NCBI GenBank assembly: GCA_008632985.1
Contig: QPGO01000080.1
Coordinates: 248,001 to 312,000, forward strand
Direction: 5' to 3'
From: Psammoneis japonica
Lineage: Eukaryota
Length of the DNA: 64,000 bases
The translations under genes and the position numbers were made by a program. The notes under the pieces were generated by a model. That model searched no databases, was not told where the DNA came from, and was given only the letters and a program-made list of their open reading frames with translations. This document shows positions 1 to 64,000 of this stretch, one piece after another. Position 1 is the first letter of the stretch. Each line of letters begins with the position of its first letter.

Positions 1-45
1 AAACTTTCAATCTGTCTCTGTGGACTCTTCAAGCAAACTGGGGAG

Positions 46-286
46 TGACAGGATTTGAACAGGTTTTTAGCTTGTCACACACAACTGTTTGTGCTCTCTC
101 AGTTCCATGCATGACATGTGATGCAGCTCTTTTTGGGCCAACAAGAATTGCAACAGCAGTGTGCCAACATCACAATGACAGTGTTTTCACTCCTGTGATG
201 GCATCTGCATGGATGCTCATCTGCAATTTAGACAGCAGCAAGCAGTCATTGTTTTCTTCCACCCATTTTCTCTTCAGTTTTTGTCA
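46..286 (+). repeat. 3' LTR of a diverged Copia-family element that continues off the left edge
   Basis: TGACAGGATTTGAACAGG...TTTTTGTCA, preceded by the same PPT (GCAAACTGGGGAG, 33-45) as the other 3' LTRs. Clearly diverged from the ~277-bp LTR family. Confidence 0.8.
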
Positions 287-1827
287 CAATCTCTTTGATT
301 GGCTGCCACCTTGCCAGCCACACAGTCCATGGGGAGGCATTTGTGGCAGAGGAAGTGATCAAAGCAATCTGCCATGAGCTCAATCCACATTGCAGGACTG
401 TCCTGGATGGGGCCAGAATGCCATGGCACCAGGAGGGGTCTCCCATGCTTTTTTGTCACCCAGCCAAAACAGCTGCTGCTTTGCTGGTGGACAGCATGCC
501 ACCATGGAAAGTTGTCCAATGCTGACTGGGTTGCTGAGCACCCCAAGGTCATGGCATGTCTCAACGCAACAGCCAACAAGGGCAAAAAATGAGCACTCAT
601 TGCACCTCCTTTTGTTTGGCATGGAGCTCAACAAGCTTCTGCTGCTGCTGCTGCTGCTGCTCTGGCTGGCTGAACTTGAGTGATGGGCTTGAGTTTTGCA
701 TGAGTGCAAGAGTGTGAAACTGCCCAACATCAAGAATCTCTCACAGAGCTTGTTGAGTGCAACATGCAAGCTCACATGTTGTGCCAGAGAGTTGTCCATT
801 TTGAGTGTGCAGCTCAGCCATCAGTGCTGGAGACTCCCTGCCATTGCCATGGCCCAGCCATGCACCAGCTCAGAAAGAACAAAAACACTCTGTGTTCTTT
901 GATGTGCCTTGTTTGCACTGGCATGAGAAGCTGAGCAACCACAAGCATGGGCATTGCACCCTGTGCTGCAAACAAACTTCTGGCTGTTCTGCTTGTGCTC
1001 ATCACTTCAACTGCACTTGTTTTTCTTCAGCACCAGATGCTCTCATGACGTTGCATTTTGACAACATCCTGCACAAAGTGCAAACTGAACAAGGTCAGCT
1101 TGCAATCTGACAACTGACAGTGTTCTCCTGCTGGCTCACTTCCTTGACTCAGAAGTCACTTCTGGAGCATTTCCAGCACACTCAATCTGTCTGAGTGGCA
1201 AACAATCAATGTGGCCATGTGAAGACATCAGAAAAACACTGAAGCTGCATTGATCTGCTCAAAATGAGACCTCACACAGTGCTCCCCTGGAGGGTCAGGG
1301 CTGCATTTCAGCCGCATCTGTCACAGATGCCCGTGAATGACACAACTGCATTGCTTGTGTGGGCTGAGAACCTTCATCAAAATGAGAAAAAGGCCAGCCC
1401 CTGAGTGAGTGCATTTCTGGCAAAAAACAAAAAGTCTCTTTGTGATGAATGCCACAACCACAGCTCAGTTGCAGCAAAGAAGACCATAAATGGGAGCAAG
1501 CTCTGGAGCTCAAAGTCTGGTTCCTGGTGGCTTGCACCACAACCAACCAGAAAGCCATGCAGTTGGAAATGATTGGACTCACAATGGAGAGTGCAAGGCA
1601 ACAGTTTTAAAAGAATTTTGCAACTGTGCTTCTACGACTGTGTCTGATTGTGGCCAAATGACTTAATTTCGCAGCGTCGCGCAGTGCAAAAAATAATGTC
1701 TAAGAAAATGATGTCTTTCACTTGCGCTTGGTGCGATGAATGCGAGAGGCGAATGGAGTGAAGCCGACTTTCTCAGGTCCGCGCTGTGCTAGCTACCGCA
1801 GGGCCCTACTCTACTCACGCTTTCAAT

Positions 1828-3201
1828 TTAATTCAATAAAACTAAATCGGATGGAATCAATTTCAATTTCTCGAAAAGGGCCATTTTTTCATGGCCTTTC
1901 TTGCTTGTCCCACAGTGTGCAACAACTGGCATAGTCGTCTTGTTGTTGAATTCTTGCCCTTCCCTGCAATATCTGATAACTTGTGAATACGACAACAGAG
2001 TCACCGTCAAAGAAGCATCAATGTCTGCAAAATCATCATTTCTTGCATTGTTCTTCTCGTCGTGGGCACCACGGTGGACATAAAGAAATGACATGGCTTG
2101 TGAAGTATCGTTGTTTGTTTGATGTTCAAACCTTTCTAAAGAAGTTGAAGGCAAGATGGGCGTTGAATCATATTCCTTGTGCAAAACGCAATTCACGGTC
2201 CTTTGATCATCGTTGGAATTCTCCGGCAGTCGAGTGTTAACCAACGATGAGAAACGTAGCATGGCAGGAGAACTCCGAAAATATATAAATCCAAAGCAAG
2301 CGGTACTCGGCTTCCGTCCGGAATGTAAGGGGCAGTGCTGAGGAAACGTGCCCCGACTCGCAATCATGTCACTCGATGGATACAAATCTAACAGTTTTTG
2401 GGGATCCTGCAACCAAAGCGCATCAATGTCCGAAAAAAATAGATTGTAGTGAGGTAGAGTGTAAAGTAATTGTTCCCACATCTTTGTTCTCAAACTCCAT
2501 AATGATTTATGATGCATACTCCATTCCACTTTGGTCACAAGCGTTGGTCCAAAAGCACTGATAATGTCGACCTCACCCTCGCTTGTCACATTTTTCGTCG
2601 AAGAGGAAGAATTCGTCAGCGCCGATTGTAGCATGTGATAAGTCTTCTCTCCCAATGCCATGACACACAGTATTCGTTGTTTGTGGGTTGGTTGAGATAC
2701 TTGGTGCGACTTGTAGTGATGAAGCCAGACGGAGAAGACATCCATGTACGATGAATCAACAAATATCACAACCAAATCATTCTTCGACTTCGCTGTCACC
2801 GATGCGGAGTTAGATTTCGCCAATAGAGAGTGATTGAAAAATTCGACGGACGAATCCAAGAATATGAGCGTTGATGGCGAATTTCCTTTGTCTTTTCTTC
2901 TCTTTGCAAATGCCGGTTTCGATACTTTATCATTTGAGGGGTGCACAGAAAACACAATGTTTACAAAACAAATTTCCCATATTTGACAGAGTAGACAAAG
3001 TAGCATGATTAAACGGAGGCAAGATGAAGAAGGTCGCGGGAGCGATTGAAGGTGAATCGTCATAGTTCCACTACTCGTACGCAGAACGGGGACTCTGTGC
3101 AAAATGTGTTTCGAATCACCAAACTCTGTGTTACCCGTAGTTGGGTATGGTATTTGGAAGAAATCATCATGGAAGCAACGGCCCGCTTCCGACAAGTCCA
3201 T
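1828..3201 (-). CDS. Nucleotide-diphospho-sugar transferase (GT77/PF03407-like), type II membrane glycosyltransferase
   Basis: Intact 457-aa ORF with normal TpA content. N-terminal hydrophobic segment, DxD motif FFSDIDALWLQDP, ACFGFIYFRSSP and DDQRTVN. The true start may be a downstream Met (MTIHLQ). Confidence 0.8.
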   Translation of the reverse strand: MDLSEAGRCFHDDFFQIPYPTTGNTEFGDSKHILHRVPVLRTSSGTMTIHLQSLPRPSSSCLRLIMLLCLLCQIWEICFVNIVFSVHPSNDKVSKPAFAKRRKDKGNSPSTLIFLDSSVEFFNHSLLAKSNSASVTAKSKNDLVVIFVDSSYMDVFSVWLHHYKSHQVSQPTHKQRILCVMALGEKTYHMLQSALTNSSSSTKNVTSEGEVDIISAFGPTLVTKVEWSMHHKSLWSLRTKMWEQLLYTLPHYNLFFSDIDALWLQDPQKLLDLYPSSDMIASRGTFPQHCPLHSGRKPSTACFGFIYFRSSPAMLRFSSLVNTRLPENSNDDQRTVNCVLHKEYDSTPILPSTSLERFEHQTNNDTSQAMSFLYVHRGAHDEKNNARNDDFADIDASLTVTLLSYSQVIRYCREGQEFNNKTTMPVVAHCGTSKKGHEKMALFEKLKLIPSDLVLLN

Positions 3202-3600
3202 GACAAGTCAGCGGGCATACATTCTTGTAGGTCCTACATAGTTAGTAGAGTAGAGTCAATAATTGACATCACAATGCCAATACCTTTTTTCCACTCCTAT
3301 GATAGATAGAGACTCTCTAGCTAGGCGGGCAGGAGGTACCGATAATTGGTGTGGGGCGTGCGTGCGTGCAGAATACGGTAGATAGATTGTCCAACGAACG
3401 TGAATGTCATACCTTTTTTCATATAATTTTATATAACATAATGTCTTTATCATACTACATCATACTTGTACACTTTTTGAGAGAAAACGAAACGAATTTT
3501 CTTTTTGCGGAGCAACTCAAACTGAGACTGGGACGGACAGTGGAAAGTGGAAGATGGCAGTGTTGACGACGCAGAGTCAAGAGATACTACTGCTGAAACT

Positions 3601-4785
3601 ATGGCTATTAATCTAAACAAATTTGTGCTCCAACTTTGCGTGCTCGTTGCGACAGCTCTGTCATTGCTGCGGTCGCCATTGGAGGGTGCGACGGTTGAAT
3701 TTAATGGGAATGATCAGGTGAAGAAAGATACCCTCAGTGCTAAAGAGTTAATCTACCAGGCAGCATTGGGTCGCTTTGAATCTCGGAAACTCAGGGCCTC
3801 ATCTGATGTCTATCCCGATCTCAAGAGTCAATTTCCCGACAAGAAACGCGTGCTGAACTCAATTCGAGTCCCAAAAGCGGGCTCTTCCTCGTTATCGGTA
3901 ACCGCCCGGGCACTGGCAGGGTGCCATCCCGATGGCTTTCCCTGCTGTGTCTACCCGGGACACCCTCCTGGAGCCTGTCCTCGACGAGACTTGATGTGCC
4001 CTGTCGTCACCGGCTGCACCTCTCATAGTCCCAGCTACACAGGGCCAGAACCCGTCATAACGGTTTTGAGAGAACCCGTAGATCGTTTGCTCAGTGGATT
4101 CTTCTACATCCCACCCCACCGACCTGAACCTAGCAATGATCACGAGTGGACAACCTTTGAAAGCTACATTCAAAATCGCAGGTATCGAAATGTCATTACC
4201 AAAATGCTCAGTGGCGTCTATAGAAATTCTTATTCGCCATTCCTAAATGACGACAAAAACAGTACGACAAGAGCCAAGTCAAGACTCTGTCACGGGATGA
4301 CCTGGTTTGGAATTGCAGATCTTCCGCTTCTTTCTGCAAGTCTAATATACGAAGCACCACCTTTTCAATTTTTAATGCCGAATCCTGTCGTCTTTGGTCT
4401 TCCAGTCCATGACATCACGAACGGTACAACCACAACAAGCACTAGAGACAAAGCAGAGAAGGAGGACGGGTTACGACGAAACAACAATGAAGAATACCGT
4501 ACCTTCAAAAATCTAACCTTTGTGCAGAACAATGGGGTTGACTTGATATTAAAATACAATCAAGAGGATCAAGAAGTCTATCAATTTGCCCGACAAGTCC
4601 TCTGTGCCAGATTGTATCATGCAGATGGATTGGTGGAGACTTTGCTCTCTCAAATGCAGAAGAACAGGTGTGAAGACCTGGAAAAGGAAATACAGGCCTG
4701 CAAAGAAAGTGGCTACGACTTTGATTCTTCCAGTTACGACCAGCTGTGTGGGGTTGTTCCCAAACTCAATGCATTAATAGTTTAA
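3601..4785 (+). CDS. Golgi-type sulfotransferase (Sulfotransfer_2-like)
   Basis: N-terminal signal/TM segment, 5'-PSB-like RVPKAGSSS and 3'-PB-like LREPVDRLLSGF. ATG at 3601. Confidence 0.8.
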   Translation: MAINLNKFVLQLCVLVATALSLLRSPLEGATVEFNGNDQVKKDTLSAKELIYQAALGRFESRKLRASSDVYPDLKSQFPDKKRVLNSIRVPKAGSSSLSVTARALAGCHPDGFPCCVYPGHPPGACPRRDLMCPVVTGCTSHSPSYTGPEPVITVLREPVDRLLSGFFYIPPHRPEPSNDHEWTTFESYIQNRRYRNVITKMLSGVYRNSYSPFLNDDKNSTTRAKSRLCHGMTWFGIADLPLLSASLIYEAPPFQFLMPNPVVFGLPVHDITNGTTTTSTRDKAEKEDGLRRNNNEEYRTFKNLTFVQNNGVDLILKYNQEDQEVYQFARQVLCARLYHADGLVETLLSQMQKNRCEDLEKEIQACKESGYDFDSSSYDQLCGVVPKLNALIV

Positions 4786-7700
4786 GTCATGACTTGTCCC
4801 TTCTCAACTCATTTCTGCATCAACGATTGGTTTTCAGGATCCATCAATGCACATTGAAATCATGCGTTAATTTGGATTCCCAACCGGAGATCTCACCAGC
4901 ACTGCAATGGCCTGTTGTGGGTGATCAAGAGTGCTGCCGGACACCTCTTGCGCAATCTCAACAGACAGGCCCGTCGAAGGCACAGAAAAAACCAACCTCA
5001 TGTCACAAAATGACTGGCATGCATGCACTTCAGTTCCTTTCATCTTACAGTAGAAGTTGTGTGGCACCAATCTGACAATGTTAAGCAGGCCAACAGCATC
5101 AGAAGTGGGCACAGGACAGACACATCAAAACAATGTGGAGATGATGAAGACAATGTCTGTGGCAGGGCAGGACAACATGTGCTCCCCAGCACCAGTGTGA
5201 AGCACAAAAACAAACATGAAAGGCCCTCAACAGACAACAGATCCATCAAAAATGGGGTGGACAGTGCACAATGTGGAAAACAAACCAGTGCACACAACTT
5301 GCTTGAGGCTGACCACATCATGTCATTGTGGATGATGTTGACTTGCCCAGCCCTTTTTTGCACAACTTTCATCTCATGATTGTTGTCCAACGTCATCCCT
5401 GACATTTTGTGCAAGGAATGTCCGAGGCACACAAGATTGAGCAAGTGGAAGCAGAAAAGGACAGTTGTCTTGGCACACCTGCACAGCACACTTTGTTGGT
5501 CCTGCAAGCTGGAGCAGTCAGTGTGTGTTGCACATGAAATTGGGGTGGATGGGCAATCAGACAGCTGTGCCAATTCTTCCAGCCATGTGTGTGATGCTGG
5601 CCCACTGCCAACCTGCAGCAACAAGGGCTGTTCCAACGCAGCCAAGAAGCACAGCTGGCACCAGTCACATTTCCTTGGGCCATTGCCAACAACAAGATGC
5701 CAGCTTCCCCCAGAGAGCTGTCTCTGGAGCAGTTCTTGCAGCCTGTCTCTAACATCCACAAACCTGGGCCCCAACCCAGAAAATTGTTTGCAAGTCAGCC
5801 TGCCACCATTGTGTCTTTTGAACAGCAATGCTGCAGTGAAATCTGTTGTCAACTTGGATGAATTGTGGCTCTTCTTGGCTCTGAGCAACTCACCTTTGGA
5901 GGCAAGTCAAGCCCAAACCCATGGGACAATGGCTCAGAAATGGTTTGCAACCCAGCCAAAACCTGATGCAAGACCACCTCCCTCCTCCCCATTGTGAAAG
6001 TGTTGGTGCACCATTTGCCCCAGCTCTGGACATCCCAGTTTACATTTCTTCCAATGATGTGGGTGCAGTTGATTTTTTGGGAGAAGCAGCAGTGCTCCTG
6101 GGAATGCACACAATCAGCCAACCAGTGCACCACTTTTGTGAAGACCTCATCTGCAGCAACCTTGCCTGAAGAAGCTCCTTGCTGAAGGCCAACTCAAAAA
6201 GCTGGAGACAGCACTTGGTTGGCTGTTGAACATGCAAAACACAAGTGCCATGCTCCCAAAACACAAACTTGCCACCTGGTCTGAGCAGCTTCAAACACTT
6301 GTCAAGAAAGCAAGGAGGGTGCACCTTCAAGGAAATTGAGCAACTGTTTGGTCACTTTGACCATCCCAAGCACATCATCCAGCATGCTTGATGCTTTCTA
6401 AGTTGCCTGCACTGGCTCAAGCAACATGTCTTCAACAACATTGGCCTTGCCCAGCCAACTCCCACACAGACATTTCCCGTTCTGGGCTGTCACATGCTCA
6501 GCCTGGCAGGGGGTGACTCCCTTTGCCATGTGGGCATCCTCTTGAAAAACTCCCTCATGGGTCAGCCACAGTTGTGTGGCACAAGTTTCATTTGGCATCA
6601 AGGCACCAGCCCATCATCAAAAGAGTGGCAACAAGACTCAACTCTTGCCCTTTTGTGGGGAGTCTGAGATCATCATGTGCCAGTGAAGAATGTGGCACAA
6701 GAAGTGGGGCAAGCAAGAAGGGGCCCATGTCCACCATCATGCACTGGCATTGGAGCTTCAGCATGCTGTGCTTCTGGAGGCATGAAAAGCCAGTTGTCCA
6801 GACCTCACAGCATTGGTCACTGACCAGGAGTGCCTCTCCCTTTTTGCCAGGAGCTGCTCTTGCACAACTCTCACATGCCTGTGCCAACCAAACACAACAT
6901 CCTAAATTTGCAATTTCTGTTTGATCCACTCATCTGGAGAGATCAATGGTGCACTCCGGCATTTGCATGACAACACAACTGGACTTGACATGTGCCAATC
7001 ACAACTGTGGGTGCACCTCCTGGGACGTCTCTGTTCAGCAATCCAAAAGTCTGCACTGAGCATGGTGATGTGACAGCTTTTCTGGCCATTCCTGATCCGG
7101 CAGCAGTTCCTCCACTGTTGTTTGCTCAGAACATGCATTGCAATGCCAAGTTCTGCACTTTTGATCTTGCCATTGATGCAGCTTCAGCATTCAATGGAGC
7201 CCCAAGCATTTTGAATTCAGTGCACCTGAGTGTCAAGATGATTTTGGTGGCAATTTGTCTGCCATCTCCTGTTGTGAACAATCCAGCTCATCCGGATGAT
7301 GGTTTAGAATCTCTTTCACTGGCTCTGACAGCTGCGGCACTTGGAGACCCTCAAGCCGTCCTTGCTGCATGCACTGCACATGACGGCAATGTCTTTCCTT
7401 TTTTGGATGCTCCAACTCACCCGAGTTGTCAAGCTTTGCTTCAAGTCAGTGAGGAGGATTTTCACAAGACCTTCAAGGATTGTTTCTTTGACTGTAAACT
7501 TCATCTCTTATGAGAAAATGTTCGGGTTGACTTTCTTGGTGGTGACAGTGTTGCTGGTGCTCAGGTCATTGACACTGTCTCCAGGTTGAAGCAGACTGTG
7601 ATGGTGAATGGTCAACTGCAACACCACACTGTAGAGGATTTTTGTCTTCCATTTTTAAAGTGGGTTGGCATGTTGCACCAGGACCAAGCCTTCACTGTCA

Positions 7701-10351
7701 ATCTCCCTCAAGTCTTTTATTCAGCCTTGGACCAAAATCTGATCAATCAAGGAGAGGCTGCTTCTCCTCCCTTTGGTGTGCCTGCCAGGCTTCCTGGCAA
7801 GACCAATGCCCAAGCTCTTGATCATCTCCATTGCACCAAAGAAGCTGTCACTGGTTTTGAGTGCCAAATTTTGAAAGGACACCAAGAAGTGAACAGAGCC
7901 AGTGGCATTGCATCAAGAACTGCTGCGCAAGGTTCACAATCTTGTGTGATCCAAACTGATGCCCAAGCCTTTGCAGCTGCACCTGAAGCTCCATGTGAAA
8001 TGCATGCTGATGACTCTGTGGTCCATCAGGTGCCTGGGAATGCATTGAAAGCTCAAGGGTTAAGTGTGGATTCTGATGACACCATGGATGAATTGTGCCA
8101 GTTGTCCACACACATGTCTGTGCTGTTCAGCACCATGGAAGAAGCCGTGCAATGTGCTGCTGGCACAGTGTTCCCTCCAATGGAATGCTGGGGATGCACC
8201 AGTCATAAATTTGTCACAACAAATGGTTTCACCACTGGAGTGAGTGCCCGCATTGTGGCAATCCTGCGGTGCATGCGAATGCAAAGAAGGCACTTGCCAA
8301 TTACATTGAATGCAGGAATCAGGAGAGGCAAGCCCCAGCCAACATTCCTCCTGCCAAGCGTCCCCCTGTGATGAAGCCACGCAGTCACAACATGTCCAAG
8401 GCACGGTTGCAGACAGTTCTGGACCCACTGCAGGTGCTGTTTCAACCACCACAACCATGTTCCAGAAGCTTCGCGATGATGTCAGCCATTCTTGGGAGCT
8501 CCAAGGTCATCTGTCGAAGCAGGTGGCGGATCTTGTCATGTCCTTTGCCAATCCTTCAACATCAGCTACAGCCTGGAAGGCATGCCATGTGTCTCTGTTG
8601 AAGGACAAACATCCTCATGTGACCTCTGTTCAGAGGATCTCACAAAGAGAAACTTCAAGTGGTTTGGGACTCAGCAATGCCAGTTCTCTTTGTTTTCCCC
8701 TCTTGATCAATTTTCAAGTGATGCAGGCTTTAGCTAAAGTGCCAAGGGTCCATTCAGGAGTGAGTCAGATTGTGCCTCACATTTGTTTTTGGGTGGTAAC
8801 CAAGCACAAGGCCGCTCTCAATGCCATGGTCAACACCTGCGCAGGACTGAAACTTGGTCATCTCACGCATCATGAGAGCATCTTTAAAGCTCATGCCGAC
8901 AATGTTGAGACATTTGAGTTCATCAAAGACATTGACAACCTCGATGAGTTCACTTTTTGGTGGTGTGGATGAAGATGGCAATGCAACTCAAGTGGTTGCC
9001 GTTGTTGTCCACAAGACTCCGCTCAAGGTGAATGGTCAAAATGTGTTGGTGTCATTCAGGTTGGCTGAGTTGGCAGCTGCAAATGCGATTTTGGGCTTGC
9101 CATTTCTCAGGGCTGCCAACAGCACTCTTTTTGTGCATTGTGAGTCAGAAGAGACCCTGTTGTGCCAACGGCTTGGTCATGCTTTCCCTGTGCACTGTCA
9201 GGTCCCACATCAAGTGGATCAAGCGCCTCTGACTGGTGGCATGAGGTCTCAAGTGGCATGTGCGTCCTCACCATTGAATGAGACATGGAAACCTGTTTCT
9301 GATGCTGTTGAGCATGCTCAGGCTGAAGTTAAAGTCTTTGTGACTCTTGCAGCTGAGCAACAACTCAAGGTCAACCAGGGGTGCATTGTCTCCATCTGCT
9401 TGTCGGAATTCTTTGCACCAGCTCAATGCGAAGACCCAGGTGTTCCGAATCCTGAACATGATTTTATTCCCAAGGTGCACCAGGATGAATGAGAGTTGCC
9501 ATCAAGCCCAACCTTGGAGTCATCATTCTGCTTGTCAAGTCCCTGTGCAAGTGTGGTTCCAGCTTTTCAAGGTTTGCTTTGGCGTCAAGCTGCACCTTCT
9601 GTGTCCTTGATTGACTCAACAAGAACACATTGCGAGTCTTCCATGTCTTCTGTGTCATCTACATCATCTGCATTTAAACCTCCATTTCCGTCTAAGCCAT
9701 CTCCAAATTTACAAGGTGCTGTTTGCACTTGGAAGAAAATCTGGAGACTGAAGCTGCCGTCGCATTGCATCGAGCCCGACGATTGCCCTGATCTTTTAGA
9801 TGGCATGGAAATCATTTTTAAAGAGCACGGGTCTTCTCTTCGTCAGTCAGTCACAGCTCTGCCGCCCTGTGATGACATTGTCCAATGGAACCCCGAATTG
9901 CATCAAGCTGAGTTTGGCTGGAGTGTCAGGTGGCTCAAGTGCCCCAAGATTTACAAACCCAAAATCACAGAAATCATTCACAAGTGCTGGGATGTCTTTT
10001 GTGAGGATGGGTTGAGAAAACACATCCAAGGCTTTTCATGTCGAGTGGACATGTGAGATGTGGTGCTGGCATGTTGCAAGCTGCCTTGATGTGGTCCACA
10101 TGAATCCAAGATTGTGGTGAAATTGCTCAAACACCTCAAAAACAATGGTTTGATCTGTTGTGATGACAAAAGTCCATTTGGAGCTCTTGTTGTCTCAGTG
10201 GCGAAACCTCATCAAGAGACTGTGCCATGGCACCAACACATTTGGCACCTCTGTGCATCATGTTGATGCTTAAATCAGGTCACCCAGCCCTTCAACTTTC
10301 CAATTCCCTGTTGTGACGATGCTGCACAAGACATTCTGCCTCAGGCCAAAT

Positions 10352-10798
10352 TGAAGTATGCATGCAGACAAAAGGTTATTTTTGTCACGTCCTTTGTGAC
10401 ATTTAAAGGCTGTAACACGTCGCCGTGATTAACTCTTATTAGCAGCTGTGTGTTGCACTCCTCCCCATGTGTCACGCGTCCATGCGGCTCTTTACTAACG
10501 TGCACTGACACTGCACGGTTTTGGCGGAACAGTGTGGGTACGTACGAAGGAACATACAGAACTGCACAGAGTTTTACGCGTTCGACAGTGATCAACGTTG
10601 CTGCAGACAACTCCCACTCGGGTTTCGAACCCCTGGCCTCCTGCCCAGTGGTTACGATGTACCGCACCACTCCGCTGTGAATTCACAACGAAGCATGCAT
10701 GCAGACAAAAGGTCATTTTTGTCACGTCCTTTGTGACATTTAAAGGCTGTAACACGTCGCCGTGACACATTAACTCTTGTTAGCAGCTGTGTGTTGCA
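10352..10798 (-). mobile_element. TRIM (miniature LTR element) with ~106-110-bp LTRs
   Basis: Direct repeats at 10352-10457 and 10689-10798. Outer termini TG...CA, 4-bp TSD AAAT, PPT GGGGAGGAG next to the 3' LTR (10458-10466). Removing it restores the Gypsy RT reading AK-CFLSFNLDCG. Confidence 0.85.
10621..10677 (-). promoter_or_regulatory. tRNA-type Pol III internal promoter (A box and B box) inside the TRIM
   Basis: Minus strand CAGCGGAGTGG (A-box consensus TRGCNNARYGG with one T>C change) and GGTTCGAAACC (B box), separated by 35 nt as in tRNAs. Confidence 0.6.
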
Positions 10799-11810
10799 AA
10801 ATGCTTTCTCAGCTTCAATCTCGATTGTGGACATTGGCAAGTGTTGCAAGAAGAGGCATCATGGGCCAAGATGGCATTCTTCACTCCAGAAGGCAAGAGT
10901 CACAGGAATGTCATGCCAATGGGCTTTGTTGACGCACATGCCATTTTCGTGGTGATGATGGTGGCTCTCCAAAAAGAGTGGAATCACACATTCTTTAGAC
11001 AGCACCCTGATCCAAGTCAAGACAAAGTCGGCACCCGCTTTGTCGTTCAACTGTGTGGATCCAAAGTTGTTGTCGATGGTGTCATGTGCTGTGCCACGTT
11101 GACCAGTCTGTTGTTTCAACACTTCAAGATTGTGCTCCAAATTCTTCAACATCATTGCGTCATGATCAAACTGAAGAAGTGCAAGTGGCTGTCACCTTTG
11201 GTCGAGTTTGTTGGAGCAGACGTCCACTGTGATGGCAATTCTCCGGCACACTCCAAGTTGGATGCTTTTCAAGCTCTTCTGCCACCAGAGATGTGGGGAG
11301 ACCTCTGCATGTTGATTGACCTTTTGGTTTTTGTCAAAGTTGGATGGAATGGTTTGAAGCCAGATTGATCCCATTCAGACGTCTTCAGGTGCAACAACTG
11401 CAGATGGGCGCTGTGGAGCCAGAAGCAGAGCGTGCTTTCTTCGCCGGATTCTGGCTCCCCGAGCATCAAAAGTTGTTTGACCAATTGAAACAAGACATTT
11501 TGTTGGGTTTAGTTTTGGTGCGGCCAGATTGCAGTTGTCAATTCCAGGGTGCGCTGGACCAATCTCACACATTGGGTGCAACATTTGCGGTGAAGGGGGG
11601 GAGGGGGGAATCGCAAAATCACGTGTCACTCTGTAAAACACGTGCTTCATCATGCAAAACACAGATGAGTTTGGCTCATTGCCCTGTGACTTGCGTGGGA
11701 TCCCATGTGGCTGGCATTTGTCAAGCACTTGTTGGTCTGTTGTTGGTCATGTTTGATGGCGGATCAAAACCAGAAGGAACCCGGAAGTGAGCACTCACTG
11801 TCAGTGCGTG

Positions 11811-12088
11811 TGACAGAAATTGAAGGCAAATGGCAAGAATTCAAACAATGACTCCTTGCTGCTGTCTAAATGGCAGATGAGTCTCCACTCAGAGACTGTC
11901 ACAGGAGCCGAAAGACGTGCAAGTTGGTGTGATCAGGCTGCTGTTGTCATTCTTGTGAGCCTTGTGGCTCGAAAGCAAGCTGCATCGCGCATGTGCGCGC
12001 GGAACTAAAGAGCACACAAAACTGTGCGCGGCAAACTAAACAGCGCGCAAAATGTCGCGCACACCCAAATCCTGTTCAAATCCTGTCA
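11811..12088 (-). repeat. 3' LTR of the Copia element
   Basis: TGACAG...CTGTCA termini, adjacent PPT, matches 19005-19280. Confidence 0.95.
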
Positions 12089-15000
12089 CTCCCCAGTTTG
12101 CTTGAGGAGTCACAGAAACAGATTCGACTTCGGATGGAATGAAGTTCCAAAACATGAGGGGACGGAGAAGGTCCCAGACTTGGGAGTGACCCCAATGCTT
12201 GCTGAGAATGTCAGCAGGGTTGCGGGAGCCTTCGATGAAGTGGAGCTCAAGGCAACCAGAGGCAATTGCCTCACGCACACGATGGAATGAGAGAGCGGTG
12301 TGTCGCTTGTGTAACTTGGAGTGCGGGATGGTGGCACTGTCCACAACCGACTTGTTGTCACCGAACATGTGACCAATGTCACGGATTGGGACGCCGAGGT
12401 GACACAGGGCAATGCGCAGGTCGACAATCTGCTTGACACAAGTCCTTGCAGCAACAAATTCAGACCCGCAGGTCACAGTCTCCACGGTGGCTTGCTTCTT
12501 AGAGAACCAATCAGCCGGGAATTTGTTGAGGAAGTGGAGCATTCCCATGACAGAGCGTCCGGTGAGCATGCAATGACACAAGTTTGCATTGACGCAGTGA
12601 GTGGCAGTGACAAACTTGCCAAGGGGCGGTGGAGCGTCCTTCGGGATCATCTCCTCTGCTTCGCCGTACACGGAATGCATCCATTCACAGGCCGGTGCAG
12701 GGAGATCCGAACAGTCGGGCTCTTCCATGCGAACGCGGAGAGAGCCGTGTCGCATCTTGGAGAGGCACCCACAGACACGTTTGGCACGATCCAAGTGGCC
12801 TTGATGGGGCGCAGCTCGGAAGCTAGAGAGTGACATGATGGCCGTGGCAATGTCAATTCGACCAAGAGATGCTGCCCATTGGAGGGAACCAACAAGAGAC
12901 TGGAACTGTTGAATGCCGTTGGGCTCCAGCAGTTCGGAAGCATCCAATTCGGGGTGGTCACCCTTTTCCAGAGGGGACAGGGTGCGTTCGATGTACTTGC
13001 GTGGAGACAGACACAAGGTGCCGTCAGGATCCCGGGAGAAGTGCAACCTGGATGGAACTCAATCGGTCCCGCACCCTTGAGCTTGAACTTGTGCTTTTCC
13101 GTGAGAGTGTCGACAAAAGGTTGAGGATCCTTCATGGCAATGGCGAGGTCATCCACACAAACGGCAACACATTCGTGGTGATCGCCATTCCTGCACATCC
13201 AAATGTCGGGTTCGGCGCGGCAGGGGAAGAAACCTTCAGCTCGCAGGCAGTCGGCGAAGCGCTCGTGCCAGTGGAGGCCGGAGCTGCGCAATCCACACAG
13301 GGCCTTGTAGATGACAAGAATGTGGCCTTCGAGTTTGCCAAATTTGGGTCCAGCTACAATGCACAGCTTCTCCTTGGTGGTGGCTTCAAGGCAGGCATTG
13401 CCAATGTCGGTGGCCCATGTCTCCAACTCGTTGAGTTCAGCCAGGAAAATCATCAGCCGAAGGCCACGAAGGGAGACCACTCCAGAGCAGACACTGTCGA
13501 TGGGTGCGTCCGTGAGGTGTCCATCGGCTGCGAGTCATGCCTTGTGGTGGCCGTTGTGTTTCACGTCATGCACTGGGTGCACTCGGATCTTCTTGTGTCC
13601 CGCAGGAGGAGTGGAAGACTCGGAGGGCCCGCAGTCATGGAAGACTTCGCACTCATCGAGTTGGTCCATCTCGAGATTGGTTGCGTCTCCCCACTTGCGG
13701 TTGCCGTTGCGTTCGTCTGGGGACATGGCGTGTTTGTTTTTCCGGGGAACTTCGCATCCGTGCTTGTGGCGAGGTGCTGTGCGGAAGGAGCAAAGCTTGG
13801 CTTGGTTGGCCATGCGGAATGGCTTCTTCTGGCGCCTCGCGATGGCGCGGAACCGCTTCCAGCCATCAGTGTCGAGAAGTCCGTTCTCTTGTGCACAGAT
13901 GGCGCAGGTGACAGGGTCGTCCTTGGCGATGATGGCAAGAGGCTCGGACGTGATCTCCCCACTTTCCCATTCAAGCATGATGTTGTAGCTTGAGCCTTTC
14001 CAGGCTGGGTCATGAGGCTTCAGAGGTCCTTCGTGTGACACAATGCGTCAGAATTTCCAAACAGTGGTGTCTTCATCTTCTTGCTCGATGTGATTCATGA
14101 TGTCGTTGCAGGCCAGGACTTCCTCGTATTTGTCGTTGTTGACAGAGCAGAGGAACTTGGTGAGCTCGGGGTTGCCGTTCACTTTCCAGTCGTGATCTTT
14201 GACGGCCTTGACGATGCAAGCTCTGTGGCGTTGTCCGTCCTCTTGTGGCTGCATGAGGAAGGTGCATCCGATGATGTCTTGCGGATCGAAAACTGGCATC
14301 TTGGGTGTCCTGATCTCCCCACCAGGTGGATCGACGGGGTTGTCGTCGTGGCGAGATTTGATGATGGGTTCAGGTGGCTCCCCATCAGGAGGATCAAGAC
14401 GCAGGTTTCAAACAGAAGGATCGGTGGTGGCGGATCGGACGTTGGACCGGCAGAGGATCTTCTGAGTGTCGTCAGAAAGAATCTTGAAGGTCATCTGGTG
14501 GCCGACGTGTTCCGCAATGCCAACAAAGCGTCCATGCAACTCACGGGATTCGGACGGCCAATCGGAGTCATCAAGGTGGAAGTGCACGGGTTCCCACCAG
14601 TGAAAGCGAAGCAATTTCCTGCCAGTGAAAGCGAAGCAATGGGCTGATGTCCGGGGTGGAGCCAGCAAGAGTCTCGAGGGGCGTGCGCCAGTGGAGATGT
14701 GGGGACGCTGCATGGTTGAGCATGAAGCAAACACACATGAGCGCCAGCAGCCATGTGTGGGCAGGCAAACCGAAATGGTCCATGACGGTGTTCACCATGT
14801 GCTTCACGGTCTGGCATCGGCGTTTGGCAAAGTTTTGGTGTTGCTGGTGGGGCTCACTTTGCCAGCTGGAGATGAAGAGGGCTCGTAGAATCCCGAGCAC
14901 CTTGTTGCTTGTCTCAACTTGAGCACGGTCGCTGATGAGTTTGGATGGAGCACCATGCTCACAGATCTGATCCTCGAGTGTGTTGACAAACTCTTTGTCG

Positions 15001-15399
15001 GTTTTGGTGCCGCAGACGTCAGTGACGGTAGACTCGGCACCAACAAACAGTTGGGCGATGGCACAACCAGAGTCGATGGCCGGGGTGTCGGCACAAACGG
15101 TGTCAGTGGCGACAGGCTCGTTGCGGCGGTGCACATTAAGGGCGGGGCTGGGCGATTTGCAGGCCTTCTTAAGGTGCGTGCCGGCAGGCATGTGGGCGCA
15201 TTGCGTGGTGCAGTCAAAAGTGCGACGAACCGTGTCGGTGGGTTGGAAACCAAAGCAGGGCCGAAGAGACTCGTGGGAGGGTTCCTTGGGCTGCACATTG
15301 CGCTCCGGAGGTGGAACGTCGTCGTCCTTGGGGTCCATCACGTGTGGATGACACTCGCAGAACACGTCGTCATTCGGAATGAGGTGGTCATCGAGGGCG

Positions 15400-15789
15400 G
15401 ACGCGTTCCAGGTCTAGGTGGGACCTCGCACTGCTGAACTGTGACATCGACAGTTTTTTGAATCGCATCGTATGTCGCGCACGTACATTGCCACGTGATT
15501 TTGGCGAAATTTTGCACAATTTCACAGCACATTCATCAGGCTATCCATTGAACAACTTTTAACATTTTTTTCTTCTATGCCATTCTCGAGTGTCTTAAGA
15601 ATGGCGCAGGGCAGGCGCATTGTCCAAAACTTTGAGTACGAACAGGGACAGATGCACTGCAAACTTGGCCATTTTTTTTTATGTCGAAGACAAATGTGTC
15701 CATCAACCAGAGTACGAACTGCAGAGCTCGCACGTAGAATTCTACGGGGCAAATGTCACAAAAAGTCCCACCTGGGACTGGAACCCGTC
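15400..15789 (-). mobile_element. MITE family A, copy 1 (inside Copia pol)
   Basis: Imperfect 25-bp TIRs GACGCGTTCCAGGTCTAGGTGGGAC / GACGGGTTCCAGTCCCAGGTGGGAC and 4-bp TSD GGCG. Confidence 0.9.
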
Positions 15790-18700
15790 GGCGGACATGT
15801 GATCGGCAGACAAGGAAGTGGACATGATGGCCTTGTTGACAACGACAGGGTGACGGCAGTTGCCGCACTCGTCAAACAGGTTGGCAGTGGGATCGTCCTG
15901 CAGGTCAGAGATCGCGTCGCACCACTGATCGTCGTCAGTGATGGAGTGATCGAGGACGGAAGGGTCCCATGTGTCATCACCAGCAAGGATGACATGTGGC
16001 AGGGCGTCCCATTTGTCGTCAGTGCAGGGCCGCATGGCAACATGAGGCAGGCCACCCTTGATGTCAATTGGGGTGACACAGCCATCAGGAGTGGTGATGC
16101 GCTGCAAGCCGTTGGGCACCTTGACAGAGCGATCGTTGACATCATGTTTGTGCCATTCGAGCTGGCCACAGGAATGAATGGTCTTGCCTTTTCCCATGCA
16201 TGCGTGCTGATGGAGGATGGCAATGGCAGGACCACGCTGTGTCTCAATGACGGCACCAGCGGTGACAATGGGGATGTCCACCAATTGATGGTCGTCAATG
16301 CCCTGGACGTTGACTTGGCGAGAGGTGCGTGCAATGACGCGAACGTCGTCGCCAGCAATGCCACCATTGGCTCCACGATCGACCAGAGCACCAGTGCGTG
16401 TGGAGCGATGAGCGGAGGCAGAGCAAATGACATTGTGGTCATTGACGCGGCGGCAAGTGTGGCCATTGAGTTCTGTGTCATCTGGAGGAGCAGGCGAGGC
16501 AGGGGGAGCGGCGGATGGGCCCGGTCGATTGGCTTTGGGGGCTGGGTTAGGAGACAACAGGCGTTGCAGATCACCGGGTGGCAGTGGCTTGCGCTTGGTG
16601 AGATGCGCCAGAATGGGATTGTCGGAAGTGGCACCCACATTTGGAGCGGGATCACCAGAGTCAGCAGGAGTCGTGTCGGGCAAGTTGACATCACCGTCAC
16701 TCCCAAGTCGTTGGTCATGAAGGTTGACCACAACGGACTCATGCCAGTTGCCGGCTCGTGGATTGCAAGGAGGCGGACAAGAACACTCAAGGATGATGCC
16801 TTGGAGGAATTGGGCAACGAATCCCAAATCCGTTGGTGGTCGGGAGGGAGACGTTTCCATTGGTCGCGGTGAGGCTGGGACCGCGGGTGCAGGCAGCATC
16901 AGCCTGAAGGACGTCAATGTGCTGTGATGTCACAGAACACATCATCAGATGGTTCCTCAGAGTGGACGTCGTGTGCGTGGCACGGCAGGGAGCTCAAGGT
17001 GTCGTCTTGGGTTGAAACGTGCTGTCACATTGAGCCGCCGCGGAGAGGAGCAAGCCACAATGTTGATTGCATGTGAGGCTCTCACCACTCTGCGTGCGAT
17101 GCTGATCAGCTTGATTCTTGATGGCGCGGAGTTCCTCGACTGGATGTGCGGCATTCTCGAGCATGACGCACTTCTGTCCTTCAGAGAAGTGGTCACCAGC
17201 CGGGATGAGTGCCTCGCACTTGTGCAACTGATCCTGCCAATGAAGGATGAACCCGTGGGTCGGACCTTTCCAAGTGCCATCACCAAGGCGTGCGGTGGTG
17301 AGGCACGTGAGCAGGGTGGAGGACTCGACAGATGTGCCAGGTGGAGGCGAGCGCATGCTCGGACAAGGCGCGGCAGATGGTCTGGGCATCAGAAGACCCC
17401 ACATTTTCGCGAATGAGAGCCTTGCCCTTGTCGGTGAGAAGGATGCATTTGAAGACGGCGAACACGCACTTTTGCTGTTCAGCAAAGAGCAGTTTGTCTT
17501 CGGGGCTGGTTGGTTTGTACGATGAGTCTAGAGTGCACTTGACATCTTGGGCACGGGCTTGTGCCACAAGTGAGGTGTGCCAAGTGTGCCACTGCTTGTT
17601 GGATTTGAGAGCCATGAAAGCAGTGGGGTCATGCTTGATGCCTCGCTTGAAGTCTCGCACTGGGTCGCGTGCCTTGGTTGGGTTGGTGACATGCGGAGGT
17701 GCAAGAGGTGAGCTGCCGACGGACACAGAAGACATGTGGTCGGGGCTGAGGCGGCAGGCAAGGAACTCCTCATGCGCAAACAACGAGGAGTCATTGGCAA
17801 CATCAAGGCCTCTGTGGGCTTTGACAATGCACAGACCAACCAGAGCTGCCAACATGTTCTTATAACCTCGGGGCAATGGGATCACATTGGTGCCGTTGTC
17901 GCACTCAAGCGAGTCGATTTGGGAAGGTGTGAACGTGAACAGTTCTTGGCGCGAGTCCGTGCCGTCATGGGTCAAAGCCAAACGAAGAGGGCTTCCAGCA
18001 CCTTGGGCAAGCACGGTTCCAACAATGTGCTTGAAACCATCGGTTTGTTGCTGACGAGTGAGGACCATGGCAGACAAAAGGCGGTGTCAGGGCAAGCGAT
18101 TCTTGTTGGGGCGTGGAGGCAGACTTGAAACTTGAGTGGGAATGGACTTGACTTGAAATGGACTTCACTTGAAATCTTGAACCATCTTAAAATCAGAAGT
18201 CGCCGGGTTGTGCCATCCCGTTTGTTGTCAAGTGCTGAACTTCCCATCCGGTCCGCAGAGTTGTGCCGGCACGTCCAAACCCGCAGCTGGCAGCGCTTTG
18301 GGTTGCTTGTGAGCGGAGTGACGGGTTGCAAACCCCTGCAGGCAAGCTGACTGGAGGTGGGCAAGACCCTCGAACCGTTCTTGTTTCACGTCGGTTGGAT
18401 TTCCCAATCAGGCTGGCCAGTTGGCACAGGCGCAAGGTGCTGTGGACGAACGAACAAATGCGGGAAAACACCCTTGCCCCAACGCAGGCTGCAATCATGG
18501 CCACTTGCTCTCACAGTCACACTCGTGGACCTGGTGGAACTGCAGAGCACCAGCAGTCTGGGGTAGATCAGGTGCAATGGACTCGGTGTGCTTGTAGAGT
18601 GGCAGCAAAGCCGCAGTCCAAAGAGTGGGTTCAAGTTCTTGGCCGTGAAGACACACATGTGTGCATGTCTTCAGCGACAAAGATCTTTGAATGTGCAGGG

Positions 18701-18989
18701 TTCTTGACCGTTAACCGTTGAATGGGCACATCAAGGGATGAGGATCAAGGACAGATTGGACATGACCGTTGAGTGCATGTCTTCAGCGACAAAAGGTGGT
18801 GCAATCAATCCAGATGTCCAGCGGCAAGGAGACTTGACGGTGACGTTAAATTCCTGCCGATGCCTGGTGTTGAATGCGCGCAGACTTGCCGATGTACGTA
18901 GAACACATGTGGAGGTCCATGCAGAATTGAAACAGTGTGGTTGGCAAATCAACGATGATGATGGCAGTTGCTCAATGGGTTGACAATGA

Positions 18990-19004
18990 GCAAGACTGTT
19001 AATC
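18990..19004 (-). promoter_or_regulatory. Putative primer-binding site complementary to the anticodon arm of tRNA-Asn(GUU)
   Basis: GATTAACAGTCTTGC lies directly after the 5' LTR. Its complement GCAAGA-CTGTTAA-TC contains a canonical Asn anticodon loop. Also at 27594-27608 and 58296-58310. Confidence 0.55.
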
Positions 19005-19280
19005 TGACAGAAATTGAAGGCAAATGGCAAGAATTCAAACAACAACTCCTTGCTGCTGTCTAAATGGCAGATGAGTCTCCACTCAGAGACCGTTGCAGGA
19101 GCCGAAAGACGTGCAAGTCGGCACAATCGGGCTGCTGTCATCATTCTTGTGAGCCTTGTGGCTCGAAAGCAAACTACATCGCGCGCGTGCGCACGGAACT
19201 AAAAAGCACAAAACTGTGCGTGGCAAACCAAACAGCACGCAAAATGTCGCGCGCACCCAAATCCTGTTCAAATCCTGTCA
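19005..19280 (-). repeat. 5' LTR of the Copia element
   Basis: TG...CA termini, followed by the putative PBS on the minus strand and flanked by TSD GCGTG. Confidence 0.95.
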
Positions 19281-21899
19281 GCGTGCAATTTGAATGCACA
19301 AACACCAAAAACTGCTCGACTTGGATGTCAAAAGCACCATGACGACCCAAGCTGCTGCTTGTTGCTGGGGTGTTTTACAAAACAGGGTTGTTTTGCACAT
19401 TTTGACAATCTGGGGTGAAAGTGGGGTCAGGGGCGCTGCCCAGTGCATGAGACTGATTCAGTGTGCCCCCATGTCAAGACTGGTTGGAGCAAGGACGCCA
19501 TTGAAGCTGCTTTGCTTCAAGCCAACCCACATGATCTCATTGCTGAAGAAGCCGAGCTTGCCAAAATTCAAGGCGGTCCATGCTTTTTTGACCTGCAACA
19601 TGCTGGCATCTGATTTGGACCCATCGTCTTCTTGTCGTGTGCTGCTTCAGCAGCCAAAAAGTCATGCCACTCCTGCACTGGCAAAGCATCAGTGGGTGGA
19701 TGGGTTTTTCCAAAGTGGCGAAAGTTTTTGTTTGGAAGAGAAATCACTTGACTTGCAGATTGCAATGGCATTTGTGAGTTCTTTGAATGAGACGATGCAC
19801 CAACTCACTGTCTCCAGTGTTGGCGCATGGATTTGCTGTCATTCAGTTGAGCATCGCCCCGACGAATTGATGACCAAGTGCAACATGTTGTCACATTACA
19901 ACACAGCTGTGTCAGCATGGAGAGATGAGTTACAAAAGACGTCAGTTTTGTTGACAATGCCATCAGCTGCAACGCACTCCAAAAATTCACACACCTTGGC
20001 AACTTTGCTGCCTGTGAAGGTGATCAGACCAAGTTCTTTGCTTTTTGCTTCCCCAGCGTCTCGCGAAGTCTCAGGGTCTCGATCCATTGCACATGGCCCC
20101 TGCTCTGCTCCAATTCCAGAAGCTTTTTCTTTGGCATTTCTTGATGCAGTGGATCCCACTGTGATTGATGATCTAGAGGTGTTTTCAAAAGCTCACCCGG
20201 AATTGAGGCTGATGGATGCTGATCAATTTTTTGATTGTGTCCTGCACTTGACAGCTCCTTGGCAAGTGATTGATTGGCTTGTTGTGGTCTTCCCTGTCAA
20301 GTCTGAGGCTCTGACCCTCAAGATGGCTGACACTGATGTGCGCAAATGGCGCAAGACAATGTTGACTCATGCAAAAGCATTGGCATCTCATGCTCACCTC
20401 TCAGCGGCAGCATTCTTTGTCCCTTCATCACTGTTCAGTGCATTCAAACATGTGGCTGGTTTGGTCAAGGACATGCCAGATTTTTTGCTTTGTTCCACTG
20501 CGGCATCAAACACTGCTGACGGTGGGGTGATTGATGGCAGTTGTCAATGCACTGGCGGTTTGCGACCGTGGTCAAAGACAGCCAAGAGCATGGGGACCCA
20601 GAAAGCAAAGCGAGATGTTGCAGGCCAGCCAAAAATCCAAAAAGAAGTCTTTGGACTGCAGCCCTTTTAGTGCACTTTCATGGGGAGAGGCACAAAGCAA
20701 AATCAAGGATGGAACCAGGATGGGATCAACAAGCACAACAACCACATGATGCGGTGGCAGAGGAGAGAACAAAGTGCAGCAGAGTTGATGCACAGCACCT
20801 GCAGATGAAGAAATTGGAGAGTGCACATGGCAAGAAAAGAAAGAAGAAAAAGAAGGATGGCATGAGGGGATGGGCTGCTCCAAAAACTGATTGGAGCAAC
20901 AGGAGCAAGGAGGAGGCCACAGGAAGGAACAACAATTGGGGGAGCACAGAGGAAGTGAAAAGCGTCAAAGTGTTGCACTGTAAAATGCCGGGAACGTCAT
21001 CCATGTGCTTGTCAAATTTAAAGCACAGTTTCAAAGCAATGTGAATCGGGGACTGGTCCAAAGGCAAATCATCACATGGTGAAAAGGAGCCAAGAGTGTT
21101 GCACTTGAAAATGTTGGGAACATTGTCCGCTTGGTTGTTGTGTTTAAATTTTCTTGTGATGCATGACAAAACAATTGCACCAGAAGCAAGATTTCTGACA
21201 TGGCGTGCAAGAATTTTTAAATTAAAAATTTAAAAAATTTTGGCATGGGGGGCAAGAATGTCATGCGCAATGTCAGATCATTGCCCCACCAGATGAACAG
21301 AGGGCTCACAATGACTTGCTGGAGTTGGGCAAGCCAGCAGCTGACACTAAAAAGGTCAAAGCTCTGGCAAAACTCTGGTGGAAAATGCCAAGAACCCCAG
21401 CACCCACACTGGCACAGTTGCCTGCATTGGTCAGCACAAGAACAACCAGTGAAAAAAGCAAGGTGGCAAGAAGAAGGACAAGCCTGGGATTGGGGTTGGA
21501 CATTGTCTTGCTGATGCTGAGTGGAAAGCTTTGAGAGAAGAAGGCCAGGCAGAGGTCAACAAGCTCCATGACACACACAAAGCTGAGTGCAAGTGCAAGG
21601 CCAGCTCCATCTCCTTGGAAGAAGACAAGGAGCAGGGGGTTCATTCTGTCAAGAAAGCTGCCATTTTTGAGCCCAAGGTGGATGAACCCAAAGCAAATGA
21701 TGCACTGAAAGACTCTGATGAGTTGGACAAGAAACCCGCTGCGGATGCAAGCAATCAGTTTGGGCATGGCGCTGACAAGAAACCCTCCAAGGAGGCATGG
21801 ACAGTTGTGCCAGCAGCAAATGGCACGGGACCAAACATCTCTGCACCTGCTGGCACCATGCATTTGTCTGGGCAATTTCTGAAAGATGTTCGTCACTCT

Positions 21900-22780
21900 G
21901 TTGCATTGGCTCACAAGCCCAACTCTGCAGCGACAAATGGCTTGTGGACTTGCACACTGACACTTGCACTGTGGGGTCCAGTCCTGACCACACTGTGGTT
22001 GCACACCCCATGCTCTGATGGGAGTGAACCTGTCAAAGATGTGCCCATTTGCACAGCTGCTGCCGCGTGGGTTGACCCGGAAGATGGCCAACCACACCTG
22101 CTGCTCATCCACTGGGCTGTGTTTTGGGGACCTGATGACCAACACATTGTTGTGCCCCAACCAACTGTGGGCAAATGGGCTGACTGCCCACAACACTCCT
22201 CAACAATTTGATGAGAACCGTGCTCATTCTGTCACCTTTTCTAACTCAAAAATTGGGACACCAGACGCGTTCCAGACGTGGGTGGGGAATCCGTGTGACA
22301 TTGGGCCCGTAGACTTCTACGTGCGAGCTCCGTAGTAAATTTATTCGGTAATTAAAATGTCAATGATCGCCAACAGAAAATGAGGCAATTTTGCGAACGC
22401 ACAAACTCGCACATGATTGAAGTACATCATTTTTTACTCAGCCAGTTACATTCTTCAGACATTGAAGAATGTAACTGGCGCATTATTGTTTCTATAAATT
22501 TGTTATATAAAACGTCTGGGGCTTCGCAAAACAGCGAGTCTGGACAATTTTTTTTTAAATATCACACGTAAAAATCTACGTACGAAACATACGACGGATG
22601 ATAAAAATTATTGTTGTCACACGTCAGCACTACGAGCTCCCACCTAGGGCTGGAACGCGTCACCACTGCACCTGGATGGCGTCACACTGGTCTTTGACTC
22701 ACACAAACTGACTGAGAATGATTTGGAAAATCTCCCATGTCTGGAGCTAAGATCCTCAGCAAAATGGGAGCCTCTTGCTT
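21900..22780 (+). mobile_element. Fragment of a second Copia family (protease region), split by a MITE
   Basis: DLHTDTCTVG (DSHADT-like), KDVPICTAAAAWVDPEDG and LLCPNQLWANG..TPQQFD. After the MITE it continues PLHLDGV..LELRSSAKWEP. Confidence 0.65.
22264..22661 (+). mobile_element. MITE family A, copy 2
   Basis: TIRs GACGCGTTCCAG...CTGGAACGCGTC, 4-bp TSD ACCA, interior still TpA-rich. Confidence 0.9.
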
Positions 22781-23365
22781 GCACTTTGGTGCAAAAGGGA
22801 GGAGTCGCTGTGGGGCAGTGTGCACAAAAGATCCCTGTGTGCTGGTGTGCACTGAAGATCAGCCGATTCTCACAACGAACTGGCAGCGTTGACTGGCACA
22901 AGCGGGCGCATCACTTTGATTCACAGAGATTCTGTCAGACAGCTGAGAGGGACTTTGCATGGGTGGCAACAGGAGTTGATGCACACACCAGGATTTTTGA
23001 AAAGAAAAAAACCCCGCCCACTCAAGCCACTTTTTTTTTTGAGAATTTTCAGTTGTGCGCTTGCTCTCATCCTCCAAACTGTGCCGTGACCAAGCCATCT
23101 TGGACTTGCTCATTGTGAAGCTTTCTCTGCGTGTGACTGCAGCAGCTGTGTTGATGCTGTTGGAACTGCTTGGTTGTTTTCTTGACGTTTGGACTTCGTC
23201 TTGTGCTTGCCCATTGTGGGGTTTTCCCTGTGTGTGATCTGCAGTGGCTGTGTCAATGCTGTTTGGAACTGCCTGGCTGTTTTCTTGACGTGGGCCACCT
23301 GCAACACGGACTGCATGCATCATTTGCACACTTTCATTGAAGGGACATTTTGCACCAGCTCACTT

Positions 23366-23544
23366 TGGGTGTCGCCACTTGCAAGGGGAACAGCTGTGGC
23401 GGTCTGTCTGTACGATGATTTCTACCGGTGCATGCTTTTGGGCTGGAGATGGCAGGGACGGACGACAGGACAAAACATGCGTGGAAACTGTCGTACAGAC
23501 AGACTGCCACTGCGATTCTCCTTGCTTGTAAGTGGCGACACCCA
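23366..23544. mobile_element. Small foldback element/MITE (family B) with ~60-bp arms
   Basis: TGGGTGTCGCCACTT...GTCTGTCTGTACGA pairs with TCGTACAGACAGAC...AAGTGGCGACACCCA. Flanking 4-bp direct repeat ACTT. Confidence 0.75.
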
Positions 23545-23683
23545 ACTTGTTTTAGCCGACGACTGAGCAATGGACAACTGTGCTAACTAAAAAAATAATA
23601 CAAATTGCTGTCTACGCATGTTCATATCAAATCAATCAGAAAATGGGGCGTGCCCATGGATCGACCTTGCGCATGCCATGCAT

Positions 23684-24955
23684 TCAAGGCAATCGGCATT
23701 TCCCCTTCTCGTCCCACCAATGGGTGATGTTGAGCGGATGTTTTTTTAGAGAACGTTCCTCGTCGACGTTGTGTAACTTCTCGCAAAGCTGACATATTCC
23801 ACTCTCCTTACGACCCTGGTTGCTGGGCAAACCAAAGTGCTTTCGCCACCAAAAATAAGACAAGTAGAGAGTTTCGTCCTCTTCAAGCTTTTGAATATAT
23901 TCTGCCAGGTGCCCCGCGTCTTCAAAGTCATTAACGTCAATGAACGAGTGCGGAGGTGCAAAGCGTGTATAGTCGTTCCCCCCCATTACGATTGGAATCA
24001 CGTTTCTGCGGAAAGCCAGAAAAAATTTCTCAGTGACGTAATCCAAACACAAGGAATTCTCAAAAGACAAATAGTACTTGTAGTCTGTCTCGATGGCGAG
24101 AGAACAATTGTCCTTCATGCTTGAATGTTCCTCTCCCGAAGCTCGGTCGCATGATATGGTGCCGCATCTTCCCATGATGTCAACAGAAATGTTTCTCGAT
24201 AACTCTGCCGCGTACTCGTTTCTTCCTGATTGTGCTCTGCAATTAGATACGATCCACGCAATTTTCTTGGGTTTCTTAGCGTAGGCCTTGATCTCATTAG
24301 ACATGAGTGGGAGTCCTTTCTTTTTAAACTCGTCCATGTCAAATGGGAGATGGGAAGATGTGTTGACTGGCTGCTTGTGAGGTGGGAAATGTGCTGGAGG
24401 CCATTGGATATCACTGTCAAAACGATAAGTCCACGTCCAATCAAAGAGATCATCCGCCCCCCACTTCGACATTGAATGATACTGAGGACTTTCCAGTGAA
24501 AAAAAGACATGTTTTGCTCTTCTTGGTTTTGGATTATCATGCAACATCTGTTTGGCACTCTCATTCCGGGCCATGTTCCATGGAGATATAAGCACAGCAT
24601 CAAAATCACGCACGTCTTGCCCTCCATCATTCTCGACCGCAAAACAACGATTGATTTTACAGTGAGCAAATGGCTCTTGTCCCAAACCGAACCAATTTCT
24701 TCTCTTGTATAAACCGTTGTAGTAGAGCACCTTCTTGAAAGCTTGTTCGTCTGTCGGTGGCATTGTGTGGGTTGTCGCAGCAATCTCCTGCACTTGGTGC
24801 GGAGGCGTCGATTCCAACAGTCCGATTCCACGGCGAATGTCAAGCACAAACATCGTCGCACCTGCAATGGACAGAAACAACACCTTTCGGAGAAAGCTCC
24901 CAAGATGAGCGGGAGGTTTTTCGCGAACAAGCTCGGAGTGTGTGGTTGCTGTCAT
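23684..24955 (-). CDS. Alpha-1,3/4-fucosyltransferase (GT10)
   Basis: Signature YKYYLSFENSLCLDYVTEKF, plus SLESP, TYRFDSDI, AWIVSNC and SFIDVNDF. N-terminal TM segment. Confidence 0.92.
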   Translation of the reverse strand: MTATTHSELVREKPPAHLGSFLRKVLFLSIAGATMFVLDIRRGIGLLESTPPHQVQEIAATTHTMPPTDEQAFKKVLYYNGLYKRRNWFGLGQEPFAHCKINRCFAVENDGGQDVRDFDAVLISPWNMARNESAKQMLHDNPKPRRAKHVFFSLESPQYHSMSKWGADDLFDWTWTYRFDSDIQWPPAHFPPHKQPVNTSSHLPFDMDEFKKKGLPLMSNEIKAYAKKPKKIAWIVSNCRAQSGRNEYAAELSRNISVDIMGRCGTISCDRASGEEHSSMKDNCSLAIETDYKYYLSFENSLCLDYVTEKFFLAFRRNVIPIVMGGNDYTRFAPPHSFIDVNDFEDAGHLAEYIQKLEEDETLYLSYFWWRKHFGLPSNQGRKESGICQLCEKLHNVDEERSLKKHPLNITHWWDEKGKCRLP

Positions 24956-27900
24956 GTCCTGAATGACTGCGAGTGAACAATAAAGAACGAACAACCAGTT
25001 AGAACAAAGCCTGCTGATTGCGAGGCGAGAACTGCCAGGTGAACAATAGAAACATCTCAATGTAGGAAAAACAACCAATCGGCACTCAGGCGACAAACAC
25101 AACAAACTCACTCACCACACTGTGTGCCTTTTTCTTCCGTGTCCGTTCCTCGATTCACCAAAGTGTGTTGTGGTTGTCAGGGTCCGTCATAGAGATGGAA
25201 GCCACATGAGGGGACACATATCCGTGTGGCATGTGTCGAAGTCTTGGCGGCGCGTGGGAGCGAGCGAGCGATTGAGTCGTCGCAGTCGCATCATAATCTC
25301 GCGCACGTGTGCGCGGTTGTGCAGACTGTGTGTGGGCATTTTTTCGGCAGGTGTCATTCACCTGGGGGCTGAGTTTTTGAAAGAGAGAAACGAAGTGTGG
25401 GAGTTGTGCGTGGAGACACCCGGGGTTCGAATGGGCGTGCAGAGCAAGACCCGAGCGACGGACACACCATTTTCAAAAACAGCCCTTGATCGCCACACAC
25501 CTGGGTTTTCATCCAACAATTTCCACGTGGAATGAATTCAGAAGGGGCGAAGAGAGATTGGACTATGAGTCTCTTCCTCAACGCACCTTTGGAGCGATGG
25601 TCAGACACTTCTGCTGCTGCCGCACCAACAGCAAAAAACAAAAAAAGAAACGAAAGCAACAATGGCCGCCGGAGGTCGTCCAAAGAACAGCAAGAACAAG
25701 AAGGGACGCCGTGCCGGTGGCGACAGGAGGTCCAAGCAATTCCTGAATTTGAAGAAAAAGAAAACGGGAGCTTCTTGTCCAATTTTTGATGCGGCAAAAC
25801 AAAGTTGCGGTGACGGAGAACTAGAGCCACCAGCGGATGAGAAACAACAAATGCACGGAGAGGCTTTGCAGTGGGCAGTGCCTCACCCAAAAGCATCATT
25901 TGAGCATCCAAGCAACCGTTGTTCTGTTCCAGGTTTGGCGACAGCTCCGTGTTCCCCAGAAGACGATGACAAAATCAATGAGATGCAAGATCGAGACCAA
26001 GTCGAGCAGGAGAAGCTGCAGTCTGCCGTGTGCTTTCGCGATTCATGCACGCCCCCAGAAGACTCTCCCATTGCTGCTCATTTGAACAAGATTCGAAAGA
26101 AAGTTCAAAAGAACATCACTGAAGGAAGGCGAGAATCCCTCTGTTTATGTTCCACCAGTCCAGGCCCCATGCCAATCCAGCAAGGTGCCCTCTGTGCAGC
26201 AAAACAGAGCATGTGCGTGCCGTGACTTGGGTTGCAAACTCATGGCTGGGCAGCACAACGGCTGGACTCATTCTGGTTGCAAGCACCATGGCAACTGCAA
26301 AACCAACCATGAAAGTAAAGCTGAAAAAATTTCCGATCCATGCAGGCAATGCGCTTGGACGGGCTTGTGCACGGCCCGTGCTGGTGTGTGCAGAGGATTC
26401 ACGAAAAACTCTTGCAAATTCTTTGGCGGAAATGGAATGTTTGCAATGCCTGCTGAGTGTGACATGGAAGAAAAGCAGTTGAAACGAAAGTGGAACAACA
26501 GGCTAAAAACTGTTGGGAAGCGATGCAAAATGGTGCAAGCAGTGGCGAAGAAATCAATCCCCGACCCGGAACGACACAGACTTGCCAACGGAGACATTCA
26601 TTTCGAGATTGCACTGGACAATGAGGCGACACAAGTGCTGGTGGATGAAACCAACTACACTCATGTAATTGGTAAAACGGATTTGCTGAGGCTGCCGTGT
26701 GGGGTCTCTGCCAACACCCCAAACATGTGGGACTTGCTTTGTTCTGGTGCACTCATCGACGACAATGTTGTTCAACATGCTTCAACTTGCTCCGACAGCG
26801 ATTTTCCTGGCTTGGTGTTCGAGTTGTCAACACAAATTTTTGCAAACAGCTGCAGCAGTTCAAGTGGGCCGATGTTGACAGATGGGCAAAAGAACTTGAC
26901 GGCAAGCCTGGAACGTGGGCAACAGCAAAAGTCATTCTTGCACCCATCTTCTCGGGATCAAACACGGCTGGCCACTGGTCGAACTTTTTTGTTGATCGCC
27001 ATTTTGAAGGAGATGCCACCAGCACTGGAGAGCTTCTGGTGTGTGCAGACAGCCTCCAGCCAAATGCCATCTCGCAACGGCTCCGGCAAAAGCTCGTTGG
27101 TGTGCCACTGAGTCCAGAAAGGCCGGGGGCAGAGCATGTCGTTCCTCTGCACACAGGGCAAGGGCCCAATGACTGCGCTGTTTGTTCATGTGTGAAAGCA
27201 GCAGCATGTTTGAAAGCATTGGAAAATGGGTCACTGCACACTTGCCGCCACGACATTCAAAAGCCGACAGCGACACTCTCATTCTCTGAAGATTCGACCT
27301 TGGAAGACTGGGGGCATGACAGGATTTGAACAGGATTTGGGTGCGCGCGAAATGTCGCGCGCTGTCTAGTTTGCCGCGCACAGTTTTGTGTGCCATTTAG
27401 TTCTGCGCGCACGCGCGATGCAGTTTGCTTTTGAGCCACTTCGGCTCACAAGAATGATGACAGCAGCCCAATTGCACCGACTTGCACGTCTTTCGGCTCC
27501 TGTGATGGTCTCTGAGCGGAGACTCATCTGCCATTTAGACAGCAGCAAGGAGTTGTTGTTTGAATTCTTGCCATTTGCCTTCAATTTCTGTCAGATTAAC
27601 AGTCTTGCTCATTGTCAACCCATTGAGCAATCGCCATCGTCGTTGTTGATTTGCCGACGATGCCATTTCAATTCTGCGTGGACCTCCGTACACATTCTAC
27701 GTACATCGGCAAGTCTGCACGCATTCAACACCAGGCATCGGCAGGAATTTGACGTCACCGTCAAGTCTCCTTGCCGCTGGATGTCTGGATTGATTGCACT
27801 GCCTTTTGTCGCTGAAGACATGCATTCAACGGCTGTGTCCAAGTCCATCCTTGATCCTCATCCCTTCATGCACCCATTCAACGGTCAACGGTCAAGAACC

Positions 27901-29424
27901 CCACATGTTCAAGGATCTTCGTCGCTGCAGACATGCACACATGTGCACATGTCTTCACGGCCAAGAACTTGAACCTGCTCTTTGGGCTGCGGCTTTGCTG
28001 CCACTCTGCCAGCACACCGAGTCTGTTGCACCTGATCTGCCCCGGACCACTGGTGCTCTGCAGTTCTGCCAGGTCCACGAGGATGACTGTGAGAGCAAGT
28101 GGCCGTGATTGCAGCCTGCGCTGGGGCGAGGGTGTTTTCCCGCGTTTGTTCGTTCGTCCACAGCACCTGACGCCTGCGTCAACTGGCCAGCCTGATCGGG
28201 AAATCCAACCGACATAAAATGAGAACGGTTCGGGGGTCTTGTCCACCTCCAGTCAGCTTGCCTGCAGGGGTTTACAACCCGCTGCTCCGCTCGCAAGCAA
28301 CCCAAAGCGCCGCTGGCTGCGGGTTCGGACGTGCCGTCTACGGACTGGATGGGAAGTTTGGCACTTGACAAAGAACGGGACATCACAGCCCGGCGACTTC
28401 TGATTTTAAGACAGCCCAAGATTTCAAGTCAAGTCTGGCTCAAGTCAAGTCTTTTTCAAGCCAAGTCACAAGTCAAAACTCCGAGTCAAGACCGCGCTCT
28501 AGATTGGCTCCTGTCTTTTGTTTCCACTGCACCATCCTCCGTCATGGTTCTCACGCAACAGCAACAAACCAAAAGCTTTGAATGCCTTCTAGGCACTGTG
28601 CTCAATCAAGACGATGACAGCCCTCTTCGTTCTGCCCTGTCCATCAACGGGGTTGAATCGTGTGAGGAATTGTTCATGTTCTCACCCACCCAAATCGACG
28701 CCCTCACTCACAGAGACGGTGCCAATGTGGTTCCTTTGCCACGGACCTACAGAAACCTCCTGGCAGCTTTGATCAGCTTCTACTTTGTCAAAGTTTGCAA
28801 CAGTGATGATGTGACCAATGAACCCCAGTTGCTCACACCCAAGGAATTTCGCGACCACCGCCTTGGCCCGGACTGCTTGACCTCTCTAGCCACTGGCACA
28901 GCACCCTCCGCACCTGTGCCGAGTCCCTTGCCATCCAAACCAGGTGAACCCAGCGCCATTTTGACACCAGCCTTGCACTGTGCCGCCACTCAGGTGTCCC
29001 CAAGAAGTGGTGTCAGTCACGCCCCGCATGTCTTGACCAACCCGCCTGCAAGCAAACTCGGCCCAGTGCAGGATTGCAGCCCTTGCGCAGGCCCGCACTT
29101 CGAAACCAGTTGGGACACTCCACCCATGGCTTCCAAAGCTGCAGCCTTTGCACCCCGCAAACCACGTGCTGCCAACCTCCACATGTCGACCACTGTCACC
29201 CTTCATGACCTTCGTTTGGGAAGTGATGGAGATGACAACTTGCTTCTCGCATCTCCTGATGGGGAGCCTCCTTTTCCCATCATTGAACTGTTGGCTTCCA
29301 AAGCTGCAGCCTTTGCACCCCGCAAACCACGTGCTGCCAGCCTCCACGTGTCGACCGCTGTCACCCTTCACGACCTTTGTTTGGGAAGTGATGGAGATGA
29401 CAACTTGCTTCTCGTATCTCCTGA

Positions 29425-29873
29425 NNNNNNNNNNNNNNNNNNNNNNNNNNNNNNNNNNNNNNNNNNNNNNNNNNNNNNNNNNNNNNNNNNNNNNNNNNNN
29501 NNNNNNNNNNNNNNNNNNNNNNNNNNNNNNNNNNNNNNNNNNNNNNNNNNNNNNNNNNNNNNNNNNNNNNNNNNNNNNNNNNNNNNNNNNNNNNNNNNNN
29601 NNNNNNNNNNNNNNNNNNNNNNNNNNNNNNNNNNNNNNNNNNNNNNNNNNNNNNNNNNNNNNNNNNNNNNNNNNNNNNNNNNNNNNNNNNNNNNNNNNNN
29701 NNNNNNNNNNNNNNNNNNNNNNNNNNNNNNNNNNNNNNNNNNNNNNNNNNNNNNNNNNNNNNNNNNNNNNNNNNNNNNNNNNNNNNNNNNNNNNNNNNNN
29801 NNNNNNNNNNNNNNNNNNNNNNNNNNNNNNNNNNNNNNNNNNNNNNNNNNNNNNNNNNNNNNNNNNNNNNNNN
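29425..29873. other. Assembly gap
   Basis: Run of N. Confidence 1.
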
Positions 29874-30249
29874 CCTAGGTGGGACTCCGTGTGACATTGG
29901 GCCCGTAGAATTCTACGTGCGAGCTCCGTAGTACGAGAATTTAATTAATGGATATATTTATCTTCAACATCAAATAAACGGCCAAGTTTGTGGTACAATT
30001 ATGCCTCTTACCACTCGACGTTTTTGCAAATGCACCTGCCTACGCGATTCTTAAGACATTATAGAATCGCACTGTAACAAAAAATGTCAAAAGTTGTTGG
30101 ACGGATCGCTCAATAAGTGTACCGTAAAATGACACAAAATACCAAAAAAATCACGTAGAAATCTACGTGTGCGACATACGACGTGATTCAAAAAACTGTC
30201 GATGTCACAGTTCAGTAGCACGAGGTCCCACCTAGACCTGGAACGCGTC
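29874..30249 (+). mobile_element. MITE family A, copy 3 (left tip lost in the gap)
   Basis: Starts inside the TIR (CCTAGGTGGGAC) and ends GTCCCACCTAGACCTGGAACGCGTC. TpA-rich interior. Confidence 0.85.
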
Positions 30250-31020
30250 TGGATGCCCCAAGTCTCGCACCTTGAGACCAGGCCTCCTGACTGGATGCCT
30301 CAAGTCTCGTGCCTCAAGATTGGGCCTCCTGGTTGGATGCCCCAAGTCTCGTGCCTCGAGACCAGGCCTCCTGACTGGATGCCCCAAGTCTCGTGCCTTG
30401 AGACCAGGCCTCCGGATTGGATCCCTCAAGTCTCGTACCTTGAGACCAGGTCTCCTGATTGGATGTCCCAAGTCTCGCACCTCGAGACTGGGCCTCCTGA
30501 TTGGATGCCTCAAGTCTCGCACATCGAGACTGGGCCTCCAGATTGGATCCTCCATGTCTCGCACCTCAAGACTCGGCCTCCGGATTGGATCCCTCAAGCC
30601 TTGCGCCACAAGACTCGGCCTCCCAATTGGATCTCCCAAGTCTCGTGCCTCGAGACTGGGCCTCCTGATTGGATGCCTCAAGTCTCGCACATCGAGACTG
30701 GGCATCCAGATTGGATCCTCCATGTCTCGCACCTCGAGACTCGGCCTCCAGATTGGATCCCTCAAGCCTTGCGCCATGAGACTCGGCCTCCTGATTGGAT
30801 CCCCCAAGTCTCGCACCTTGAGACTGGGCCTCCTGACTGGATGCCTCAAGTCTCGTGCCTCGAGACTGGGCCTCCTGGTTGGATGCCCCAAGTCTCGCAC
30901 CTCGAGACCAGGCCTCCTGACTGGATGCCCCAAGTCTCGCACCTCGAGACCAGGCCTCCTGACTGGATGCCCCAAGTCTCGCACCCTGATTGGATCCCCA
31001 AAGACTCGTGTCACAAGACT
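30250..31020 (+). repeat. 42-bp tandem array (~18 visible units)
   Basis: Unit ~TGGATGCCCCAAGTCTCG(TA/CA/TG)CCTCGAGACTGGGCCTCCTGAT, reading ETGPPDWMPQVS(Y/H/C)L. Confidence 0.95.
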
Positions 31021-32836
31021 GGCAAGTCCTTTTGGATTCCAGAAGCAGCTTGCTCCTTCCATTGCAAGTGCGGATGTGGAATCCCACAAGATCCCAAGTG
31101 TGCCTTGAGCTTTGAAAAGCACAGCGGCATCTGCAATTGGGGAGATGCAGCTCATCTCAAGATGACCCACTTGGAGAATGCAACGTTGCTCCAGGATCTT
31201 GATCCTTTCTTGTCTCCTCATGTTTTGGTGCTTTGACTCCAAAGTTCTTCAGTCAATCCAAAGTTGAATCTGTTTCTGTGACTCTTCAAGCAAACTGGGG
31301 AGTGACAGGATTTGAACAGGATTTGGGTGCGCGCGAAATGTCGCGCGCTGTTTAGTTTGCCGTGCACAGTTTTGTGTGCTCTTTAGTTCCCTGCGCTCGC
31401 GCGATGTAGTTTGCTTTCGAGCCACTTCAGCTCACAAGAATGATGACAGTGGCCCGATTGTGCCGACTTGCACGTCTTTCGGCTCCTGTGACGGTCTCTG
31501 AGCGGAGACTCATCTGCTGTTTAGACAGCAGCAAGGAGTTGTTGTTTGAACTCTTGCCATTTGCCTTCAATTTCTGTCAGGGCACTTGGGTTTTCGTCAC
31601 ATCTTGCAGAGTTTGTGCGAAGGCAAAATCAATCTTGATGACCTTGTTGTTGCTGAGACTTCAGCATCTGTTTGCCTCCCAGGGATTCGGCAATTTGCAA
31701 AAATGCCAGCAGGATGCCAACAGACCAAGCCGGCAAGAAAAGCAGAATGAGCAAAATGCACATTGCACGGCAATGTTTCATGTCATCAAATTAAATGCAC
31801 ACTCACACAGCAACACACAAAAGCAAGCACTTCAGCCATTCCCTTCTTTGAACCCCAAACTCTGAAAGTCACAATCCACTGCCCGGCCTGTCATCTGGGC
31901 CATCTCGAGCGGCTGCCAAGAGGCCCAGCACGACAAAAAAGGGGGGTGAGCAAGATGCAAGGGACCGAGTGCGGGAGAAAGGCGTTGTGAGAAAAACGCA
32001 CATTTTGGCAAGACACACTGTCACTGACAACACTTGCAGTGCCCCAATGTAAACCATGCCACATTTGATTGTTGCAAAATTATGTGGAACCTGCAAGGCA
32101 TTGCACGATGTTGTCGAAAGCAGCAAGCACGAGAAAGACACGATGGTGAGCAACAAGCAGAGTTGTGCACATGAGCTGACAATCAACACGAACTGAACAA
32201 ACACACCACATGAAACACAACATTGGCATTTGCATTGAGTCATGATTCACAATTTTGATTGGCACAAAATCAAAACCATGCAGTGGGCTTTTGTGCAAGT
32301 GCGAATTGAGTCTTGCGTCTGGAGTCGAGCAAAACAGTCCTTGCGGCAAGTTTCTTATTTCGCTGGGGTCCACAGCTTGCAGGTGACATGACAGATGTAA
32401 TGCCAAAATTCAGATGCTCATTCATGTGAATGTGAGACACAAAAGAGCCAAGCACATGGATGTTTGAGAGAGCGAGAGCAAGAGAAATGGAGACATTTCA
32501 TGAAACACAAAAACAGATTGCAGTGGCTCACCTTCAATGCATCACAAGCCATCCCCTCCCACGCTTCTTCTTTTAAAGCTGCCATTGCTGTCTCAACACA
32601 AACAAACAACGTGAACAAAATGCACAGTTTTTGAAAAGCAGCAACGCCATTTCAAAAACTCTTTTCAAAAACTCTCGCTTTTTTCACTGCAACGAAGTGT
32701 GGAGAGTCTCGAGGCTCTTTGCCTCTTGTTTTTTGGAGTCTCTCTCTCTTCGCCTCAAGACTCACGCAGAACCTGCACAAGATCCTGGCAGGGCGAAGAG
32801 AGATTTTGCCCCCACGTGAACGACACCTCCCATGAG

Positions 32837-35800
32837 GGCAGGTGTCATTCACCTGGGGGCTGAGTTTTTGAAAGAGAGAAACGAAGTGTGGGAGTTGTGC
32901 ATGGAGACACCCGGGGTTCGAATGGGCATGCAGCAGAGCAAGACCCGAGCGACGGACACACCATTTTCAAAAACAGTTTTTGATTGCCATGCATCCAGGT
33001 TTTCATCTGACAATTGCCACATGGAATGAATTCAGAAGGGGTGAAGAGAGATTAGAGTGTGAGTCTCTTCCTCAACGCACCTTTGGAGCAATGGTCTGAC
33101 ACTTCTGCTCTGCTGCCGCACCAACAGCAAAAAACAAAAAAAGAAACGAAAGCAACAATGGCCGGAGGTCGTCCAAAGAACAGCAAGAACAAGAAGGGAC
33201 ATCGTGCCGGTGCGACAGGAGGTCCAAGCAATTCCTGAATTTGAAGAAAAAGAAAACGGGAGCTTCTTGTCCAATTTTTGATGCGGCAAAACAAAGTTGC
33301 CGTCGCAGAGAGCCAGAGCCGCCAGCGGATGAGAAACGACAAATGTGCAAAGAGGCTTTGCAATGGGCAACACCTTGCCTGAAAGCATTGTTTGAGCATC
33401 CAAGCAACCGTTGTTCTGTTCCAGGTTTGGCGACAGCTCCTTGTTCCCCAGAAGATGACGATGAAATCAACGAGATGCAAGATCGAGACCAAGTCGAGCA
33501 GGAGAAGCCACAGTCCGCCGTGTGCTTTTGTGGTTCATGCATGCCTCCAGAAGACTCTCCCATTGCTGTGCATTTGAGTGAGATTCAAAAGAAAGTTCAA
33601 AAGAATGATGGTGAATTTGTGGCGGGCATTGGAAAAGGAGTGAAGTGGATGCCACCACCATGTGATCCTGTGAGCACTGGCTTGGGTTCGTCACCAAAGC
33701 CTGACAAGTGGCACCTTGGGAGCTGCTGGGTGCATGCATGGCTGCCATTGATCATGATTCCAATGCACTCACCAGCAAAGCATTGTTGTGCATTCTGTGG
33801 CAAGAACAATGCAGAATCAAAGGGGCTTGCATTTTGGCCGATGGCTGAATGGATGAAAACAGCATGGATGCTTTGTCAGTGCGTGGATTGCCTCGACACT
33901 GATTGTTGTGGGAGGGCAGATGAAGAGGGGAAAAGGACCAAATCTTTTTGCACCATTGACCCCCTTTGTTTGTCAAGGCTTCCAGCAGAGGTTGCGGAAC
34001 GGTTTGACTTTGTGACCAGTCGCCGGGGTCTGGGCATGCACGAAAGCATGGTGTGTTGCTTGGCGCGTTTGTGCAATCATTCTGTTTTTTCTGGCACATT
34101 CTCATCCATGGTGAATGAGATGAGATCTTTTGATCATTCTTGGCAGCAGCTGAGCTGCTGCAAGAGCCTCCTTAGCTGGGATCCGGTTGAAGCCATTGGA
34201 TGCCGCAGACAAGACACAGTTCCGCACTCCACCTTTTCAGAGCCTGGGGAGCACAATGGCATCCGTTTGTCAGCCGCAAGAGTTGCAAGCAGCTTCATTG
34301 TGTTCATGGAGAATGTGTTGGAGCAGTGCATGCAGGGATCTTTTGAGTTTAATCAGGACTCACAGATTGCAACAGATGTGACCTTCAAGCACTGGAGTGA
34401 GGTGCAGGCGCATCTGAAGGATGGGAGCCGGGTGAAACCATTTGTTGCTTCTGCAAATCTTGCCGTTGGATGTGGGAAAATGTGTGCAAGTCCACCTGTC
34501 AATGGCAAGGGACAAGATGAAGTAGAGCCCTTTTTGGAGCGCGTTCAGGTGGCAAGGAAGGCGCAGGGGGCCCCAAAGCTCGGCCGAGTTGACACCGACA
34601 ATGTAAAAGCCGACAGCGGCATGTCCAATCGTGTTTTCTCAGGTGTGAATTGTTCTTGGACAAACTCAAAGCACCAACTGATTTTTCCCAGTTGCACACT
34701 TCATGCCTGTGTTGTTTCTGTGTGTTGCACAGAGCTTTCGGAAGGTGTCAGCCCGCACGTCCCGAAATCCAACACGCCTGTTCTTCGATTGCCTCGTGAT
34801 CATTTTCATTGTTTTGGGGATGCGGCCAATGCCAATCAGCATTTCGAGGAGAATTATGATGCAATGATCAATCTAAACACCAGCTGTTGTGGAAAGCATC
34901 ATGGGCTTGATGCCAAGTGGAACAGAGGGCACACTGTTGAAGAGGGAGTGTGTTGGCTCCAGCTGTCTTTTGAGGGGTTGCCCGTGGCAGTTGCAGACAT
35001 TCATGCCATGAGGGTCTTTCCCATTTGGTTGAAACACATGTTGGAAGAAGGACGGCTCATTCCCTGCGGCAGGCAAATCGGTGGTGACCTGAACAGACTT
35101 TTGAAGGGTCACGGCATCAATGTCAAAGACCGTTTGGAGATGGCAGTGATTGTGAAGACACATGACGACAGCGGCTCCACTGGTGCAAAGGCTCTTGCAG
35201 AGCGAATTTTGAATGTAACATTGCTTGACAAAGAGACTGGACAAAGTGCTGGCTGTGAGAGAGAATCGTCTTCCCCCCGACCCAGCGAAGAGATGCTCAG
35301 CTGTGCGGCGACTGACACCATTGTACAAAGGCTTCTCACAGTGCAATTGCTGAAACCAGTCTCTTCCAAACTCCAAGGCTTGATTCAGCCACCTGAGCTT
35401 AATGTCGCACAGGTTGGCAGCATGGTGGACGTAATTGGTGGAGGACGAGTCGTTGCAAGAGGCGCTGTGGCTAGCATTGGCAACTGCAGAGGCATGGGAG
35501 TTTCCACATAGTGTGGCGGTGAGCTGGTGGGCCAAGGAAAAGCTCTGGTCCAAATTGATGATGTGTTGTTAGATTCATGGAAGCTGCCATTCGGATTCTC
35601 AGACAATGAAGCAGACAAGCTAAACTGTGCCAAGGGAACGCCAATTGGAGAAGTTTGCAGAAGAGGCCACTCTGACACTGTTCTGCTCCAGACAAGCCAC
35701 CTTGGAGTGCCGCCTCTGGAAGAACCTGACTCAGCATCATCCATTCTCTTTTCTGAAAAAGATCTTGACTTGGAAGGAAGCACTGTTTCCTCAGCACAAC

Positions 35801-38800
35801 ACAAGGAAAAAGATTCGGGGCACGCACAGATTCCTCAGCTCCAGACAATGACACCACTGATTCAGCACAGAACAACACAGCATCAGAGGCGAGTGTGGAA
35901 CCAAACGAAGCCAAAGCAATGCCAACATGATGGCAACTGCAACACCAGATGAAATCTTAGACATGCTTTTAGATGCATCAAAAAAGGATGAAAGCACCAA
36001 GAACGAGCTTCGAAGCCGAGCCAAAAACAACACATTTCACACAATGGACGCACTGCCGGTGCGACACGATTGTCCCATCGGTCCGCACCTCTGCATGAAC
36101 TCGCCCGAGAGGCAACCTTCATTCGCAATGACGAAGACTGCCAACCACTGTGCAAAGCATTGAAGCTGAAAGGTTTCTCTCTTGAAGAAATGGAAGAGCA
36201 TGAGCACCACAACAAAGAATGTGTTCAAGCACGGGTGAGGATGCCGTGTCCTGTCAGTGACGTGCACACCTCTAATCTTTGTCTTGCACACAAATTGATC
36301 CGACAGAGCAAGGCTTTCAAAGAATGCCACACCCCAGAATTTGATGCGTGGTTTATCAGTGCAGCAGCGAAGGCCAAGAAAGGTTGGTTTGAGCCTGTGC
36401 CAGATGTTCCAGTTTGTCAAGAGAAGGGCACATGCTCAGATGGCCTCCGGCTGTGGTGGTGTGGCAGTGGAACCAACCGATTAGAAAATTTCCACCAGAA
36501 GCTTTGGGCACTTCTGGTTGGTCAAGCTACAAGCGTTGAAACAGCCCACCATCTGTTGGCACTTTGAACTTTCAGACACAACGTCAATGTTGGCATGTTG
36601 CGCTGTGGCAAGCCCAACCTTGGCCACCCACATCTTCACACTCTCGATGAGTTACAGAACGTCACTCAGAAGCTGTTTGATGTCGTCGTGCTTCCCAGTC
36701 ACAAGAATCTTTCAGACATGAAACCAACTCGAGCTGATTGGGTCGGTGTCGGAAAGTCTGCCCAAGATCCACGATTTGTTCAATGCTTGGATGAGCCAGA
36801 CAAAGCATTGACACCATCTTTGAAATTCTTGGCAAAGAGACTCAGGTTGCAACACCCACCGATTCCATGCAAAACCAGGGCAGACCATCTGGTTCGAAAG
36901 TGATGGTTGGGTGGCCTGGAAGGGAAACCAAAAGAAACAGACTTTGAGCAGCTTGTGATCATGCACAAAGAGCTCTCAAATGGCATGGACGTGTTTCCCA
37001 AAACCTTGTCAATGGTCAAGTCAGAATGGGAAAAGGACAAAGCAAGAGACGCATTGAAGCACGCAAAGTCGGCAATGAAAGCTGAGTGTGACAGTGTTGT
37101 TCGGAGTCTCCGTCAACAATGGGCTTCACCACCACAAGTGTCAAAGCAACTGCACCAAAAAATTTCATCACTGAAGGAAGGCGAGAATCCCTCTGTTTGT
37201 GTTCCACCAGTCCAGGCCCCATGCCAATCCAGCAAGGTGCCCTCTGTGCAGCAAAACAGAGCATGTGCGTGCCATGACTTGGGTTGCAAACTCATGGCTG
37301 GGCAGTGCAACAGCTGGGCTCGTTCTGGTTGCAAGCACCATGGCAACATGCAGGCAGTGCGCTTGGACGGGCTTGTGCACGGCCGGTGCCAGTGTGTGCA
37401 GAGGATTCATGAAAAACTCTTGTAAATTCTTTGGTGGAAATGGAATGTTTGCAATGCCTGCTGAGCATGACAGAGAAGAAAAACAGTTGAAACGAAAGGG
37501 GAGTGACAGGCTAAAAACTGTCAGGAAGTGATGCAAAACGGTGCAAGCAGCGGCGAAGAAATCGATCCCTGACCCGGAACGACACAGACTTGCCAATGGA
37601 GACGTTCATTTCAAGATTGCACTGGACAATGAGGCAACACAAGTGCAGGTGGATGAAACCAACTACACTCATGTAATTGGTGAAAAGGATTTGCTGAGGC
37701 TGCCGTGTGGGGTCTCTGCCAACACCCCGAACGTGTGGGACTTGCTTCGTTCTGGTGCGCTCATCGACAACAATGTTGTTCAAGGACACTTCAACTTGCT
37801 CCGACAGCAATTTTCCTGGCTTGGTGTTTGAGTCATCAACACAATTTTTTACAAACAGCTGCAGTGGTTCAAGTGGGCCGATGTCGACAGATGGGCAAAA
37901 GAACTTGATGGCGAGCCTGGAACGTGGGTGACAGCAAAAGCAATTCTTGCACCCATCTTCTCGGGATCAAACACAGCCGGCCACTGGTCGAACTTTTTTG
38001 TTGACAGCCATTTTGAAAGAGATGCCACTGGCACTGCAGAGCTTCTGGTGTGTGCAAACAGCCTCCAGCCAAATGCCATCTCGCAACGGCTCCGGCAAAA
38101 GCTCGTTGGCGCACCACTGAGTCCAGAAAGGCTGGGGGCGGAGCATGTCATTCCTCCACATGCAGGACAAGGGCCCAATGATTGCACTGTTCATTCATGT
38201 GTGAAAGCAGCAGCATGTTTAAAAGCATTGGAAAATGGGTCACTGTGCACTTGCCGCCACGACATTCAAAAGCCGACAACGACATTCTCATTCTCTGAAG
38301 ATTCAACCTTGGAAGACTGGGGGCGCTTGGGTCGTTGTCACATCTTGCAGAGTTTGTGTGAAGGCAAAATCGATCTTGATGACCTGTTGTTGCTGAGACT
38401 TCAGCATGGTGAGCAACGAGCAGAGTCATGCACGTGAGCTGACAGTCAACACGAGCTGAACAAACACACCACATGAAACACAACATTGGCGTTTGTGCTG
38501 AGCAATGACTCACAATTTCGATCGGTGCAAAATCAAAACCATGCAGTGGGCTCTTGTGCAAGTGCAAATTGAGTCTTGCATCTTGAGTCGAGCAAAACAG
38601 TCCTTGTGGCAAGTTTCTCATTTTGCTGGGGTCCACAGCTTGCAGGCGACATGACAGATGTGGTGCCAAAATTCAGATGCTCATTCCTGTGAATGCAAGA
38701 CACAAAAGAGCCAAGCACATGGATGTTTGAGAGAGCAAGAGCGAGAGCGAGAGAAACAGAGACATTTCATGAAACACAAAAACGGATTGCAGCGGCTTGC

Positions 38801-39078
38801 CTTCAGTGTGTCATGAGCCATCCCCTCCGATGCTTCTTCACAAACAAACAGCGCGAACAAAACGCGCAGTTTTTGAAAAGCAGCGACGCCATTTCAAAAA
38901 CTCTTTTCAAAAACTCTCGCTTTTTTCACTGTGACGAAGTGCGGAGAGTCTCGAGGCTCTTCGCCTCTTGTTTTTTGGAGTCTCTCTCTCTTCGCCTCAA
39001 GACTCACGTAGAACCTACACAAAATCCTGGCAGGGCGAAGAGAGATTTTGCCCCCACGTACGTGAAACCACACCTCCC
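32837..39078 (+). mobile_element. Mutator-like DDE DNA transposon, copy 2 (near-complete, decayed)
   Basis: ~24-bp imperfect TIRs starting GG, flanked by ATGAG on both sides. Encodes the polyprotein listed next. Superfamily assignment is by motif resemblance only. Confidence 0.8.
33158..38437 (+). pseudogene. Decayed transposase polyprotein: Zn ribbon, DDE core with inserted DEDDy 3'-5' exonuclease, C-terminal Ulp1-like cysteine protease
   Basis: DDE-like motifs ATDVTFK, VDTDN, NTFHTMD and GTNRLENFH. Exonuclease motifs GLDAKWN, LQLS, IGGD and CAATD (~34900-35320). Protease motifs GHWS, ANSL/ADSL and GQGPNDC (~37750-38190). Probable 90-nt intron at 34643-34732. Several stops and frameshifts. 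Confidence 0.75.
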
Positions 39079-39361
39079 ATGAGAGCGCAGCCGGGCGGTC
39101 CATGGAGATTTACTGTGTTCGGTGCAACGGGTCTGAGTTTTCACGTTGGGGCGCGCGCATCAGAAAAGTACCGTCCGCGGTGGTACACCCTGGCCACTTT
39201 TTTGCACAGTCTTCGTCTACCATATATAATATCAATTCGACGTCTTCATCGACTCTCATTGTTTCTGTTGCCGACCTGCTTTTGGCACAGTAGAGTTCGA
39301 CGGCTTGAGTGCACTCCCAACTGGGAGGTTTGTCGAGTGTCGCCGAAAGCCAGAAGCTGCT

Positions 39362-40592
39362 ATGGCATCGACAGCTGGGCCATCACCTCCGTTCGATGGT
39401 GCTGATCGTCGTCGGTTCTTCGTCCTGCTTCTGATGGCATTGTCTTTATTGCTTGGTGCAAACCTTTGTTGGGAGACAGGAGACCAGTTGCGCAAATGGA
39501 CTGATCCGGCTGACGTATCGAGCACTCGAAAACCACAAAGTATGACGCAAGCCCCAGATGCGCCTTTGCTAGAGCTCTCCCGGAGGTTTAGGCCACCACC
39601 GTCCAATGAAACTGCTGCCGCGTGTCTCAGAACGATCTACAACGGAAAAAATAGAAACATCATGGAGTGGACTCTCCGATGGGTAGCGTACAATCGCTTG
39701 TTGGGTTTTGACGAAATTCTGGTCTGGTACGTTAAACACTTTACGCCTCCAGGCTTTGAGCTGCTGAAAACGTTGCCCTATGTGACATTGGTGGAGAACA
39801 CGCGGAATCAGTATAGTCCTGAAACTATGGCCAACCACAAGCACAATCCTCCGGGGCAAGCAGAGGACATTGCCGATTGTTTAAACCGGACTAAAAATCG
39901 GTTTGATTGGGTGTTCTTGGCAGATGCCGACGAATATTTGTGGTTCGCCGAGAAGGTCCACTTGAAAGACTTCCTCCTCAAGCACAAGGACAAGAACTAC
40001 CTCAGTTTTGGGAAATGGTTTTACGATCCTGGATTGCACTACGCTGGTGCCAAAAACGACTTATTTGGACTGGAGAAGGCAAGTGGTTGACGTCATACTG
40101 GTCTTTTCGCCATTGATCCTCCTCACTTTTATGCTTCAGCGCCCTTACACATACAAAAATTACTGCTACGGGGATGGGAAGAAAAAGCAATGTCCTAGCT
40201 CGCGTGGTAGATCCAAAGTGCTCTTTCGTAGGAACTCATTTGACCATATGGGAACCCATGGATTAGGTCCCTACATCCGTCCGGACCGCCCTTGCCTTAC
40301 AGACCGCTGTCATTTCAATACAGATGTTGCTCATATCAAAGAATGGAGATATAGCTTAGGCATTACATTCCTGGGTAACCTGAGTCCAGAGATGAGGGAC
40401 AATGAATCAATCATAGAAGGCTTCACCTGGATGGGAAGTATGAACGAAACGATGAGCAACGAGACAAGGTTGATTGGTAATTTCCCAGGATCAGATTTTT
40501 TCGAGATGAATGAAGAGGGGAAAAACATAGTGTACCGTGATGACAAGTTGCAAGACTGGCTTGATTTTCTGGCAAGCGAACAGAAATCGTAA
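39362..40592 (+). CDS. GT92/GT2-like (GT-A fold) glycosyltransferase, 2 exons (39362-40078, 40140-40592)
   Basis: TM segment, WVAYNRLLGFDEI, Q...DC, and WVFLADADEYLW. A 61-nt GC-AG intron (GCAAGT...TTCAG) joins LEK to RPY in frame. Confidence 0.75.
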
Positions 40593-42193
40593 AGAATCAT
40601 AGATGGAGGACTTTCAGCTTAAACAAATGATATACTGGTGTCTGAAATCTTGTAACATTCAAAATGTCTTTGCACTCATCAAAAGAAAAATCGCTGGGCA
40701 CCATGGGTGGAGTTCTTTGACAGACGAAGGATGAGCTTTGGAAGCCTGGGACGTGAGTAAGTTTGGAGAAGAAATTCCGCACAAATACTCAGTCAAGAAG
40801 CACCGCATTCTCAAACCATCAAGGATCCGGCCAACGCAGCGCGCCGCTTTTTTTGAAATTGCCGACCCCAAGCAGAAAACTTGTGCCCAAACCAAGAGAC
40901 TTCTTTTTGGAAACAGACCCCCTCCAAGAAAGAGCGAGATACTGCCCAAGAGTCAAGTTTGTCAAGGAGGAATACACTTTGGGCACAAGAAAAAAGTCCG
41001 AGATGGGCCAATGAAATTGGCGCACTGCTATAGATGTCAGTAATTCGCTTTGCAGTCATTTGCTAGCTACTCTACTCGGTAGAGGCTGCCGCATGCATTG
41101 GGTGCGGACCTGCAGTTTGCGTTTCTCGTTCTCAAGAGCAGGTTACTGCTTGTTCCCGTTATGCCCGCATCTTCTTTATCATGACAGAAAGATGCTCCTC
41201 TAGTTCCTGGCAACTGTGCGCCCCATCTTTTAAGTGCTCCTCCCATTCAAATTTTGTTTTTTGTAACCTTTCATGGCATAGCTAAATTTATTGAGATTGT
41301 CCCATTATACAGAACCATTGAGCGACGGAAAGTGTTCTAATACTGCCGCTAGTTGTGTTCTCGGTTCTCGGTGTGTTTCACAAGACTTGGCGCATGGAAA
41401 ACAGTGGCGCCAAACGTTTGCATATTATTCTCAATCAAATTTGGCAAGTGATACTGGGCAGAGAGTCGACACAATGCCGATGCTTGTCCGAAAAGAACCA
41501 CCACTTGTGGAGACCACACACGTCAAGATTAGTCGGGGGGCATTACACACGACAAGACACATTCCAATCAGTGCCCTTTTTTTTTCAAAAAACAAGGGCG
41601 TCTTTTTTTGTGCGACGCTCGACAACAAAATCCTGGGTTTCATACTTGCACCTGGCTGCTTGTGTGTAATCTCCTCCCCCAACTACAGCCCACCAGCTGC
41701 AACAAACACTACTACTTGTGTGTAGCCACACCATTAGCATTGCATCAGTCTTCTTTTTACAGTGATTTCTCGCAGTGCATGCGAAAACTTCTCTATAGTA
41801 CAAGGACAAGGCGAGATATAGAAAGAAAATAGCTCTCAATCTACATTTTGATTTTCTATATTATATTCCAAAAAGCAAATCTGTGCTACTAGTAGTAGTG
41901 GGTTACATTCATTACGACAAACGATAAGTCATTGGAACAAAAGAACATTTTCCAATGACTTGCGAAAATAATGGAGCGCTCGATTTTTGTGGAGTTCCGT
42001 ATGTAAATAGAATAGTACGGCATTTCCAAATAATGGCGTCAACATCTTGGTGAGCTCAAGATTCGAAAATGGTTCAACAAGATTCGAAATTGGCTCAAAC
42101 ATAGAGAAAGCTCCCCAAAGCCAAAAAAGCCAAACAGTCGATCTTGAGAGGAGAGCGTGTCTCGAGACAGAGAGTACCCAATATTCGTTTTGT

Positions 42194-43506
42194 CTAACGA
42201 CGATGAAACGAAGAGCTCGAGGACGTTGGTCCGCCACCATGATGACGACCAAGAAAGGCACTACTGGGTGATAAGGCACCCGAAAAGCTCGTGGAGGCAC
42301 CACCATGATGGCGGCTACTACTACTACTGCCAGTAGTACGTCGTCGTTTGTTGATGTGATGAGAGGTAAACTTGTATCCAGCAGACAAGTCACGAATCGG
42401 CCTTCCAAGGCTTGGAGTTGCCGAACCGACACTCATGGTGGTACTGGAAAATGGACGATCCGGAGGAGCTTGGTGCTGCTGCTGCATGGGAGTCACGTTG
42501 GGTTGGTAGGGATGACCGCTAATACGTCCACCACCACCACCACGCACAGTACCTCGTGGTCCATAGCCCGGTGCCGAAGCGGCACGAGACGAAGCAGCAG
42601 CATGACGCATGGGAGGGACGCCACCACCACCACCACGGTGGGAAGAGGATATCCTTGTTGCTCTTGAGCACGCTTTTGCATCATTCCACGACGAAGCGGT
42701 GGTTCTCCCCCGTGGTGATGGCGCGATGATGATGGTGCACCCGACGAAATGCTTCCACCATACTGTTGCTGATAACGAGAAAGCTCTTGTTCTCGTGCTT
42801 GTAGTTTGTTTTGAAGCTCGGTAAGCGCTTGTTCGGAGCGTACTTGTTCCGACTTTGCCTTTTGCTTGAGCTGGGTGATTTCTGCCTGATACTCTTCCAT
42901 TTGTCTCTGAGCACGTAAAAACTTTTGTCCCTGCATTTTGGAATCCTTCAACAACTGTTTGAGTAAGAACGTGTTTGCCATTTTGAGTGTATCCATTTGA
43001 CGACATACACCCGAGCACAAGTCTGTATACGGCAATTCGGAATACTGGTTGCTTCGACGCGTAAAGAGTGTTTGAACCGTGAGCCGTTTCGCATCCTCGA
43101 GCGTATTGCTTGCACTCGGATCCGCTACGGTGACTTCCATGAAATCTTGTTCCGTCAAGACCTTGCCGCAAGAAGGACAGTCCGAGTTGTGTTCAAAGTG
43201 CTTGTATGTGCATTCTATATAGAAACAAACAAAAAGAACAAAAAGCATGATGAGTTTGATGCAAGTCATGGAAACAAACAAAATTTGACCGTTACGTAGA
43301 AATCTACGTGAACTTGTACTAGAGAGAGATTCATTCGTACCTTCACAAAAGATGCAATCACACGCGCATAGAAAACACGTTGTCACCAAGGGTTTGATAC
43401 AACTGTTGCAATGAATCGATGACGGATGATTCCTTTTCTTGTGTGATGGTGCCTTGCTTCCGCCGCCACGATGAGTGCTTGCCGCTGCGGAGCTCCGATG
43501 CGACAT
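42194..43506 (-). CDS. RING finger plus coiled-coil protein, HEI10/RNF212(Zip3)-like putative meiotic E3 ligase
   Basis: After splicing 43340-43215: IHCNSC..CFLCACDCIFCEEC..DCPSCGKVL, then a coiled coil and a low-complexity tail. The main frame stops at 42493. An alternative tail frame runs to 42194. Confidence 0.65.
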
Positions 43507-43920
43507 GGTGGATGGATAGCGATGCTTGATTTTTTTTGTGAAGAGAGCGGGTGGATGGATTTTTGAATCGGTGCGCGTACTGGCGCGATTCACGCACGAG
43601 GGCCGGAATCAGTAGAAAATCACGCAAGTACGATTTTACAACATGTTATACCACTGTTTCTACTTACACGTCATCACGTACAACCTACGTCACCGTGTAC
43701 CAAGTCAAAATTTTCACTCGTGGGAACGCACAACGCACGCGCACAACACAAAAAGCAACAACAACACGGTCGCGTTTTTTTTTACCGAGAGAGGCACTGA
43801 GAAGAACGCAAGTGAACCCGTCAGAACACTGCAGCAGTGTGAAGAAAATACTAGAACGAGACTGTGTATTGTTGTTGTTGTTGTTGTTTGGTTGAGAGAC
43901 ACAGGTTTTTAATTTAAAAG

Positions 43921-45800
43921 ATGATGATGTCACGCCCCCGTCCCGAGACGGAAACCAAAAAGGAAACTAGTAGTACAAAAAAGCAGTCATCGGTCGAAGA
44001 CTTGGAACGTCGGTTAGCCATGTTGGGTGGTGGTACTACGGCTCCCGGAGTCGTGGCGACCGACGATGAGGAAGATGCTAATACCGCGAACATTACTCAG
44101 CCGGATGCTGCCGCTGTCAAGGGAGGAAAAAACGCTCTACTGGTACGTGTGTGTGTGTGTGTAGAATGACTTTCGATTTATTGCACGATTGGGGGGGAGT
44201 TATAGTTGCTTTTTTTATTGTGCTGTATGGAGCTTGAGGGTCTGTATGTGCTGCTTGTTCCCTTGAATGTTACGCGTGTATCAGCCTTGCAAATATATTC
44301 TGAGCTAGAACGTATGCTGTGGCACTTTTTAGTTTTTATCAGATTTTCTTATGCAGATGGTCACGCTGAGACTCTGTGTTTTTATACATGTTACAATTAC
44401 AAACTTACTGACACACTCTGTCTCTTGTTTTTTCTCACACAAATCAGGCCCGCATCATGGCTGCCCAAGAACGTGCCAAGCAAGCGGGACATGAGCCTAC
44501 TACTACGGAAGCTACACAAGAAGAAGCACCCGTGGTGGATTTGCTATCGGGTGCACCAGAAGCAGCCACCAAGGACGATGCTCCACCTCCTGCATTTGAT
44601 GCGGTAGAATTGCCTCCTCCACAAGAAGCTCCTCCTCCGGCGTTTGATTTGGTTCAGGATTCCGTCATGGAGCAGGTTCAACAGCAACAACAGCAAGAAC
44701 CTACCATGCCCTCACCCGTCATGGCTCCTTCCGCACCGGCGTTTGAAGATTTGCTGGATACGTCCTCTGCTCCCGCAATTGAGGAAAATACCATGGGTGA
44801 CATCTCCATGGTACAGCCACCACCACAAGAAGAAACGTCACAAGATGATGATGATGAATTGTGGGGCGGTTTGTCTCCTGAAGAACGCAAGGCTCTCATG
44901 GATGAGCAACGCAAAATTATGCAAGCCATTGAAGAGGAAAAGGCTGCCAATGCCAAGGCGATTGCCGCCGCACAAGCGGAAAACTTTGAACAACGCGGTG
45001 GTGCACCCGCCACGGCAGAACCCGTAACGGGTCTTGACGAAAATAACAATAATCGCCGCATGGTGCATTTGGGTGGTGATCAAACGGTAGCCTTGCACGG
45101 ACAGGAACGGACCCGGGCGGCCATTGCCGCGGGGACGGCTGTTTTGGTGCAGTGTATTAACTGTATGAATTGGATGCAAGTGACGGACAATGCCACGCTC
45201 ATGTATTGTCCCGTGTGCAGTGTGGTGTCTCCTGTAATCAAGCAGGATTCTGTCATGACCAAGGACGAAGCTGTGCAACTTTCGAACGATATGAAACTGG
45301 CGGAGCAGTTGCAAAATGAAGAATACAAGAATGCGGGGCGTGATGAACGTGATGAAGAGAAACAAGGAGAAGAAGAAGAGGAAGAGTCGTGGTGGGATTC
45401 CATTACAACCATGTTTGGAGTCAAAAAGGGAACAACGCCCACGCATGCGGTTCCCGTGTCTCCGGAACAGCAGGCACGCTTGAACCGTGGCGAACTGGGA
45501 GTATCCCGTCCTCCTGGTGCCTTGTTGTCTCCTGCCAATATCGATGGCAGCGAGAGTGACTTGTTGTTGTCGAGCGATAACAACAGGCCGCAGGCGGCTC
45601 GTGTGGCGGAGCGACAGCCCCTCTTTTCTTGTGTTGTGGATTCGGTTTCGAGTGCCGCTTCGACCGTCTTGGGAACGACCCAGACCCTTCACGAAGACCG
45701 CGAGGGCAACATTCATGGTGTGGATGCGTCGTCTCTCTTGACGGTTACCCGGGCCTCGCGTGACCAGGACTACAAGCCTCTTTCCGACCAGGAACACTAG
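43921..45800 (+). CDS. Acidic/Pro-rich protein of unknown function with a CxxC-x13-CxxC Zn ribbon, 2 exons (43921-44142, 44448-45800)
   Basis: In-frame GT-AG splice GKNALL|ARIMAAQ. QCINCMNWMQVTDNATLMYCPVC motif. Normal TpA and CpG content. Confidence 0.8.
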
Positions 45801-46007
45801 TAGAATGTACGCAGATTGTTGTGTAAAAAGAGAATGCTGTCGTATGGCCTTTAACAATGAGTTTTTCCTTATAATAATAGTAGATGTTGAGTAGTCTGCA
45901 TTGCGCTGTACTACAATTCCAGTTTTCGACACGACTTGTGCCTTTCTCCTAATAGTAGACGTGCAGTTCTCTATATCACGCTCTGTGTTACAATTCCAAT
46001 CCATTGT

Positions 46008-47207
46008 CTACTTTTGCACATGGCAAAACATCACCATTAGGTAGCGATTTCCGCGAGTAATGTCGACACCGCTGTGAATCAACCTTCCTGGATGCAATAG
46101 AAACTCTCCATACTCGAGCTTGACGGTGCGATCCAGGTCTGGAAAGTACGTTCTTTAAAAAAAGAAAAATAGGTCGTTAGCAACAAACCAAAAGAGAGCA
46201 ACATTATCAAAATACGAGCTTTTTGAAATGAACGTACCCTCCTCCAATGTAGGCGTTCCGAGGACACAAGGCAACATTGACCGTCACATCACTCCGATCC
46301 AAGTGAAGTTCGACACCCGTATGACCCGTCTTGGCCGAATATTTTTTGACATGAGGCTGATTCTCGTCGTAAACTACATTGCGTGCCCGAAAGAGATGCA
46401 CAATGGCGCGTTCGATAAACTCCACAAGGGGCTTGGAGATTTTATAAACATGCGGAATCTTTTGGAGCGTCACATCTTGTTGGGTAAGCGAATAGAGATT
46501 GGTCTCCCAAGAATTGCCCAGTTTGCAATGCACGTAGTGTTCCACTCCAATGCGAATGGATTCCAACAAGTCAATCAAGTGTGGCGGGAGACGTAGCTTG
46601 AAGATGTGGAACCTAGGATTGCCAATCACGGTGCAGCAGCCATAGTTGAAGAGCGGCTGCGGAATGTACACTTCTCGGGGAATGGTACTTCATGGTGGTA
46701 CCGAGACTGTTCTGGAAAACCTTGACGAGATTCGTACATGGGGTAAGTAGCATGAGGCGGCAAGTGGTTAGCATATTGAGAGTATCCAAAAGGATTCGAT
46801 GGCACAAGCACTCGATGCGTATCGGGAGGAGACGTTGGATGATCCCTAACGGATGGCCTGGGCGGAGTCACGGTATTGCTCGTACAGCGGTGCTGGGACG
46901 GGCGGTTCTGGTACTGTGGAGGATCTCTTGACTCTTGAGCTCTTTGGTAATCTTGAGGATCATAATGGTACTTCCTTGGATTCCATGGCTCTCTGAGATA
47001 ATGTTCAGATTGAGTTGCTTGACGTCTCTCCTGCCTTTCCACCACAAAGTTCCCTGGTTTGCCATGGCGGAGATTAGCAAGCGTTGTTGGATGTCTTGTT
47101 GAAATCGTATTCCATTCATCTCTTCGAGCATAATAGTCGCGGCTGTATGGGTAACTCGCATGCTTGTAAGGTTCGTAATGACGATGCAGCCTTTCCATGA
47201 TGAGCAA
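46008..47207 (-). CDS. 2OG-Fe(II) dioxygenase resembling the PLOD/lysyl-hydroxylase C-terminal domain; 5' structure uncertain
   Basis: HLDRSDVTVNVAL..YIGGG, then an intron (~46236-46155). The last exon, which is not in the ORF track, reads TYFPD..LLHPGRLIHSGVDITRGNRYLMVMF and stops at 46008. The upstream ORF is in another frame. Confidence 0.75.
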
Positions 47208-47763
47208 CGATCAGAGGGTGCGTGTGTCGCGGTAATGCCTTACTTATCGCGTTTATGCGTTGTGGATTGTGGAGGTATACATCTCGCCACAGCCATCAAG
47301 AAGTTTGGAATGGAAGGATGGAATACTCCACCCTCCTGTAATAGCATGAGTCGCTCACATAATGCACAGTGTGCGTTGACGGCGACTCCTTCTCTCTCCA
47401 CATCGTGCCTCTCCCATCCTGGATCCGGTTTTGAGGAACGCAACGAAAATGTGAGCGCGGAGTTGGCTTTTTGATTTTAAAATACAGACATGAATACTAT
47501 TTTTCAGTTCACGCGGAGGTCGGGAGTCAGTCGATGGAGTCGGCGCCCCGAGTCAAAGAAAGCCCCACTCTCGCTCCGAAAACCTACTACTACGAATCGC
47601 GGAATTCTAACCACCATAGCTCTAGTAGCACTCGCTCTACTCTACTAGATGCTCTAGAGAGAGAATAGAGAGAGTGTCAGACTGGTAGTCGGAGTGCCAA
47701 TAACATGTAAAAACGTGAATTTATCCCTGTTGACTAAAGAGAGCGACGATGATTCGCTCGGTT

Positions 47764-50700
47764 CTACTTTGTACCGCAATCAGTGCAGCACGGGCAAGTT
47801 ACTTGAGGTTTGGATCCTCCACAATCCGTAACAAACGATGCCAAGTATCCATTCTGCGTCAAGGAGCAAGTTTCATCGGATACCGTACCCGTAAAATCGT
47901 TGTCTTGCAACAAAACTTCAGAGACACTCTCCAATTTTGAAATCACGTCATTTGGGAAAGGCCCGGATAGCCGATTCCCATTGAGATAGAGTGTTTCCAT
48001 ACTAGAGAGATTGCTCAACTCAGAAGGAATAGAACCTTCCAATTCGTTTGAATCCAGACGAAGATAGAGCATCTTGTCAAGAAGCCCAATGCTTGCTGGG
48101 ATTTCTCCTGTGAGCTTGTTGTTCTCGCAGAGAAAATACTCGAGAGCTCCAAGTCTGGAAACAGACTCTGGTATCTGACCCGAAAAGGAGTTATCGTCAA
48201 GGTAGAGCAAATAGAGAGCAGGTAGGGATCCAGCCGGGAAATCGAGAAGAGGTCCTGATAACTGGTTTTCAAACACTTGCAATTCCTCGAGCTTTTCAAG
48301 ATTGAGAAGCTCTGTGGGTAGGGAGCCCGTGAGACTGTTTGAAGCAAGATAAAGCACTGCCATGTTCGTCAATGCCCCAATGGTTGAAGGAATTGGACCT
48401 GTCAGTTCGTTTCCCTGCATGCGCAAATCATACATATTGGTTAGGTCACCCATGGACGGCGGGATCGAGCCTGTCAACTTGTTGTCGTCAAGATAAAGAT
48501 ACTGTAGCGCCGTGAGGCTGCCTATATTCTCAGGGATTGGTCCTGTAAATGAATTTTCAAACATGTCTAGCCACTGCACTTTTGAAAGAGATCCAATCAT
48601 TTCTGGATCGAGTTGTCCACTCAATTTATTAGAATGAAGACTCAGGCTCAAAAGTGTGCCCATCATTTCATTCCACTCTGGAGGGATGCCCCCCTCAAGC
48701 TGGTTCCCTCCGAGTCCAAATTGCTCAATGAGTTTCAAATCTTTATACTCTGGAGGGAGTGTACCAGTCAACTGCAATCAGAATGCATTTACGGCCTGGT
48801 TAGTACCGTCGTTGGACGTTCTCGTGATTAACAAAGAAAGTGGTAGATGAACTTACATTGTTGAACTCCAATTCGACCACAACCAATTCACGAAGGAAGG
48901 AAAGCTCAGCTGGAAGTGTTCCATCCAGTCCCACGTACGTTAAATTGAGCTCAGAGATTACGTTCATGTCTCCTGGAGTTAAATCGTCCTTAAGGACGGA
49001 GATTGTGGTACACTCTACAGCGTCGTAGTCACACGGATCAGCTACAGGAGGATCAGAAATCCAGTTACTTCCTTCTGCCCATATAGGTCCTTGGGTTGAG
49101 AAGTATAGCACAGCTAGAGCGTAGTGCTCAATAACACGGCGAAGCACGTCATTGTCATCCCAGAACGGGATTGTAGCGTGGTAGTCTGTAATGCCTTGAC
49201 CAAGGCCGGAGTCTTTAATGTAGCGGATTGCCTGTGATTGCACACTTGAATCGTCTTGTAACGACTCTTCAGTGACGATTTCATGCTTGATCAATACTTT
49301 CTCCATTACATCATTGTTTTGAGGCTTGTCGGGGGGAGGGACAAACGGGAGTAATATGGTCGGAGAAAGTGTCTCCGGTTTGGCGGGCACTGGAGAACTC
49401 GTGGGAAGCGCATTTTCAGGAGATGTTGTCGGAGCCCCGGCTTCATCTGGTCCAAGGGGACAGTCAGTACAGCAACTGCACGTGACGGTTGGGTCTACTC
49501 CACCACAGTCTGTCGTCAGAGTTGTAAGAGAACCGTTATCTCGGAGAGTGCAAACTCCCTCGGGAATGCTCCCTTCCAGGTTGTTTTGATGTGCCCTCAC
49601 AGTAACTAGGCTTGTCATATCACCCACCTCTTCGGGAATATCACCACTCAACTTGTTTCCATTGATTTCAAAAACCTCTAGCTCCTTCAACAAACCAATC
49701 TCCGTCGGAATTGGACCGTCCAACTCATTTGAAGAAAGCTGAAGCTCCACGAGATTGATCAGCTCGCCAATTGAAGATGGAATGCCTCCGTCGAGGCTGT
49801 TGGAGCCCAAGTAAAGTGATCTCAACTCCTTCAGCTCAGAGATGGAACCCGGAATCATACCCGTAAGCGAATTCTGGTCGAGGCTGAGAGAAAGAAGATT
49901 GGGTGCTGCACCAGATGAAAACTCAGGAATTGGTCCAGAGAGTTTGTTTTGAAGCATTTCAAGCTCTTGAACATATGGTAGGTCAAATAGCTCCGCAGGA
50001 ACCGAGCCCGTAAACTCGTTTCGATCCAGATACAGAACCTCCAAGGAAGTCAGCAACCCAAGTTCCGAAGGAATCGGACCTGACAACTTGTTCCTGTTGA
50101 CTCGAAGGTCGAGAAGCCACGGAAGTTCCGAAATGCTAGACGGAATTTCACCTTCCAACTCATTGCTATCAAGGTACAAATAAGTCAGATTCTTTAGTGA
50201 TCCGATGTTCTTGGGAATAGAACCGGAGAAGGAGTTGTTGTACAGACCCAGAGACTCAAGATCAGCCAAACCACCAAAAATATCTTCCTCGAGGTTTCCA
50301 CTCAAATTGTTTTCTTCTAAAGTCAAGGTCACAAGTGATTCCAAGAACTTAAACTCGAATGGAATAGAAGAAGACAACTTGTTTCTCTCCAGCTTCAAAA
50401 CTTCTAGGCGGTTCCATTGCCCAAACTGCTGGTGCAACTGACCCTCTAATTGATTTTTTCCAAGATCAAGGCTGTACAAGCCACGCAAGTTGGATATCTC
50501 AGATGGTAGCTTGCCTTCCAATCCACTGTCTGTCAAGTTAATTTCCGATATAGTGGCGAATGAAATGTTTGAATCGCCATCATATATCGTTAGTTGGTCA
50601 CACGCAATGCCTTGATAGTCACACGGATCGTCGTAGGGCGCCTGCAACCATGAAACGCCTTTCCACTTATCTCCATTTGTGGCGTAGTAGAGTACTGCCA

Positions 50701-51508
50701 GAGCATATAGCTCGATTGCTTGAGTCAATACAGGATCTTCTGTCCAATCGTCAACATCGACATGTTCCCGCTGCAAAGCTTGCCCAATGTCAGAAGCAGC
50801 AACCCATTCCAAGGCATCTTGATGAGGGCTGGATTCTTCTTCCATCCATGACAATGATAGTACATTATGTCGGACAAGCAACGCCTTGAGAAGACCAACT
50901 CTATCCACTTCACCTGGGGTTCCGGTCGGGCTTGTAGGTGGTGGTGCCGAGGAAGGAGTTCCTCCGTTGTCGTCATCGGGAAGTGACGTGATTATCGTGA
51001 TGGTGATGAGGAGGAGGATCAAGATAATCGCAGAGTAAACCATCCACTTGCGTTGCTTAGCAGGACTACACTTTTTCCAAGAATCTCCTTCTTCACCTGC
51101 TCTCAGAACAGAGCGGCCACGTTCTCTTGCGGTATTGAGCAACTTCCACGACTGACTGGCGTCATCCGCATTAAAGTCGTCTTCGTCCCCGCTCATGCCG
51201 CGAAGATTAACAGGGTTTGAGTCCTCCTTGCTGATATCGGCGAGAAACCTCCTAAATGTCTTGGAATGCTTGCTGCTTTTGGACGTGTTTTCAAACTTGT
51301 CCGTCTTGTCGCCATCGCTGCCTCCAGAAAAGGCACTGCGCGTCTCCTCGTCCAAAAAGGTTTCTCGTTGATCCAAAAAGTTGTCCAAATGCGCTTCATC
51401 ATCATCCTCAGTGTGCATTTGGGAGACCCTCTCCATTTCCTTTAGATTGCGCTCAATTTCCAAACGCCTCAAATGCTTTTTCTCGGATGTTTCAAACGTG
51501 TTCAACAT
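47764..51508 (-). CDS. Single-pass membrane leucine-rich-repeat protein with two tandem LRR modules; intron 48772-48856
   Basis: Cytosolic N-terminus and TM segment (VYSAIILILLLITITII). Two blocks of cap (YALAVLY..T.G..W, DPCDY), plant-type LxLxxNxLsGxIP repeats and a CxCCTDC end cap. In-frame GT-AG splice. Start codon uncertain. Confidence 0.9.
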
Positions 51509-53175
51509 GGTTTCAAGACAAGAGATCAAAAAATGTGTCCTTCTCGTCCAGAAATGTGAAAAAGCACCAAGGTATGAGTCAGTAGCCCGTTCGATGCTCA
51601 ATACACGCCAACAAATTTTGTCGGTATCAAACGAAACGAAACTTTGTGGATGCGTTGCATTTGCAATCCCCCAAAAAAGTGAGGCCTTAGAGAGTTGCGT
51701 CCGTTGGGTTTTTGGTAATACGGACATCTGCGCAAAAATCAACGCTTAACGCGCACCAAATTCGTTCTTTTTGTGCCATACCAAGGTAATGTATTTATTA
51801 AGTTTCTGTAATATATATAAAAAGTTTGAATGCAGTAGCTGCATACCGTACGTAGTTTAGGTATGAAATACATACCACCCCGAAATATCCGAAGTCTCGT
51901 CTCATGAACTGTGCAAATCCCCTTGTTTTCGACATGATTTTGGCCCTTTATTGGTGGTTTTTGGACATTCTACACAGAATGCTGGTGCTCAGGTGTGTGG
52001 GAGTTTTTAATCAGGTTGGTTGGAAAAAGCTGTCAGTTGGCAATTTTCCCATTGCACAGTTGGCCACTCATTGGTTCCTTGTGACCATGCCAAGGAGGCG
52101 CCATCAGATGCCTTGCATGGGGTTTCACACGTCACATCTCAGTTGTGACAACTTGGTGTGCTGGGGGGCTTTCTCGCCACAAGCTGATTGAGGATTGCAC
52201 CTGCGCAGGAGCCTCTTGTCAATGTCGAGGGCTGCCATGTCAGCATCTTAGAGTTCAATGCCATTGCCATCAACTTGGTGTGCACATGGCTCTCATCTTG
52301 GCTCAGCTGGTTGGTGGGCACAGATGCTCCATGCTTGGCTGGACCATGCAAGTGCTGCCCTGTCCTGGCTGCACCACATCCGTTGCTCACATTGCCCTGT
52401 GGTGCAGCATTTTGCTTGCTTTTTGAATGCCCTTCTTTTTGCTGCTGATTTTCAGTGTTCATTTGCCAACAGCCCCGCATGGTTGGCAAGACCAATGACA
52501 AGGTTTTGGTGCTCTTTCATGTGCCCAGCAGACTGTCCAACTTGGGCCTCCATTGTCACCCTTCATGCCCCCTGGCACAAGTTTTGTTTGGCACCAAGGC
52601 ACCAGCCTTGCCCTTCTGTGGGGAGATCACATGCCAGTGCAGAGTGTGGCACCAAAAATGGGGCAAGAAGCAGCCCATGCCCAGCATCATGCACATCAGC
52701 ATGTGTGGAGCTTAAACATGCTGCACTCCTGGAGGTAGAAAAAGCCAATTGTCAAGACCTCACAGCATCAGTCATTAGTCAGGAGGTGCATCTTCCTTTT
52801 TGCCAGCTCATGCCTTGATGAGCATGCCCTTGGCAAGCCCAAAAGGGCAAGTCATGTGCAAAAACACGCTTCAATGATGAGATGGGTGAGTGAGCCCACA
52901 CATCTGGCATTCATCATTGAGTCTGACTTCACTTTCTTCTGCACCTCCCATCTTGCAGCTCTGCCTTGACATTCAATTTGAGCCTGACTTTGCTTTTTTC
53001 TGCACCTGCCATCTTGCAGCTCTGCCTTGACACTGCAAGCTCTTGGATGAGGCAACTGAAGTGCACATCTCATTTTGCTGCAGCAAGAGCAAAAAAAGCT
53101 TTGCCATCTGATGCCATCATCAGCCAGACTGTTTTCTGTGTCCTGTGAAAGCCACTCAGGCCATCATGATGCAGA

Positions 53176-53425
53176 GAGCTTGGCAAATTGGTGCACTTCC
53201 TCACAAACCTCTCAGGGTGTGTTGCACCTCCCACCCCAGAGCTCTTGTGTCTGTCTTGAAGGCAAGCACATTGTCAAGTTCATGCACAAAACTTGTGAAC
53301 AGAGAACTTGGCAAATTGGCGCACTTCCTCACAAACCTCTCAGGGTGTGTTGCACCTCCCACCCCAGCTCTTGTGTCTGTCTTGAAGGCAAGCACATTGT
53401 CAAGTTCATGCACAAAATTTGTGAA
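53176..53425. repeat. ~125-bp tandem duplication in TpA-depleted decayed DNA
   Basis: CTTGGCAAATTGG..CACTTCCTCACAAACC...GTTCATGCACAAAA occurs twice in succession. Confidence 0.85.
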
Positions 53426-55254
53426 GCTGCTCTCTCCCAGATCCCAATCGATGCCTGCAAGACACCATGTCAAATGCTTGGCTCTCATCCAGTTGAGCAT
53501 GCTCAGAGCAAAGTCAAGTCCCGAGAGCACTTTGCTGTCATCCAGGATGCTCCAGAAGTTGGCAATTGGGTTGGCATGCCTCTTGCGTTCATCAAGGCCA
53601 ACTTTGCATTTTTTGTGCATTGGACTTGCAAAACATCCCACTGCCGCTGATGCCACCAAAGTGCCCATCTGTTTTTGTCTTGACAGAGTGAGGCAAGGAA
53701 AACTTCGCTGTCTGCTGGCATCACCATCAAGACAGCTTCCTCTGTCCTGCCAAAGCCACTCTGGCTCTGATGCACAGTGCAAGATGTGCTGGCATTTTGC
53801 TGTGGGAGCACACACCAGTGTGGTGTTCTGGACAGATGCCCCAGACAAACGTGGCTTCTCACATGGCAAGCACCATGTCATTGAGCTCCTGTGCACAGCC
53901 TGTGCTGTGGCACACCCCAATTTTTCTCACCACCTGCACAAGCACATCAAGCGGCTTGTCTCCCACTCCAACCTTGTGCAATGCTGGCACCCAGATTGAA
54001 CATGTGTTGCACATTGCTTGCACTGGAGCTCCAGTGCAGTGTGCTTTTGCTTTCATGGTTGCTTTTGCACAATCAGCTCTTTTGCTGAAAACAAGCCATC
54101 CTTGGCACTCATCCAGATGTGCAAACCTGGTGCAACAAGCAGCCTTTCTTGTTGTTTGCTTGTCTGCCAGTGGACACAGTTCTTCATTGCCCTTGTCTGC
54201 TCATTTCTGGCTGCTCTTCCAGCTTGTGGCAGTTCTCTGCTTGTTCGTGCCTTTCTTCGGTGCTTCCCTTTCTTGCCTTGCTGCGCCTGTGACAGAAATT
54301 GAAAGCAAATGGCAAGAATTCAAACAACAACTCCTTGCTGCTGTCTAAACAGCAGATGAGTCTCCGCTCAGAGACCATTGCAGGAGCCGAAAGACGTGCA
54401 AGTCAGCACAATCGGGCTGCTGTTGTTGTTCTTGTGAGCCGTGTGGCTCGAAAGCAAACTACATCATGCGCGAACGCGCAGAACTAAAGCACACAAAACT
54501 GTGTGCGGCAAACTAAACAGCGCGCGGCATTTTGTGCGCACCCAAATCCTGTTCAAATCCTGTCACTCCCCAGTTTGCTTGAGGAGTCACAGAAACAGAT
54601 TCGACTTTGGATTGACTAAAGAACTTTGGAGTCAAAGCACCAACACATGAGGAGACAAGAAAGGATCAAGATCCTGGAGCAACGTTGCATTCTCCAAGTG
54701 GGTCATCTTGAGATGAGCTGCGTCTCCCCCCAATTGCAGATGCCGTTGTGCTTTTCAAAGCTCAAGGCACACTTGGGATCTCGTGGGATTCCACATCCAC
54801 ACTTGCAATGGAAGGAGCAAAGTTTGGTCTGGTTGACAATGTTGAAGGGCAGGGCAACATCGCAGGACAATGCAAACAAGTTGACATTGCCTTCACTTCC
54901 TGAGCAAAGGGGTCGTAAAGACTGATGGCCGTCTGTTGGTTCTTGGAACGGTTGCCACACTGGGCTGCTGCTAAAAAAACAGAGCAGTGCTCGAGCAGGG
55001 TGGCATGGCGTTTGCACGACTCGGGGAACAAAGCAAGCATGAGTTCAAAGGCACAAGCGGTGGTCTTGTGTTCCACCAATCCGATTGCAAGCTCAGTTGC
55101 ATCTCCTGAGAGACTGATCCAATTGGAGGAACGAGTCTCAAGGTGCAACCCTTTGGGGATCGGATTCTTGTGGTGCAAGACTGCAGATGTCTGATTGGGG
55201 CAACCAGTCCCGTGCTGCAAGACTTCTGGAATCCAAAAAGACTTGCCAGTCTTG

Positions 55255-56125
55255 TGACACGAGTCTTCGGGGATCCAATCAGGAGGCCAAGTCTTGAGGT
55301 GCGAGACTTGGGGGATCCAATCAGGAGGCCGAGTCTCGTGGCGCAAGGCTTGAGGGATCCAATCCGGAGGCCGAGTCTTGGGGTACGAGACATGGAGGAT
55401 CCATTCTGGAGGCCCAGTCTCGATGTACGAGACTTGAGGCATCCAACCAGGAGGCCCAGTCTCGAGGCACGAGACTTGAGGCATCCAGTCAGGAGGCCCA
55501 GTCTCGAGGTACGAGACTTGGGGCATCCAATCAGGAGGCCCAGTCTCGAGGTACGAGACTTGGGGCATCCAACCAGGAGGCCCAGTCTCGAGGCACGAGA
55601 CTTGGGGCATCCAACCAGGAGGCCCAGTCTCGAGGCACGAGACTTGAGGCATCCAGTCAGGAGGCCCAGTCTCGAGGTACGAGACTTGGGGCATCCAATC
55701 AGGAGGCCCAGTCTCGAGGCACGAGACTTGAGGCATCCAGTCAGGAGGCCTGGTCTCGAGGTACGAGATGTCAGGAGGCCCAGTCTCGAGGTACGAGACT
55801 TGGGGCATCCAATCAGGAGGCCCAGTCTCGAGGTACGAGACTCGGGGCATCCAATCAGGAGGCCCAGTCTCGATGCACGAGACTTGGGGCATCCAGTCAG
55901 GAGGCCTGGTCTCAAGGTGCGAGACTTGGGGCATCCAATCAGGAGGCCCAGTCTCGAGGCACGAGACTTGGGGCATCCAGTCAGGAGGCCTGGTCTCGAG
56001 GTACGAGACTTGGGGCATCCAACCAGGAGGCCCAGTCTCGAGGCACGAGACTTGAGGCATCCAGTCAGGAGGCCTGGTCTCAAGGTGCGAGACTTGGGGC
56101 ATCCAATCAGGAGGCCTCGTCTCAT
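55255..56125 (-). repeat. 42-bp tandem array (~20 units)
   Basis: Same unit as 30250-31020, on the opposite strand. Confidence 0.95.
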
Positions 56126-57389
56126 GCTTGGAGGATCCAAAGACAATGAAGCTGCTTGGATGTCCTGAACTCCCCATCTGATGAACCAGTTGAACTGTTG
56201 TGAACAGATTCAATGATGGGAAAAGGAGGCTCCCTGTCAGGAGATGCGAGAAGCAAGTTGTCATCTCCATCACTTCCCAAACAAAGGTCGTGAAGGGTGA
56301 CAGCAGTCGACACGTGGAGGTTGGCAGCACGTGGTTTGCGGGGTGCAAAGGCTGCAGCTTTGGAAGCCATGGGTGGAGTGTCCCAACTGGTTTTGAAGTG
56401 CGGGCCTGCGCAAGGGCTGCAATCCTGCACTGGGCCGAGTTTGCTTGCAGGCGGGTTGGTCAAGACATGCGGGGCGCGACTGACACCACTTCTTGGGGAC
56501 ACCTGAGTGGCGGCACGGTGCAAGGCTGGTGTCAAAATGGCGCTGGGTTCACCTGGTTTGGATGGCAAGGGACTCGGCACAGGTGCGGAGGGTGCTGCAC
56601 CAGTGGCTAGAGAGGTCAAGCAGTCCGGGCCAAGGTGGCAGTCGCGAAATTCCTCGGGTGTGAGCAACTGGGGTTCATTGGTCACATCATCACAGTTGCA
56701 AATTTTGACAAAGCAGAAGCTTGTCAAAGCTGCTAGGAGGTTTCTGTAGGTCCGTGGCAAAGGAACTACATTGGCGCCGTCTCTGTAAGTGAGGGCGTCA
56801 ATTTGGGTGGGTGAGAACGTGAACAACTCCTCACACGATTCAATCCCATTGATGGACAGGGCAGAACGAAGAGGGCTGTCATCGTCTTGATTGAGCACTG
56901 TGCCCAGAATGTGTTTGAAGCTTTTGGTTTGTTGCTGTCACGTGAGAACCATGACGGAGGACGGTGCAGTAGAAACAAAAGACAGGAACCAATCTAGAGC
57001 GCGGTCTTGACTGGAGTTTTGACTTGTGACTTGGCTTGGAAAAGACTTGATTTGAAATGGACTTGACTTGAAATCTTGAACTGTCTTAAAATCAGAAGTC
57101 GCCGGGTTGTGTCATCCCATTCGTTGTCAAGTGCCAAACTTCCCAACCGGTCCGTAGAGTTGTGCCGGCACGTCCGAACCCACAGCCAGCGGTGCTTTGG
57201 GCTGCTCACGAGCGGAGCAGCAGGTTGTAAACCCCTGCAGGTGAGCTGACCAGAGGTGGCCAAGACCCCCGAACCATTCTCATTTTACATCGGTTGGATT
57301 TCCCGATCAGGCTGGCCAGTTGACGCATGCGTCAGGTGCTGTGGACGAACGAACAAACGTGGGAAAACACCCTCGCCCCAACGCAGGCT

Positions 57390-57787
57390 GATGGGTTCCA
57401 GTCCTGGGTGGGACTTTTTGTGACATTGGGCCCACAGAATTCTGCGTGCGAGCTCTGCAGTAAATTCACAAAGCAATGGACACATGAATGATCGCCAACA
57501 GAAAAAGAGGCAATTTTGCGAACGCATCTCCTCCTCCACACTTGAAGTGCATTCTTTTTACAGCATGCGCGGGCATGTTCTTCAGACATTAAAGAATGTG
57601 CCCAGCGCATTTTTGTTGACACAAGTGCAGATGACAGAAAGCCTTTGGCTTCGCAAAACAGGCAGTGTGGAACAATTTTTTACAACAGAACACGTAGAAA
57701 TGTACGTGCGAAACATGCGACGGATGACAAAAAACAATTGTGTCACAGTTCAGCAGTGCGAGGTCCCACCTGGAGCTGGAATGCGTC
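57390..57787 (+). mobile_element. MITE family A, copy 4 (in the 5' UTR of the LARD-like element)
   Basis: TIRs GATGGGTTCCAG...CTGGAATGCGTC and TSD GGCT. The empty site ACGCAGGCTGCAATC is present at ~18482-18496. Confidence 0.92.
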
Positions 57788-59098
57788 GGCTGCAATCACG
57801 GCTGCTTGCTCTCACAGTCGTCCTCGTGGACCTGGCAGAACTGCAGAGCACCAGCAGTCCAGGGCAGATGAGGTGCAATGGACTCGGCGTGCTTGCAGAG
57901 TGGCAGCAAAGCCGCAGTCCAAAGAGTGGGTTCAAGTTCTTGGCCGTGAAGACATGCACACATTCACACATGTCTGCAGCAACAAAGATCCTTGAACATG
58001 TGGGGTTCTTGACCGTTGACCGTTGAATGGGTGTGTGAAGGGATGAGGATCAAGGACAGACTTGGACACAACCGTCGAATGCATGTCTTCAGCGACAAAA
58101 GGCAGCACAATCATTCCAGATGTGCAGCGGCAAGGAGGCTTGATGGTGATGTTAAATTCCTGCCAATGCCTGGCATTGAATGCGCGCAGACTTGCCGATG
58201 TACGCAGAACACATGCGGAGGTCCACGCAGAATTGAGACAGTGTCGTCGGCAAATCAACGACGACGATGGCGGTTGCTCAATGGGTTGACAATGAGCAAG
58301 ACTGTCAATCTGACAGAAATTGAAGGCAAATGGCAAGAATTCAAACAATGACTCCTTGCTGCTGTCTAAACAGCAGATGAGTCTCCGCTCAGAGACCGTT
58401 GCAGGAGCCGAAAGACGTGCAAGTCGGCACAATCGGGCCACTGTCATCATTCTTGTGAGCCGTGTGGCTCGAAAGGAAACTGCATCGGCGCGAACGCGCG
58501 GAACTAAAGCACACAAAACTGTGCGCGGCAAACTAAACAGCATGCGACATTTCGCGTGCATCCAAATCCTGTTCAAATCCTGTCAGCCTGCAGCATGGCA
58601 ACATCACCTTGTGGAGCCATTGCCTGCCTGCCCTTGCCCCCTGGTTTCACCCACTCTGCCCTCCTTGTTCTGCTCTCCCCCCCCCTCTCTCTTCTCTTCC
58701 CTGTGCGGCATGTCTCCCTCCTGTCTGGATGGCAGCTCTCCTGCACAAGCTTCATCTGGCAAGCTTTGCAGGGGGTGCACCAGCCACAACAGAGAAGAAA
58801 GGAGGAGCGAGGGAGTGAAAGAGGGCAGCCGCCATCAGGCAATGGTGCGGCGCAGAATTGGAGGCCATCAAGAGAGAGTGGTTTGTGCCTCCCCTGCTCA
58901 CGCAGGGGTTCTTCGCTCATGAGCTGTTCCCGTGTCGGACGACTGATTTGGAAGCAGTGCACCACAAGTCACCAGAACGAGCCTCTGCTGGCTCACTGTT
59001 CTTCTCTCTTCGTCAACGGCGCTCCGTCTCCGGGTCCCCTGAAGGTGCAGCGAGCGACACAACAAAAACAAAACCGGCCCTACACCCTGTAAATACTA

Positions 59099-59599
59099 CC
59101 GGAGGTATGTGAATAGTAGCGAACTTTTTTTCAGGATCGCCTCGCAGACCCCAAGACCCATATATCGGTGGAAAGCTCTCGACGAGCTGAACAAGGTCAA
59201 ACGCATGTTGTATCGGTCGGAGTGAGCGGAAAGCGAATGTTTGTCGTTGAAAATTTGGTATTTATTTAAGGAAAAATAACGGTTATATTCGCCTTTTTCT
59301 AATTGATTTTTGTATTTATATACAAACATTAGTCGTATCATAAATTTGACATTTAATCCGGAATTCCGAAATCTCATACAGGATTGTATACTATATAAAT
59401 TACTTATGGGACACCTTGTTTCTATACTTTGCTCTTGCTCTACAGCTCTTACAACTGAAGATATCGAAAAAAGGCTTTCGTCAGTAGCTGCAACTGGGTG
59501 TGTTTTAGTGACTGACGAAAGCCGATTTTCGATAAGTATTTTTGGTGTCGAGATTTTTCAATAGCAAAAATAACTTCGCTACTATTTACATACCTCCGG
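59099..59599. mobile_element. MITE family C, Tc1/mariner-type
   Basis: TIRs CCGGAGGTATGT(G/A)AATAGTAGCGAA flanked by TA on both sides. AT-rich interior. Confidence 0.85.
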
Positions 59600-59672
59600 T
59601 ATTGCGATTGGCTTTACCGGTATTCTACACCTCCTGCATGGTGCCGACAGTGCTGTCTTTGACGTTGTCGTG

Positions 59673-61951
59673 ATGCAACTACAACTCTGGAGCTCCACAA
59701 TGTTGCTGTTGTTGTTGCTCAAATGTCAGCAGAGAGCTGCTGCATCGTATGTGATTCAATCATGTTGCAAAAGATCTTTTATAAATCGTCGCAGCAGCAC
59801 GTCAGTTTTTAGCTCCAGAAAAGAGCAAGACGATCCAGTCGACAATGTCAAGTTGCGTCATGCTGCCTTTGATGCTTTGATTTTTGAAGACGCCAGTTCA
59901 TTACAAAAGAATAGCGAGAGCAACAAGAACAACGTTCCGAAAGCTTCTTCTTCGTTCTTACCAGAAGACGACGTCGTTATGGATTCGCCTTTTGATTTTG
60001 GAGACTTGGAGGAGGACATTGACCTTGTATCGAACACAGTGACACCAATAAAAGAGGATGTGAGTAACTCTGCTGTCAGCCGCTTTACAGACGATCATCC
60101 CCAACCCAATCAAGAAGAGCACGATGTTGTTTTGCCCTTTGACGTTGAGGATTTGCAACCACGAGATCCGCAAATAACTTCCATACGCTCGACAACTCCC
60201 AAGGTGGTTTACAGTCTAAGTGATTATGTGTCCCAACAAGAAAAATCAAAAGCAAACAAGCCACTTGCCTCTGTTGCACCGCAAATACTCGATGGAAACA
60301 GCCCAACGCGTTCACCAGAAGTCGATATATTTCAACCGACTAAACCAATACCCACCTCATCGATTACTCCAGAAACACTGCGTTCTGATCCACAACAACG
60401 AAAGCTGTCTAATGCAGAAGTCATGAAGCGAGGGTCGTCGGGCAACGGTGTCACGACGGAACTAGATGTTCTACAATCTCGTCTGGAGAAATTGAAGTCA
60501 GAAATTTATGCCATGAACAATAACAAGGAATTCAATGTCAACAGTCCGAAACAGGTTTCGCAAGTACTCTTTGGTGCTGATTCCAAACAAAGCACAAACA
60601 AGGAGACTCTTGAAGCCATGGGTGCCGCAGGCAATGTCTTGGCTGACTTGATTTTGCAGTGGCGTGCGTGCTCTCGTTCCATCAAGCGAATTCAAAAGAA
60701 ACCGAAAGAGCGTGTTGTCAATGTTATGGAGTCATCGGCGGGAGTAAAAGACAAGGATTCGGCTAATGGGGATGCCTTGCTCTTGGTTGATGCATCAGCC
60801 TACATCTTTCGTGCTTATTATAGCATGCCTCCTCTTCATCGAGCCGATGGAATGCCTGTAGGAGGTGAGAAGGATCATTTCTCTTGCTTTATGGGACTAC
60901 ATAATTGGCTCACTCACTCGCTTCTATGCTTTCATTCTTAGCTGTTCTTGGCTTTTGTAACATGCTCAATCGATTGGTAATGCAACGACTGCTGGACGGA
61001 GAATGTCCACGCATTGTATTGGTTTTTGACGCCAAGGGCAAGACTTTTCGGCACGATTTGTACCGAGATTACAAGGCCAACCGCAAGGAATGTCCCATGG
61101 ACTTGATTCCACAGTTTGATTTGATTCGAGACGTTGCCACTGCCTATGGTATTCAACAACTCGAGGCCAACTCATACGAAGCAGACGATGTCATTGCGAC
61201 TCTTGCCACCATGGCAATCAACGATGGTATCAATGTCAACATCTTGTCGGGCGACAAGGATCTCATGCAGCTTGTGACACCAAAGTGAGTATTGCTGTTT
61301 ATTTTGTGCATTAATCTCGTTCTCTACCTGCTCTTTCTCAACTCTATCTCCTCGCCCATTCCATAGGAACGCCTCGCCACGTGTCATCATGATTGATCCA
61401 ATGACAATGGCTCGTATTGACCATGATGCCGTCGTGGAAAAGTGGGGAGTGTCACCCGAAAAGGTGGGAGATTTACTTGCTCTGGCGGGGGATTCATCCG
61501 ATAATATATTCCGGGTGTGCCTGGCATTGGACCCAAGATTGCGTCACAGCTTTTGCAGCAGTTTGGGTCTTTGGAAAATCTCTTGAAACGAGCTGAAACA
61601 ATTCCGCAGACGGCACGACGAGAAAAGATTGTGAACAACATCGATAAGGCCTTGTTGTCGAGAAAGCTAGTGGAATTGGAACGCCAGATCCCCGTGCACA
61701 ACATGACATTTCCCCAGAATGCAAGAGTTGCCGATCTAAGGATAGAACCAATAGACACGGAAAGGCTTACAGCGTTGTACGAAACAATGGGCTTGAAGGA
61801 CTTGAAGCGGAGGTTTCAGGATCGGGTAACACAGCGCAATCGACAGCAAAAAGCTGCAACGTCAATGTCACCAAGAAAATCTCGTACCTACAACAAACGG
61901 CCAATAGCGGAGATACCGAAACCGCAGGACTACGACGACGTTCCATTCTAG
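59673..61951 (+). CDS. DNA polymerase I-type 5'-3' exonuclease/flap endonuclease with N-terminal presequence; introns 60865-60941 and 61285-61366; apparent 2-bp frameshift at ~61506
   Basis: LLVDASAYIFRAYY, VFDAKGKTFR..YKANR, YEADDVIATLA, SGDKD and the H3TH motif LAGDSSDNI/PGVPGIGPK. Both splices are in frame. Confidence 0.85.
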
Positions 61952-62239
61952 AGGTTGCCTTCTAGCTTAAAAATTTCTCTCTTCATAGAAACATATCATT
62001 CTTTCACCGGTGCTGGGTGCAGTGAATTCGCGCCAATACTGTGCAGCAGTCAACGCAGCTGGCATTGTACTCTAGAAAGGGTGGAATGCATCTCGCATTT
62101 GGAAAATAGGCTAGCTTCCGAATAAAGGCATATCCTTCAAAAAGTTGCAGATTTGGCATTTATCACAACGGCATCGCCATGCTGGGAACTGAAACAGCAC
62201 AGCGGTAACAGCACACAGCCGCCGGCAGTGAAGCTTTTG

Positions 62240-63213
62240 TCAATTTTTGGACCGGTCTTGCAATGAATCGAGAATCAGTTCCAGCTTTGTCGAGACGTCA
62301 TTCCACGTGTGATTCGTACGTTTGCGCCTTTCTTCGCTTGCGCGGTCCAAATCCAAGTGGCAAAAGGTTCCATTCCTATCAACCATGACTTGAAAGTCAA
62401 ACGCTAGATCAGCATGCTCCGCAATCATGTCTGCTGTTCGTTTAACTTCCTCTTGGAATTTTAGCTGAAACGACTTTGGATTCACAATCAGGGGACGAAA
62501 AGTTTCCAACTGACTCACGGTAAGTTCCAAGTTGGCTCCTACGGTTCCCACCAACAGGTTTGGCTCGGGGATGCGTCTCGTCTTTTGCAGCATAACAACC
62601 GGATTTTCTCCAAAAGGCAAACGAACGGGCAAGCCAACAGTTTCTCGTTGGGGTTGGCGGACACAGGAATTCAGCACGGCCAGCTGTTTTTCGGCAAGCT
62701 CAACCTTTTGTAGGGGCATTCCATTCCCAACTTTGTAATGCCGCAATTCGAACTCAACTCTTCTTCAAAGTGAAACGCCTTTGTCATGTCTTCATGGGAT
62801 CTTCCGCCTGACACCAAATGTCCCAGTGCAGGGTTTGTGGCAGAATTAAAGTGGCACTTGTGACAGCCACAGATGCTTGCGCCAGCGCTCCAATCCATGT
62901 CTGACCAAGGGTGACCCTCGAGTTTCATTGCTTGTTGGGCGTTCTCAACGTTTTTTGAAAGCTTTGCATCCAGCAAGTCGGACTGTGATTTGACAGGAGT
63001 TTCCTCCTCTGCACCGTCAACTTCGAAATGACGAGTCTTGCTCTCGAACGTTTCTGGGGTTTGAGCGACAAAATTGATGCCAAAGTCGTCAGTTTTCTTC
63101 AAAAAGGCCATCATGCAGAGCCATGCGTTTGCAAGCGAGAAAACAGAAAGCCTGAAGACAACAGAAACACACGCAGAGGCCGGCTTTGGGTGTGTTTTTA
63201 CTGACAGGTCCAT
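62240..63213 (-). pseudogene. Probable decaying host gene (type II membrane protein of unknown function), frameshift near 62750
   Basis: Two overlapping ORFs (62671-63390 and 62240-62746). Hydrophobic N-terminal segment and a DFQVMVD..HLDLDR motif. The 5' half is TpA-poor. Confidence 0.45.
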
Positions 63214-64000
63214 CTTTTGATTGGCGATGAGGGATGAGGGGACGGGAAAAAGAAGAAGTGTGCGACCACTAAATTCGGCAAAATTGAGACGCAGTTTGTG
63301 GTCGGCATTTGGCAAGTCATCAAAAAGTGTGGGACACCCGCACCAGAAATGTCCATTTATGTCCCTGTTCACATGTGCGTAGAAGGTCATCTTTTAAGGA
63401 GCAACAAGCAATTGCACTCTATGTGCGATAAATGAAACGAATCGTGCATGTGTCACAAATTGGAAAATGTGTCAATTCTAAACATTCAGTGTTGTTGATT
63501 GTGTAAAATGTGTGGAACAAAAATGAGAATTGTCGCTGTGTCAAGCATGAGCAATCGTGCTGCAACATGGCACAAGAAAGAGAAACAAACAATGGAAAGA
63601 AATTTGGGCATGGCATCAATGGAGACGAGAATGGACAAGGCTCTGGAAGTTCTTTGCAAACAAAATGAAAACTTTGTGCAGAAACGTCAAAAGAAGCTCG
63701 CACTGCCAGCGACCAGGTGGCACAATGAGGAAACGACAAATGGCTTTGCAAGCAGAGCTTGTTGGGAAAAGGAGCGCCAATTGGAAGATGTGATGTGAAT
63801 GACAAAAGTGCAAATTTGAGTGATGCTCAATGTGAAGATGAAGAAGCAACAGATGCCAGCACAGCACATGGTCTCGGAGCAATCTGCGGCGGCGAAGGAA
63901 GTGAAAAAAATTTTGAGTGTGCCGCAGTTGCCATGGGACTCAAAATGGAGTGCAGGCTGAAAAACCATTGTGTGCGAGGGATGTGGGATTGCATGAAGTG

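Follow-up and report, generated by a model that had tools for sequence, protein, structure and literature searches.

TA dinucleotides lost to TG or CA after insertion in transposable elements of a diatom-like host

No natural enzyme is known to us that defends a genome by deaminating the adenine of its chromosomal DNA. RIP, the process known from ascomycetes, requires duplicated sequence and a sexual cycle. It changes C to T, mainly CpA to TpA, so that TpA is gained and GC is lowered (PMC2621366). In fungi, ADAT-type editing of mRNA by Tad2/Tad3 prefers U at position -1 (PMC11156358), and in the diatom P. tricornutum CpG methylation of LTR retrotransposons has been reported (PMC2806351). The closest described case comes from Bigelowiella natans, a little-studied alga, in whose mutation-accumulation lines integrated NCLDV and virophage DNA underwent TpA>TpG/CpA hypermutation; a single 2026 preprint is so far the only experimental account of the signature (Mettrop et al., bioRxiv 10.64898/2026.01.13.699255). 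According to that preprint, A>G or T>C made up 210/211 and 20/20 of the de novo changes in two viral inserts, and those directed towards GC all lay at TpA; the de novo rate was raised about 1000-fold, an ADAT2-like candidate was named, and TpA-poor coding sequences were enriched for RT and DDE domains.

TA depletion across the window

The window, by which we mean the whole 64 kb stretch of DNA that was analysed, contains host genes similar to diatom genes, together with the following blocks and elements.

1..1600, unstranded: TA-depleted repeat block with CpG near zero too (1-1000: TA o/e 0.03, CG 0.02, TG 1.94, CA 2.01)
4870..23350, unstranded: TA-depleted transposon block with element A
9532..11679, plus strand: putative RVT_1-type retroelement remnant, unrelated to element A, TA-depleted (Pfam RVT_1 E 1.1e-5, below the curated cut-off; homologues)
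11806-11810 and 19281-19285: TSD of element A, perfect 5 bp GCGTG
11811..19280, minus strand: element A, degenerate Ty1/Copia-type LTR retrotransposon (LTR pair by self-BLAST, TSD, RVT_2, homologues)
11811..12088, minus strand: LTR of element A, window-left, 91% identical to 19005-19280
13148..13159, minus strand: reverse transcriptase catalytic motif CVDD, which is YVDD in 41/43 homologues (TAY>TGY)
about 15400..15798 (ends approximate), unstranded: MITE with terminal inverted repeats, ~394 bp, nested in element A and depleted of TA in part (12 TA, o/e 0.42)
19005..19280, minus strand: LTR of element A, window-right, self-BLAST pair of 11811..12088
22269..22661, unstranded: TA-rich MITE copy within a TA-depleted block (27 TA, o/e 0.79)
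25346..39000, unstranded: TA-depleted transposon block with element B and a second repeat family
26114-27315/37166-38324, 25346-26113/32837-33605 and 32143-32839/38406-39086: pairs of the second repeat family, in block 25346..39000
27317..31579, plus strand: element B, related to A and sharing its LTRs but non-autonomous, TSD GGGCA; inside it, a 42 bp tandem array and, at 29425-29873, an N gap
29874..30249, unstranded: TA-rich MITE copy in element B beside the N gap (28 TA, o/e 0.89)
52000..59050, unstranded: TA-depleted transposon block with element C
54290..58585, minus strand: element C, related to A and sharing its LTRs but non-autonomous, TSD GCCTG
57387-57790: MITE copy with the strongest TA depletion, in element C (6 TA, o/e 0.21)
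62750..64000, unstranded: TA-depleted block at the window end

Element A is predicted to be a Ty1/Copia LTR retrotransposon from its LTRs, 5 bp TSD, gag-pol frame and RVT_2 reverse transcriptase (match E 5.5e-13); 43 full-length homologues found with tblastn span 1,879 codons, with frameshifts present. Perfect 5 bp TSDs flank each of elements A, B and C.

Over 11811-19280 we counted 44 TA against 376.6 predicted by base composition (o/e 0.117), and 500 mononucleotide shuffles went no lower than 335; leaving out the nested MITE gives 32 and 349.2 (o/e 0.092). Pooled repeat blocks have a TA o/e of 0.11 (286 TA in 41,589 bases), as against 0.58 in genic DNA (821 TA in 19,967 bases), which bears out window-wide the very low TA content that a first-pass annotation had attributed to the repeats. 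Its figure of about 20 TA for the Copia interior was too low, since 38 are present in 12089-19004, 12 of these inside the MITE insert at ~15400-15798. In repeats the o/e of TG is 1.59 and of CA 1.61, compared with 1.20 and 1.17 in genic DNA, while AA, AT and TT have the same o/e in both and TC is not depleted (1.05 in repeats, 1.10 in genic DNA). GC stands at 0.511 in repeats and 0.466 in genic DNA, with TpA depleted nine-fold and CpA/TpG enriched. The depletion is local within this one 64 kb window, where transposon blocks are depleted and genic DNA is spared: TA o/e lies below 0.2 in 36 of 63 one-kb intervals and at 0.0-0.05 in some, and its borders are abrupt at element edges at a resolution of 200 bp. 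In the TA-depleted flank at 11000-11600, sequencing-run depth is no higher than flank level.

Direction, context and timing of the change

Conserved tyrosines were tabulated against 43 homologous polyproteins, a strict set being defined as the 33 sites where 20 or more homologues align and 80% or more of them have Tyr. Element A keeps Tyr at only 3 of the 33 and has Cys (TGY) at 18, His (CAY) at 8 and another residue at 4, whereas other residue classes are 75-100% retained (658 sites in all). Of the changed codons, 26/30 are TGY or CAY, and transversions make up about 10% (3/30). A looser set of 52 sites gave 29 Cys, 13 His, 4 Tyr, 4 Phe, 1 Trp and 1 Asn, and the RVT_1 remnant keeps none of six conserved Tyr (3 Cys, 2 His, 1 Gln). 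Overall Tyr content is 0.37% here, compared with a median of 4.0% among the 120 homologous hits listed. All eight motifs quoted in the first-pass annotation occur in the sequence, and at nine of the ten Tyr positions it claimed, 42-43 homologues have Tyr as their consensus; the Cys of KHGCEVP aligns instead to a column in which Phe is the majority (29/43).

The looser set has a sense-strand excess of Cys over His (p = 0.02), which may be an effect of the TAY context; the sense strand of the element A interior as a whole has 601 TG and 686 CA, that is, no sense bias. Codons for Lys (28/29), Asn (18/19), Ile (21/23) and Phe (27/29) are retained in element A, at 91-97%, and A/G differences run at 2.2-3.7% where the 5' neighbour is A, about the level seen where it is G (1.4-2.6%). 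The change is confined to the TpA dinucleotide and consists of A:T>G:C transitions in nearly all cases. Adjacent discordant sites had the same state 48 times and a different state 47 times, showing that the sites mutated independently. The eight repeat-pair alignments in the window reuse the same elements and are not independent of each other.

Nested MITEs show the process in grades. In a four-copy alignment the copies have 28, 27, 12 and 6 TA, and in pairs from the MITE subfamily TA in the rich copy lies opposite TG or CA in the poor copy at 34 sites, the reverse being found at 3. The insert in element A is absent from other copies of the family, the contigs of 4/4 runs jumping from 15404 to 15799. 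Since a MITE with terminal inverted repeats has no RNA stage and is nevertheless affected, the process operates on DNA; and since two of the four copies are TA-rich inside depleted blocks, it must either be slow or come in episodes, or else not be purely regional. Both the Tyr tabulations and the MITE pairs now show the direction first proposed from the motifs, TA>TG/CA, and both strands of the duplex are affected, with Cys and His both well represented in the strict and looser sets.

LTR pairs date the change relative to insertion. The pair of element A differs at 25 of 276 aligned positions (24 transitions; 21 in YR sites), and the pairs of A, B and C together at 68 of 828 (63 transitions; 53 in YR sites). 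Twelve sites in these pairs have TG in one LTR and CA in the other, where CpG decay at its observed rate would give about 2.1 (37 CG/CG versus 25 CG/decayed sites; Poisson P = 2e-6), and reading these 12 as former TA, not CG, assumes similar CpG decay rates. Among copies, too, homologous sites have TG in one, CA in another and TA in paralogues. Discordant LTRs in elements with intact TSDs imply mutation of chromosomal DNA after insertion. Hypermutation thus acts on integrated transposon DNA, in agreement with the double-stranded DNA substrate originally suggested, and since their insertion about 90% of the TA in the transposable elements has turned into TG or CA. By a hand estimate from LTR counts, TA is lost ~50-100 times as fast as non-YR bases change and ~4 times as fast as CpG; we calculate from the LTR pairs that ~25% of CpG sites and ~70% of inferred TA sites have decayed per LTR.

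CpG is depleted as well, a feature that the first-pass annotation had missed, with an o/e of 0.53 overall and 0.02-0.3 in some blocks; TA o/e and CG o/e are correlated (Spearman +0.67). CG is among the states at 15/25 variable YR sites in an alignment of six LTRs, 25 sites in the LTR pairs are CG/TG or CG/CA, and conserved Arg has become His or Cys at 13/59 sites in element A. These observations point to a second, slower CpG>TpG/CpA decay, apparently of the cytosine-methylation type, that runs in parallel. As in methylation-driven decay, CG here is the surviving parent state and is polymorphic among copies; such decay cannot remove TA or turn Tyr into Cys or His, and it is the slower of the two here. 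Between them, TA loss and CpG decay have converted nearly all pyrimidine-purine steps in old elements to TG or CA and have destroyed coding capacity, including the Tyr of the reverse transcriptase motif YVDD.

Described systems and rival explanations

The first-pass annotation knew of no described system with this signature, but the same signature is reported for B. natans (bioRxiv 10.64898/2026.01.13.699255). The two cases share TpA-confined A:T>G:C transitions that appear as TpG or CpA according to strand, a chromosomal substrate, a local effect on foreign or selfish DNA, and a footprint of TpA depletion with CpA/TpG enrichment. The B. natans host is a chlorarachniophyte (Rhizaria), whereas the host genes here are diatom-like; in B. 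natans the process was demonstrated on viral inserts, including a single-copy one, and here it has affected LTR retrotransposons and nested MITEs. The footprint in B. natans is mild (Rho TpA 0.45 in the NCLDV region), whereas o/e here is ~0.1 and falls to 0.0-0.05. The rate was determined experimentally in B. natans and is inferred here from copies, at ~50-100-fold over non-YR bases, and CpG decay is coupled to TpA loss here, unlike in B. natans as there described. Because the host genes are diatom-like, the window adds a second lineage with the signature, with transposons as its targets and near-saturation as its outcome. Of the earlier proposal that the process is restricted to repeats, the window shows confinement to transposon sequence; repetition may or may not be the trigger, as all depleted blocks are transposons, but two of the four repeated MITE copies have a TA o/e of 0.79-0.89, and a B. 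natans target is single-copy.

With ascomycete RIP the window shares DNA-level transitions on both strands, a dinucleotide context, ruined transposon coding and the same dinucleotide indices, but the direction is opposite, as the first-pass annotation had noted: TpA is destroyed, CpA/TpG is gained and GC rises. Fungal ADAT editing and animal ADAR hyper-editing of repeat RNA are described as strongly favouring U (T) directly 5' of the edited A, as here; however, ADAT and ADAR have RNA as their substrate, work on a single strand and do not alter the genome unless the product is reverse-transcribed, whereas the change here is genomic, on both strands and post-integration. The single-strand change and identical LTRs of ADAR- or APOBEC-type pre-integration editing are not what we find.

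With only slightly more confidence than doubt, we favour post-integration TA hypermutation by adenine deamination, a B. natans-type system in a diatom-like host, with CpG decay alongside. On either strand G takes the place of the A in 5'-TA-3', giving TG or CA; on the reading favoured here, adenine in DNA would be converted to hypoxanthine by an ADAT/TadA-like or other deaminase, which may be recruited to silenced, methylated transposon chromatin, and the whole would be the same kind of system as in B. natans. We infer deamination as the chemistry; in sequence data, A>G on one strand is indistinguishable from T>C on the other.

That equivalence leaves room for a thymine route. In dinoflagellates, 5-hydroxymethyluracil takes the place of thymine, preferentially at TpA and TpC. 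If the T of TpA were enzymatically modified in silenced DNA (e.g., to 5-hydroxymethyluracil by a TET/JBP-type enzyme) and then mispaired or misrepaired, T>C would follow, and as TA is self-complementary all results here are equally compatible with it. We nonetheless regard it as unlikely, as TC is not depleted in the repeats and the B. natans authors prefer deamination, although they did not put it to a test (bioRxiv 10.64898/2026.01.13.699255). Error-prone patch repair, which seems to us improbable, would have T:G mismatches from 5mC deamination in methylated transposons passed to non-canonical mismatch repair with Pol eta-like errors at WA, much as immunoglobulin somatic hypermutation proceeds in its phase 2. 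Pol eta has a WA hotspot with strand bias, and is described as working downstream of AID in non-canonical mismatch repair. The coincidence of TpA loss and CpG decay in the same blocks and the sense-strand excess at Tyr sites speak for such repair, whereas the sparing of AA (Lys, Asn, and A/G differences after 5' A), the ~90% of Tyr-site changes that are transitions, the lack of sense bias in raw TG and CA counts, and the transitions at 210/211 in the B. natans NCLDV region (bioRxiv 10.64898/2026.01.13.699255) speak against it.

The remaining alternatives place the change outside chromosomal DNA or before the spread of the families. APOBEC3 and ADAR footprints occur in animal retroelements, and editing of retroelement RNA or cDNA by ADAR- or ADAT-like enzymes could have been fixed by reverse transcription and integration; the UA preference typical of RNA adenosine deaminases (PMC11156358; bioRxiv 10.64898/2026.01.13.699255) and the modest sense-strand excess would suit it. 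It predicts identical LTRs, however, where three TSD-bearing elements have 12 TG-versus-CA differences; both strands are affected, and a MITE with no RNA intermediate was mutated in situ. We therefore think it very improbable, and as a sole cause it is contradicted by the LTR discordance, though it may still have contributed. We give even less credence to an artefact of assembly or base-calling in which TA is the real sequence and a modified base in transposons was systematically misread, a concern raised by runs that all go back to one sample within one study, perhaps that from which the assembly was made, with library type unrecorded. Yet 44% of sampled exact 31-letter words of the element A copy occur in contigs of run X1, a match that, with run contigs dominated by paralogous copies, does not verify the element A interior base by base; with a converted site every ~15-20 bases, TA reads would remove almost all such words. 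Contigs and flanks showed 0 differences, the alternation of TG, CA and TA at one site among copies is unlike a systematic miscall, and frameshifts and CpG decay mark genuinely degenerate copies. Least credible of all is that the families were TA-poor before they spread, for instance through selection against UpA in RNA. Genic TA is itself mildly low, but the Tyr content of 43 full-length homologous polyproteins is normal, selection cannot have favoured a CVDD catalytic site, LTR pairs diverged at TA-type sites after insertion, and the MITE series is graded; the Tyr-site, MITE-pair and LTR-pair results contradict inherited composition or selection.

Meaning for diatom genomes

Loss of TA removes TAA and TAG stops, so that dead elements give long spurious ORFs. 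Long ORFs are indeed found in all six frames of dead elements, and trinucleotide counts on the plus strand are TAA 15, TAG 13 and TGA 173. Such ORFs can inflate gene counts. Likewise, dating of LTR insertions by raw divergence overestimates age unless YR sites are masked.

A near-saturated signature in diatom-like transposons means that the process is not peculiar to one species or to viral inserts. We suggest tentatively, and with more doubt than conviction, that diatoms and chlorarachniophytes, distant branches of SAR, share a dedicated genome-defence system, linked to cytosine methylation and heterochromatin, in which a natural DNA adenine deaminase would edit the adenine of 5'-TA in silenced transposon and viral DNA. 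It would be a functional mirror of fungal RIP and, at near-saturation in diatoms, may be a main route of permanent transposon inactivation. A second lineage enables a comparative search for deaminase or base-modifying genes that lineages showing the footprint have in common and the others lack. Diatoms include transformable, CRISPR-tractable model species, and the question thus moves into a group with tractable models.

Pyrimidine-purine steps in genes and repeats

A 1 kb dinucleotide scan distinguished two kinds of DNA in the window (o/e, observed/expected):

~1.6-4.9 kb, 39-52 kb and 59-62.7 kb: genic stretches; TA o/e 0.45-0.78, CG ~0.7-1.3
Repeat blocks delimited in the first-pass annotation: TA o/e 0.00-0.19 in most 1 kb windows; TG and CA mostly 1.4-2.1

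Summed over all repeat blocks, TA occurs 286 times in 41,589 bases (o/e 0.11), versus 821 times in 19,967 for the genic stretches (o/e 0.58), and the boundaries of the depletion are abrupt at 200 bp resolution. The o/e values of the four pyrimidine-purine (YR) steps sum to 3.84 in depleted and 3.87 in normal windows; therefore, TA, and in part CG, has been swapped for TG or CA. TA o/e correlates at -0.82 with TG+CA o/e and at +0.67 with CG o/e.

Both CpG and TpA are nearly gone (o/e 0.00-0.13) from 1-1000, 5000-7000 and 52000-54000, where TG and CA stand at ~1.7-2.1 and almost all YR steps are one or the other. Presumably these are the oldest or most heavily methylated elements; an ORF in 5040-5906, within the second of them, had no match in Pfam. 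An intermediate zone at 23200-25340 (TA o/e 0.38, CG 0.87, TG/CA 1.3-1.4) lies between two strongly depleted blocks; it may represent an element that is younger or has mutated in part, or else unique DNA into which mutation has mildly spilled over.

Three related elements lie in the depleted blocks:

11811-19280 (-): element A, a degenerate Ty1/Copia element with an RVT_2 match and a perfect 5 bp target-site duplication, GCGTG
11811-12088 and 19005-19280 (-): LTRs of element A, 276-278 bp, 91% identical
27317-31579: element B, non-autonomous, LTRs as in element A, target-site duplication GGGCA
54290-58585: element C, non-autonomous, LTRs as in element A, target-site duplication GCCTG

Element A contains 44 TA where 376.6 are expected and where the minimum of 500 shuffles was 335. 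The estimate of about 20 TA in the Copia interior, made by eye in the first-pass annotation, was too low: the count is 38, including 12 within a nested MITE. Forty-three full-length homologous polyproteins (1,800-2,000 aa) thread through the element with frameshifts, covering 1,879 codons. Its plus strand has 15 TAA and 13 TAG triplets versus 173 TGA, and because TAA and TAG are nearly absent, long ORFs occur in all six frames; these are not genes. The family is very abundant in one sequencing sample, with a summed word depth of ~2x10^4 to 2x10^5 across element A versus ~60-170 for the flanks. The TA-depleted flanks at 11000-11600 and 19428-20000 are themselves only at this flank level (~60-170); depletion of TA therefore does not always go with high copy number at a likeness of at least 90%. 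A 42 bp tandem repeat forms arrays in elements B and C (30250-30985, 17.5 copies, and 55246-56123, ~21 copies; 84-88% matches) and is absent from the autonomous element A. A 165 bp unit repeated 1.8 times at 95% identity (29127-29424) directly precedes a gap of 449 N (29425-29873), and may be an assembly problem rather than biology. Rfam gave no match over the whole window at gathering thresholds.

Direction, timing and context of the change

Direction was read from a strict set of 658 codon sites with at least 80% agreement among at least 20 homologues. Every residue class in this set is 75-100% kept in element A, with the exception of Tyr: its 33 sites are now 3 Tyr, 18 Cys (TGC/TGT), 8 His (CAC/CAT), 2 Phe, 1 Trp and 1 Asn, and under looser criteria 52 Tyr sites divide into 29 Cys, 13 His, 4 Tyr, 4 Phe, 1 Trp and 1 Asn. 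Along the homology path, Tyr makes up 0.37% and Cys 3.89% of element A, versus medians of 4.0% and 1.05% among the 120 homologues listed. Two rarer changes, Leu>Pro at 3 sites (CCA) and Val>Ala at 2 (GCA), fit TA>CA at codon positions 2-3. All eight Copia motifs quoted in the first-pass annotation occur in element A, and the homologue consensus has Tyr at nine of the ten positions it took for Tyr; the tenth falls in a Phe-majority column. An unrelated RVT_1-type remnant at 9532-11679 keeps none of its six conserved Tyr (3 Cys, 2 His, 1 Gln).

Polarity at the nucleotide level comes independently from a TIR-bearing MITE of ~394 bp, whose four copies have 28, 27, 12 and 6 TA. When each of its two subfamily pairs is aligned, 34 sites have TA in the TA-richer copy and TG or CA in the other, and 3 show the reverse. 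That active relatives might already encode Cys or His is contradicted by the Tyr consensus of the homologues and by this MITE polarity. None of the 120 homologues listed has less than 2.2% Tyr. Two of the closest Copia RT homologues, P0005 and P0006, have 2.2-2.3% Tyr and 2.2-2.5% Cys, and may represent mild hypermutation of copies in other samples.

The sequencing data were four runs from one sample and one study, kept as contigs, which may be the source of the assembly itself. Over element A most contigs derive from paralogues, and none of the pieces listed runs across this copy. No RNA data set was among those listed as containing the element. Contigs show no differences from both unique flanks and reach 27 bases into the LTR; of the exact 31-letter words of this copy, 44% are present in the run contigs, which is incompatible with TA in the reads at converted positions. 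In one run, 376 listed places distinguish other family copies from element A, 319 of them transitions. Among the 40 best-supported of 402 entries, with two adjacent TG/CA doubles set aside, element A has CA/TG where others have CG at 10 places, TG/CA where others have TA at 4, and a retained CG where others have decayed at 5. Paralogues that still carry TA therefore exist, and this fits gradual conversion, not an artefact.

An element integrates with two identical LTRs, and differences between them date from afterwards. Three LTR pairs differ at 68 of 828 aligned positions; 63 of these differences are transitions and 53 fall inside YR dinucleotides. CG faces TG or CA at 25 sites and is kept in both LTRs at 37, giving ~25% CpG decay per LTR; this decay alone predicts ~2 sites with TG facing CA, and 12 are observed (Poisson P = 2e-6). 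A larger, partly overlapping set of eight pair alignments has 122 discordant sites where ~17 are expected. When all six LTRs are aligned, CG survives in 3-5 of 6 copies at 15 variable YR sites, and at 8 sites every copy is resolved to TG or CA. The simplest reading is that the discordant sites entered the genome as TA and that each LTR later resolved them on its own, on either strand. By a hand estimate from the LTR-pair counts, ~32 ancestral TA sites were ~70% converted per copy, and TA changed at roughly 50-100x the rate of non-YR bases and ~4x that of CpG. LTR discordance and the mutation of a DNA-type MITE locate the process on duplex DNA already inserted in the chromosome, and rule out RNA or cDNA editing as the sole cause.

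The loss specifically targets TpA. Element A retains 91-97% of its Lys, Asn, Ile and Phe codons, the o/e values of AA, AT and TT are equal in repeats and genes, and A/G differences among copies are 2.2-3.7% after a 5' A, near the 1.4-2.6% after a 5' G. This bears out the enrichment of A>G changes in TpA proposed in the first-pass annotation. It also excludes general AT>GC pressure, and with it GC-biased gene conversion among repeats, because the loss of A and T is confined to TpA.

Strand-coordinated tracts, as expected of a processive single-strand deaminase, were absent by runs tests on six alignments (P 0.10-1.0), and neighbouring sites made the same strand choice 48 times versus 47 different. 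The strand at one site is thus no predictor of the next, and events accrue singly rather than in long same-strand tracts. Transcription-strand bias was set aside as a firm conclusion, since the Cys excess (29 vs 13) has no counterpart in raw TG/CA counts. At 51 polarisable events, the +1 base is C on the mutated strand at 22 versus 10 on the spared strand, and surviving TAs are over-represented in TTAA and CTAA/TTAG and under-represented in ATAN/NTAT. These figures suggest that TAY is favoured and TTAA refractory, but as a lead only, because the sample is small and residual TAs come partly from young inserts.

CpG decay and the candidate chemistry

A second process, CpG decay, is clear from the same alignments. 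Conserved Arg has become His or Cys at 13 of 59 sites in element A, the older RVT_1 remnant at 9532-11679 keeps Arg at only 3 of 9 sites, and CG o/e falls to 0.02-0.05 in some blocks. Windows with TA o/e <0.2 cover CG o/e values of 0.02-0.89; TA loss evidently reaches saturation ahead of CpG decay. In the diatom P. tricornutum, an excerpted report describes LTR retrotransposons as cytosine-methylated in the CpG context (PMC2806351).

The first-pass reading of these repeats as subject to TpA>TpG/CpA hypermutation was right, and the footprint is real and strong. The process is TpA-specific, acts on both strands after integration, is site-independent, is confined to transposon sequence and is faster than CpG decay. 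The chemistry behind it would be deamination of adenine in DNA, which we favour because ~90% of the changes are transitions, AA is left untouched and ADAT-type deaminases favour U or T on the 5' side, as stated in the portion of text cited (PMC11156358). A route through modified thymine would look the same in sequence. Repair by a Pol eta-like polymerase at WA motifs could also strike TA, but is disfavoured by the sparing of AA and the rarity of transversions. Two MITE copies inside depleted blocks keep a TA o/e of 0.79-0.89, so repetition alone is insufficient for targeting; either these two copies inserted recently, or the process works slowly or in episodes.

The host and the described TpA system

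The genic ORFs of the window are long and intron-poor. Those discussed here are:

47764-48777 and 48800-51745 (-): neighbouring LRR ORFs, both long (337 and 981 aa from stop to stop)
42493-43608 (-): ORF of 371 aa with an N-terminal Cys-rich stretch, then a coiled-coil-like region and low-complexity tails

The nearest Atlas clusters of the LRR gene are mostly Bacillariophyta (scores 0.98, 0.96 and 0.93), and the named relatives of a second host ORF are diatoms (Cyclophora tenuis, Conticribra weissflogii and MMETSP diatom transcriptomes) at ~36-51% identity. The host is therefore diatom-like, and not Bigelowiella natans. The two LRR ORFs each end in a Cys-rich cap (TDCGG...CxCCTDC), have diatom proteins as their nearest Atlas clusters and look like tandem receptor-like genes. 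The Cys-rich N-terminus of the 371 aa ORF looks like a RING finger; the ORF matched no Pfam family at E 0.001, and its layout is one that we take to resemble HEI10/Zip3-type ligases.

The first-pass annotation knew of no described system with this signature, but excerpts of a 2026 preprint on B. natans describe one (bioRxiv 10.64898/2026.01.13.699255). Two integrated viral regions received 231 of the 302 nuclear point mutations seen in mutation-accumulation lines. A>G or T>C made up 210/211 and 20/20 of these, the GC-directed ones all on TpA; the rate was elevated ~1000-fold, in some lines only. According to the same excerpts, RT and DDE domains are enriched among TpA-poor coding sequences, and an ADAT2-like protein is proposed as the candidate enzyme (bioRxiv 10.64898/2026.01.13.699255). 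RIP makes TpA, whereas the process seen here runs in the opposite direction. Full-text searches outside subscription journals, and searches by term within two diatom transposon papers, turned up no report of the TpA signature in diatoms.

The present case has all the sequence-level features of the B. natans system. However, the host lineage differs, the targets here are LTR retrotransposons and MITEs, o/e is ~0.1 versus the 0.45 that the excerpts give for the B. natans NCLDV region, and TpA loss is coupled with CpG decay. The elements of P. japonica thus provide a second lineage and new targets for the recently described TpA hypermutation.
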